Of a DNA stretch of 64,000 nucleotides, positions 1 to 64,000 are shown one piece after another. Source of the stretch: Eledone cirrhosa (taxonomy: Eukaryota); contig OZ024760.1 in the NCBI GenBank assembly GCA_964016885.1, positions 34,472,001 through 34,536,000 on the forward strand, in the 5' to 3' direction. The translations under genes were made by a program, and so were the position numbers. Numbering within the stretch: position 1 is the first letter of the stretch; each line of letters starts with the position of its first letter. The notes below the pieces were generated by a model that ran no database searches, was not told where the DNA came from, and worked only from the letters and a program-made list of their open reading frames with translations.

Positions 1-37
1 GTGTGTATGTCATATTGTGGTGTTGACATAATGTATA

Positions 38-2085
38 TTAAACCTTATTTAATGTTAGTCTATATTTTTGAATAAACATATTTTCCTTATTTATTCGCAT
101 TTGTTCTGTTGTATTGTTAGCGCAAAGGTAAAATGGGAAGACTTGGAATTTGGGTGTCTTATTACTTGCGCAAATGTCTAGATGTGCACTTAGTGGTATC
201 TGTCTCGTGGTTGGATCTCGTAATTGTTGGCGATGAACTGTCATTCTGTTTCTGAGTGTGAGTTTAGTTTGTCCTATATAATCTTCATTGCATCCTTTAC
301 ATTTAATGGCATAAATTAAATTTTTTGATGAGCAAGTGAAGTGATTTTTTACAGTAAAATTTTGTCCTGATTTAAATGTATACGTGTTGCCTTCAATGAG
401 GTGAGTGCAGGTTCCACAATTAGAGCGACCACATTTTTTGATACTTGGTTGTGGGTTTGTGGTAGGTAATTTGGCATTGGTGAGTAATGTTTTCAGTGAT
501 TTTGGTTGTCTTTTGCTTTTGATTATTTTGTGTGTTTCAAGGGCTTTTTTCATTCTTGGGTTTTGTTTTAGTAGTGGGATGTTATTGTGAATAGTGTTGT
601 AAGCTTCCGCATTTTTTGGGTTGTGTGTTGAGATATATGATAGAATATTGGACGTACCTTGAATTTGTTTCTGTTTCCGTAATTCATCAATGCCTATTGC
701 TTTAGCCCTTTCTATTCCATTATTTATTAGTAATAGTGGGTACTCTCTCTCAAGTAGAATTTCCTTTAATTCTTGAAGTCTTTTATTTCGCGTTTCATAA
801 TTGGAGACAATTGTGCAAATTCTTCTTGCTAGGTTAAAAGGAATGTTCGTCTTCGTGTGCTTTGGATGGTTGGAGGTGAATAGCAGATATTGTTTGGAAT
901 CTGTTGGTTTGTAGTGTATGTCAGTTTCGATATTTGTGTCTTTTTTTGTGATTAAGATGTCCAGAAATGGGAGTTGATCTTGGCTGTATTCCATTGTGAA
1001 TTGGATGTGGTTATTGATGCCGTTTATTAAGTTTTTGAAATCCTTCAGTTGGTCGAGTGTGTGGGACCAAAGAATGAGGCAATCATCCAAGTAGCGTTTC
1101 CAATTCTCTGATAAATATTTGTGGAAGTTCAATCCGTATTTTGATTTGGACTGTTCATATATCTGGACTTCTAAGTATGCCATGACTAAGTTGGCATAAG
1201 TTGGAGCGGCTTTTGTGCCCATCGCAGTCCCCGATATTTGCTTGTAAGTATTGCCATCGAAATCAAAAAAGTTGTTCTGTAGGATGAATTTTAATCCCTC
1301 GGTGATGAAGCTTTTTTCTATTCTGTCAGGTATCTCATTGGGATATTTCTCTAGCCAGAATCCTATTGCTTCTAGTCCGTATTGGTGTGGGATCGTTGTG
1401 TAGAGATTCACTACATCGAAAGACACAATAATAGTGTCGTTGTTGACATGTTTGGGGAGGTGGTTTAAGAGGTCCAGATCGTCTCTTACAAGGCTTGGTA
1501 TGTGTTTCAGTATTGGTTTCAGTAGTATGTCTATAAAGTTGCTCAATCTTTGTGTTTCACATTGTGGGCCCGCTACAATTGGTCTTAATTTAAGGTCTGT
1601 GGGGGTATTGTGTGTTCACGCAGGCTGAGGTGGATTGTTTACAGGCATCGTTGATTATTTTACATTTGTGGATCTTCGGAAGTCCGTAAAGGTTGCTGGT
1701 TTTGTATTCAAAATTTGTTAAATAATCGCGTTCCTTTTTAGTTAGGTCTTCCTGGTATCGATAAATCAGTGTGTTTAATTTGGTCATTATTTTTGATTGC
1801 TGGTAGTTTTTTACTCTTTCATAGTAATTAGTATTTTGTAAGAGAGAGAACATAGAATTTTTATATTTTTCAGCCTCCATAATGACAACAGAACTTCCCT
1901 TGTCCGTTTCCTTCATTACAATGTCCGTATTGTTTTTTAGTTCATGGATAATCTCCCATTCCCTTCGACTTGTGTTGGGTTTGGGTTTAGGTTGCGGTAG
2001 TTCATGGTATGGGAAGGTAGCTATGTGGTCACAAAATTTGTCCAGAACTCTGTTTCTACCTTTTGTTGGGTTGTAGCTGCTTTCA
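38..2085 (-). mobile_element. Penelope-like retroelement (Neptune-like), 5'-truncated, RT + GIY-YIG endonuclease ORF split by one frameshift near 1590-1615
   Basis: ORF 1590-2165 gives IVMKETDKG and LYGLPKIHK. The alternate frame reads LRPIVAG into ORF 38-1546, which has SFDVVNLYT, GTAMGTKAAPTYANL, WKRYLDD, LPFLDI, a Cys-rich linker CGRSNCGTC and the GIY-YIG motif LIYAIKC..YIGQT..RM..H. The 3' end runs off the window. Confidence 0.92.
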
Positions 2086-2560
2086 CATGACAGCCAAATT
2101 TCATTTATAACCAACCAAAAAAAAGCCTTCGTGAGCCTCCTTTTTTCAAGTAAAAAGAAATTCAAACACTCATATTTGAAAAAACAACCTGTGACAACCC
2201 CCCCTCTCTTATTTGAAGAACTATTGTAACGCGAACTGGCGCGAAATTTATTATAATTATTGACAAACCAATCAAATTACTTCTCGAAAAACCTGGCTTT
2301 CGAGCCACTTTTTCCATATAAAACAAGTAACATTTAGAGACCAACCAGATGTGAGAAAAACCACAGACCCTCCATCTCAACTCACCTTTTGAAAAGCAGA
2401 AGAACTGCGAAACCGGTAAAAGAACCAAATAAATATATATATTTTTTAAAAAAATAAGACTTCAGTTGCATTTTCGATTTCATCTCTTTTTCTTTATACT
2501 TCCACTCGTGTAGGACACCTCGGTTATTTTTCATTTTGTAAAAAAAAACCTCACTTTCTA
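2086..2560 (+). mobile_element. Probable inverted pseudo-LTR of the adjacent Penelope-like element
   Basis: Non-coding segment fused to the truncated 5' end of the PLE. It carries a hammerhead motif on the strand opposite the ORF and ends in (TA)n. The cognate 3' pLTR lies outside the window, so identity is not verified. Confidence 0.55.
2385..2422 (+). ncRNA. Minimal type I hammerhead ribozyme-like motif (U3-A8 core variant)
   Basis: cctt-TTGAAAA-GCAG aagaa CTGC-GAAA-CCGG-TA-aaag: perfect 4-bp stem II, palindromic ACCGGT stem III region, GUA cleavage triplet. Stem I is weak (one mismatch). Confidence 0.6.
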
Positions 2561-2615
2561 ATATATATGTATATATATATATATGTATATATATATATGT
2601 ATATATATATATATG

Positions 2616-2688
<73 letters not shown>

Positions 2689-2709
2689 ATATATATATAT
2701 GTATATATG

Positions 2710-2740
<31 letters not shown>

Positions 2741-2825
2741 GTGTATATATATGTATATATATATATATGTATATATATGTATATATATATATGTATATAT
2801 ATGTATATATATATATATATATGTG

Positions 2826-2870
<45 letters not shown>

Positions 2871-3638
2871 GTATATATATGTATATATATATATGTATAT
2901 ATATATGTATATATATGTATATATATATATATGTATATATATATATGTATATATATGTATATATATGTATATATATGTATATATATATATATGTATATAT
3001 ATATGTATATATATGGATATATATATATATATGTATATATATGTATATATATATATTATATATTATATATAATATAGTATATATGATATATATATATGTA
3101 TATATATGATATATATATTAATATATTATATGTATATATATATATATATATTATATATATATATATATATTATATATATAAGTATATATAGTATATATAA
3201 TATATATATATATGTATATATATATAATATATATATATATATATGTAATATATAGATATATATATATATATATATGTATATTAATATATATATATATAGA
3301 TATATATATATGTATATATGTATATATATATATATATCGTATTCATATGTATATATATATATATGTATATATGTATATATGTATATATATATATATGTAT
3401 ATATGTATATATATATATATTATATATATTATATGTATATATTATATATATATATATGTATATGTATATATGTATATATATTATATGATATATATATATT
3501 ATGATATATTATATATATATATATAAGTTTATATATATGTATATATATATATATATGTATATATATGTATATATATATATATGTATATAATGTATATGTA
3601 TATATATGTATATATGTATATATATATATATATGTATA

Positions 3639-3717
<79 letters not shown>

Positions 3718-3770
3718 GTATATATATGTATATATATATATATATGTATATATATGTATATATATATATA
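2561..3770. repeat. (TA)n/(TATG)n microsatellite, ~1.2 kb
   Basis: Direct reading; source of the spurious YI-repeat ORFs. Confidence 0.98.
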
Positions 3771-3783
3771 TTTATTAAAATAA

Positions 3784-3857
3784 CAGATTAAAGTTTAAGC
3801 AAAGAATCGCTGCTTTCACCCTTAACGGGATCTTCTGAAACTAACAAAGTCAATCTG
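3784..3857 (-). ncRNA. Type I hammerhead-like motif with CAGAAGA core in the PLE 3' pLTR
   Basis: Minus strand: CAGATTGA..AGTTT-CAGAAGA-TCCC gttaa GGGT-GAAA-GCAG cgattct TTGC-TT-AAACT-TTAATCTG. All three stems plus a distal stem I extension can be drawn. Confidence 0.6.
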
Positions 3858-3932
3858 TAAACGCAGAAGTGGATATTTCAAAAAACGTCGCAACCAGAGG
3901 AAGACAGGAAGACGATACTTTGGTTCGTGGGA

Positions 3933-4200
3933 ACGTTCCCTGGCAAAGAAGGGGAAAAAACGAATATAATACGTCATTAATAGGAGCGGTGAAAAACAAT
4001 TACGCGCAAAGACAGAACCACGTTTATGGTATAAAAGAGGTCGTAGACTAATGTTCTCTTAGGTGGTTCATAGAGACGTTCTCTGGCAATGAACGAAAAA
4101 AACGAAGATAATACGTCATATGTGGTCCGTGGAGAACAATTGCACGCAAAGACAAAAACACGTAAATGGTATAGCAGAAATCGTAGACTAAAATTCTAAC
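3933..4200. repeat. Two diverged ~145-bp tandem units in the PLE 3' UTR
   Basis: acgtt..ctggcaa..aaaaaacgaa..ataatacgtcat..aacaatt..cgcaaagaca..tcgtagactaa occurs twice. Confidence 0.75.
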
Positions 4201-6004
4201 TAGGAGACCGAATGAATCTCCGCTTCAGAGTTAACAACAAAGTAAATAAATACAATACAGAGGTAATAGAAATTAAATAAATACATACAGGCAAACAAAT
4301 ACGTACATACACAAGCATACGCGAAAACACTTACCATAGGTATACAAATAAATAAATAATTAAATAAACGTATATAAATAAATATGTAAATAACAAGCGC
4401 ACACACATACCTACATGTAAATACACAAATGTTCGGAGACGTAAGTCAACCAAAAAATGAAGTACACATATACACACACCCTACATACGTACGAACCTGC
4501 ATACTCACACAGACGCAAAACTCCCGTATACACATAACCAAACCATATGTACCAGAATATGTAAAATTATACGCCAAAACATATACAATCAAATATACGT
4601 ACGAGAAGGTATACGTACCTTCACAAAACATACAGGTAATATATACTTACCTATGCAAATAAGTAATGGTATAAACAAAACATATACTTAGCTACCACAT
4701 CCAGACGTAAAATATCCACGTATAGATCGTACTATCCGATAGGGTATAGCGTGGGGCTGTAATACAGGAAAGTTTTGTGCAATTTATGTTTACAAGCCGA
4801 AATTGCCTCAGATTTTTTGTTTAAGATGTGGTCTGTGGCGTAGAGTATTTCCAAGGCCTCAGCGGTGCAGAGGTCACATGGTCTTTTATTTCCGTTATAC
4901 GAACTAGCCCTAGCTAGGATCTCCCAGTGTAACTTATTTTGGGTGTGGTCGTCTTTTAGACTCCAGATATAAGCTGAAAGTGACGTCATATTCCTTCTTA
5001 GAGGGTAACGAAAAGAATGGGTATGCATGTAAAGACGCTGCTTGAATCTATTGGCGGTTAACCCTATGTAGGCCCTACGGGACGTGGGTGTTTCAACCTT
5101 ACATTTGTAGACAATGTTACTAGAGAGGCATTTCCCGGATAGGGGGCAATCAACCCGATTCCTACAATTACAGTTAGTACTAACTACAGGGTTGCACGTG
5201 TTTCTGCAGCTAGGTAGTTTAGCTAAATTTGAAGCTGTGATGTTATGTGCAAGGTTAGGAGTTGTAGAGTAAGAAATTTTAATAGTATTTCTATTAAAAA
5301 TTTTACTATATTTATGTGTAGGGGGAAAATGCTTCGTAATAAGGGAACGAAAGATCTTAGCTAATGGTGTGGCCACCTCCATATTATATGGTGGGTTATA
5401 CCAACAAATGCGACGGGATCTATTTCTTCTAGTTCTATTTTCGTACTCTGTATATGCTACCTTATCGACAAATCCACTCCGAGCAAGAGCTTCATTGTAA
5501 TAAGTGGAATGGTCGTTGAAAATATGCTCGTTAGTAGATAGACGGGAAAGCCTCAACGAAACGTTTCTTACCAGGTTCTTGGTTATGCTGGCAGGATGGT
5601 TGGAATGTTTACTTATGTAATTAAGCATAATACAACCCATTCAGTAAATTGAGGGTAACGTCGAGGTAATTAACGACCGAGAGGTTGAAGCCTTTAAAGA
5701 AGGCTGTGAGTTCTTTTCTGAACCTGTCGAAAGCACGAGGTCCGCACTTAGTCATGGTCAAAAGACCATCATCACGGTACAAACCACCGCCCGCGTTGGG
5801 GTATTCGTCCTTAGCGATTCTTTGCTTAAACTTTAATCTGTTATTTTAATAAATATTTGCTCTACGGTTCTTATATATTTGATATATATTTATCCTTATC
5901 GAGCCCTCTTTGGATTTTAGTCTTAAAATTTATTATTATTACTATATATATATATATATATATAATAATATATAAGATCGAAATATGGTTAAAAGAGTCC
6001 CATG

Positions 6005-6075
6005 TATTTTATTATGCGCATTTCAAAAACAAATATCATCATGCAATAACATTTGCGTTTTCGTCAGATAAAATA
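6005..6075 (-). ncRNA. Type I hammerhead ribozyme (left arm of palindrome)
   Basis: Exact reverse complement of 6209-6279. Confidence 0.8.
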
Positions 6076-6208
6076 GGGAGACATGATATGAAGGTTAAAA
6101 CACACTTGTGAATAGTGCAGTTTTAAAGCAACATATTTTAAATCAACATATGTTGATTTAAAACTGCACTATTCACAAGTGTGTTTTAACCTTCATATCA
6201 TGTCTCCC

Positions 6209-6279
6209 TATTTTATCTGACGAAAACGCAAATGTTATTGCATGATGATATTTGTTTTTGAAATGCGCATAATAAAATA
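6209..6279 (+). ncRNA. Type I hammerhead ribozyme (right arm of palindrome)
   Basis: TATTTTAT-CTGACGA-[~16-bp stem II, GCAT loop]-GAAA-TGCGCA-TA-ATAAAATA: canonical core, 8-bp stem I, palindromic stem III. Predicted cleavage is after A6271. Confidence 0.82.
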
Positions 6280-6405
6280 CATGGAACTCTTTTAACCATC
6301 TTTTGATCTTATATATTATTATTTATACTGCAGTCCTACAAACTGTAGAGTGCTACTTATCTGATATCTGCATTGCTTTATTGTACTACAATAAAACTCA
6401 CCTCC

Positions 6406-6407
<2 letters not shown>

Positions 6408-6473
<66 letters not shown>

Positions 6474-6476
6474 TAC
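6408..6476. repeat. (TA)n microsatellite
   Basis: Direct reading. Confidence 0.95.
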
Positions 6477-9400
6477 TCCAATCCGGACTGCCTGGCGCTA
6501 TAAAAGACAGATTCTATGAGACACTGATGCTCACTACCTCCCAAATAACCGACAGTGACTATATAATTATTGCTGGCGACCTAAATGGTCATATGGACAA
6601 CATTATGACGGAATCCACGGAGGCTATGGGTTTGGTACTAGAAACGAGGAAGGCTCCAGAATCCTGGAATTCTGTGATGCAAATAACCTAACTATCTGTA
6701 ACACTAACTTTAAAAGACGAGACAATCACCTGATCACCTACAGATCAGGGGAACATACCAGCTAGGTAGATTATATCCTTACCAGAAGACGTGACAGTGT
6801 CTGTTGTAAACACTAAATCCCTCCCCCATGAAGAATTCACCTCCCAACATAGACTGATAATTAGCGACCTCATAGTCAGGACGAGACGTACTAGACAGCA
6901 GAAGAGGACTATCCTCAGGAGAAAAATATGGAAGCTAAAGGATCCCACAGCCAGAAATAAATTTAAAAGCATATTACTTGATGCTTTCGACAGTAAGGAA
7001 GAGCAATTAGAGTCGTACAATATAGAGGAACAGTGGGAATTCCTGAAAGCAAACCTGCTGATGGCGGCAGACGAAGTCTGTGGCTGGAGCAGGCCTGTAG
7101 GCAGGAGGAGAGTAACATGGTGGTGGAACAGTGAGGTGGAGGGGTCAATCAAGGTCAAAAACCAGGCTTGGAAAGCATGGCGGGATGGGGGAAGTAGAGA
7201 AGACTATCAAGTGGCCAGGAGGGAAGCTAGGAGACAAGTGTACGTCGCAAGAAGGGAAGCAGAGGAAAGAAAGTTCAAGCATGTTCTACAACGCGAGGAC
7301 CAAAAACGTGAGGTGTTCAGGATTGCTAGGCAATGTGTCAAGGAAAACCGTGATATTGTCGGGGAGAAGTGTGTACTTAATGATGATGGCGAGTATGCCA
7401 TCACTGACGCTGATAAGAAGGTAGCTTGGAAGTGTCACTACGAAAGGCTACTAAATGAGGAGAATAAATGGGAGATAGACAGTCTCCCCCACATCGACCC
7501 AATAGAGGGACCAGCAGTGTTAGTCCAGGGTAGTATAATAAGTAAGGCAATCAAAGATATGAAGACGGGTAAGGCGGCTGGGGCTTCGGAAATAGTTGCT
7601 GAGATGCTGAAAGCCTCTGGAACGGTGGGACACACCATGGTCACCCGGATAGTAAACCAAGTCATACAGAATGGGGTTGTTCCGAAGGACTGGCGTAGCA
7701 GCATCATCGTTAACTGTTACAAGGGTAAAGGAGACGCCCTAGATAGGAGTAACTATAGAGGCATTAAATTAATCGACCAGGTCATGAAGGTCACGGAAAA
7801 AGTAATAGCACAACTAATCAGAGAGAGAATTGATCTAGATGAAATGCAGTTCGGGTTTGTGTCAGGCAAAAGTACCACAGACACTCTTTTCATTGTACGA
7901 CAACTACAGGAGAAGTACCTAGCTAAAAGTAAACCCCTATACTTAGCTTCCGTCGACTTGGAGAAAGCCTTCGACAGAGTCCCCTGTTACATTATCTGGT
8001 GGGCTCTTAGAAAACTAGGTGTTGATGAATGGCTTGTGAGAGCTATACAAGCCATGTATAAAGAAACAGTCAGCAAGGTCAGAATTAACAACGAATATAG
8101 TGAAGAGTTTAGCGTAAAAGTTGGCGTTCATCAGGGCTCCGTCCTTATCCCCCTACTATTTATTATTGCCTTTCAGGCTATAACAGTGGAGTTCAAGACC
8201 GGCTGCCCATGGGAACTCCTATACGCAGATGATCTAACGCTCATAGCTGAATTAATGGCCGAGCTAGAGAAGAAATTCCAAACATGGAAGCACGGCCTAG
8301 AATCAAAAGGCCTTAAAATTAACCTGGCTAAGACTAAAGTTCTAGTTTGTAGGAAAGAAAATAAGGCGCCGGTCCCTTCCGGGAAATAGCCATGCTCAGT
8401 GTGTAGGAAAGGCGTAGGTAGAAACTCCGTTTTATGTCCCAAATGCAAAGTATGGGTGCATAAAAGATGTAGTGGGATCACAGGTAAGCTAACTAAGAAC
8501 ATAGATTTTACATGTGGCCGGTGCTCTGGTGCAATAAGTAGCAGCAAGTGCCCCAAAAATACTAGCTCTTTCAATTACGCAGAGGGTTCTATAGAAATAG
8601 TGGACAGCTTCCGTTACCTGGGTGACAAGATCAGCAATGGGGGAGGGTGCTCTGAAAGTACAGTAGCTAGAGTCAGAACTGGATGGAAAAAGTTCAGAGA
8701 GCTTATACCACTATTAGCTGCTAAAGGGTTTCTCCCTAAAAATGAAAGGCAGGCTGTATGATGCCTGCATACGAACAGCAATGTTGCATGGCAGTGAGAC
8801 CTGGGCATTGTGCGCAGAGGATATACGCAGGCTAGAAAGGAACGAAGCTTGCATGCTCCGCTGGATGTATAATAGTAATATACGCGAACGGCAAAGCATA
8901 AACGAACTAAGGGAAAAATTAGAAATAAGAGGGATCAGATGTTGTTTACTCGAGAGAAGGCTACGTTGGTATGGTCACGTGATGCGCATGAAAGACGACA
9001 GCTGTATAAAAAGTGCAGGGCAATAAAGGTAGACGGTAGCCACGGAGGAGGCAGACCCAGAAAAACCTGGGACGACCTGATAAATTCCGACCTCACACGC
9101 TTATACCTCTTCAAGACAATGTCACTGGACCAAGATCTTTGGCGGTACTCAGTAATAGAGAAGACCCGCCTTACCTAAGTACAAAGTGAAACCTACTACA
9201 GTCAGTAGGCACCTCTAACAAAAATACACCCCCGTCCCACCACCCCCACCCCATCGACACCACTCCTTTCAATGTAAAGTTATGTTGGTGCCACAACATC
9301 CAGGCCGAAACAAATGAGATCGTGTAGGTGTCACGACAAAAAAACACACAGTCCACGCTGTAATGTGGCCGTGTAGGCAACACGGTAAAAACCTCCCGGC

Positions 9401-9562
9401 CCCACACTGTAAATGTGGTTGGTGTTAGGAAGGGCATCCAGCTGTAGAAAACCCGCCAGACAGTCCTATGCCAGCAAGACAACTTGCTTCAAGTGGGAAA
9501 ACTCCCGTCCAAACCCATGCAAGCGTGGAACATGGACGTTAAACGATGATGATGATGATGAT
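6477..9562 (+). mobile_element. RTE-clade non-LTR retrotransposon, copy A (5'-truncated within the AP endonuclease; frameshifts and a TAG stop)
   Basis: Starts at QSGLPGAIKDRFYE. ORF 6791-8389 has NYRGIKL, QFGF, VDLEKAFDRVP, GVHQGSVL, LLYADDL. The C-terminus has RLRWYGHVMRM..GRPRKTW, and the element ends in a (GAT)n tail at 9544-9562. Confidence 0.95.
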
Positions 9563-9622
9563 GTGTATATTTATATATATATATATATAGATATATATAT
9601 ATGTGTGTATATATATATATAT

Positions 9623-9714
<92 letters not shown>

Positions 9715-9717
9715 ATT

Positions 9718-9806
<89 letters not shown>

Positions 9807-9883
9807 GTATATATATATATGTGTATATATATATATGTATATATATATGTATATATATATATATATGTGTATATATATATATG

Positions 9884-9916
<33 letters not shown>

Positions 9917-9996
9917 GTGTATATATATATATGTATATATATATATATGTGTATATATATATATATGTGTATATATATATATGTATGTGTATATAT
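9563..9996. repeat. (TA)n/(TG) microsatellite
   Basis: Direct reading. Confidence 0.97.
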
Positions 9997-10608
9997 GGTG
10001 TCAGGTCACCAGTTGCTGCTACTGGTAACATGTATCCCAGTACAACCTGTCTCATGGTCGGGTCGTTGGCGACTAAACTGGCAACCCCACCAAGGTTTCT
10101 TGGTGAGGAGGGTGACTTTGGACATCCTGCAGGACTAAAAACAAAACCTGTCAAAGGGCAAAGGAGCTCTTAAGAGTCAATGGCCATCCAAAATCACCGG
10201 GAGAGATGACCCCTTAGCCTTTGTCAAGGCAGAATTCTAGGAGAAGGAAAACTCTGATATAACACCTGCAACCCTGATGGTATCCAATGATGTTGACTTG
10301 TTCTTCTTTTTGGTAAATATCATCTTGGTTAAGAGAGTGGGACTGGCTTTGTGCAGTGCCTTTGCTCACTATAAAAGCTTCACGGCACAGGCATTGCTTT
10401 ATATCTGGAGATCTCTCTGCACTTGTCCTCACATGGTACCATGGGCCCAGCACTATGTGTCAATAATTGTCACAAGTGTAGTGTTTGTACCAGAGTTTTC
10501 AAGTCGCTGGCTGGACTAAAAAGTCACACTCGTTCAGCGCTTCGGTAGGGGTTCTCCTACATGGATATAAAGTAGTGGCCGTACTCGAAAACGAGTTGGC
10601 AGCCACCA
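9997..10608. other. GC-richer island between microsatellites; probably LINE 5'-leader fragment(s)
   Basis: Contains CTAGGAGAAGGAAAACTCTGA, which resembles a motif recalled from RTE 5' UTRs, and hairpin-rich ends on both strands. No convincing ORF. Confidence 0.35.
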
Positions 10609-10642
10609 TATGTATATATATATATGTGTATATATATATATA

Positions 10643-10673
<31 letters not shown>

Positions 10674-10722
10674 GTGTGTATATATATATATATATATGTG
10701 TATATATATATATATATGTGTG

Positions 10723-10758
<36 letters not shown>

Positions 10759-10826
10759 TGTATAAAATATTAAAAAAATAATGAATAAAACAATGAAACA
10801 GTTCCTTATATTAAACAAAAAAAGTT

Positions 10827-10977
10827 CATTATTTAACGATCGTTTCTAGGATATATATGTGTTAGAATTGGCATGCATATTCAACAGATCTATGTACAAA
10901 ATTATACAAAATTATACAAACTATCAAGATTAAATATACATACCAAACACACATATATGCCGTCTTCAGAAATAATG
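10827..10977 (-). ncRNA. Type I hammerhead-like motif with very long stem II/loop
   Basis: Minus strand: CATTATTT-CTGAAGA-cggcATATATGTGT...ACACATATATatccta-GAAAC GATC GT-T-AAATAATG. It has an 8-bp stem I and a palindromic stem III; the base of stem II is imperfect. Confidence 0.6.
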
Positions 10978-11043
10978 TATATGTATATATATATATATGT
11001 ATATAATATATAATATATATGTATATAATATATAATATATATG

Positions 11044-11134
<91 letters not shown>

Positions 11135-11136
11135 AT

Positions 11137-11307
11137 ATAATAGAAAATCAAAAGATGGTTAAAAGAGTTCCATGTATTTTATTATGCGCATTTCAAAAAC
11201 AAATATCATCATGAGATGACATTAGCGTTTTCGTCATATAAAATAGGGAGACATGATATGAAGGTTAAAAAACACTTGTGAATAGTGCAGTTTTAAATCA
11301 ACATATG
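11137..11307 (-). mobile_element. Solo copy of the palindrome arm with degenerate hammerhead (11175-11245, core ATGACGA)
   Basis: Closely matches the left arm of the 5962-6322 palindrome, ends at the palindrome centre, and is flanked by microsatellite. Confidence 0.88.
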
Positions 11308-11343
11308 AAAAGTGATATATATATATGTGTTTATATATATATC

Positions 11344-11459
11344 ACTTGCTTCAAGTGGGAAAACTCCCGTCCAAACCCATGCAAGCGTGGAACATGGACG
11401 TTAAACGATGATGATGATGATGATGTGTATATTTATATATATATATATATAGATATATA

Positions 11460-11480
<21 letters not shown>
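11344..11480 (+). repeat. Local duplicate of the RTE copy A 3' end, (GAT)n tail and flanking microsatellite
   Basis: Matches 9482-~9620 including the gtgtatatttatat...tagatat flank. Confidence 0.9.
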
Positions 11481-11542
<62 letters not shown>

Positions 11543-11581
11543 GTGTGTATATATATATATATGTGTATATATATATATATA

Positions 11582-11647
<66 letters not shown>

Positions 11648-11652
<5 letters not shown>

Positions 11653-12650
11653 TGATGACACTAAGGTAGCACAGGCAATCAAAAACCCGGCTGACGTTGC
11701 CCTTTTACAATAAGATCTTTATGCCATATACAAATGGGCGGAAGAAAACAACATGCAGTTTAATGCTGTCAAATTCCAAGCCCTACAATGTAAACCTCCA
11801 AACAAACCTGCAAACACAAACTACACAGGACAACACAACTACAACACAACTACACAGGACCAGGAGGGACCGATATCCCCGTGTCAAAATCGATACAAGA
11901 TCTGGGCATAGACATGAGCAATGATGCATCTTTTTCCTCACACATCATGAAAGTGGCGTGAATGTGCAGATGACTCGCTGGCTGGATCTTGAGGACTTTC
12001 CGGACAAGAGACCGAGACACCATGTTGACACTATGGAGGACATTAGTCCTAAGCCGCCTGGACTACTGCTCCCAGTTGTCGTCACCCCTAGTGTCAAACT
12101 AACCACGGAGCTTGAGGCAATCCAGCGAAGCTACACCAAGAGGATTGCCACGATGAAGGAGACAAGCTACTGGGAGAGGCTAAAGGAACTGAACCTCTAC
12201 GCCCTGGAACGAAGACGGGAGAGATACGCAGTGATCTACATTTGGAAAATCCTGGACCGACTAGCACCAAACTTTGGCATTGGGAGCTGGACCAACCGTC
12301 TAACAGGACGTCACTATGTGGTGCCAAAGGTCCCGTCTTCCACATCTAGAATAAGGAACAGGTATTGCAATAGCCTGGGATTCAAGGGCCCTCAACTCTT
12401 CAACAAGCTGCCGAGGGATCTGAGAGATTTGCATGACGTGGAGGTGGATGTCTTCAAGAAACATCTCAACACCTTGTTATCCTAGATCCCGGATGAGCCC
12501 ACAGCAAGGCACGAGGGAAACCTAAGGGCAGCAGCAACAAACTCCCTCTTATACCAGTGGCCAACCTATACAGGCTGGAGATAAAATGTGTAGCAACAAG
12601 GGTGGTGCCCCAGCATGGCCTCAGCCGGATGGCTGAAACAGGTAAAAGAG
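11648..12650 (+). mobile_element. CR1-like non-LTR retrotransposon 3' fragment (degenerate)
   Basis: YADDTKV..LQ*DL..IYKWAEENNMQFN, DLGI, GWILRTF, RLDYCSQL, LEAIQRSYTKRI..YWERLKELNLYALERRRER..IWKIL, spread over several frames. Confidence 0.88.
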
Positions 12651-12713
12651 TATATATATATATATATATATATGTGTATATATATATGTATCTCTGTATA
12701 TATATATATATAT

Positions 12714-13018
12714 GTGGCACATGGCTTAGTGGTTAGAGCATTGGCCTTGCAATCGAAAGGTTGTGAGTTCATTTCTCAGACCGGGTGATGTGTTGTTTCC
12801 TTGAGCAAGACACTTTATTTCACATTGCTCCAGTTAACTCAGCTGTAGAAATGAGATGATAGGGACTGGGGTCCCTACCATTCCACTGCAAAGTGGTCGT
12901 GGAAGTGCCACGGCAAAAAAGCAACCAGCACTCACTGTAAATGAGGTTGGTGTTAGGAAGGGCATCCAGCTGTAGATATCAAGCCAGAATCAGTTCCAGT
13001 CCCACTCTTGCAAGCATG
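12714..13018 (+). mobile_element. tRNA-derived SINE with CORE-like central domain and RTE-derived 3' tail
   Basis: A box TGGCTTAGTGG, B box-like GAGTTCATTTC, central CCTTGAGCAAGACACTT..CAGCTGTAGAAATG, and a tail shared with RTE copy C. Near-identical copy at 19743. Confidence 0.85.
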
Positions 13019-13074
13019 AGTTAGACGGGTTGTCCTGTTGTGGGCAGTGTCCAGTCGGCTGATCTTGACTTGCT

Positions 13075-14090
13075 CATACGGGAACTGATTCTGGCTTGAT
13101 TTCTACAGCTGGATGCCCTTCCTAACACCAACCTCATTTACAGTGAGTGCTGGTACTTTTTTTCCGTAACGCCTGCACGTCCACTTTACAGTGTGGGCTG
13201 GGTGCTTTTTTGCCGTGGCACCTCCACGACCACTTTGCAGTGGGAGGGTGTAGGGGCATATTGTCTATATACTTCAGCTTGTACCCGTGGGGGGTCGGGT
13301 CTTCTGTATTACTGCATGACGCCAGAGGTCACGGTCGTGTGTCATCGCCTTTGAGATGTGTAATTGTGTAAGATCGGCTTTTATCACCTCATCCCAGGTC
13401 TTCTTGGGTCTCCCCACCCCGCGGTTCCCATCGACTTCTAGCCCTCTGCACCTTTTTATGCAGCTGTTATCCTTCATACGCATCACATGTCCATACCAAC
13501 ACAACCGCCTCTCCTGCACACAGCATTTGATTCCTCTTATGCTCAGTCTCTCTCTCAATTCATTTATGCTTTGCCGTTCACGTATATTACTATTACACAT
13601 CCATCGGAGCATGCAGGCTTCGTTTCTTTCTAATCTATGCAAGTCTTCCACAGTCAACGCCCAGGTCTCACTACCATGTAACATTGTTGTTCGGATACAC
13701 GCATCATACAGTCTGCCTTTCATTTTGAGGGAAAAGTCTTTTGCAACTAGCAGTGGCAGTAGCTCCCTGAACTTCTTCCATCCCGTTCTGACCCTAGTTA
13801 TTGTACTTTCTGAACACCCACCTCCACTGCTGATTCGGTCACCTAGGTAGCAGAAGCTGTATACTGTTTCTACAGAGCCCTCCCAGAATTTGGTGGTACT
13901 TGTTTCCTGTGGCTGTTTGCTGCTTGCTGTCCCAGCACAGCTGCTATATATGAAGCCTACATTCTTAGTTAAGCTTCCTGAGATCCTGCTACATCTCTTG
14001 TGTACCCATTGTTTGCATTTGGGGCAGAGAATGGAGTTCCTACCTACACCTTTCCTACATACTGAGCAAGGCTATTTCCCTGAGGGGATC
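13075..14090 (-). mobile_element. RTE-clade LINE 3' fragment, copy C (diverged subfamily)
   Basis: PSGK*PCSVCRKGVGRNSILCPKC..., followed by ORF 13274-13723 MKGRLYDAC..GRPKKTW. The 3' UTR contains GGTTGGTGTTAGGAAGGGCATCCAG. Confidence 0.92.
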
Positions 14091-14125
14091 TATGTATATA
14101 TATGTATCTATGTATATATATATAC

Positions 14126-14885
14126 AGACTGCGCAAACAGGAAAGGAACGAAGCATGCATGCTCCGTTGGATGTGTAATAGTAATATACGTGAACGGCAA
14201 GGCATAAATGAACTAAGTGAGAAATTAGGAATAAGAGGGATCAGATGCTGTTTACTTGAGAGAAGACTACGTTGGTATGGTCGCATGATGTGCATGAAAG
14301 ACGACAGCTGCATAAAAAGTGCAGGGCGATCAAAATTGATGGCAGTTACGGAGTAGGTAGACCCAGAAAAACCTGGGACGATCTGATAAATTCCAACCTT
14401 ACACACTTGCACTTCTCTAAGACAATGTCACTGGACCGAGATCTTTGGTGCTACGTAATAATACAGAAGACCCGCCTTGCCTATGTACAAAGCGAAACCT
14501 ACAGTCAGTAGGCACCTCCTAACCAAATATACACCCCAATCCACTACCCCACCCTATCCTCCCACTCCCACCACACCACCCTCTTTCTGTAAAGTTGGTA
14601 CCACAACATCCAGTCAGAGATAATGAGATCGAGATCGTGTAAGTGTCACGACAAAAAAAAAAACAAAAAAAAACTCTGTAATGTGGCCGTGTAGGTAACA
14701 CGGTAAAAAGTTCCCAGTTCCACACTGTAAATGTGGTTGGTGTTAGGAAGGGCATCCAGCCGTAGAAAGCCTGACAGATAGTCCTATATGAGCGAGACAC
14801 GGCCAACCTGGCCTCAAGTCGCACAACTCCCGTCTAACCCATGCTAGCGTGGAGAATGGACGTTAAACGATGATGATGATGATGA
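14126..14885 (+). mobile_element. RTE-clade LINE short 3' fragment, copy D (A/B-related)
   Basis: ERNEACMLRWMC..RLRWYG..GRPRKTW, a 3' UTR like copy A, and a (GAT)n tail. Confidence 0.92.
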
Positions 14886-15117
14886 TATATATATGTATCT
14901 ATATATATATATATATCTACGTATATACATGTATCTATATATACATATATATATATATCTACGTATATATATGTATCTATTTATATATATGTATCTATGT
15001 ATATATATGTATCTATGTATATATATGTATCTATTTATATATATGTATCTATGTATATATATGTATCTATGTATATATATATATATATGTATCTATGTAT
15101 ATATATGTATCTATGTA
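14885..15117. repeat. TA-rich microsatellite (TATGTATC variants)
   Basis: Direct reading. Confidence 0.95.
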
Positions 15118-15671
15118 TGGCTGGATAATCTTTAAGATTTTCCTCGATGAAGAAGGAAAATGCAGGTTTTCACCATGTCTAACTTAATAGGGGATCAAGA
15201 AAATGAATTTTTTTAATATGCCTTGAAATTTCTGGAAAATTGGATAGACGTAACTCCTCAAAAAAGCCCTAAAAAGCTGAAAAAATGAACTTTTTCACCT
15301 AATGCGGGTCCTAGGCCATAAAAAAGTTGGATTTTCTTTGCTGACAGTACGAAGAAGAGACTGACTAATACATAGTTACAATTTCAAGGAAATCGGTCTG
15401 GCGTAACGCCTCAAAAAACCCCTAAAAACTGAATTAACGCAGTTTTCCACCTAATGTGGGCCCTAGGGGATCAAAAAGTCGAATTTTTTATGTGCATAAC
15501 ACTCCCTGAAACATAAGTAAAGTTTGAAAAAAATCAGTTGGGTACTTCTCGGGTTTCACCCCCACACATATACACATATACATACATACACCATACATAC
15601 ATACATACATACATACATACATACATACATACATACATACATACATACATACATACATACATCCTTCCTCA

Positions 15672-15719
<48 letters not shown>

Positions 15720-16177
15720 TTAAAATAACAGATTAAAGTTTAAGCAAAGAATTGTTGCTTTCACCCTTAACGGGATCTTCTGAAACTAAAAAAATCAATC
15801 TGTGAACGCAGAAGTAAATATTTCGAAAAACGTTGCAACCGAAGGAAAACAGGAAGACGATACTTTGGTTCGTGAAGACGTTCCCTGGCAATGAACGGAT
15901 AATAGCGACCATAATACGTCATCAGTGTTCCTCAGAATGTCGTAATGCAGACAGCCAGGCATACAGAGATATTATAAGAGGGCGACGGAGATGGATAACC
16001 GGCGCCTAACACCCCTTTAACAACAGAAAATTGAAAAATAAAAGCTGCAGTTAATATCTTTAGACCGCAAGGAATATATAAATGCAAGTTTGAAGTCAAT
16101 CGGAGTAGAAATGCGGATTTGTATAGACTTTGCAAAATGAGGACACAGACAGAAAACAACAGTTTTATATATATAGA
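15117..16177 (-). mobile_element. Non-autonomous Helitron-like element, 3'-truncated, interrupted by (CATA)n/(TA)n and a PLE pLTR fragment
   Basis: Minus strand starts TCTATATATATAAAACTG. Positions 15117-15560 and 15930-15987 are reverse-complement homologues of parts of 18889-19729. Confidence 0.65.
15718..15925 (-). mobile_element. Solo pLTR fragment of the Naiad-like PLE family with hammerhead-like motif (15729-15802)
   Basis: Homologous to 3774-~3980. Retains the CAGAAGA core; stem III is GCAA/TTGC. Confidence 0.85.
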
Positions 16178-16734
16178 TATATATATGTGTGTGTGTGTGT
16201 CTTTAAGTTACATCGATTTGTGACTGTTTGGAATGGTACCTTCTAGTAGTGTGTTGTTTAGTTTAGTAAATGTATACATTTAACCAAGCTCATTAGTGTA
16301 AAGCAGATTCTCTGACAGAAAAGGAAAAGACGAAGAAAATATGAAAGATTTTTGAAGAAATTACTTTCTTTAAACACTTTGGCAAAAATCAATATGGAGC
16401 AAGGAATGGTAATCGGTTTTTGACAGTTGGCTCATGTCTTCAGTTTTACATTTACTCATAAATATCATTTTAGAAATAGACAGAAGGAAATATTTTACTA
16501 CAGAGAATATTTTATTGATTGAGAAAATCTGGGGGGGGGGGGGAGTATGTATATGTGCGTGTGTGTATGTGTATGTATCTGTTTGTGTGTGTGCATGTAA
16601 TATGTGCGTGTGTGCATGTGTATGCATCTGTTTGTGTGTGTATGTATGTATCTGGTTGTGTGTGTGTGTGTACGTATCTGTGTGTGTATTATCTCATATT
16701 TATAAGCCAGCTTTAAATGATGATAAATATGTAT

Positions 16735-16850
16735 TATCCCATATATATTTTCATATATTATCCCATATATATTTTCATATATTATCCTATATATATTTTC
16801 ATATATTATCCCATATATATTTTCATGTATTATCCCATGTATATTCATGT
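16735..16850. repeat. 24-bp minisatellite (TATTATCCCATATATATTTTCATA) x~5
   Basis: Direct reading. Confidence 0.9.
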
Positions 16851-16853
16851 ATA

Positions 16854-16990
16854 GGCGGTGAATTGGCAGAGTCATTAGAATGTCAGATAGAATGCTTTAT
16901 GGTGTTCGTTCTGACTCTCTGCTCTCTGAGTTCAAATCCCGCTGAGCTTAACTTCCGAGGTCGATAAAAAATACCAGTCTCGTACCAGGG
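16854..16990 (+). mobile_element. tRNA-derived SINE family 2, diverged and internally deleted copy
   Basis: GGCGGTGAATTGGCAGA..GAGTTCAAATCCCGC..GGTCGATAAAA..TACCAG. Confidence 0.7.
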
Positions 16991-17427
16991 TTGATTCTTC
17001 CTCTCTTTGGCTGTGCTTAGGCCTGGAGAGGGATGGGCTCCGCCAGGATTAAAATGCCCAAGAAACGCTGTATGCCAATATGGCGCCCCTGTGACTCTAT
17101 CAGAAGATACAGGACCATACATACACATACATATTTATATACATTATCTCCTTATAATATATAACCAGCAATTTCTCTGTCTGTCTGTCCGACAGTGGAA
17201 ACACGTGCGCGTGTGGTTGCTATCTCTCTCTCTCTCCAGCTATCCCTCTCTTTTAGTCTGTCTGTTTCACTCACTCTCACTCTTTCTCTTTGTAACACAC
17301 TAACATTCCTCCCCTCTATCGCTGTGACGAATGGGGAGATGGAGGAGGAGGAGAGAGAGTCACTTCGTCACTTCACCTCTGCCTTTCTTTCTCTCCCCTC
17401 TCACTCCCTCATTACGTACAGACATTA

Positions 17428-17617
17428 GGGCGGTGGATTGGCAGAATCTGTAGAGAGTCGGACACCATGCTTCATAGCATGGAGTTACGTCCCTTTACGG
17501 TCTGACTTCAAATACCGCCGAGGTTAACTTTGCCTTTCATCCTCACGGGGTCGATAAAATAAAGTACCAGTAATGTACTGGGTAATTGCTGGCCTTGTGC
17601 CAAAAGTAGAAACAATT
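17428..17617 (+). mobile_element. tRNA-derived SINE family 2 (central GCCTTTCATCC..GGGGTCGATAAAAT..GTACCAG domain, Meta-like from memory)
   Basis: A and B boxes plus a conserved body shared with copies at 18421, 26280, 26845, 27050 and 27316. Confidence 0.85.
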
Positions 17618-17738
17618 CTTAGAAACATTGCTTCATTTTTACATATCTAAGCATTAGTAAAATAACTAATAATTTCAAAAGTAATTTTTCAATTCCAATT
17701 GTTATGAACAGCAAAACATTAATAATAATTTTGTTCTA

Positions 17739-17863
17739 AGAAATATATATACATTTCTGTGTGTGTAATATATATATATACACACAGAAATATATATACA
17801 TTTCTGTGTGTGTAATATATATATATATACAGACAGAAATATATATACATTTCTGTGTGTGTA

Positions 17864-17900
<37 letters not shown>

Positions 17901-17928
17901 GAAATATATATACATTTCTGTGTGTGTA

Positions 17929-17959
<31 letters not shown>

Positions 17960-17968
17960 GAAATATAT
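17739..17968. repeat. Variable-length (~46-60 bp) minisatellite built from alternating palindromes
   Basis: The unit CAGAAATATATATACATTTCTG-TGTGTGTAAT(AT)nACACA is repeated about four times. Confidence 0.9.
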
Positions 17969-18222
17969 CGGCATTTCTCTGTTTGTCTGTCTGTCTGTCC
18001 TTCCCTAAAACTCAAATGTAGGTGCTACAGAAATATTACCTTCCTCTTCCTTCCTCCACTTTGGTACTACCAAGAGAAACCCTGTTGCTATAGAAACATT
18101 ACCTTCCCCTCTCCACTGACTTTGGTCACTGAGGCCGAGGGAATCGCTGGTTGCTATAGAGACACCTTACACAAGCCAGAAGTAACCAGTTCGAGGCGGT
18201 TCTGACTTGACACCATGCCAAG

Positions 18223-18888
18223 TCTACTTATAATATATAATGGGCATTTCTCTGTTTGTTTGTCTGTCTGTCCGTCTGTAAAAAATGCCAAGGAAACAAA
18301 TAGACGCGGTTTCAAATCTCTATTATGCTTTTCAAATTCATTACATTAATCTTTATTTATACGTTTCGCTTTACGAGTGTTTCGACTTACGAGTATTTCG
18401 GCTTACGAGTGTTTCGGCTTATCATGCTTTGACGCATAGAGTTACGGCCCTTGCCATTCTGAGTTCAAATCCCGCCGAGGTTAACTTTGCCTTTCATCCT
18501 TACGGGGGTCGATAAAATAAAGTACCAGTAATACACTGGGTAATTGCTGGCCTTGTGCCAAAAGTAGAAACAATTATATATAAACGTTTCTATTTCCATC
18601 GTTTTATCGTAAACGTTTATATATTTCCATCGTTATATCATAACGTTTATGTATCATAACGTTTATATTTCCGTCACTAATCTCTTTTTCTCCTTTTTCG
18701 TTTTAACATATATTTATTTCAAAGATTTCACCGTATAGATAACATATATATTTATACATGCATAAAAGACACACCGAGAGACGGTGAACATGTGGTGCCG
18801 AAAACATTTCTCATCCAAATCTCAACAATATCAGTATATACACTAGATTTGCTAGCAGAAAACCGCCCACCGGGTGGTTTTCTGCTAG
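18223..18888 (+). mobile_element. Putative non-autonomous Helitron-like element containing a SINE fragment (18421-18576) and a 16-bp minisatellite
   Basis: 5' TCTACTTATAATATATAA..(TCTG)n, with a similar start at 17147. The 3' end is a 17-bp hairpin ending in CTAG. Continuity between the two ends is inferred. Confidence 0.5.
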
Positions 18889-19729
18889 TCTATATATATA
18901 AAACTGACGATGTCTGTCTGTGTGTATGTGAGTTTGAATATTTAAGGGAATGTTCTGAGCAAAAAAAATGTCAAATTTTCACATTAGGCGATTTAGTGAT
19001 CTCTCTCTATAATTCTTAGTTTTTCTCTTTTTAGATAGATACATACGTCGCGCCCTTATAATATCTGTCTGTATGTCTGGATGTCTGCATTACGTCACTT
19101 CCCTGAGGATGTCTGTCTGTGTGTGTGTCTGTGAGTTTGAATCCCTAAAACTCGAGAAGTACCCAACCGATTTTTTTTTAAACTTTACATGTGTATTACT
19201 TGTTTCAAGGAGTGTTATGCACATAAACAAATTCAACTTTTTGATCTCCTAGGGCCTGCATTAGGTGAAAAACTGCGTTTTTTAAGCTTTTTAGGGTTTT
19301 TTTGAGGCGTTACGTCAGACCGATTTCCTTGAAATTGTAACTATGCATTAGTCAGTCTCTTCATACCGTGAGCAAAGAAAATCCAACTTTTTTTATGGCC
19401 TAGGGCCAACATTAGGTGAAAAACTTCATTTTTTCCAGCTTCTTAGGGCCTTTTGGAGGCGTTACGTCTAGCCGATTTTCCCGAAATTTCAAGGCATATT
19501 ATGCACATAAAAAAAATTCATTTTCTTGATCCCCTAGGGCCCGCATTAGGTGAAAACCTACATTTTTCCTGCTTCATCGAGGAAAATCTTAAAGAATATC
19601 CAGCCATCAGAGTATTCGGTTTATTTTCTTTACATATTGTCCAGGCATGCAGTTTTTCCACGATTAGGTCTGTTGGCGGCCCGCGTTCCAAAATACCTTA
19701 TCCCATGCAACGCCGGGTACCGCTGCTAG
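18889..19729 (+). mobile_element. Non-autonomous Helitron-like element
   Basis: 5' TCTATATATATAAAACTG and (TCTG)n; 3' GCAACGCCGGGTACCGCTGCTAG|T; internal ~145-bp subrepeats (ATTAGGTGAAAA x3); no TIR or TSD. A homologue lies inverted at 15117-16177. Confidence 0.72.
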
Positions 19730-19742
19730 TATATATATATAT

Positions 19743-20077
19743 GGAGGCACATGGCTTAGTGGTTAGAGCATTGGCCTTGCAATCGAAAGGTTGTGAGTTC
19801 AATTCTCAGACCGGGTGATGTGTTGTTTCCTTGAGCAAGACACTTTATTTCACATTGCTCCAGTTTACTCAGCTGTAGAAATGAGATGATAGGGACTGGG
19901 GTCTCTATCATTCCACTGCAAAGTGGTCGTGGAGGTGCTATGGTAAAAAAGCACCCAGCACTCACTGTAAATGAGGTTGGTGTTAGGAAGGGCATCCAGC
20001 TGTAGAAATCAAGCCAAAATCAGTTCCCGTCCCACCCTTGCAAGCAGGGAAAAAGCGGACGTAAAATGAAATGAAAT
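19743..20077 (+). mobile_element. Complete tRNA/CORE-like/RTE-tail SINE
   Basis: Near-identical to 12714-13018 and ends GGACGTAAAATGAAATGAAAT. Confidence 0.88.
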
Positions 20078-21430
20078 ATATATACACACACACACACATA
20101 TATATACATATACTACTACTTGGCACTAAACTCTGCCAGTTGCAGACTGCGCATCAACATGAGATATTTTTCTCCACAAAGTTCGATCACCAACAGCAGA
20201 GTTTATATATAATCATATATTTATATGCCAGCATGGAAAAGTGATGAAGTTGATGATATATATTATCCTATATATATTTATATGTATTAACATGTTTATT
20301 TATATACATATATATACACACATGTACATCCCACCTTTCCCCTCTTTCTCATCACATTGTCTAATTCCACCACATCTATCATACGCCCATAACATACTTC
20401 CTAATTCACCATTTAAGGTAAGGAGGGCTCTCCAGTCAAGTCAACGATAGACAACCTCCTAGGTGCTGGTGCCATGATAAAATGCTCTCAGTGGTTGGTG
20501 TTAAGAAGGCCTTCTAGCGATAGAAAGCAAGCCAAAAGTTTGAGATCTCCCTTCAGTCATGGCACAACAACCTCTCTAGTGCTGGTGTCACACAATACCA
20601 ATGAAACTACTTATGATTTTCTAATAACTTTGAAAATAATAAAGAATTTAGAAAGATTTATTAATATAACCATGTTGCTCCCTATTGAGTTGGTGCATGG
20701 AACATACCTTAACAAAGGTTCTTACATAAAATTATGATGAAAGGTTTTTAGATAAATATAAACATTTTAAAATAAACAGTTTTGTATCATAGAACCAAGG
20801 GCCAGTTTCAGTGGTTTGGTATCAAAATGGTTAGGCTGGTGTTTGGAACATAACTTAACAAAGGTATCAAAAGGGTTTGGCTGGTGTTTAGTACATAAAG
20901 ATTCTTACATAAAATTATGATGAAAGGTTTTTAGATAAATATAAACAAATAGCTTTATATCATAAAAGTGGTTTCAGGCGGGGAAGCTTGACTATGAAAA
21001 AGGGTTAAAACAAATTGTAGCAGAGGCGATGAAAAGGTTTATAATTTATGGTATTTTCAGTTGGAGATTTTCCTTCTTTAAATTAGTGAAGTTCTCTGTA
21101 ACTCTGTTTTGACAGTTACTGATTAAAGTAAGGAAATTTACAGACGAGGACCATTTTCTTATTGATTAGAGATATATGAAACTGAAAATATTGATCTGTA
21201 AAGAAAGTATGATAATTTAATTGATTAAATGTTGCTTCAATTATTGAATATGAGGTTGAATGATTGCTGCAATGATTGATTCTTCGTGGGGATGGGGCTG
21301 AGACTAACTAACAAAAATACTAATTCTGACATTGATCAGACAACTTTCATAGTAGAGATTTTATATTTAGTTTTCTATGTTAATTAACATAACTTTTATA
21401 GATGCACTTGGAAATACATTTTAGAAGACA

Positions 21431-21621
21431 TCACCACCACCACCACCACCACTACACAACCACCACCACTGCACAACCACCACCACCACACCACCACCAC
21501 CACTACACCACCACCACCACACCACCACCACTACACCACCACCACTACACCACCACTACACCACCACCACCACCACCGCCACTACACCACCACCACCACC
21601 ACTACACCACCACCACCACCA
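21431..21621. repeat. (CAC)n microsatellite
   Basis: Direct reading. Confidence 0.95.
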
Positions 21622-21955
21622 TCATGCTAGCATGGGTTGCATAGGTGACCATGATCTGAGAGTAGATGGGTCAGAGAACCACGTTATTTATGTAAATATC
21701 CGAGATGGTCTACCACAACAATAACACCAATTTCTTGGGCCATCTCTGAATCAAATATTTTCTTTATTCTCTGTCTCCGTTTGCTGTAATTTCTTTTATT
21801 GATTAACTAATTATGCAATTCACCCCTGATGATATCACCAGGATCTTATGTAACCAAGCCATTAAAATATATATATAGTGTTTTTTGCAACAATGAAACT
21901 TTAAAAGGCTATCACCATTCCGGCCTCCTATTATTTTAATCAAATTATATATATA

Positions 21956-24900
21956 TCATCATCATCATCATCATCATCAGGTTTAGCGTCCATGTTCCAC
22001 GCTTGCATGGGTTTGGACGGGGGTTTTCCCACTTGAGGCAAGAGTGGTTGTCTTGCTCGCATAGGACTGTCTGGCGGGTTTTCTACAGTTGGATGCCCTT
22101 CCTAACACCAACCACATTTACAGTGTGGGGCTGGGAGGTTTTTACCGTGTTGCCTACACGGCCACATTTACAGCGTGGACTGTGTGTTTTTTTTGTCGTG
22201 ACACCTACACGATCTCATTTGTTTCGGCCTGGATGTTGTGGGACCAACATAACTGTACATTGAAAGGGGCGGTGTGGATGGGGTGGAGGTGGTGGGACGG
22301 GAGGGTGTTTTGATAGAGATGCCTACTGACTGTAGTAGGTTTTTACTTTGTATTTAGGTGAGGCGGGTCTTCTCTATTACTGAGTACCGCCAAAGGTCTC
22401 GGTCCAGTGACATTGTCTTGGAGAGGTGTAAGCGTGTGAGGTCGGAATTTATCAGCTCGTCCCATGTTTTTCTGGGTCTGCCTACTCCGTGGCTACCGTC
22501 TATCTTTATTGCCCTGCACTTTGTTATACAGCTGTCGTCTTTCATGCGCATCACGTGACCGTACCAACGTAGCCTTCTCTCGAGTAAACAACATCTGATC
22601 CCTCTTATTTCTAATTTTTTCCTTCGTTTATGCTTTGCCGTTCACGTATATTACTATTGCACATCCAGCGGAGCATGCAAGCTTCGTTCCTCTCTAGTCT
22701 GCGTATATCCTCTGCACACAATGCCCAGGTCTCACTGCCATGCAGCATTGCTGTTCGTATGCAGGCATCGTATAACCTGCCTTTCATTTTTAGGGAGAAC
22801 CCTCTAGCGGCTAATAGTGGTATAAGCTCTCTGAACTTTTTCCATCCAGTTCTGACTCTAGCTACTGTACTTTCAGAGCACCCTCCCCCACTGCTGATTT
22901 TGTCACCCAGGTAACGGAAGCTGTCCACTATTTCTATAGAACCCTCTGCGCAGTTGAAGGAGCTAGTATTTTGTGGGCACTTGCTGCTACTTATTGCACC
23001 AGAGCACCGGCCACATGTAAAATCTATGTTCTTAGTTAGCTTACCTGTGATCCCACTACATCTTTTATGCACCCATACTTTGCATTTGGGACATAAAATG
23101 GAGTTTCTACCTACGCCTTTCCTTACACACTGAGCATGGCCATTTCCCAGATGGGACTGCCGCCATATTTTCTTTCCTAAAAAACTAGAACTTTTGTCTT
23201 AGCCAGGTTAATTTTAAGGCCTTTTGATTCTAGGCCGTGCTTCCATGTTTGGAATTTCTTCTCTAGTTCGGTCATTGATTCAGCTATGAGCGTTAGATCA
23301 TCTGCGTATAGGAGTTCCCATGGGCAGCCGGTCTTGAACTCCTCTGTTATAGCCTGAAGGGCAATAATAAATAGTAGGGGGCTAAGAACAGAGCCCTGAT
23401 GGACACCAAATTTTACGCTAAACTCTTCACTATATTCGTTGTTAATTCTAACCTTACTGACTGTTTCTTTATACATGGCTTGTATAGCTCTCACAAGCCA
23501 TTCATCAACACCTAGTTTTCTAAGAGACCACCAGATAATGGAACGGGGGACTCTGTCGAAGGCTTTCTCCAAGTCGACGAAAGCTAAGTATAGGGGTTTA
23601 CTTTTAGCTAGGTACTTCTCCTGTAGTTGTCGTACAATGAAAAGAGCGTCTGTGGTACTTTTGCCTGACACAAACCCGAACTGCATTTCATCTAGATCAA
23701 TTCTCTCTCTGATTAGTTGCGCTATTACTTTTTCCGTGACCTTCATGACCTGGTCGATTAATTTAATGCTTCTATAGTTACTCCTATCTAGGGCATCTCC
23801 TTTTCCCTTATAGCAGTTAACGATGATGCTGCTACGCCAGTCCTTCGGAACAACCCCATTCTGTACGACTTGGTTAACTATCCGGGTGACCATGGTGTGT
23901 CCCACCGAACCAGATGCCTTCAGCATCTCAGCAACTATTTCCGAAGGACCAGCCGCCTTACCCGTCTTCATATCTTTGATTGCCTTGCTTATTGTACTAC
24001 CCTGGACTAACACTGCTGGTCCCTCTATTGGGTCGATGTGGGGGAGACTGTCTTTCTCCCATTTGTTCTCCTCATTTAGAAGCCTTTCGTAGTGACACTT
24101 CCAAGCTACCTTCTTATCAGCGTCGGTGATGGCAAGTATGCCATCATCGTTAAGCACACACTTCTCCCCGACAATATCACGGTTTTCCTTGACACATTGC
24201 CTGGCAATCCTGAACACCTCACGTTTTTGGTCCTCACGTTGTAGAACATGCTTGAACTTTCTTTCCTCTGCTTCCCTTCTTGCGAAGTACACTTGTCTCC
24301 TAGCTTCCCTCCTGGCTACCTGATAGTCTTCTCTACTTCCCCCATCCCGCCATGCTTTCCAAGCCTGCTTTTTGGCCTTAATTGACTCCTCCACCTTACT
24401 GTTCCACCACCATGTTACTCTCCTCCTACCTACAGGCCTGCTCCAGCCACAGACTTCGTCTGCCGCCGTCAGCAGGTTTGCTCTCAGGAATTCCCACTGT
24501 TCCTCTATATTATACGACTCTAATTGCTCTTCCTTACTGTCGAAAGCGTCAAGTAATATGCTTTGAAATTTATTTCTGGCTATGGGGTCCTTTAGCTTCC
24601 ATATTTTTCTCCTGAGGATAGTCCTCTTCCGCTGTCTAGTACGTCTCGTCCTGACTATGAGGTCGCTAATTATCAGTCTATGTTGGGAGGTGAATTCTTC
24701 ATGGGGATTTAGTGTTAACAACAGACACTCTGTCACGTCTTCTGGTAAGGATATAATCTACCTGGCTTGTGTGTTCCCCCGATCTATAGGTGATCAAGTG
24801 ATTGTCTCGTTTTTTGAAGTTAGTGTTACAGATAGTTAAGTTATTTGCGTCGTAGAATTCCAGGATTCTGGAGCCTTCCTCATTTCTAGTACCGAACCCA

Positions 24901-26245
24901 TAGCCTCCATGGATTCCGTCATAGCCGTCACAATGCTGTCCAACGTGACCATTTAGGTCGCCTGCAATAACTATATAGTCACTGTCGGTTATTTGGGAGG
25001 TAGCGAGCATCAGTGTCTCGTAGAATCTGTCTTTTATAGCACCGGGCAGTCCGGATTGTGGCGCGTACGCAGATATTACTGTCACCGTAGTTTTATTGAG
25101 GACAAGTCTTATTTTAATTATTCTGTCGTTCACTCTATTTACGTCTATTATCTTATCTGCCCACTTTTCTGCTACCATGATTCCTACCCCACCCAACCCA
25201 TTGTCATTTCCCACCCAGAAAAGCTTATAGCATCGTTCTTTACCCACGATGAATCTAGCCGACCCTCCCCTCCACCTGGTCTCTTGAATACAACAAACAT
25301 CGACCTCCTTACGTTCAAGCATTTCTACAACCTCGTTAGAGCGACCCTTTAAGGTGCCTACATTCATGGTACCAACTCTGAAGTTTTGGATTGCGTTTGG
25401 AGGGTGGGAGGGGTGGGGCGCGGGGGGGGGGGGGGGGTTATGTTGGCCATCCTGGGCCGAAACAAGGCGGAGTGCTTGCATTCTCGTCCACGAGGTGAAT
25501 TTGTCTTTATCTTTGGCATTGTCGCTGAGCGTCCACATTTTTCTCTCTTCAACTCTCCAGAATTCCGTAGTCCATCCATCATATCGAAAAGCAACCAGTT
25601 AGGCGATAGTATGGGCCTCTGACTTATGATTGGTCCACGTAATAATGGTGGTGCATGGGGGAGGGTGGGAGGGATGATGTGTTGTTAGCGAGAATGTAAG
25701 GTTTAAGATAAGATCGCTGTATTTTGGGCATAATTTAACAATAAACGAAAATACAAGATTTGTTTTGTTTAAGAAAATACGATAGAGAAAATGCGGTGAT
25801 AGGGAAAATATGATTTTTAGAGAAAAAATATGATATAGAATGATAGAATGATAGAATGGTGAAAATATGATATAGTGTGAAATTAGGACATAGAACAGTC
25901 ATTGAAATGAATGGATTCGAATGGAGAGAAGAATCGAGAAAAATATATTTGGACGTTACTTTATACCGCAAGAAGAGCCATCCCAGAAATAGCGAGTGTG
26001 ATTAATTTTGGTAGGGATTTATCTTATATGTATAGAGAGGGATGGGGGGGGGCAGGAACCAGCATGATGTATGGGTAGGGGGTAGAAGATGGGATGGAGC
26101 AGAGGTTAAGAGTTTAAATAGGTACTAGAAGTTTTGCGTAGAACTTAGCAAGTTTAACAAAATATATTTAAAGGAATATATAATAGTGATTTGTTTTTGT
26201 TATGAAAATATGACAGAGTTAAGCGAGAATGTAAGGTTTAAGATA

Positions 26246-26249
<4 letters not shown>
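21956..26249 (-). mobile_element. RTE-clade LINE, copy B, near full-length but frameshifted (AP endonuclease + RT + PHD-like finger); 5' boundary uncertain (25620-26249)
   Basis: ORF 24699-25538 has VGTMNVGTL, CCIQETRW, SAYAPQ, IAGDLNGH, SQVDYIL (APE). ORF 23177-24736 is the RT with LLYADDL. C-terminal ORFs are 22611-23072 and 22354-22554. There is an (ATC)n tail at 21956-21978. Confidence 0.95.
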
Positions 26250-26279
<30 letters not shown>

Positions 26280-26281
<2 letters not shown>

Positions 26282-26430
26282 CTACTTTTGGCACAAGGCC
26301 AGCAATTACCCAGTGTATTACTGGTACTTTATTTTATCAACCCCGTAAGTATGAAAGGTAAAGTTAACCTCAACGGAATTTGAACTCAGACCACAAAGGG
26401 CCGTAACTCTTTGCTACAAAGCATGGCGTC
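26280..26430 (-). mobile_element. SINE family 2, 5'-truncated
   Basis: Reverse complement of the 17428-17617 body. Confidence 0.8.
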
Positions 26431-26530
26431 CATATATAGTGCTGCATCGTTTACCAACCCGAACCATTAGCTCTACCCATAGGTAAACAGCCTAACATAA
26501 ATGATATATATATACATAGATATAGATATT

Positions 26531-26742
26531 TATGAGGGTTGGCTGGAAAGTTCATAGGCTGACTGTAAAGGAGAGATACTAGAACTGTGAAATCTTGTAT
26601 GCATTCATTTCAACACTTTTTCTTAATAACTCCATTGTTTCTTTCCAAGTAAATTGACATCTGACTGTTCAAAGAAGACTTCAAAAGTAACTAGTAGCGA
26701 CTTCTCTTGAAAATGGACAAAATTTGGCATTGTGGTGTTATC
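26531..26742 (+). mobile_element. Mariner-like DNA transposon 5' remnant
   Basis: TA-TGAGGGTTGGCTGGAAAGTTC resembles mariner TIRs. ATG at 26713 reads MDKIWHCGVI, like mariner transposase N-termini, and then breaks off. Confidence 0.45.
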
Positions 26743-26844
26743 TCTTTTGTGACCATTTTCTTAAGAATATATTGCTTTTGTGTTTTAATTACCAAAATGA
26801 CGAATTGTGAAAGTTTAAAAAAAACAACTAAATGTTAACTGAAT

Positions 26845-27033
26845 AATTGTTTTTACTTTTGGCACAAGGCCAGCAATTACCCAGTGCATTACTGGTACTT
26901 TATTTTTTCGACCCGTAAGGATGAAAGGCAAAGTTAACCTCGGCAGGATTTGAACTCAGAATAGCAAGAGCCGTAACTCTATGCATGAAAGCATGGTGTC
27001 CGACCCGCTACCAATACTGCCAATCCACTGCCC
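26845..27033 (-). mobile_element. SINE family 2, full-length with 15-bp TSD
   Basis: TGTTAACTGAATAAT at 26833-26847 and 27035-27049. Confidence 0.9.
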
Positions 27034-27049
27034 TTGTTAACTGAATAAT

Positions 27050-27258
27050 GGTTTTTAATTTAGGCACAACGCCAACAATTTTGTGGGGAGGGTGAAGTTG
27101 ATTATATCAACCCCAGTATGTAACTGGTATTTTATCTTATTAACCCCAGAAGGATGAAAGGAAAAATTGACCCTGGCGGAATTTGAACTCAGATTGTAAA
27201 CAGCCGGAACAAATTCTGCTATGCTTTTGTCCAACGTTTTAATGGCTCAGCCAATCCA
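27050..27258 (-). mobile_element. Older related SINE (family 2 variant)
   Basis: GGATGAAAGG..GGCGGAATTTGAACTCAGA..GCCAATCCACC, with a longer tail. Confidence 0.7.
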
Positions 27259-27315
27259 CCACCTACAACTTCCAAGACAAATATTTATCTACTTGAATCT
27301 TATCTGGCATATAAT

Positions 27316-27497
27316 AATTGTTTCTACTTTTGGCCAGCAATTATCCCAGTGTATTACTGGTACTTTATTTTATCGACCCCGTAAGGATGAAAGGCAAAGT
27401 TAACCTCAGTGGGATTTGAACTCAGATCATAAAGGGCCGTAACTCTGCTGCAAAGCATGGCATCCGACCCTCTACCGATACTGCCAATCCATCGCCC
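27316..27497 (-). mobile_element. SINE family 2, full-length with 16-bp TSD
   Basis: TCTGGCATATAATAAT at 27303-27318 and 27499-27514. Confidence 0.9.
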
Positions 27498-27571
27498 TTC
27501 TGGCATATAATAATGAGATTTGAATTTAAATTTGAACAGTTTAATAAAAGTAGTTTTGTACAGGTTGGTGT

Positions 27572-27792
27572 TTAACTCGTTAGCATTTAAACTGGCCATA
27601 TCCGGCCAGAATTCTCTCCCCTCTTTCTGTTAAAACCGTCTGTAACCAGCTGCTCATACATATATTAAGGTATTGTTCACAAAATATATAATCTCATTGA
27701 TTCAATATTATGTGAGATAACTATGTGAAATAAAGTGTTTATCAGGAAAATACAATAGTAAATATAGAGTACTGTAAATGTTAAAGGGTTAA
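27572..27792. mobile_element. Possible piggyBac-like MITE
   Basis: TTAA-bounded imperfect TIRs: TTAACTCGTTAGCATTTA ... TAAATGTTAAAGGGTTAA. Confidence 0.45.
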
Positions 27793-28324
27793 AAGAATTT
27801 ATGCTTTCGATCAACTCTTATAAATAAATGTTCTAAAAAGAAAATAATAACTTTATTTATTTCAAATTTTATCATAATGTCAGGAAGAAAAGAACAAAAG
27901 CTGTGGGGGAGAAATAGGGGGGTGAAACTAGACTTTTTGTTGGATGGTGTATCTCATCTGCACCCAGTGGACAAGATGGCTAAAACATTGCCATGGAAAA
28001 CAGCCAGTGATTCCCGCTTCACCAGCCCTTCCACTTCACAGGGTTTTTCTATGAAGTGTTTTGTGTTAATTTGTTTTTGTATTTTTTTCAGTTTCTCTAT
28101 TAATTAATTGCCAATTATCAGACTATTTTATTACTCTATGTTTATCATTTAATTTGATTATTTAAAAATTTCCTTTTGCTTTCTTTATTGATCTTTCATC
28201 TTGGAAGTATTTTTCCTGTCCAGAAATTATTCTACTAAATATATTTAGTTTCTTCTATTTTCTGCTGATATTTTATTGCTACTAATTTGAAAATGTTCTG
28301 TGATCATGATTCTCTTTTCTTAGG

Positions 28325-28520
28325 CCAATTACCTCCCTTGAGAGACCAGCCTGCTGAGGAAGTGGGTATATTATCTGTTGGACTTTTAAACCAATTACCT
28401 CCCTTTAGAGACCAGCCTGCTGGGAAGGGGATATGCTGTTTGTTGGGGAACAGGGTATATTATCTGTTGGGGAACAGGGTTATACTAACTGTTGGAGAAA
28501 GGGGTATACTATCTGTTTGT
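28325..28520. repeat. Compound tandem repeats (66-bp-spaced CCAATTACCTCCCTT..GAGACCAGCCTGCTG x2; ~21-bp TCTGTTGGGGAACAGGGTA x~4)
   Basis: Direct reading. Confidence 0.7.
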
Positions 28521-28706
28521 TATAAATCTTGGTAGAATTGTCTCAGCTTTTCCAGTGATAGTTGAGATTTGCACTCAGAACAGATACCACAAGACCAGCA
28601 CTCACCTATGTATACCAGTCTCCACTCTCTACACCACCGATGTTGTCCAAGGGAAAGGCAAAGACCGAAACAGCTTGGCACCAGTGATGTCACAACACAC
28701 TATATT

Positions 28707-29215
28707 TCTATATATATAAAGTTGTAGTTGTTGTCTGTTTGTTTGTTCACGAACTCCTCCTATGGTTTTGGGAGATAGACCCCCACAACCATATATATTC
28801 TGAAACTACATTGCCCATGGTACTTGGACAAGTATATTTAATTTTAATCAAAGGTTTCCCTGGGAACACATACAAGTTATGGGCTTCCAAAATATTAAAC
28901 CCCCTATAGTGAATATTTTGGAAGCGCATAACTTGAGTATTGGAAGCTCTATTATCACGGGGTTTTTCTATTAATTAAACGTAAATCAACAAAAAAAGGA
29001 CCTCACCTTTATAGTAAAATTTGGCTAATTTAGACATTTTATCTATGGCAAAACATTACTAGATATATGACAAAAATTATTAGTTAAAGCCTCTACTTTT
29101 TTAACATTTTCCCTTTATTTTTTCTCCATAAATTATATCACTGATTTAAAATCAATCATCATTTTCTTACAAAAAAAATGAGTGAAACGCATAAAGGCGC
29201 GGGTAATTCGGCTAG
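28707..29215 (+). mobile_element. Non-autonomous Helitron-like element
   Basis: 5' TCTATATATATAAA and (TTTG)n; 3' GGCGCGGGTAATTCGGCTAG|T. Confidence 0.65.
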
Positions 29216-29237
29216 TACACTATATATACACTATATA

Positions 29238-29408
29238 CCAAGGGAAAGGTAAAGATTGATAGAGCTTGGCACATTTCTGCAGCAAACTGGAGCAATGTGA
29301 AATAAAGTGTCTTGCTCAAGGATACAACGCATCACCCGGTCCAGAAATCAAACTCACAACCTCATGATTGTGAACTCAAAGCTTTAAACATTAAGCCATG
29401 CACCTTCA
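29238..29408 (-). mobile_element. Diverged tRNA/CORE-like SINE (related tail fragment at ~28590-28692)
   Basis: Reverse complement of the SINE head/core: CTGGAGCAATGTGAAATAAAGTGTCTTGCTCAAGG..TAAGCCATG. Confidence 0.75.
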
Positions 29409-29865
29409 TTATATAAAGGGTTACAGACAGTGAAATATATATATATATACAAACACACATGGCAAATTATTAAGGTTGATATACACAGTTGTAATAAAAG
29501 TTGACACATATACTTACTTAAATAGCTATTTATAATACGTCAGTTTATATATAAATTAATTACCCCATTATGTACCCTCCATCTTATTCCTGTCTATATA
29601 ATCAGTAAATTAATGTTATACAACATTGTATAAGCTACCCACTCAATTGCCATACACATAAATTATTGTTCAATAAATGTTCGTGACATTGAGAATTATT
29701 GTCCAATATTTACTTAAAAGCCCTACTTTTTAACACCCTGTACTGCATAAAATCACATTAGTAAAACATTCTTGAAAAGTACAAAACAACACTATGACTA
29801 CACCACTTTAAACACTAAAGTCTTCACCTTAATACTGCAAATTTTCACGTTTTGTGTAAAGATAA

Positions 29866-32800
29866 TTAAAGATACTATAGTAGAGATACTATAGTAAAGA
29901 TACTATAGTAAAGATACTATAACTAAAGATACTATAGTAAAGATACTATAACTAAAGATACTATAGTAAAGATACTATAACTAAGGATACTATAGTAAAG
30001 ATACTGTAACTAAATATACTATAACTAAAGATACTATGACTAAAGGTACTATAGTAAAGATGCTATAACAAAAGATACTATAGTAAAGGTACTATAACTA
30101 AAGATTCTATAGTAAAGGTACTATAACTGAAGATGCTATAGTAAAGATACTATAGTAAAGACACTATAACTAAAGATACTATAGTAAAGATACTATAGTA
30201 AAGATACTATAATTAAAGATACTATGAATAAAGATACTATAGTAAAGATACTATAACTAAAGATACTATATTAAAGATTCTATAGTAAAGATACTATAAC
30301 TAAAGATACAATAACTAAACATACTATAGTAAAGATACCATAACTAAAGATACTATAGTAAAGATACCATAACTAAAGATACTATATTAAAGATACTATA
30401 GGAAAGGTACTATAACTAAAGATAATATAGTAAAGAAACTATAATAAAGATACTATAACTAAAGATACCATAACTAAAGTAACTATTGTAAAGATACTAT
30501 AGTATAGATATAACTAAAGATACTATAGTAAAGATACTATAATAAAGATACGATAATTGAAGATACTATAACTGAAAATACTATAACTCAAGATACTATA
30601 GTAAAGATACTATAGCTAAAGATACTATAATAAAGATACTATAACTAAAGATACTATAGTAAAGATATTGTAACTAAAGATACTATAACTAAAGATACTA
30701 TAGTAAAGATACTATGATAAGGATACTATAGTAAAGATACTATAACTAAAGATGCTATAGTAAAGATAATATAGTAAAGATACTATAGTAAAGACACTAT
30801 AGCTAAATATACTATAGTAAAGATATTATAACTAAAGATACTATAGTAAAGATACTATAACTAAAGATAATATAGTAAAGATACTCCAACTAAAGATACT
30901 ATAACTAAAGAAACTCTAACAAAAGATACTATAACTAAAGATACTATAACTAAAGATACTATAGTAAAGATACTATAAATGAAGATACTATAGTAAAGAC
31001 ACTATAACTAAAGATACTATAGTTAAGATACTATAACTAAAGATACTATAGTTAAGATACTATAACTAAAGATACTATAATAAAGATACTATAACTAAAC
31101 ATACTATAACTAAAGATACGGTAGTAAAGATACCATAACTAAAGATACGGTAGTAAAGATACCATAACTAAAGGTACTATAACTAAAGATAATATAGTAA
31201 AGATACTATAGTAAAGATAATATAACTAAAGATGCTATAACTAAAGCTACTACAGTAAAAAAACTATAACTAAAGATACTATAGTAAAGAAACTATAATA
31301 AAGATACTATAACTAAAGATACTATAGTAAAGATACTCTAACTAAAGTAACTATTGTAAAGATACTATAACTAAAGATACTATAACTAATGATACTATAA
31401 CTAAAGATACTATAGTAAAGATACTATAACTGAAGATACTATAGTAAATATACTATAACTGAAGATACTATAGCTAAAGATACTATATTTAAGATACTAT
31501 AGTAAAGTTACTATAACTAAAGATACTACCGTAGAGATACTATAGTAAAGATACTATAACTAAAGATACTATAGTATAGATACTATAACTAAATATACTA
31601 TAGTAAAGATACTATAACTAAAGATACTAGAATAAAGATACTCTAACAAAAGATACTATAGCAAAGATACTATAACTAAAGATACTATAGTAAAATACTG
31701 TAGTAGAGATACTATAACTACAGATTCTATTGAAAAGATACTATAATTAAAGATACTATAACTAAAGATACTATAGTAAAGGTACTATAACAAAGATAAT
31801 ATAACTAAAGATACTATAGTAAAGATAATATAACTAAAGATACTATACTAAAGATACTATAGTAAAGATACTATAACTAAAGATACTATAGTAAAGATAC
31901 TATAACTGAAGCTACTACAGTAAAGATACTATAGTAAAGATACTAAACTAAAGATACTATAGTAAAGAAACTATAATAAAGATACTATAACTAAAGATAC
32001 TATAGTAAAGATACTATAACTAAAGTAACTATTGTAAAGATACTATAGTATAGATATAACTAAAGATACTATAGTAAAGATACTATAGTAAAGATACTAT
32101 CACTAAAGATACTATCGTAAAGATATTATAACTAAAGATACTATAGTAAAGATACTATAACTAAAATACGATAGTAAAAATACTATAACTAAAGTAAATA
32201 TTGTAAAGATACTATAGTATAGATATAACTAAAGATACTATAACTAAAGATACTATAGTAAAGATACTATAACTAAAGTAACTATTGTAAAGATACTATA
32301 ACTAAAGATACTATAGTATAGATATAACTAAAGATACTATAATAAAGATACTATAGTAAAGATACTATAACTAAACATACTATAGTAAAGATACTGTAGT
32401 GAAGATACTATAGTAAAGATACTATAACTAAAGATACTATAATAAAGATACTCTAATGAAGATACTATAACTAAAGATACTATAGTAAAGATGTAATAAC
32501 TACAGATACTATAGTAAAGATACTATAACTAAAGATGCTATAGTAAAGATATTATAACTGAAGATACTATAGTAAAGACACTATAACTAAAGATACTATA
32601 GTAAAGATACTATAGTAAAGATACTATAACTAAAGATAATATAACTAAAGATACTATATTTAAGATACTATAGTAAAGATACTACCCTAGAGATACTATA
32701 GTAAAGATACTATAACTAAAGATACTATAATAAAGTACTCTAACAAAAGATACTATAGCAAAGATACTATAGTAGAGATACTATAACTACAGATACTATT

Positions 32801-35800
32801 GAAAAGACAATATAATTAAAGATAATATAGTAAAGATACTATAACTAAAGATACTATAGTAAAGGTACTATAACAAAGATAATATAACTAAAGATACTAT
32901 AGTAAAGATAATATAACTAAAGATACTATAGTAAAGATACTATAGTAAAGATACTATAACTAAAGATTCTATAGTAAAGATACTATAACTAAAGCTACTA
33001 CAGTAAAGATACTATAGTAAAGAAACTATAATAAAGATACTATAACTAAAGATACTATAGTAAAGATACTATAGTAAAGACACTATAGCTAAATATACTA
33101 TAGTAAAGATATAACTAAAGATACTATAGTAAAGATACTATAACTAAAGATACTATAGTAAAATACTATAACTAAAGATACTATAACTAAAGATACTATA
33201 GTAAAGATAGTCTAACTAAAGATACTATAACTAAAGAAACTCTAACTAAAGATACTATAGTAAAGATACTATAACTAAAGATACTGTAGTAAAGATACTA
33301 TAGTAAAGATATAACTAAACATACTATAGTAAAGATACTATAATTAAAGATACTGTAGTGAAGATACTATAGTAAAGATACTATAACTAAAGATACTATA
33401 ATAAAGATACTCTAATGAAGATACTATAACTAAAGATACTATAGTAAAGATGTAATAACTAAAGATACTATAACTAAAGATGCTATAGTAAAGATATAAC
33501 TGAAGATACTATAGTAAAGACACTATAACTAAAGATACTATGGTAAAGATACTATAGTAAAGATACTATAGTAAAGATACTATAACTAAAGATACTATAG
33601 TAAAGACACTATAACTAAAGATACTATAGTAAAGATACTATAACTAAAGATACTATAGTAAAGATAATATAGTAAAGATACTATAACTAAACGTACTATA
33701 GTAAAGAAACTATAACTAAAGATACTATATTTAAGATACTACCATAGAGATACTATAGTAAAGATAATATAACTAAAGATACTATAGTAAAGATACTATA
33801 ACTAAATATACTATAGTAAAGATACTATAACTAAAGATACTATAATAAAGATACTCTAACAAAAGATACTATAACGAAAGATACTATAGTAAAATACTGT
33901 AGTAGAGATACTATTGAAAAGATACTATAACTAAAGATACTATAGTAAAGGTACTATAACAAAGATAATATAACTAAAGATAATATAACTAAAGATACTA
34001 TAGTAAAGATACTATAACTAAAGATACTATAGTAAAGAAACTATAATAAAGATACTATAACTAAAGTAACTATTGTAAAGATACTATAGTATAGATATAA
34101 CTAAAGATACTACAGTAAAGATACTATCGTAAAGATATTATAACTAAAGATACTATAGTAAAGATACTATAACTAAAGTAACTATTGTAAATATACTATA
34201 ACTAAAGATACTATAGTATAGATATAACTAAAGATACTATAGTAAAGATACTATAATAAACATACTATAGTAAAGATACTGTAGTGAAGATACTATAGTA
34301 AAGATACTATAACTAAAGATACTATAATAAAGATACTCGAATGAAGATACTATAACTAAAGATACTATAGTAAAGATGTAATAACTAAAGATACTATAGT
34401 AAACATACTATAACTAAAGATGCTATAGTAAAGATATTATAACTGAAGGTACTATAGTAAAGACACTATAACTAAAGATACTATAGTAAAGATACTATAA
34501 CTAAAGATAATATGACTAAAGATACTATATTTAAGATACTATAGTAAAGATACTACCCTAGAGATACTATAGTAAAGATACTATAACTAAAGATACTATA
34601 ATAAAGATACTATAGCAAAGATACTATAACGAAAGATACTATAGTAGAGATACTATAACTACAGATACTATTGAAAAGACACTATAATTAAAGATACTAT
34701 AGTAAAGATGATATAACTAAAGATACTATAGTAAAGATACTATAACTAAAGATACTATAGTAAAGATACTATAACTAAAGCTACTACAGTAAAGATACTA
34801 TAGTACAGAAACTATTATAAAGATACTATAACTAAAGATACTATAGTAAAGATACTATAGTAAAGACACTATAGCTAAATATACTATAGTAAAGATATTA
34901 TAACTAAAGATACTATAGTAAAGATACTATAACTAAAGATACTATAGTAAAATACTATGACTAAAGAAACTCTAACTAAAGATACTGTAGTAAAGATACT
35001 ATAGTAAAGATATAACTAAACATACTATAGTAAAGATACTATAATTAAAGATACTGTAGTGAAGATACTATAGTAAAGATACTATAATTAAAGATACTAT
35101 AATAAAGATACTCTAATGAAGATACTATAACTAAAGATACTATAGTAAAGATGTAATAACTAAAGATACTATAGTAAAGATACTATAACTAAAGATGCTA
35201 TAGTAAAGATATTATAACTGAAGATACTATAGTAAAGACACTATAACTAAAGATACTATGGTAAAGATACTATAACTAATGATACTATAGTAAAGACACT
35301 ATAACTAAAGATACTATAACTAAAGATACTATAGTAAAGATAATATAGTAAAGATACTATAACTAAAATACTATAGTAAAGATACTATAGCTAAAGTAAC
35401 TATTGTAAATATACTATAGTATAGATATAACTAAAGATACTATAACTAAAGATACTATAGTAAAGATACTATAACTAAAGTAACTATTGTAAAGATACTA
35501 TAACTAAAGATACTATAGTATAGATATAACTAAAGATACTATAGTAAAGATACTATAACTAAACATACTATAGTAAAGATACTATAATTAAAGATACTGT
35601 AGTGAAGATACTATAGTAAAGATACTATAACTAAAGATACTATAATAAAGATACTCTAATGAAGATACTATAACTACAGATACTATAGTAAAGATACTAT
35701 AACTAAAGATGCTATAGTAAAGATATTATAACTGAAGATACTATAGTAAAGACACTATAACTAAAGATACTATGGTAAAGATACTATAGTAAAGATACTA

Positions 35801-38800
35801 TAACTAAAGATAATATAACTAAAGATACTATAACTAAAGATACTATAGTAAACATACTATAACTAAAGTTACTATAACTAAACATACTATAGTAAAGAAA
35901 CTATAACTAAAGATACTATAGTAAATATACTACCATAGAGATACTATAGTAAAGATACTATAACTAAAGATACTATAGTAAAGATACTATAACTAAATAT
36001 ACTCTAGTAAAGATACTATAACTAAAGATACTATAATAAAGATACTCTAACAAAAGATACTATAACGAAAGATACTATAGTAAAATACTGTAGTAGAGAT
36101 ACTATAACTATAGATACTATTGAAAAGATACTATAATTAAAGATACTATAACTAAAGATACTATAGTAAAGGTACTCTAACAAAGATAATATAACTAAAG
36201 ATACTATAGTAAAGATAATATAACTAAAGATACTATAGTAAAGATACTATAACTAAAGATACTATAGTAAAGATACTATAACTAAAGCTACTACAGTAAA
36301 GTTACTATAGTAAAGATACTAAACTAAAGATACTATAGTAAAGAAACTATAATAAAGATACTATAGTAAAGATACTATAACTAAAGTAACTATTGTAAAG
36401 ATACTATAACTAAAGATACTATAGTATAGATATAACTAAAGATACTATAGTAAAGATACTATAATAAAGATACTATAGTAAAGATACTATAACTAAAGAT
36501 ACTATCGTAAAGATATTATAACTAAAGATACTATAACTAAAGATACTATAGTAAAGATACTATTATAAAGATTCTATAACTAAAATACTATAGTAAAGAT
36601 ACTATAGCTAAAGTAACTATTGTAAATATACTATAGTATAGATATAACTAAAGATACTATAGTAAAGATACTATAATTAAAGTAACTATTGTAAAGATAC
36701 TATAACTAAAGATACTATAGTATAGATATAACTAAAGATACTATAGTAAAGATACTATAATAAAGATACTATAGTAAAGATACTATAACTAAACATACTA
36801 TAGTAAAGATACTATAATTAAAGATACTGTAGTGAAGATACTATAGTAAAGATACTATAACTAAAGATACTATAATAAAGATACTCTAATGAAGATACTA
36901 TAACTAAAGATACTATAGTAAAGATACTATAGTAAAGATACTATAACTAAAGATGCTATAGTAAAGATATTATAATTGAAGATACTATAGTAAAGACACT
37001 ATAACTAAAGATACTATAGTAAAATACTGTAGTAGAGATACTATAACTACAGATACTATTGAAAAGATACTATAATTAAAGATACTATTGTAAAGATACT
37101 ATAACTAAAGGTACTATAGTAAAGGTACTATAACAAAGATAATATAACTAAAGATACTATAGTAAAGATAATATAACTAAAGATACTATAGTAAAGATAC
37201 TATAACTAAAGATACTATAGTAAAGATACTATAACTAAAGCTACTACAGTAAAGATACTATAGTAAAGAAACTATAATAAAGATACTATAACTAAAGATA
37301 CTATAGTAAAGATACTATAGTAAAGATACTATAACTAAAGCTACTACAGTAAAGATACTATAACTAAAGTTACTATCGTAAACATATTATAACTAAAGAT
37401 ACTATAACTAAAGATACTATAATAAAGATACTATAGTAAAGATACTATAACTAAAGTAACTATTGTAAAGATACTATAGTATAGATATAACTAAAGATAC
37501 TATAATAAAGATACTATAGTAAAGATACTATAACGAAATATACTATAACTAAATATACTATAACTAAAGATACAATATTAAAGATACTATAACTAAAGAT
37601 ACTATAGTAAAGACACTATAACTAAAGATACTATAGTAAAGATACTATCGTGGAGATACTGGAGTAAAGATACTATAACTAAAGATATTATAGTTAAGAT
37701 ACTATAACTAAATATACTATAGTAAAGATACTATAATAAAGATACTCTAACGAAAGATACTATAACTAAAGATACTATAGTAAAGATACTATAGTATAGA
37801 TATAACTAGAGATACTATAGTAAATATACTATAATAAAGATACTATAGTAAAGATACTATAACTAAACATACTATAGTAAAGATACTATAATTAAGGATA
37901 TTGTAGTGAAGATACTATAGTAAAGATACTATAACTAAAGATACTATAATAAAGATACTCTAATGAAGATACTATAACTAAAGATACTATAGTAAAGATA
38001 CTATAACTAAAGATACTATAGTAAAGATACGGTAGTAAAGATACCATAACTAAAGATACTATAGTAAAGAAACTATAATAAAGATACTATAACTAAAGAT
38101 ACTATAACTAAAGTAACTATTGTAAAGATACTATAGTATAGATATAACTAAAGATACTATAGTAAAGATACTATAAAAAAGATACAATAAGTGAAGATAC
38201 TATAGTAAAGATACTATAACTGAAGATACTATAACTAAAGATACTATAATAAAGATACTATAGTAAAGATATTATAACTAAAGATACTATAACTAAAGAT
38301 ACTATAATAAAGATACTATAATAAGGATACTATAGTACACATACTCTAACTAAAGTAACTATTGTAAAGATACTATAACTAAAGATACTATAGTAAAGAC
38401 ACTAGAACTAATGATACTATAACTAAAGATACTATAGTAAAGATACTATAACTGAAGATACTATAGTTAAGATACTATAACTGAAGATAATATAGCTAAA
38501 GATACTATATTAAAGAAACTATAACTAAAGATACTATAATATAGATACTATAGTAAAGATGTAATAACTAAAGATACTATAACTAAAGATACTATGGTAA
38601 AGATACTGTAGTAAAGATAATATAGTAAAGATACTATAACTAAAGATAATATAACTAAAGATACTATAGTAAAGATACTATAGTAGAGACACTATAACTA
38701 AAGATACTATAGTAAAGATACTATAACTAAAGATACTATAACTAAAGATACTATAGTAAAGATACTACCGTAGAGATACTATAACTAAATATACTATAGT

Positions 38801-41800
38801 AAAGATACTATAATAAAGATACTATAGTAAAGATACTATAACTAAAGATAATATAACTAAAGATACTATCGTAAAGATACTATAGTAATGACACTATAAC
38901 TAAAGATACTATAACTAAAGATACTATAGTAAAGATAATATAGTAAAGATACTTTAACTAAAGATACTATAACTAAACATACTATACCTAAAGATACGGT
39001 AGTAAAGATACCATAACTAAAATAATATAATAAAGGTACTATAACTAAAGATACTATAGTAAATTTACTATAACTAAAGATGCTATACTAAAGATACTCT
39101 AACTAAAGATACTACCGTAGAGATACTATAGTAAAGATACTATAACTAAAAATACTATAGTTAAGATACTTTAACTAAATATACTATAGTAAAGATACTA
39201 TAACTAAAGATACTATAACTAAAGATACTATAGTAAAGATACTATAGTAAAATACTATAGTAGAGATACTATAACTAAAGATACTATTGAAAATATACTA
39301 TAACTAAAGATACTATAGTAAAGGTACTATAACAAAGATAATATAACTAAAGATACTATAGTAAAGACACTATAACTAAAGATACTATAGAAAAGATACT
39401 ATAGTAGAGATACTATAGCTAAAGATACTATAACTAAAGATACTATAGTAAAGATACTATAACTAAAGATACTATAGTAAATAAACTATAACTAAAGATA
39501 CTATAGTATAGGTACTATAACAAAGATAATATAACAAAAGATACTATAACTAAAGCTACTACAGTAAAGATACTATAACTAAAGATACTATAGTAAAGAA
39601 ACTATAATAAAGATACTATAACGAGAGATGCCATAGTAAAGATACTATAACTAAAGTAACTATTGTAAAAATAGTATAACTAAAGATACTATAGTAAAGC
39701 TACTATAGTAAAGATACTATAATAAAGATACGATAAATGAAGATACTATAGTAAAGATTACTATAACGAAAGATACTATAGTAAAGATACTAGAACTAAA
39801 GATACTAGAACTAAAGATACTATAATAAAGATACTATAGTAAAGATACTATAACTAAAGATACTATAGTAAAGATATTATAACTAAAGCTACTATAACTA
39901 AAGATACTATAGTAAAGATACTATAACTAAAGTGCTATAGTAAAGATATTATAACTGAAGATACTATTGTAAAGACACTATAACTAAATATACTATAACT
40001 AAAGATACTATAGTAAAGATAACATAGTAAAGATACTATAACTAAAGATACTATAGTAAAGATACTATAACTGAAGATACTATAACTGAAGATACTATAG
40101 TAAAGATACTATAGCTAAAGATACTATAATAAAGATACTATAACTAAAGATACTATAATAAAGATACTATAGTAAAGATATTATAACTAAAGATACTATA
40201 ACTAAAGATACTATAATAAAGATACTATAATAAGGAAACTATAGTAAAGATACTATAACTAAAGATGCTATAACTAAAGATAATATAGTAAAGACACTAT
40301 AGCTAAATATACTATAGTAAAGATATTATAACTAAAGATACTATAGTAAAGATACTATAACTAAAGATACTATAGTAAAATACTATAACTAAACATACTA
40401 TAGTAAAGTTATTCTAACTAAAGATACTATAACTAAAGATACTATAGTAAAATACTATAACTAAAGATACTGTAGTAAAGATACTATAGTAAAGATATAA
40501 CTAAACATACTATAGTAAAGATACTATAATTAAAGATACTGTAGTGAAGATACTATAGTAAAGATACTACAACTAAAGATACTATAATAAAGATACTCTA
40601 ATGAAGATACTATAACTGAAGATACTATAGTAAATATACTCTGATTAAAGATACTATAACTAAAGAAACTATAGTAATGATACTATAAATGAAGATACTA
40701 TAGTACAGATACTATAGTAAAGACACTATAACTATAGATACTATAGTTAAGATAGTATAACTAAAGATACTATAGTTAAGATACTATAACTAAATATACT
40801 ATAGTAAAGATACTATAATAAAGATATTCTAACAAGAGATAATATAGCAAAGATACTATAACTAAAGATACTATAATACAGATACTATAACTAAACATAC
40901 TATAGTAAAGTTACTATAACTAAAGATGATATAGTAAAGATGCTGTAACTAAAGCTACTACAGTAAAGATACTATAGTAAAGAAACTATAATAAAGATAC
41001 TATAACTAAAGATACTATAGTAAACATACTCTAACTAAAGTAACTATTGTATAGATACTATAACTAAAGATACTATAGTAAAGACACTATAACTAATGAT
41101 AATATAACTAAAGATACTATAGTAAAGATACTATAACTGAAGATACTATAGTAAAGATACTATAACTGAAGATAATATAACTTAAGATACTATAGTAAAG
41201 ATGTAATAACTAAAGATACTATAACTAAAGATGCTATAGTAAAGATATTATAACTGAAGATACTATAGTAAAGACGCTATAACTAAAGATACTATGGTAA
41301 AGATACTGTAGTAAAGATACTATAGTAAAGATACTATAACTAAAGATACTATAGTAAAGATACTTTAACTAATGATACTATAACTAAACATACTATAGTA
41401 AAGACACTATTACTAAAGATACTATATTTAAGATATTATAACTAAATATACTATAGTAAAGATACTACCGTAGAGATACTATAGTAAAGATACTATAACT
41501 AAATATACTATAGTAAAAGATACTATAACTAAAGATACTATAATAATGATACTCTAACAAAAGATACTATAGCAAAGATACTATAACTACAGATACTATT
41601 GAAAAGATACTATAATTCAAGATACTATAGTAAAGATACTATAACTAAAGATACTATAGTAAAGGTACTATAACAAAGATAATATAACTAAAGATACTAT
41701 AGTAAAGATAATATAACTAAAGATACTATAGTAAAGATACTATAACTAAAGCTACTACAGTAAAGAAACTATAATAAAGATACTATAACTAAACATACTA

Positions 41801-44800
41801 TAGTAAAGATACTATAACTAAAGTAACTATTGTAAAGATACTATAGTATAGATATAACTAAAGATACTATAGCAAAGATACTATAACTAAAGATACTATA
41901 ATTAAGATACTATAGTAAAGATATTATAACTAAAGATACTATAGTAAAGATATTTTTACTAAAGATACTATAGTAAAGATACTATAACTAAAGATACTAT
42001 AGTGAAGATACTATAACTGAAGATACTATAGCTAAAGATACTATAACTAAAGATACTATAACTAAAGATACTAAAACTAAAGATACTATAGTAAAGATAT
42101 TATAACTGAATATACTATAGTAAAGACACTGTAACTAAAGATACTATGGTAAAGATACTATAGTAAAGATACTATAGTAAAGATATTATAACTAAAGATA
42201 CTATAGTAAAGATACTATAACTGAAGATACTATAGTAAAGATACTATAACTAAAGATAATATTACTAAAGATACTATAGTAAAGATACTATAGTAAAGAT
42301 AATATAGTAAAGATACTTTAACTAAAAATAATATAATAAAGATACTGTAACTAAACATACTATAACTAAAGATACGGTAGTAATGATACCATGAGTAAAG
42401 ATACTATAGTAAATATACTATAACTAAAGATGGTATAGTAAAGATACTATAGTAAAGATACTCTAACTAAAGATACTACCGTAGAGATACTATAGTAAAG
42501 ATACTATAACTAAAAATACTATAGTTAAGATACTATAACTAAATATACTATAGTAAAGATACTATAACTAAAGATACTATAGTAAAGATACTATAGTAAA
42601 ATACTATAGTAGAGATACTATAACTAAAGATACTATTGAAAATATAGTAGAACTAAAGATACTATAGTAAAGGTACTATAACAAAGATAATATAACTAAA
42701 GATACTATAGTAAAGATAATATAACTAAAGATACTATAGTTAAGACACTATAACTAAAGATACTATAGTAAAGATACTATAACTAAAGCTACTATAACTA
42801 AGGATACTATAGTGAAGATACTATAGTAAATATACTAAACTAAAGATACTATAGTAAAGAAACTATAACTAAAGATACTATAATAAAGATACTATAGTAA
42901 AAATACTATAACTAAAGATACTGTAACTAAAGATACTATAGTAAAGATATTATAACTAAAGATACTATAGTAAAAATACCATAATAAAGATAATATAACT
43001 AAAGATACTATAGTAAAGATAATATAACTAAGGATACTATAGTAAAGATACTATAACTCAAGATACTACAGTAAAGATACTAAACTAAAGATACTATAGT
43101 AAAGAAACTATAACTAAAGATACTAGTAGAGCTACTATAACTAAAGTAACTATTGTAAAGATACTATGGTATAGATATAACTAAAGATACTATAACTAAA
43201 GATACTATAATAAAGATACTATAGTAAAGATACTATAACTAAAGATACTATAGTAAAGATAGTATAACTAAAGATACTATAACTAAAGATACTATGATAA
43301 AGATACTATAGTAAAGATACTAAAATAAAGATACGATAAGTGCAGATACTACAGTAAAGATACTATAACTAAAGATACTATAACTAAGGATACTATAGTA
43401 ATGATACTATAACTGAAGATACTATAGCTAAAGATACTATAGTAACGATACTATAACTAAAGATACTATAATAAAGATACTATAGTAAAGATATAACTAT
43501 AGATACTATAACTAAAGATGCTATAGTAAAGATACTATAGTAAAGATATTATAACTGAAGATACTATAACTAAAGATACTATGGTAAAGATAATATAGTA
43601 AAGATACTGTAACTAAAGATACTATAGTAAAGATACTATAACTAAAGCTACGATAATAAAGATACTATAACTAAAGATACTATAATAAAAATACTATAGT
43701 AAAGATACTATAACTAAAGATGCTATAGTAAATATATTATAACTGAAGATACCATAGTAAATATACTATAACTGAAGATACTATAGCTAAAGATAATATA
43801 GTAAAGATACTATAACTAAAGATACTTTAGTAAAGACGCTATAGTGAAGATACTATAACTAAAGATACTATAGTAAAGATAATATAGTAAAGATACTTTA
43901 ACTAAAGATAATATAATAAAGATACTATAACTAAACATACTATAACTAAAGATACGGTAGTAAAGATACTATAATAAATGTACTATAACTAAAGATACTA
44001 TAGTAAATATACTATAACTAAAGATGGTATAGTAAAGATACTCTAACTAAAGATACTACCGTAGAGATACTATAGTAAAGATACTATAACTAAAAATACT
44101 ATAGTTAAGATACTATATCTAAATATACTATAGTAAAGATACTATAACTAAAGATACTATAGTAAATATACTATAACTAAAGATGGTATAGTAAAGATAC
44201 TCTAACTAAAGATACTACCGTAGAGATACTATAGTAAAGATACTATAACTAAATATACTGTAGTAGAGATACTATAACTAAAGATACTATTGAAAATATA
44301 CTAGAACTAAAGATACTATAGTAAAGGTACTATAACAAAGATAATATAACTAAAGATACTATAGTAAAGATAATATAACTAAAGATACTATAATAAAGAC
44401 ACTATAACTAAAGATACTATAGTAAAGATACTATAACTAAAGCTACTATAACTAAGGATAATATAGTGAAGATACTATACTAAAGATACTAAACTAAAGA
44501 TACTATAGTAAAGAAACTATAACTGAAGATACTATAGCTAAAGATACTATAGTAAAGATACTATAACTAAAGATACTATTGTAAAGATATTATAACTAAA
44601 GATACTATAGTAAAGATACTAAAATAAAGATACGATAAGTGAAGATACTATAGCAAAGATACTATAACTAAAGATACTATAACTAAAGATACTATAGTGA
44701 AGATACTATAGTAAATATACTAACTAAATATACTATGGTAAATTAAACTATAGTAAAGATAATATAGTAAAAATACTATAACTAAAGATACTATAGTAAC

Positions 44801-47800
44801 ATACTATAACTAAAGATACTATAGTAAATATATAATTAAAGATACTTTAGTGAAGATACTATAACTAAAGATACTATAATAAAGATACTCTAACTAAAGA
44901 TACTATAACTAAAGATACTATAGTAAAGATATAACTAAAGATACTATAATTAAAGATACTGTAGTGAAGATACTATAACTAAAGGTACTCTAACTAAAGA
45001 TACTATAACTAAAGATACTATAGTAAAGATACTCTAACTAAAGATACTATAGTAAAGGTACTATAGTAAACACACTAGAACTAAAGATACTATAGTTAAG
45101 ATACTATAGTAAACACACTATAACTAAAGATACTATAGTAAAGATACTATCGTAGAGATACTATTATAAAGATACTATAACTAAAGATACTACAGTAAAG
45201 ATACCATAGTTAAGATACTATAACTAAATATACTATTGTAAAGATACTATTACTAAAGATACTATAACTAAAGCTACTACAGTAAAGATACTATAACTAA
45301 AGATACCATAGTAAATAAACTATAATAAAGATACTATAACTAAAGATACTATAGTAAAGATACGCTAACTAAAGTAACTATTGTAAAGATACTATAGCTA
45401 AAGATAATATAGTAAAGACACTATAACTAATGATACTATAACTAAAGATACTATTGTAAAGATACTATAATAAAGATACGATAAGTGAAGATACTATAGT
45501 AAAGATACTATAACTAAAGATACTATAGTAAAGATACTATAACTAAAGATACTATAATAAAGATACTATAAATAAAGATGCTATAGTAAAGATATTATAG
45601 TAAAGATATTATAACTGAAGATACTATAGTAAAGACACTTACTAAAGATACTATGGTAATGATACTATAACTAAAGATACTATAGTAAAGATGATATAGT
45701 AAAGATACTATAACTAAAGATACTATAACTAAAGATACTATAGTAAAGACACTATAACTAAAGATACTATAGTAAAGATGCTATAACTAAAGATACTATA
45801 GTAAGGATACTGTAAATAAAGATACTATAGTAAAGATTCTATAGTAAAGATAATATAACTAAACATACTATAACTAAACATACTATAGTAAAGATACTAT
45901 AACTAAAGATACGGTAGTTAAGATACCATAAGTAAAGATACTATATTAAAGGTACTATAGTAAAGGTACTATAACTAAAGATACTATAGTAAAGATACTA
46001 TAACTAAAGATGCTATAGTAAAGATACTCTAACTAAAGATACTATATTAAAGATACTATAGTTAAGATACTCTAACAAAAGATGCTCTAGCAAAGATACT
46101 ATAACTAAAGAAACTATAGTAAAGATTCTATAGTAAAGATACTATAAGTAAAGATAATATAACTAAACATACTATAGTCAAGATACTATAACTAAAGATA
46201 TTATAGTAAAAATACTATAGTAAAATACTATAGTAGAGATACTATAACTAAAGATACTATTGAAAAGATACTATAACTAAAGATACTATAGTAAAGGTAC
46301 TATAACAAAGATACTATAGTAAAGATACTATAGTAAAGATGCTATAACTAAAGATACTATAGTAAAGATACTATAGTAAGGATACTGTAAATAAAGATAC
46401 TATAACTAAAGATACTATAGTAAAGATTCTATAGTAAAGATACTATAACTAAACATACTACAACTAAAAATACTATAGTAAAGATATTATAACTAAAGAT
46501 ACGGTAGTTAAGATACCATAAGTAATGATACTATAGTAAATATACTATAGTAGAGATACTATAATTATAGATACTATTGAAAATATACTATAACTAAAGA
46601 TACTATAGTAAAGGTACTATAACAAAGATACTATAACTAAAGATACTATAGTAAAGATACTACAACTAATGATACTATAACTAAAGATACTATAGTAAAG
46701 ATACTAAAATAAAGATACGATAAGTGAAGATACTATATTAAAGATACTATAACTAAAGATACTATAAGTAAAGATACTATAGTAAAGATACTATAACTGA
46801 AGATACTATAGCTGAAGATACTATAGTAAAGATACTATAACTAAAGCTACTATAATAAAGATACTATAGTAAAGATATTATAACTAAAGATACTATAACT
46901 AAAGATACTATAGTAAAGATAGAATAATAAAGATACTCTAACTAAAGATGATATAGTAAAGATATTATAACTGAAGATACTATAGTAAAGACACTAACTA
47001 AAGATACTACAGTAAAGATACTATAACTAAAGATACTATAGAAAGATGATATAGTAAAGATACTATAACTAAAGATACTATAATAAAGACACTATAACTA
47101 AAGATACTATAGTAAAGATACTATAGTAAGTTTACTGTAAATAAAGATACTTTAACTAAAGATACTATAGTAAAGATTCTATAGTAAAGATACTATAACT
47201 AAACATACTATAACTAGACATACTATAGTAAAGATACTATAACTAAAGATACGGTAGTTAAGATACCATAATTAAAGATACTATATTAAAGATACTATAG
47301 TAAAGGTACTATAACTAAAGATGCTATAGTGAAGATACTATAGTAAAGATATTATAACTGAATATACTATATTAAAGACACTAACTAAAGATACTATGGT
47401 AAAGATACTATAGTAAAGATGATATAGTAAAGATACTATAACTAAAGATATTATAACTAAAGATACTATAGTAAAGACACTATAACTAAAGATACTATAG
47501 TAAAGATGCTATAACTAAAGATACTATAGTAAGGATACTGTAAATAAAGATACTATAACTAAAGATACTATAGTAAAGATACTATAGAAAAGATTCTATA
47601 GTAAAGATACTATAACTAAACATACTATAACTAAACATACTATAGTAAAGATACTATAACTAAAGATACGGTAGTTAAGATACCATAAGGAAAGATACTA
47701 TATTAAAGATACTATAGTAAAGGTACTATAACTAAAGATACTATAGTAAAGAAACTATAACTAAAGATGCTATAGTAAAGATACTATAAATAATGATACT

Positions 47801-50800
47801 ACAGTAAAGATACTATAGTAAAGACACTATAACTAAATATTCTATAGTTAAGATACTATAACTAAATATACTATAGTAAGGATACTATAACTAAAGATAC
47901 TATAATAAAGATACTCTAACAAAAGATGCTATAGCAAAGATACTATAACTAAAGATACTATAGTAAAGATTCTATAGTAAAGATACTATATGTAATAATA
48001 CTATAGCTAAACATACTATAGTCAAGATACTATAACTAAAGATATTATAGTAAAGATAATATAATTAAAGATGCTATTGAAAAGATACTATAAATAAAGA
48101 TACTATTGTAAAGGTATTATAACAAAGATACTATAACTAAAGATACTATAGTAAAGATACTATAACTAAAGTAACTATTGTAAAGATACTATAGTATAGA
48201 TATAACTAAAGATACTATAGTAAAGATGCTATAACTAAAGATACTATAACTAATGATACTATAACTAAAGATACTATTGTAAAGATACTATAATAAAGAT
48301 ACGATAAGTGAAGATACTATATTAAAGATACTATAACTATAGGTACTATAGTAAAGATATTATAACTAAAGATGCTATAAGTAAAGATACTATAGTAAAG
48401 ATACTATAACTAAACATGCTATAGTACAGATACTATTGTAAAGATATGACTGAAGATACTATAGTAAAGACACTACCTAAACATACTATGGTAAAGATAC
48501 TATAACTATAGATACTATAGTAAAGATACTATAACTAAAGATACTATAACTAAAGATACTATAGTAAAGATACCATAGTAAAGATGCTATAACTAAAGAT
48601 ACTATAGTAAGGATACTGTAAATAAAGATACTATAACTAAAGATACTATAGTAAAGATACTATAGTAAATATACTTTAACAAAGATACTATAGTAAAGAT
48701 TCTATAGTAAAGATACTATAACTAAACATACTATAACTAAAAATACTATAGTAAAGATATTATAACTAAAGATACGGTAGTTAAGATACCATAAGTAAAG
48801 ATACTATAGTAAATATACTATAGTAGAGATACTATAATTATAGATACTATTGAAAATATACTATAACTAAAGATACTATAGTAAAGGTACTATAACAAAG
48901 ATACTATAACTAAAGATACTATAGTAAAGATACTATAACTAAAGATACTATAACTAATGATACTATAACTAAAGATACTATAGTAAAGATACTAAAATAA
49001 AGATACGATAAGTGAAGATACTATATTAAAGATACTATAACTAAAGATACTATAACTAAAGATAATATAGTAAAGATACTATAACTGAAAGTACTATAGC
49101 TGAAGATACTATAGTATAGATACTATAACTAAAGCTACTATAATAAATATACTATAGTAAAGATACTATAGTAAAGATATTATAACTAAAGATACTATAA
49201 CTAAAGATACTATAGTAAAGATAGAATAATAAAGATACTATAGGAAAGATACTATAACTAAAGATGATATAGTAAAGATATTATAACTGAAGATACTATA
49301 GTAAAGACACTAACTAAAGATACTATGGTAAAGATACTATAACTAAAGATACTATAGAAAGATGATATAGTAAAGATACTATAACTAAAGATACTATAAC
49401 TAAAGATACTATAATAAAGACACTATAACTAAAGATACTATAGTAAAGATACTATAGTAAAGATGCTATAACTAAAGGAACTATAGTAAAGATACTATAG
49501 TAAAGATTCTATAGTAAAGATACTATAACTAAACATACTATAACTAGACATACTATAGTAAAGATACTATAACTAAAGATACGGTAGTTAAGATACCATA
49601 ATTAAAGATACTATATTAAAGATACTATAGTAAAGGTACTATAACTAAAGATGCTATAGTAAAGATACTCTAACTAAAGATACTTTAACTAAAGATACTA
49701 TAGTAAAGATACTATGAATAAAGATACTACACTAAAGATACTATAGTAAAGACACTATAACTAAAGATACTATAGTAAAGATATTACCGTAGAGATACTA
49801 TAGTAAAGATACTATAACTAAAGATACTATAGTATAGATATAACTAAATATACTATAGTAAAGATACTATAACTAAAGATACTATAATAAAGATACTCTA
49901 ACAAAAGATGCTATAGCAAAGATACTATAACTAAAGATACTATAGTCAAGATACTATAACTAAAGATATTATAGTAAAGATACTATAGTAAAATACTATA
50001 GTAGAGATACTATAACTAAAGATACTATTGAAAAGATACTATAACTAAAGATACTATAGTAAAGGTACTATAACAAAGATACTATAACTAAAGATACTAT
50101 AGTAAAGATACTATAACTAAAGTAACTATTGTAAAGATACTATAGTGTAGATATAACTAAAGATACTATAACTAAAGATACTATAACTAATGATACTATA
50201 ACTAAAGATACTATAGTAAAGATACTAAAATAAAGATACGATAAGTGAAGATACTATAACTAAAGATACTATAGTAAAGATACTATAATAAAGTTACTAT
50301 AGTAAAGATACTATAGTAAAGATATTTAACTGAAGATACTATAGTAAAGACACTATAACTAAAGATACTATAGTAAAGATAATATAGTAAAAATACTATA
50401 ACTAAAGATACTATAACTAAAGATACTATAGTAAAGATACTATAGTAAAGACACTATAGCTAAAGATACTATAGTAAATATACTATAGTAAAGACACTAT
50501 AGCTAAAGATACTATAGTAAATATACTATAACTAAAGATACTATAGTAAAATACTATAACTAAATGATACTGTAGTAAAGATATAACTAAAGATACTATA
50601 ATTCAAGATACTATTATAAAGATACTCTAACTAAAGATACTATAACTAAAGATACTCTAACTAAAGATACTATAGTAAAGATACTATAGTAAATATACTA
50701 TAACTAAAGATACTATAATAAAGATACTCTAACAAAAGATGCTATAGCAAAGATACTATAGTAAAGATTCTATAGTAAAGATACTATAACTAAAGATACT

Positions 50801-53800
50801 ATAACTAAACATACTATAGTAAATATACTATAGTAGAGATACTATAATTATAGATACTATTGAAAATATACTATAACTAAAGATACTATAGTAAAGGTAC
50901 TATAACAAAGATACTATAACTAAAGATACTGTAACTAATGATACTATAACTAAAGATACTATAGTAAAGATACTAAAATAAAGATACGATAAGTGAAGAT
51001 ACTATATTAAAGATACTATAACTAAAGATACTATAACTAAGGATACTATAGTAAAGATACTATAACTGAAGATACTATAGCTGAAGATACTATAGTAAAG
51101 ATACTATAACTAAAGCTACTATAATAAAGATACTATAGTAAAGATACTATAGTTAAGATATTATAACTAAAGATACTATAGTAAAGATAGAATAATAAAG
51201 ATACTATAGGAAAGATACTATAACTAAAGATAATATAGTAAAGATATTATAACTGAAGATACTATAGTAAAGACACTAACTAAAGATACTATGGTAACGA
51301 TACTATAGAAAGATGATATAGTAAAGATACTATAACTAAAGATACTATAATAAAGACACTATAACTAAAGATACTATAGTAAAGATACTATAGTAAAGAT
51401 GCTATAACTAAAGATACTATAGTAAAGATACTATAGTAAGTTTACTGTAAATAAAGATACTTTAACTAAAGATACTATAGTAAAGATTCTATAGTAAAGA
51501 TACTATAACTAAAGATACTATAGTAAAGATAATATAGTAAAAATACTATAACTAAAGATACTATAACTAAAGATACTATAGTAAAGATACTATAGTAAAG
51601 ACACTATAGCTAAAGATACTATAGTAAATATACTATAACTAAAGATACTATAACTATAGATACTATAGTAAAATACTATAACTAAATGATACTGTAGTAA
51701 AGATATAACTAAAGATACTATAATTAAAGATACTATTATAAAGATACTCTAACTAAAGATACTATAACTAAAGATACTATAGTAAAGATACTATAGTAAA
51801 GACACTATAACTAAAGATACTATAGTTAAGATACTATAACTAAATATACTATAGTAAATATACTATAACTAAAGATACTATAATAAAGATACTCTAACAA
51901 AAGATGCTATAGCAAAGATACTATAGTAAAGATTCTATAGTAAAGATACTATAACTAAAGATACTATAACTAAACATACTATAGTAAATATACTATAGTA
52001 GAGATACTATAATTATAGATACTATTGAAAATATACTATAACTAAAGATACTATAGTATAGGTACTATAACAAAGATACTATAACTAAAGATACTATAGT
52101 AAAGATACTATAACTAATGATACTATAATTAAAGATACTATAGTGAAGATACTAAAATAAAGATACGATAAGTGAAGATACTATATTAAAGATACTATAA
52201 CTAAAGATACTATAGTAAAGATACTATAACTGAAGATACTATAGCTGAAGATACTATAGTAAAGATACTATAACTAAAGCTACTATAATAAAGATACTAT
52301 AGTAAAGATACTATAGTAAAGATATTATAACTAAAGATACTATAACTAAAGATACTATAGTAAAGATAGAATAATAAAGATACTATAACTAAAGATGATA
52401 TAGTAAAGATATTATAACTGAAGATACTATAGTAAAGACACTAACTAAAGATACTATGGTAAAGATACTATAACTAAAGATACTATAGAAAGATGATATA
52501 TTAAAGATACTATAACTAAAGATACTATAACTAAAGATACTATAGTAAAGATACTATAGTAAAGATGATATAACTAAAGATACTATAGTAAAGATACTAT
52601 AGTAAGTTTACTGTAAATAAAGATACTTTAACTAAAGATACTATAGTAAAGATTCTATAGTAAAGATACTATAACTAAACATACTATAACTAGACATACT
52701 ATAGTAAAGATACTATAACTAAAGATACGGTAGTTAAGATACCATAATTAAAGATACTATATTAAAGATACTATAGTAAAGGTACTATAACTAAAGATGC
52801 TATAGTAAAGATACTCTAACTAAAGATACTTTAACTAAAGATACTATAGTAAAGATACTATGAATAAAGATACTACACTAAAGATACTATAGTAAAGACA
52901 CTATAACTAAAGATACTATAGTAAAGATATTACTGTAGAGATACTATAGTAAAGATACTATAACTAAAGATACTATAGTATAGATATAACTAAATATACT
53001 ATAGTAAAGATACTATAACTAAAGATACTATAATAAAGATACTCTAACAAAAGATGCTATAGCAAAGATACTATAACTAAAGATACTATAGTAAAGATTC
53101 TATAGTAAAGATACTATAAGTAAAGATACTATAACTAAACATACTATAGTCAAGATACTATAACTAAAGATATTATAGTAAAGATACTATAGTAAAATAC
53201 TATAGTAGAGATACTATAACTAAAGATACTATAACTAAAGATACTATAGTAAAGGTACTATAACAAAGATACTATAACTAAAGATACTATAGTAAAGATA
53301 CTATAACTAAAGTAACTATTGTAAAGATACTATAGTGTAGATATAACTAAAGATACTATAGTAAAGATACTATAACTAATGATACTATAACTAAAGATAC
53401 TATAGTAAAGATACTAAAATAAAGATACGATAAGTGAAGATACTATAACTAAAGATACTATAGTAAAGATACTATAATAAAGTTACTATAGTAAAGATAC
53501 TATAGTAAAGATATTTAACTGAAGATACTATAGTAAAGACACTATAACTAAATATACTATGGTAAAGATACTATAATAAAGATACTATAACTAAAGATAC
53601 TATAGTAAAGATACTATAGTAAAGATAATATAGTAAAAATACTATAACTAAAGATACTATAGTAAAGATACCCATAGTAAAGACACTATAGCTAAAGATA
53701 CTATAGTAAATATACTATAACTAAAGATACTATAACTATAGATACTATAGTAAAATACTATAACTAAATGATACTGTAGTAAAGATATAACTAAAGATAC

Positions 53801-56800
53801 TATAAATAAAGATACTATTATAAAGATACTCTAACTAAAGATACTATAACTAAAGATACTCTAACTAAAGATACTATAGTAAAGATACTATAGTAAAGAC
53901 ACTATAACTAAAGATACTATAGTTAAGATACTATAGTAAAGACACTATAACTAAAGATACTATAGTTAAGATACTATAGTAAAGATACTATCGTAGAGAT
54001 ACTATAGTAAAGATACTATAACTAAAGATACTATAGTAAAGATACTATAGTTAAGATACTATAACTAAATATACTATTGTAAAGATACTATAATAAAGAT
54101 ACTATAACTAAAGGTACTACAGTAAAGATACTATAACTAAAGATACTATAGTAAAGAAACTATAAGATACTATAACTAAATATACTATAGTAAAGATACT
54201 ATATAAAGATACTCTAACTAAAGTAACTATTGTAAAGATACTATAACTAAAGATAATATAGTAAAGATACTATAGTAAAGACACTATAACTAATGATACT
54301 ATAACTAAAGATACTATAGTAAGGATACTAGAACTAAAGGTACTATAGTAAAGATATAACTAAAGATTCTATAGTAAAGATACTATAACTAAAGATGCTA
54401 TAGTAAAGATATTATAACTGAAGATACTATAGTAAAGACACTAACTAAAGATACTATGGTAAAGATACTATAACTAAAGATACTATAACTAAAGATACTA
54501 TAGTAAAGATACTATAGTAAAGATGCTATAACTAAAGATACTATAGTAAAGATACTATAGTAAGGATACTGTAAATAAAAATACTATCACTAAAGATACT
54601 ATAGTAAAGATACTTTAACTAAGGATACTATAGTAAAGATACTATAACTAAACATACTATAACTAAACATACTATAACTAAACATACTATAGTAAGGATA
54701 CTATAACTAAAGATACGGTAGTTAAGATACCATAAGTAAAGATACTATAGTAAAGGTACTATAACTGAAGATACTATAGTAAAGATACTATAAATAAAGA
54801 TACTACAGTAAAGATACTATAGTAAAGACACTATAACTAAAGATACTATATTTAAGATACTATAGTAAAGTTACTATAACTAAAGATACTATAGTAAAGA
54901 TGTTACCGTAGAGATACTATAGTAAAGATACTATAACTAAAGCTACTATAATAAAGATACTATAGTAAAGATATTATAACTAAAGATACTATAACTAAAG
55001 ATACTATAGTAAAGATACTCTAACTAAAGATGATATAGTAAAGATATTATAACTGAAGATACTATAGTAAAGACACTAACTAAAGATACTACGGTAAAGA
55101 TACTATAACTAAAGATACTATAGAAAGATGATATAGTAAAGATACTATAACTAAAGATACTATAATAAAGACACTATAACTAAAGATACTATAGTAAAGA
55201 TACTATAGTAAGTTTACTGTAAATAAAGATACTTTAACTAAAGATACTATAGTAAAGATTCTATAGTAAAGATACTATAACTAAACATACTATAACTAGA
55301 CATACTATAGTAAAGATACTATAACTAAAGATACGGTAGTTAAGATACCATAATTAAAGATACTATATTAAAGATACTATAGTAAAGGTACTATAACTGA
55401 AGATGCTAAAGTGAAGATACTATAGTAAAGATATTATAACTGAATATACTATATTAAAGACACTAACTAAAGATACTATGGTAAAGATACTATAGTAAAG
55501 ATGATATAGTAAAGATACTATAACTAAAGATATTATAACTAAAGATACTATAGTAAAGACACTATAACTAAAGATACTATAGTAAAGATGCTATAACTAA
55601 AGATACTATAGTAAGGATACTGTAAATAAAGATACTATAACTAAAGATACTATAGTAAAGATACTATAGAAAAGATTCTATAGTAAAGATACTATAACTA
55701 AACATACTATAACTAAACATACTATAGTAAAGATACTATAACTAAAGATACGGTAGTTAAGATACCATAAGGAAAGATACTATATTAAAGATACTATAGT
55801 AAAGGTACTATAACTAAAGATACTATAGTAAAGAAACTATAACTAAAGATGCTATAGTAAAGATACTATAGTAAAGATACTATAAATAATGATACTACAG
55901 TAAAGATACTATAGTAAAGACACTATAACTAAATATTCTATAGTTAAGATACTATAACTAAATATACTATAGTAAGGATACTATAACTAAAGATACTATA
56001 ATAAAGATACTCTAACAAAAGATGCTATAGCAAAGATACTATAACTAAAGATACTATAGTAAAGATTCTATAGTAAAGATACTATATGTAATAATACTAT
56101 AGCTAAACATACTATAGTCAAGATACTATAACTAAAGATATTATAGTAAAGATAATATAATTAAAGATGCTATTGAAAAGATACTATAAATAAAGATACT
56201 ATTGTAAAGGTATTATAACAAAGATACTATAACTAAAGATACTATAGTAAAGATACTATAACTAAAGTAACTATTGTAAAGATACTATAGTATAGATATA
56301 ACTAAAGATACTATAGTAAAGATGCTATAACTAAAGATACTATAACTAATGATACTATAACTAAAGATACTATTGTAAAGATACTATAATAAAGATACGA
56401 TAAGTGAAGATACTATAGTAAAGATACTATAACTATAGGTACTATAGTAAAGATATTATAACTAAAGATGCTATAAGTAAAGATACTATAGTAAAGATAC
56501 TATAACTAAACATGCTATAGTACAGATACTATTGTAAAGATATGACTGAAGATACTATAGTAAAGACACTACCTAAACATACTATGGTAAAGATACTATA
56601 ACTATAGATACTATAGTAAAGACACTATAACTAAAGATACTATAACTAAAGATACTATAGTAAAGATACCATAGTAAAGATGCTATAACTAAAGATACTA
56701 TAGTAAGGATACTGTAAATAAAGATACTATAACTAAAGATACTATAGTAAAGATACTATAGTAAATATACTTTAACTAAAGATACTATAGTAAAGATTCT

Positions 56801-59800
56801 ATAGTAAAGATACTATAACTAAACATACTATAACTAAAAATACTATAGTAAAGATATTATAACTAAAGATACGGTAGTTAAGATACCATAAGTAAAGATA
56901 CTATAGTAAATATACTATAGTAGAGATACTATAATTATAGATACTATTGAAAATATACTATAACTAAAGATACTATAGTAAAGGTACTATAACAAAGATA
57001 CTATAACTAAAGATACTATAGTAAAGATACTATAACTAAAGATACTATAACTAATGATACTATAACTAAAGATACTATAGTAAAGATACTAAAATAAAGA
57101 TACGATAAGTGAAGATACTATATTAAAGATACTATAACTAAAGATACTATAACTAAAGATAATATAGTAAAGATACTATAACTGAAGGTACTATAGCTGA
57201 AGATACTATAGTATAGATACTATAACTAAAGCTACTATAATAAAGATACTATAGTAAAGATATTATAACTAAAGATACTATAACTAAAGATACTATAGTA
57301 AAGATAGAATAATAAAGATACTATAGGAAAGATACTATAACTAAAGATGATATAGTAAAGATATTATAACTGAAGATACTATAGTAAAGACACTAACTAA
57401 AGATACTATGGTAAAGATACTATAACTAAAGATACTATAGAAAGATGATATAGTAAAGATACTATAACTAAAGATACTATAACTAAAGATACTATAATAA
57501 AGACACTATAACTAAAGATACTATAGTAAAGATACTATAGTAAAGATGCTATAACTAAAGGAACTATAGTAAAGATACTATAGTAAAGATTCTATAGTAA
57601 AGATACTATAACTAAACATACTATAACTAGACATACTATAGTAAAGATACTATAACTAAAGATACGGTAGTTAAGATACCATAATTAAAGATACTATATT
57701 AAAGATACTATAGTAAAGGTACTATAACTAAAGATGCTATAGTAAAGATACTCTAACTAAAGATACTTTAACTAAAGATACTATAGTAAAGATACTATGA
57801 ATAAAGATACTACACTAAAGATACTATAGTAAAGACACTATAACTAAAGATACTATAGTAAAGATATTACCGTAGAGATACTATAATAAAGATACTATAA
57901 CTAAAGATACTATAGTATAGATATAACTAAATATACTATAGTAAAGATACTATAACTAAAGATACTATAATAAAGATACTCTAACAAAAGATGCTATAGC
58001 AAAGATACTATAACTAAAGATACTATAGTCAAGATACTATAACTAAAGATATTATAGTAAAGATACTATAGTAGAGATACTATAACTAAAGATACTATAA
58101 CAAAGATACTATAACTAAAGATACTATAGTAAAGATACTATAACTAAAGTAACTATTGTAAAGATACTATAGTGTAGATATAACTAAAGATACTATAACT
58201 AAAGATACTATAACTAATGATACTATAACTAAAGATACTATAGTAAAGATACTAAAATAAAGATACGATAAGTGAAGATACTATAACTAAAGATACTATA
58301 GTAAAGATACTATAATAAAGTTACTATAGTAAAGATACTATAGTAAAGATATTTAACTGAAGATACTATAGTAAAGACACTATAACTAAATATACTATGG
58401 TAAAGATACTATAACTAAAGATACTATAGTAAAGATAATATAGTAAAAATACTATAACTAAAGATACTATAACTAAAGATACTATAGTAAAGATACTATA
58501 GTAACGACACTATAGCTAAAGATACTATAGTAAATATACTATAACTAAAGATACTATAGTAAAATACTATAACTAAATGATACTGTAGTAAAGATATAAC
58601 TAAAGATACTATAACTAAATATACTATAGTAAATATACTATAACTAAAGATACTATAATAAAGATACTCTAACAAAAGATGCTATAGCAAAGATACTATA
58701 GTAAAGATTCTATAGTAAAGATACTATAACTAAAGATACTATAACTAAACATACTATAGTAAATATACTATAGTAGAGATACTATAATTATAGATACTAT
58801 TGAAAATATACTATAACTAAAGATACTATAGTAAAGGTACTATAACAAAGATACTATAACTAAAGATACTATAACTAATGATACTATAACTAAAGATACT
58901 ATAGTAAAGATACTAAAATAAAGATACGATAAGTGAAGATACTATATTAAAGATACTATAACTAAAGATACTATAACTAAGGATACTATAGTAAAGATAC
59001 TATAACTGAAGATACTATAGCTGAAGATACTATAGTAAAGATACTATAACTAAAGCTACTATAATAAAGATACTATAGTAAAGATACTATAGTTAAGATA
59101 TTATAACTAAAGATACTATAGTAAAGATAGAATAATAAAGATACTATAGGAAAGATACTATAACTAAAGATAATATAGTAAAGATATTATAACTGAAGAT
59201 ACTATAGTAAAGACACTAACTAAAGATACTATGGTAACGATACTATAGAAAGATGATATAGTAAAGATACTATAACTAAAGATACTATAATAAAGACACT
59301 ATAACTAAAGATACTATAGTAAAGATACTATAGTAAAGATACTATAGTAAAGATACTATAGTAAAGATACTATAGTAAGTTTACTGTAAATAAAGATACT
59401 TTAACTAAAGATACTATAGTAAAGATTCTATAGTAAAGATACTATAACTAAAGATACTATAGTAAAGATAATATAGTAAAAATACTATAACTAAAGATAC
59501 TATAACTAAAGATACTATAGTAAAGATACTATAGTAAAGACACTATAGCTAAAGATACTATAGTAAAGATACTAAAATAAAGATACGATAAGTGAAGATA
59601 CTATAACTAAAGATACTATAGTAAAGATACTATAATAAAGTTACTATAGTAAAGATACTATAGTAAAGATATTTAACTGAAGATACTATAGTAAAGACAC
59701 TATAACTAAATATACTATGGTAAAGATACTATAATAAAGATACTATAACTAAAGATACTATAGTAAAGATACTATAGTAAAGATAATATAGTAAAAATAC

Positions 59801-62800
59801 TATAACTAAAGATACTATAGTAAAGATACCCATAGTAAAGACACTATAGCTAAAGATACTATAGTAAATATACTATAACTAAAGATACTATAACTATAGA
59901 TACTATAGTAAAATACTATAACTAAATGATACTGTAGTAAAGATATAACTAAAGATACTATAAATAAAGATACTATTATAAAGATACTCTAACTAAAGAT
60001 ACTATAACTAAAGATACTCTAACTAAAGATACTATAGTAAAGACACTATAACTAAAGATACTATAGTTAAGATACTATAGTAAAGACACTATAACTAAAG
60101 ATACTATAGTTAAGATACTATAGTAAAGATACTATCGTAGAGATACTATAGTAAAGATACTATAACTAAAGATACTATAGTAAAGATACTATAGTTAAGA
60201 TACTATAACTAAATATACTATTGTAAAGATACTATAATAAAGATACTATAACTAAAGGTACTACAGTAAAGATACTATAACTAAATATACTATAGTAAAG
60301 AAACTATAAGATACTATAACTAAATATACTATAGTAAAGATACTATATAAAGATACTCTAACTAAAGTAACTATTGTAAAGATACTATAACTAAAGATAA
60401 TATAGTAAAGATACTATAGTAAAGACACTATAACTAATGATACTATAACTAAAGATACTATAGTAAAGATACTATAACTAAAGGTACTATAGTAAAGATA
60501 TAACTAAAGATTCTATAGTAAAGATACTATAACTAAAGATGCTATAGTAAAGATACTATAGTAAAGATATTATAACTGAAGATACTATAGTAAAGACACT
60601 AACTAAAGATACTATGGTAAAGATACTATAACTAAAGATACTATAACTAAAGATACTATAGTAAAGATACTATAGTAAAGATGCTATAACTAAAGATACT
60701 ATAGTAAAGATACTATAGTAAGGATACTGTAAATAAAAATACTATCACTAAAGATACTATAGTAAAGATACTTTAACTAAGGATACTATAGTAAAGATAC
60801 TATAACTAAACATACTATAACTAAACATACTATAGTAAGGATACTATAACTAAAGATACGGTAGTTAAGATACCATAAGTAAAGATACTATAGTAAAGGT
60901 ACTATAACTGAAGATACTATAGTAAAGATACTATAAATAAAGATACTACAGTAAAGATACTATAGTAAAGACACTATAACTAAAGATACTATATTTAAGA
61001 TACTATAGTAAAGTTACTATAACTAAAGATACTATAGTAAAGATGTTACCGTAGAGATACTATAGTAAAGATACTATAACTAAAGATACTATAATTAAAG
61101 ATACTGTAGTGAAGATACTATAACTAAAGATACTATTATAAAGATACTCTAACTAAAGATACTATAGTAAAGATTCTATAGTAAAGATACTATAGTAAAG
61201 ACACTATAACTAAAGATACTATAGTTAAGATACTATAGTAAAGACACTATAACTAAAGATACTATAGTTAAGATACTATCGTAGAGATACACTAGTAAAG
61301 ATACTATAACTAAAGATACTATAGTAAAGATACTATAGTTAAGATACTATAACTAAATATACTATTGTAAAGATACTATAATAAATATACTATAACTGAA
61401 GCTACTACAGTAAAGATACTATAACTAAAGATATTATAGTAATGAAACTATAAGATACTATAGTAAACATATTATAACTAAAGATACTATAGTAAAGATA
61501 CTATAATAATATTATAATACTATAATATAAAGATACTATAGTAAAGATACTTAACTGAAGATACTATAGCTGAAGATACTATAGTAAAGATACTATAACT
61601 AAAGATACTATAATAAAGATACTATAGTAAAGATACTATAACTAAAGATACTATAGTAAAGATACTATAGTAAATATAATATAGTAAAAATACTATAAGT
61701 AAAGATACTATAACTAAAGATACTATAGTAAAGACACTATAGCTAAAGATACTATAGTAAAGATACTATAACTAAAGATACTATAACTAAAGATACTATA
61801 GTAAAATACTATAACTAAAGATACTATAGTAAAGATATAACTAAAGATACTATAACTAAAGATACTATAGTAAAGATACTATAGTAAAGATATAACTAAA
61901 GATACTATAATAAAGATACTATAGTAAAGATACTATAACTAAAGATACTATAGTAAAGATACTATAGTAAATATAATATAGTAAAAATACCATAAGTAAA
62001 CATATTATAACTAAAGATACTATAGTAAAGATACTATAATAAAGATACTATAGTAAAGATACTTAACTGAAGATACTATAGCTGAAGATACTATAACTAA
62101 AGATACTATAATAAAGATACTATAGTAAAGACACTATAACTAAAGATACTATAGTTAAGATACTATAGTATAGACACTATAACTAAAGATACTATAGTAA
62201 AGATACTATTGTAGAGATACTATAGTAAAGATACTGTAGTTAAGATACTATAACTAAATATACTATTCTAAAGATACTATAACTCAAGATGCTATAATAA
62301 AGATACTATAACTAAAGCTACTACAGTAAAGATACTATAATAAAGATACTATAGTAAAGATACTCTAACTAAAGTAACTATTGTAAAGATACTATAACTA
62401 AAGATAATATAGTAAAGATACTATAACTAAAGATACTATAGTAAAGACACTATAACTGATGATACTATAACTGATGATACTATAACTAAAGATACTATAG
62501 TAAAGATACTATAACTAAAGATACTATAGTAAAGATACTATAACAGAAGATACTATAGCTAAAGATACTATAACTAAAGATACTATAATAAAGATACTAT
62601 AGTAAAGATACTATAACTAAAGATACTATAACTAAAGATACTATAGTAATGATATTATAACTAAAGATACTATAATAAAGATACTATAGTAAAGATACTA
62701 TAACTAAAGATGCTATAGTAAAGAGACTATAGTAAAGATATTATAACTGAAGATACTAACTAAAGATACTATGGTAAAGATACTATAACTAAACATACTA

Positions 62801-64000
62801 TAGTAAGGATACTGTAAATAAAGATACTATAGTAAAGATACTATAGTAAAGATTCTATAGTAAAGATACTATAACTAAACATACTATAACTAAACATACT
62901 ATAGTAAAGATACTATAACTAAAGATACGGTAGTTAAGATACCATAAGTAAAGATACTATATTAAAGATACTATAGTAAAGGTACTATAACTAAAGATAC
63001 TATAGTAAAGATACTATAACTAAAGATGATATAGTAAAGATACTCTAACTAAAGATACTATAGTAAAGATACTACAGTAAAGATACTATATTAAAGACAC
63101 TATAACTAAAGATACTATATTTAAGATACTATAGTAAAGATACTATAACTAAAGATACAATAGTAAAGATATTACCGTAGAGATACTATAGTAAAGATAC
63201 TATAACTAAAGATACTATAATAAAGATACTCTAACAAAAGATGCTATAGCAAAGATACTATAACTTCAGATACTATAGTAAAGATTCTATAGTAAAAATA
63301 CTATAACTAAAGATACTATAACTAAACATACTATAGTAAAGATACTATAACTAAAGATACTATAGTAAAGATACTATAGTAAAATACTATAGTAGAGATA
63401 CTATAACTAAAGATACTATTGAAAAGATACTATAGTAAAGGTACTATAACAAAGATACTATAACTAAAGATACTATAACTAAAGTAACTATTGTAAAGAT
63501 ACTATAGTATAGATATAACTAAAGATACTATAGTAAAGATACTATAACTAAAGATACTATAACTAAAAATACTATAGTAAAGATACTAAAATAAAGATAT
63601 GATAAGTGAAGATACTATAACTAAAGATACTATAACTAAAGATACTATAGTGAAGATACTATAGTAAAGATACTATAACTGAAGATACTATAGCTAAAGA
63701 TACTATAGTAAAGATACTATAACTAAAGATACTATAATAAAGATACTATAGTAAAGATACTATAACTAAAGATACTATAGTAAAGATATTTTTAACTAAA
63801 GATACTATAATAAAGATACTATAGTAAAGATACTATAGTAAAGATATTTAACTGAAGATACTATAGTAAAGTCACTATAACTAAATATACTATGGTAAAG
63901 ATACTATAACTAAAGATACTATAGTAAAGATAATATAGTAAAAATACTATAACTAAAGATACTATAACTAAAGATACCATAGTAAAGTACTATAACTAAA
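29866..64000. repeat. Satellite DNA array >34 kb, monomers AAAGATACTATAGT (14 bp) and AAAGATACTATAACT (15 bp) with variants
   Basis: Continuous, single-orientation array that runs off the window end, with no ORFs of 60 aa or more and no visible insertions. Confidence 0.99.

Follow-up and report, generated by a model that had tools for sequence, protein, structure and literature searches.

The seven hammerhead motifs located between positions 2086 and 15925 of the 64,000-nucleotide stretch analysed here (the window) are very probably the 3' ends (pseudo-LTRs, pLTRs) of six insertions that lie in TA microsatellites. Truncated Penelope-like coding sequence adjoins two of these insertions, and the rest are likely truncated Penelope ends as well. 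Their clustering would reflect abundant families and TA-rich surroundings, and the ribozymes would be carried along as passengers, most of them predicted to lack activity or to be sequestered. The literature on Penelope-like elements (PLEs) already describes inverted 5' copies, tails on one side only, hammerhead pairs on opposite strands and (TA)n targeting. The locus itself is of small importance: it holds known Penelope insertion products crowded into a TA-rich stretch.

Seven motifs that parse as type I hammerheads, in four families

All seven motifs (M1 to M7, with left-most coordinates 2385(+), 3784(-), 6005(-), 6209(+), 10827(-), 11175(-) and 15729(-)) parse as type I hammerheads. Self-BLAST bears out the four families proposed in the original prediction: A (M1), B (M2 and M7), C (M3, M4 and M6) and D (M5). 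The seven motifs represent six insertion events. Core positions C3/H17 fall at 2389/2418(+) in M1, 3837/3797(-) in M2, 6067/6013(-) in M3, 6217/6271(+) in M4, 10969/10835(-) in M5, 11237/11183(-) in M6 and 15782/15742(-) in M7. The canonical core (C3-U4-G5-A6-N7-G8-A9 / G12-A13-A14-A15.1 / U16.1-H17) is present in M3, M4 and M5. In M1 the core carries U3-A8, a covariant already known; M2 and M7 carry U4A, and in M6 the C3-G8 pair is broken because of C3A. Three helices surround the core, with helix I open; helix I measures 5-8 bp in six of the seven motifs and only 2 bp in M1. Cut-site triplets are GUA (M1), CUU (M2, M7), AUA (M3, M4) and GUU (M5).

Type I motifs in PLE pseudo-LTRs, mostly solo or as opposite-strand pairs 100-700 bp apart, are described in the portion of Cervera and de la Pena (2014, PMC4209133) considered here. 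That portion agrees with our motifs in the type I fold at PLE ends, the palindromic helix III and the U3-A8 core variant; it gives a helix II of 6-8 bp, against longer helix II regions of 36 nt in family C and 116 nt (the separation of the core halves of M5) in family D, and does not mention the U4A core of family B.

Penelope-like elements and the ends of the insertions

PLE2 (3776..5812, minus strand) belongs to the Hydra clade of Penelope elements; its 5' truncation falls immediately ahead of the YRDD motif. It has a frameshift near 5620-5640 and a 3' UTR of ~950 nt with a 140-bp direct repeat (3933-4191). Its ORF gave no Pfam match. With the Hydra clade, known to have (TA)n targets (Craig et al. 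2021, PMC8557442), it shares the CxCX5C linker, the lack of CCHH, a 3' hammerhead and the TA targets, and CxxC and CxH flank the conserved E and N; it differs in the long 3' UTR, U4A and G15.2-C16.2. The RWK and DKT motifs, found in most of 16 aligned relatives, belong to a region that PLE2 has lost to truncation, and read and contig loose ends at 5812 run on in other copies. The same paper reports Hydra-1_Obim of Octopus bimaculoides, also with a hammerhead, whose motif resembles M2 in the U at the cut site; PLE2 is a separate family, its protein and hammerhead sequence differing by eye, and a motif search of the supplement did not find the PLE2 motif.

M2 (3784..3857, minus strand) combines its U4A core with a U-U at 10.1/11.1, G15.2-C16.2, a 5-bp helix I and an 8-bp outer helix, and its predicted cut is after 3797. 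The opposite end of PLE2 consists of an inverted 44-nt copy of its extreme 3' end (5813..5856, plus strand; 100% identical to 3768-3811), which includes the 3' part of the motif but no core, followed by a one-sided family B tail (5857..5941, plus strand) with a GCTC...GAGC motif at 5859-5904. Position 3776 is linked with 5849, on the opposite strand, by 286 reads, and the end at 5856 passes into (AT)n, as 125 contigs and also 697 reads show. M7 (15729..15802, minus strand), with the same U4A core as M2, lies in a solo family B 3' end (15719..15931, minus strand) that is 89% identical to 3774-3977 and joins (CT)n(TA)n.

Family C forms a palindrome (5967..6317, centre 6149/6150) next to a TA run at 5943-5974; its arms are alike except for 3 substitutions and a duplicated stretch of 15 nt at the junction. 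M3 (6005..6075, minus strand; predicted cut after 6013) has an 8-bp helix I and a palindromic helix III, and M4 (6209..6279, plus strand; predicted cut after 6271) is identical on the other strand. The right arm alone extends further (6318..6408, plus strand), up to (TA)n at 6409-6475. This extension, which is missing from the other two family C copies, has high read depth, is spanned by a contig of run X4 (6288-6400) and is likely the family C tail. A solo copy (11140..11307, minus strand), 93-95% identical to the palindrome arms, contains M6 (11175..11245, minus strand). The family D solo unit (10761..10977, minus strand), flanked by TA on both sides, contains M5 (10827..10977, minus strand), again with an 8-bp helix I and a palindromic helix III (predicted cut after 10835).

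PLE2 and family C both show an inverted copy that is truncated on its 5' side, together with a tail confined to one end. Both traits are known from published PLE insertions, where tails measure 30-40 bp against 85-90 nt here. The original prediction had the two ends pointing away from each other in three insertions. This holds with two motifs for the palindrome, the only outward-facing pair of ribozymes, and in terminal sequence only for PLE2; at PLE1 we infer the same architecture.

PLE1 (38..2084, minus strand) comprises a reverse transcriptase, a CX4CxxC linker (C394/C399/C402) and, at its C terminus, a GIY-YIG domain, with Pfam RVT_1 and GIY-YIG both above cut-off, as in EN+ Penelope-like elements. 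The protein is 78% identical to P0001 and 77% to an O. bimaculoides protein, lacks ~75 N-terminal residues (5'-truncated) and has a frameshift near 1600; homology stops near 2084 and the 3' UTR extends beyond the left window edge. Among 16 sequences, the linker cysteines together with C438, C441 and H460 of the CCHH are invariant and H477 nearly so. On its linker (CX2-5CxxC in the Neptune clade) and CCHH residues, PLE1 appears Neptune-like; it shares with this clade the C-terminal GIY-YIG, the linker, the CCHH residues, a DKG motif and the TA bias. The linker also resembles that of Nematis. Neptune relatives were seen at 2 weak, uninformative loci in viral contigs and at 2 loci in GTDB contigs. 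By eye, a hammerhead is present at both Neptune-like loci inspected.

Beside the truncation point of PLE1 lies a segment that ends in M1 (2085..2442, plus strand). Given its position and orientation it is likely an inverted 3' UTR/pLTR, putatively of PLE1, with no self-BLAST match to PLE1 within the window. M1 (2385..2422, plus strand; predicted cut after 2418) has a 4-bp helix II and a palindromic helix III. By analogy with PLE2, the sequence from the short TA run to the long TA tract (2443..2560, plus strand) is possibly the tail of a putative inverted family A copy. The hammerhead of Poseidon_Ac, a PLE of Anolis, overlaps the ORF start (Frangieh et al. 2024, PMC11167929), whereas a search downstream of M1 with 10 homologues returned nothing meaningful for a PLE N-terminus.

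Poseidon_Ac, though of a different clade, serves as our model of the mechanism: it nicks AT-rich DNA, and two internal reverse transcription start sites make its tail (PMC11167929). Following published PLE work, the GIY-YIG nuclease of the element would nick AT-rich DNA, after which reverse transcription would begin a few tens of nucleotides beyond the hammerhead and usually halt early, so that mostly the ribozyme-bearing end would survive. Through a second round of priming, the 5' junction would gain a truncated copy in inverted orientation, with use of the second start site leaving a tail at one end only; where both copies are short, a palindrome as in family C would result.

The proposed Penelope-derived origin is borne out by the hammerhead-bearing 3' ends, inverted 5' copies and TA targets, together with protein evidence for PLE1 and PLE2 and read evidence for the TA junctions and tails. 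For families A, C and D a PLE origin is inferred, as no copy attached to a PLE ORF occurs within the window. Pattern scans of viral contigs returned 0 matches for family A and 0 for family C.

It is also conceivable, but unlikely, that families C and D are short non-autonomous hammerhead elements of fixed length (solo retrozyme-like or foldback units) mobilised by PLE proteins, and not random truncations of full elements. Non-LTR retrozymes (PMC7229834; bioRxiv 10.64898/2026.07.22.740005) are likewise short and non-coding, and they too contain type I hammerheads; a pLTR origin has been proposed for those of animals. Consistent with such units, no ORF or coding parent of C or D was found in the window, the two C insertions end within ~10 nt of each other at the palindrome centre, and D barely exceeds a hammerhead between TA tracts. 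However, the defining trait of non-LTR retrozymes, head-to-tail tandem units with a hammerhead each, is absent from the window; moreover, upstream of 6147 a contig of run X8 continues into 37 letters of unrelated sequence, and depth climbs toward the 3' end, as expected of truncated longer elements. Repeats spaced by 233 bp at 26.3-27.5 kb, considered as a retrozyme, contain no motif and are copies of a dispersed repeat.

Among Hydra-clade loci with enough downstream DNA, a hammerhead with strong covariation lies 100-520 nt past the ORF in 44 of 60. The U-U at 10.1/11.1 recurs in 19 of 34 related motifs and the U4A/G15.2-C16.2 core in 0 of 34. The tail motif lies downstream of 21 of these 34 hammerheads and upstream of none. 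Differences in family B number 4/74 in the motif and 19/120 in its upstream flank (post hoc Fisher P=0.04); the motif is the better conserved, a hint of selection while the family was active. Tentatively, a high-copy octopod Hydra-clade family may have spread with U4A, the flipped G15.2-C16.2 and CUU, its fold kept better than the flank. Two readings would follow: a new active core variant, or a fold retained for protein binding or priming and not for catalysis. In that case the GCTC...GAGCAC tail motif, present clade-wide immediately beyond the insertion junction, would act as the start signal for Hydra reverse transcription, for which it is a testable candidate.

TA targets, copy number and clustering

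As had been proposed, the insertions adjoin TA microsatellites: all seven predicted cut sites have a (TA)>=4 run downstream at a distance of 16-139 nt; among background positions, 16-17% have such a run within 150 nt. A 1.2-kb (TA)n tract (2561..3775) separates the family A end from the PLE2 3' end. Families B and C are present at very high copy. Positions 3776-6400 are matched by 36,951 contigs of run X1 and by 45,776 of 12.5 million reads of X21, with depth 20-fold higher at the 3' end than at the 5' end. A rough, RAD-biased estimate from read depth gives ~6,500 B and ~3,200 C copies for a 2.8 Gb genome. On this estimate 14 kb with two insertions each of B and C would exceed the genome average, and real local enrichment is possible.

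A special hotspot tied to the satellite, as originally envisaged, finds no support. Within the window, the span of the six events gives P=0.07 if placement is uniform, but P=0.47-0.56 with TA tracts as targets, and RTE tails likewise run into TA (4/4). The cluster was also said to lie next to a satellite block, which is true only loosely: the satellite starts at 29862, 14-27 kb away, and the descriptor used for motif detection gave 0 matches between (15926-29860). As a ribozyme carrier the satellite was rejected, with 0 descriptor matches in 29861-64000 and covariance-model matches that are half-motifs (E>1).

RNA cleavage and motif statistics

It had further been suggested that read-through transcripts of either strand could be cut into defined fragments, which would make the locus a functional RNA-processing hotspot. 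Motifs do occur on both strands, and M3, M4 and M5 have intact cores and an 8-bp helix I. Nonetheless, we consider this very improbable. Each of M3 and M4 has its own complement ahead of it, and both are predicted to lie hidden within a hairpin of ~170 bp (the palindrome is predicted to fold as a single hairpin of -266.6 kcal/mol), with a predicted folding penalty of 101 kcal/mol. The cores of M2, M6 and M7 are altered, and a published mutational scan saw low activity for single changes in the CUGA turn; motifs with a short palindromic helix III need dimers and are weak in vitro, and the PLE hammerhead of the anole depended on the protein, with RNA-seq showing no read ends at its cut site (all published). 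With three cores altered, the helix I of M1 weak and the two best motifs predicted to be buried, read-through chopping is unlikely, and for most copies little or no RNA cleavage is predicted. The hammerhead of Poseidon_Ac is dispensable for insertion in vitro (PMC11167929). Two natural variants, family B with its altered core and thousands of copies and family D with its very long helix II, offer a way to ask whether cleavage matters in transposition.

With respect to detection, the motifs exceed a shuffled background: the descriptor yields 6 matches in 2086-15925 against a mean of 0.02 (maximum 1) in 60 block dinucleotide shuffles, although its parameters were tuned after the motifs had been seen. 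With zero core mismatches permitted, 3 matches are left against 0.00 in shuffles. M1 passes solely at a helix I of at least 2, a setting with 3 matches against 0.00. M2 and M7 require the U-U option and were missed by earlier descriptors because these lacked it. Rfam returned no hammerhead among 131 matches at E<=10. A custom covariance model built from 30 Hydra-clade motifs placed M7, M2, M3 and M4 as the top 4 of 27 matches, yet at E 0.22-0.25 (not significant); it ranked M1 13th (E 2.5) and did not pick up M5 and M6. A chance origin is possible for M1 alone. That the motifs as a set are chance matches in AT-rich, hairpin-prone DNA is hardly credible: the post hoc tuning, the weak helix I of M1, the missing Rfam match and the model E-values would fit this, but the excess over shuffles does not, every motif faces a TA junction at a spacing found in relatives, and M2 is located at the end of a PLE.

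Fold and statistical support of the motifs

A type I hammerhead fold can be assigned to each of the seven hammerhead-like motifs of the original prediction (M1 to M7) at its expected position, and the proposed grouping in four families (A: M1; B: M2 and M7; C: M3, M4 and M6; D: M5) is recovered by self-BLAST. Core positions are described with the standard hammerhead numbering and core consensus. M1 (2385-2422, + strand) has a U3-A8 core and a helix I of only two pairs. M2 (3784-3857, - strand) and M7 (15729-15802, - strand) both show well-formed helices with U4A, G15.2-C16.2 and CUU. M3 (6005-6075, - strand) and M5 (10827-10977, - strand) share a canonical core, a helix I of 8 bp and a palindromic helix III. 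In M3 the helix II region measures 36 nt and the triplet is AUA; M4 (6209-6279, + strand) is identical in sequence to M3, and M6 (11175-11245, - strand) is a third family C copy with C3A. In M5 the triplet is GUU, and the helix II region, which folds into a long hairpin, measures 116 nt, compared with 10-36 nt among 34 Hydra-clade motifs.

The expected excess over shuffled sequence is observed. With one core change permitted and a helix I of at least 5 required, a descriptor finds six motifs in 2086-15925, compared with 0.02 on average over 60 shuffles; it was adjusted after the motifs were known, and its earlier versions had not picked up M2 and M7. The same descriptor finds none in the neighbouring 15926-29860, and without the core change it yields three motifs in 2086-15925 (0.00 in shuffles). 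Model-based tests give weaker support. An Rfam search of the window returned 131 matches, none of them a hammerhead. Related elements supplied 34 distinct motifs, and a custom covariance model was built on 30 of them, for which 89.9% of the cells are paired and 117 are compensatory. With this model M7, M2, M3 and M4 are the top four of 27 matches over 64 kb, though without significance (E 0.22-0.25), M1 ranks 13th, and M5 and M6 are missed.

Penelope-like elements and probable derivatives carrying the motifs

The locus represents known biology, with new families from known clades of Penelope-like elements (PLEs) inserted in the usual ways. Inverted truncated PLE copies with one-sided tails have been described, as have solo and opposite-strand PLE hammerheads and the U3-A8 variant (PMC4209133). 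For the Hydra clade, both the targeting of (TA)n and a hammerhead-bearing Octopus family are published (PMC8557442), and in O. vulgaris PLEs are an acknowledged part of the genome, some of it recent.

PLE1 (38-2084, - strand), a 5'-truncated coding remnant, encodes RT and GIY-YIG and is Neptune-like in its CCHH residues and CX4CxxC linker. The reading frame shifts near 1600, similarity to homologues ends at ~2084, and the closest named homologue is from Octopus bimaculoides (77% identity), which suggests an octopus-like host. The segment 2085-2442, which ends in M1, sits where an inverted PLE1 copy would lie; self-BLAST gave no match linking it to the PLE1 3' UTR, just 37 nt of which lie inside the window. 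In both Neptune-like relatives (two loci) a hammerhead-like motif, identified by eye, follows the ORF and is followed by TA. Animal-type Penelope elements also occur in genome bins with bacterial labels (L001, L002; P0018, P0046, P0058, P0072), most likely due to host contamination.

PLE2 (3776-5812, - strand), the second truncated remnant, gives no Pfam hit but has 90 longer homologues and shares the diagnostics of the Hydra clade as given by Craig et al. (PMC8557442). It breaks off just before the YRDD motif, where other copies go on (loose ends at 5812). The adjoining 5813-5856 is an exact 44-nt inverted copy of its extreme end, followed by an 85-nt tail, which is linked to the opposite end of PLE2 by 286 reads. 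The inverted piece has no ribozyme core, and two outward-facing ribozymes are present in the family C palindrome (5967-6317, carrying M3 and M4) only. The palindrome is centred at 6149/6150; its two arms are distinguished by three substitutions, a 15-nt duplication at their junction and a 90-nt extension that one of them alone bears. The seven motifs thus represent six insertions. Two independent family C insertions end no more than ~10 nt apart at the 6-nt palindromic centre (6147-6152, 11302-11314), a possible preferred fold-back or truncation site. The long 3' UTR of PLE2 contains a 140-bp direct repeat (3933-4191; 1.8 copies, 78%), and at position 5855 an unrelated repeat is joined to the start of the family B tail by 815 reads of run X21, which may reflect one amplified locus or a composite element.

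Over the 74 positions of the motif, M2 and M7 differ at four, none of them paired, compared with 19 differences in 120 positions of the upstream flank (P=0.04, post hoc). From these two copies, and from the lack of any difference at this place among the 40 listed of 353 differences, we infer that U4A is family-wide in B. For comparison we used 78 Hydra-clade metagenome loci (from the best 80 of 513 stretches), 60 of which have at least 250 nt after the ORF. A hammerhead is present in 44 of these 60 (34 distinct: 32 with canonical core, two U3-A8); the other 16 comprise 15 with no candidate and one with a weak C3A candidate. C15.2-G16.2 occurs in all 34 and U4A in none, and U-U at 10.1/11.1 is seen in 19 as well as in M2. 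In the 120 nt downstream of the hammerhead 21/34 have a GCTC...GAGC motif; upstream 0/34 do. In Hydra-clade tails (loci L003-L075) a conserved GCTC...GAGC(AC) is found 20-60 nt past the hammerhead, the PLE2 tail has a copy at 5859-5904, and tail-less copies meet TA just upstream of it; it is a candidate RT start signal. Neither this tail motif, a natural U4A core nor the four motif families were found in searches confined to open-access text.

TA targets, clustering and other repeats

The window is AT-rich animal DNA with long TA tracts within its first 18 kb. The predicted adjacency to TA is confirmed: each of the seven predicted cut sites is followed by a TA run at a distance of 16-139 nt (background 16-17% within 150 nt). 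Tails of a LINE that we take to be RTE-like also run into TA (4/4, two of them one local duplication).

Within the window TA content explains the clustering: the span of the six insertion events, 13.4 kb, has P=0.07 if they are placed uniformly and P=0.47-0.56 with TA tracts as targets, and 2521 of the 2941 TA bases fall inside the motif interval. Some local enrichment of B and C insertions is possible: a crude depth estimate, which takes the genome as 2.8 Gb and makes no correction for RAD bias, gives ~6,500 copies of B and ~3,200 of C, an average density below that of the interval. The proposed hotspot beside the satellite is not supported, the motifs lying 14-27 kb away from it. This satellite (29862-64000; 34 kb, 14/15-bp units, 29-bp higher-order period) gave no match in the hammerhead descriptor search. 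Run X1 has 36,951 contigs and run X21 has 45,776 reads that match the region 3776-6400; depth at the PLE2 3' end is 20-fold above that near the 5' end, and 125 contigs and 697 reads run on from the element end at 5856 into (AT)n.

Two long copies of the RTE-like LINE (6479-9563 and 21960-25058) lie in opposite orientation, are 94% identical and have (GAT)n tails; further fragments occur at 13296-14088 and 14132-14882. A 90-nt exact duplication of the LINE tail plus its TA flank (9482-9571 = 11344-11433) is either a recent local duplication or an assembly artefact. Another LINE-like coding fragment, without Pfam match, lies between TA tracts (11925-12590). A SINE-like repeat (12716-13016, 19746-20046, 29272-29400) has a tail resembling the LINE 3' end and a weakly tRNA-like head (Rfam E 0.11-1.2, below threshold); two such tails form an inverted pair (12884-13193, 79%). 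Two dispersed families are found at 17427-17621, 18423-18570 and 26280-27499, and, with internal inverted similarity, at 15117-15556 and 19148-19607.

Prospects for ribozyme cleavage

The suggestion that read-through transcripts of either strand are cut into defined fragments is very improbable. In read-through RNA each arm of the palindrome comes after its own complement, and for M3/M4 the hammerhead fold costs 101 kcal/mol relative to the hairpin (3-14 for the other motifs); the estimate has no tertiary terms, so only this contrast is meaningful. M2 and M7 (U4A) and M6 (C3A) have altered cores. In published work, single CUGA-turn changes gave low activity in a mutational scan, U4C lowered activity considerably, and the anole PLE ribozyme was inactive once C3 was changed (PMC11167929). 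The literature also reports that monomers of tested metazoan PLE hammerheads are inactive and dimers weak, and that the anole PLE hammerhead needs the PLE protein, insertion is possible without the motif, and RNA-seq is without read ends from cleavage (PMC11167929). M5 remains the best candidate for cleavage.

Follow-up and report, generated by a model that had tools for sequence, protein, structure and literature searches.

The palindrome in a 64,000-nt window of the Eledone cirrhosa genome (the window being the whole stretch of DNA analyzed; assembly GCA_964016885.1, contig OZ024760.1, positions 34,472,001 to 34,536,000) is a two-armed, ORF-less insertion of two pseudo-LTR (pLTR) copies from an autonomous Hydra-type Penelope-like element (PLE). 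The parent element is a new family within a known clade and leaves a known footprint. With moderate confidence, we propose that the palindrome was formed by priming of both strands of a (TA)n target on the capped leader of the PLE RNA.

A repeat search of the window returned the arms (5957-6139 and 6145-6327) as a 183-nt inverted repeat that is 97% complementary, with six mismatches between the arms, which confirms that the palindrome reported by the first-pass annotation is real. The limits given there, 5962..6322, miss the tail up to 6408 (Table 1). The two sides of the insertion are unequal: past the palindrome, the right arm has another 85 nt, up to 6408, where (TA)n follows, and the outer boundary of the left arm is blurred by TA homology (about 5957-5968). 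In a full PLE copy, 83 nt separate the tail from the ATG that follows. Instead of a plain loop, the centre has a duplication that spans 6121-6151, and the last ATAT of the duplicated stretch is common to the start of the right arm as a 4-nt overlap. A third, solo arm copy (95%) with a short end A lies at 11140-11315 (-), where C3 of the ribozyme core is changed to A. The right TA run is abutted by the 5' side of a decayed LINE (6476-9560, +) with AP endonuclease and RT frames that ends in (GAT)n and that, from its motifs, we take to be RTE-like.

TABLE 1 Features of the palindromic insertion and its hammerhead motifs (window coordinates; ref, position on the element reference)
Feature	Position	Strand	Detail
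(TA)n target, left side	5943..5961	.	
Left arm, inverted PLE pseudo-LTR copy, fixed inner end to short end A	5962..6136	-	ref 3627..3451
Junction, 15-nt duplication of the left arm's end	6137..6151	.	
Fixed inner end, A of ATATG	6148..6148	+	likely capped transcription start
Right arm, 261 nt, pseudo-LTR from fixed inner end to tail end B	6148..6408	+	ref 3450..3709
Tail on one side only, from end A to end B, about 85 nt	6324..6408	+	
(TA)n target, right side	6409..6475	.	
Type I hammerhead motif	6209..6279	+	predicted cut after A6271
Type I hammerhead motif, mirror copy	6005..6075	-	predicted cut after 6013
Stem I of + motif	6209-6216/6272-6279	+	TATTTTAT/ATAAAATA
Core of + motif	6217-6223 and 6260-6263	+	CUGACGA and GAAA
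Stem II of + motif	6224-6259	+	16 bp, one mismatch
Stem III of + motif, palindromic	6263-6270	+	AUGCGCAU; AUA cleavage triplet

When both strands of the window were searched with a strict type I hammerhead pattern, four matches were obtained. A full 8/8 stem I was present only at + 6209 and - 6075; the other two matches, at 6/8, fall in satellite sequence. The window contains a 34-kb satellite (29862-64000; period 14/29, TAAAGATACTATAG) that shows a strong AT skew and takes up over half of its length. Every part of the complete type I hammerhead that the first-pass annotation had assigned to each arm was found at its place. The label canonical suits the core and fails for the closing pair of stem II, which is A-U instead of G-C, and the CATG/CATG extension described beyond the motif is present here and has one pair broken in 9 of 25 relatives. 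The 3-bp stem III with its 2-nt loop is self-complementary, with a predicted duplex energy of -10.5 kcal/mol. An Rfam scan gave no hammerhead family match and nine weak miRNA-type matches on the hairpin. Monomer folds of the motif were not better than shuffles (z-scores of -1.0 to -1.6) and left stem III unformed, and co-folding of two monomers did not yield the dimeric active fold.

Over 25 chosen relatives, 96.3% of the stem cells are paired, against 34-54% for slid controls, and in these relatives the pairing is kept mostly through G-U/A-U changes. Conservation of the core, which had been proposed as a check, was found: in 24 arms from 15 loci (12 from the protein search described below and 3 around earlier ribozyme matches), the core and stem III carry 3 changes in 408 letters, compared to 56 in 1,715 in the flanks (P = 0.004, an optimistic value since the arm copies are related). 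For stem covariation, the companion check, no significant signal was obtained. A single pair of 30 is altered on both sides as a true compensatory change and 11 are altered on one side, and no measure exceeds shuffles. Judged by these sequences, the motif is conserved as expected of a ribozyme, which points to selection on it within the parent family.

In the 3.0-Gb genome, the arm is repeated in high copy number, with 613 exact 63-nt copies (control, 0) and 22,540 genome-wide matches to a relaxed ribozyme motif (control, 5), far more than chance would give. In long copies, a 3' UTR and an endonuclease ORF lie upstream of the arm in the same orientation. A protein search scored 134 ORF copies of 90-100% identity, from which 12 with long frames were fetched. 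One locus (L035) holds a whole element, consisting of an upstream pLTR, a 798-aa RT/GIY-YIG ORF, a 3' pLTR, and (TA)n, with a unit of 3,709 bp that includes a 1.2-kb 3' UTR. The suggested search for an autonomous PLE partner thus succeeded, and the proposed Penelope link stands, the arm being the terminal repeat of a 3.7-kb PLE. The idea of a minimal nonautonomous element of ~170 nt is wrong or unsupported: the arm forms one terminus of an autonomous PLE, the longer arm measures 261 nt, and short and long copies do not differ in their variants. At 15 polymorphic sites, 63 short and 29 long arms carry the same variants, none of them diagnostic, so that this small sample gives no sign of a separate short family.

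By motif reading, the parent has a single ORF that encodes an RT plus, at its C terminus, a GIY-YIG endonuclease; a Pfam scan of this ORF returned no significant match. DKT replaces DKG (SDKTNN), as in Hydra-1_Obim, the CxCX5C linker reads CNCPVKNKC, and a YRDD motif is present. There is no CCHH, and the stretch CNLC..E..N..CLH, read by eye, corresponds to CxxC plus CxH around a conserved E and N. The N-terminal RWK position reads RWI; RWK occurs in five of nine aligned homologues, and variants occur in four. An extra Asn/Ser-rich stretch of about 70-80 aa (residues about 575-655 of ORF P0001; L035:3850-4250, -) precedes the CxCX5C linker and is absent from the nine aligned homologues. N-rich inserts have been described in rotifer Penelope ORFs. 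The 343-nt leader (L035:5965-6307, -) contains nine upstream ATGs, given which translation of the ORF may need splicing, ribozyme cleavage, or reinitiation. Elsewhere, four ORF matches of equal score lie about 27-28 kb apart (G000:C4:352200055-352283640), a segmental or tandem duplication carrying the element.

DKT, YRDD, CxCX5C, CxxC/CxH, and the lack of CCHH are described as traits of Hydra-clade PLEs (PMC8557442), and these motifs, compared by eye with the alignment blocks in that source, assign the parent to the Hydra clade. With the families described there, including Penelope-13_HM and Hydra-1_Obim, it shares the C-terminal GIY-YIG, DKT, CxCX5C, and CxxC/CxH, as well as a type I hammerhead near the 3' end and (TA)n targets; the parent has its hammerhead in the pLTR and is inserted in (TA)n. 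For Penelope-13_HM, the listing gives a 5'-truncated copy in inverted orientation, and hammerheads are noted on both strands (PMC8557442). The unit found here is larger (3.7 kb with a 1.2-kb 3' UTR, versus 1.1-3.0 kb in the listed Hydra families), stem II is longer (16 bp versus 3-7 bp in the listed motifs), and so is the tail (about 85 nt versus the 30-40 nt quoted for the clade) (PMC8557442). The ribozyme sequence is unlike that given for Hydra-1_Obim (PMC8557442), and the parent therefore belongs to a different family. Naiad was rejected as the parent group on account of the C-terminal endonuclease. The ORF of the left neighbor was rejected as well, as it belongs to a different family with its own ends: at 3776-5940 (-) lies a second Hydra-like PLE family with a 5'-truncated RT/GIY-YIG ORF containing stops and, by eye, a degenerate hammerhead-like motif near 3810-3845.

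The outer ends of the insertions were mapped in two samples, both of which required an intact ribozyme and cover the first parts of two contigs. The first 100 of the 613 exact matches fall in 84 loci, of which 80 made up the first sample; the second, more diverged, comprised 40 loci from the first 100 of the 22,540 relaxed matches, namely, 17 close pairs and 23 diverged variants or wider pairs. In these first 100 relaxed matches, 17 head-to-head pairs were seen by eye 72-146 nt apart, the next spacing being 980 nt. The 80 loci of the first sample hold 84 insertions, 67 of them without ORF sequence. Among its 54 two-ended insertions, 52 combine A with B, none are AA or BB, and 2 have a damaged end; for directly adjacent arms, the figure is 46 of 48. 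In the second sample, 24 of 27 two-ended insertions are A+B and 3 are A+A (L141, L142, and L159), so that across both samples a short end is combined with a tail end in 76 of 81. All of the A+A palindromes belong to the more diverged subfamily, which may break the A/B rule. Short-end/tail-end pairing is also seen in the neighboring 3776-5940 family, whose inverted end piece (5815-5940) is about 90 nt longer than its direct end near 3780. These head-to-head pLTR copies confirm the inverted-pLTR insertion suggested in the first-pass annotation. By eye, maps of the 120 loci (1.4-8 kb long) showed no head-to-tail array of the short unit, on which ground a retrozyme was rejected.

The two arms of a pair also share a history. 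In 40 arm pairs, the window's own included, 10 nonmajority variants are common to both arms, compared to 1.3 expected (0 of 5,000 permutations). Since private variants are shared, the arms of one insertion come from one source; the 139 variants that are not shared within pairs are mostly later changes or RT errors. Palindrome arms match each other better than they match sister loci, and each palindrome was therefore made anew. In the first sample, eight pairs have both arms stopping at the inner end, eight have both passing it, and two are mixed, of which one is probably misclassed (P = 0.0007). That the arms stop or pass together fits copying of the same RNA region. In 5' reach, arm A extends further in 35 of 52 pairs, arm B does so in 9, and 8 are tied, in a comparison in which very short A arms are underdetected; arm A exceeds arm B by 40 nt or more in 26 of the 52. 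Centres and arm lengths vary from locus to locus, and the ends are asymmetric. One complex insertion (L108) consists of a whole inverted unit (ref 3709 to 1) and two partial copies, all three with the same private one-base deletion near the inner end.

The inner end, in contrast to these varying centres, recurs at one base. Of 143 arms, 51 stop at ref 3446-3456, at the A of ATATG, and 10 further arms align to ref 3430-3445, mostly as overshoot. Solo copies abutting (TA)n end at the same A, and contigs from sequencing runs (one study, possibly the source sample) contain many different joints that end at 6147-6150. Three of the 143 arms stop near the ribozyme cut site, in a sample biased to intact ribozymes, and ribozyme-cut RNA was rejected as the template on this count. 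Natively, ATATG is preceded by C. Once junctions of the native, partner-overlap, and TA-target kinds were set aside, an extra G was found at 15 of 28 and 7 of 15 junctions. Genome-wide, the base before the inner end is G in 2,198 arms, T in 1,649 (including TA targets and AT overlaps), and A in 617, with nonnative C left uncounted; 5,079 arms have the native upstream context. G before the inner end together with native upstream sequence occurs in 3 cases, and G one base later was counted 90 times. The partner's native C could explain G at 235 of the 2,198 junctions, and slippage that duplicated the first 8 nt may account for some others (L055 and L070). Many junctions are centred on CATATG.

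The excess of nonnative G (2,198 versus 3 with native sequence) fits copying of an mRNA cap. The inner end reads TCA+1TAT and lies 343 nt before the ATG in L035. This resembles the consensus of an initiator-like (Inr) element. An extra G at the 5' junctions of full-length L1 insertions has been ascribed to the cap (PMC11702581), and the Penelope transcript is described as starting within the pLTR (PMC2377424). From the DNA junctions, we infer that the inner end is likely the capped start of the element's RNA. A cap or start-site account of PLE stubs was not found in the literature searched, in which coverage of subscription papers is limited, and one may be in print.

We propose the following scheme for the insertion. 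Transcription of the element would begin at the A of ATATG (343 nt ahead of the ATG), which would place sites A and B in the RNA twice, in the leader and at the 3' end. The element's enzyme would prime both strands of the cut (TA)n target on the capped 5' leader, with internal starts of reverse transcription, one strand being primed at A and its partner at B. Copying would pass through the uncut ribozyme and run off at the cap, often adding a base that pairs with G. From sites A and B of the leader, cDNAs of about 175 and 261 nt would result, whose ends of like polarity would be joined via the self-complementary ATAT or a short filler; priming at the 3' copy of A/B would give the long insertions. 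At the present locus, the join would consist of a 15-nt re-copy of the left arm's end and the 4-nt ATAT overlap.

Several observations weigh against priming on the leader. The transcription start and the cap are read from DNA junctions only, this locus has no extra G (its junction is of the ATAT overlap type), and 3 of the 27 second-sample pairs are A+A. Some G junctions may reflect slippage or, in 235 of 2,198 cases, the partner; the 139 unshared variants within pairs also count against it. In addition, site A is TA-rich, and target annealing or endonuclease action could account for it instead of an RT start. Whether thousands of palindromes record integration in vivo, with two fixed complementary internal sites, an uncut capped leader, and both cDNAs running off at the cap, is in our judgment evenly poised.

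The leader of a full mRNA and a short capped RNA both fit the data, and the latter is the basis of an unlikely alternative, in which the short stubs spread by themselves: a 261-nt arm with an internal promoter would give a short capped RNA that includes both A and B and is copied in trans into new palindromes, in the manner of a SINE. This would be the first-pass annotation's idea applied to a larger unit. Between the inner end and B, the arm has the start, the ribozyme, and both ends, most insertions in the first sample lack ORF sequence (67 of 84), and all of the cap and pairing evidence fits as well. Moreover, the Penelope promoter is described within the pLTR (PMC2377424), and pLTRs are described as acting in trans (PMC3846280). 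However, no variant is diagnostic between the 63 short and 29 long arms at the 15 sites, and arms that stop at the inner end (G, A, or T before it; at least 4,464) are similar in number to native-upstream arms (5,079), which is what a single mRNA with A/B present twice should produce.

It is improbable that the inner end is instead a snap-back or truncation hot spot, at which cDNA would stall at CATATG and fold back, with end A arising from TA homology or endonuclease resolution and no cap involved. The shared variants of the arms, the many junctions centred on CATATG, and the TA-rich site A agree with such a course, as does the published view that the tail stems from endonuclease resolution (PMC8557442). 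Nevertheless, arm A reaches past arm B in 35 of 52 pairs and so was not copied from B, by which simple snap-back is largely rejected. The tail of arm B is missing from A, solo copies next to (TA)n end at the same base, and G is the commonest nonnative base even though the native base is C.

A foldback ribozyme element or MITE built for the purpose, mobile as a palindrome and acting as a dsRNA or siRNA source, is in our view very improbable. Its read-through RNA is predicted to form a 183-bp hairpin, and PLE copies are described as yielding antisense small RNAs in a rotifer (PMC3846280), but the varying centres and arm lengths, the asymmetric ends, and the closer match of a locus's own arms than of sister loci argue that each palindrome arose anew. 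The symmetric TIRs and constant mobile body of a MITE or foldback DNA transposon were not found, the ends differing by the tail and the centres varying, and this candidate was rejected. The probability of an assembly foldback artefact is negligible: no read-derived contig of three sequencing runs spans the whole locus, but the six mismatches between the arms, the unequal ends, the 15-nt filler, the differing junctions of dozens of loci, and foldback joints at the same base in sequencing-run contigs (one study, possibly the source sample) all speak against it.

Inverted PLE copies with a one-sided tail and opposite-strand hammerhead pairs have already been published. Inverted-pLTR arrangements of EN+ PLEs (PMC8557442; Adineta Pen2a, PMC3846280; Drosophila virilis Penelope, PMC2377424) combine an inverted 5'-truncated copy with a direct copy and have a tail at one end, as here. 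They differ in that both copies are here cut to the leader and stop at a fixed base with an extra G; in the literature searched, no published account of leader-length double copies with a fixed base and extra G was found. PLE remnants of Schistosoma (Cervera and de la Peña, 2014; PMC4209133) likewise show opposite-strand hammerhead pairs 100-700 bp apart, in truncated PLEs, with a palindromic helix III expected to act as a dimer and a long helix II. Their motifs are described as minimal and lacking helix III, whereas in those examined here helix III has 3 bp and the closing pair is A-U. Metazoan non-LTR retrozymes (PMC7229834; bioRxiv 10.64898/2026.07.22.740005) are likewise short, ORF-less, and pLTR-derived, with a type I hammerhead, yet they are described as head-to-tail units with circular RNAs, and the stub is head-to-head with ends off the cut site.

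The closest mechanistic parallel is provided by Poseidon of Anolis (PAc; PMC11167929), a PLE whose protein is reported to cut and extend both target strands in vitro, to start at two internal sites bounding the tail, and to prefer uncut RNA, features shared with the arrangement proposed above. The PAc sites lie inside the ORF and show no strand preference in vitro, whereas the sites described here precede the ATG, and A is near-strictly combined with B. L1 twin priming (PMC11702581) similarly involves a second priming event from the other target strand, which leads to an inversion, and an extra G at full-length 5' ends. In L1, however, the second primer is placed at variable internal positions and the arms barely overlap, compared to the same stretch and two fixed sites here.

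As for the RNA of the stub, each strand carries one of the two ribozymes and no transcript has both in sense, so that they cannot form the cis dimer that the palindromic stem III needs. This type of helix III is said to require a dimer (PMC4209133), and for stem III the stub ribozymes would, by prediction, depend on a partner. The predicted fold of read-through RNA is the 183-bp hairpin (-283 kcal/mol over 452 nt), which would bury the ribozyme and would be a plausible source of dsRNA or small RNA. Most likely, the stub is a dead by-product in which the ribozymes are passengers.

There is nothing unusual about the palindrome itself, a known PLE footprint of which the genome has thousands, and such stubs are a trap for MITE or retrozyme annotation. 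The origin of the inverted pLTR and one-sided tail of PLEs is named as open in PMC8557442. On this point, the A/B pairing, the single-base inner end with its G, and the few cut-site ends provide in vivo support for two-sided internal priming on RNA that is uncut and capped, and extend the in vitro PAc result to another clade. If this account is true, the junctions would map a transcription start to one base from DNA alone, and the inverted-pLTR-plus-tail shape would be explained. The 261-nt arm would then be left holding all that is needed for renewed transcription and copying.
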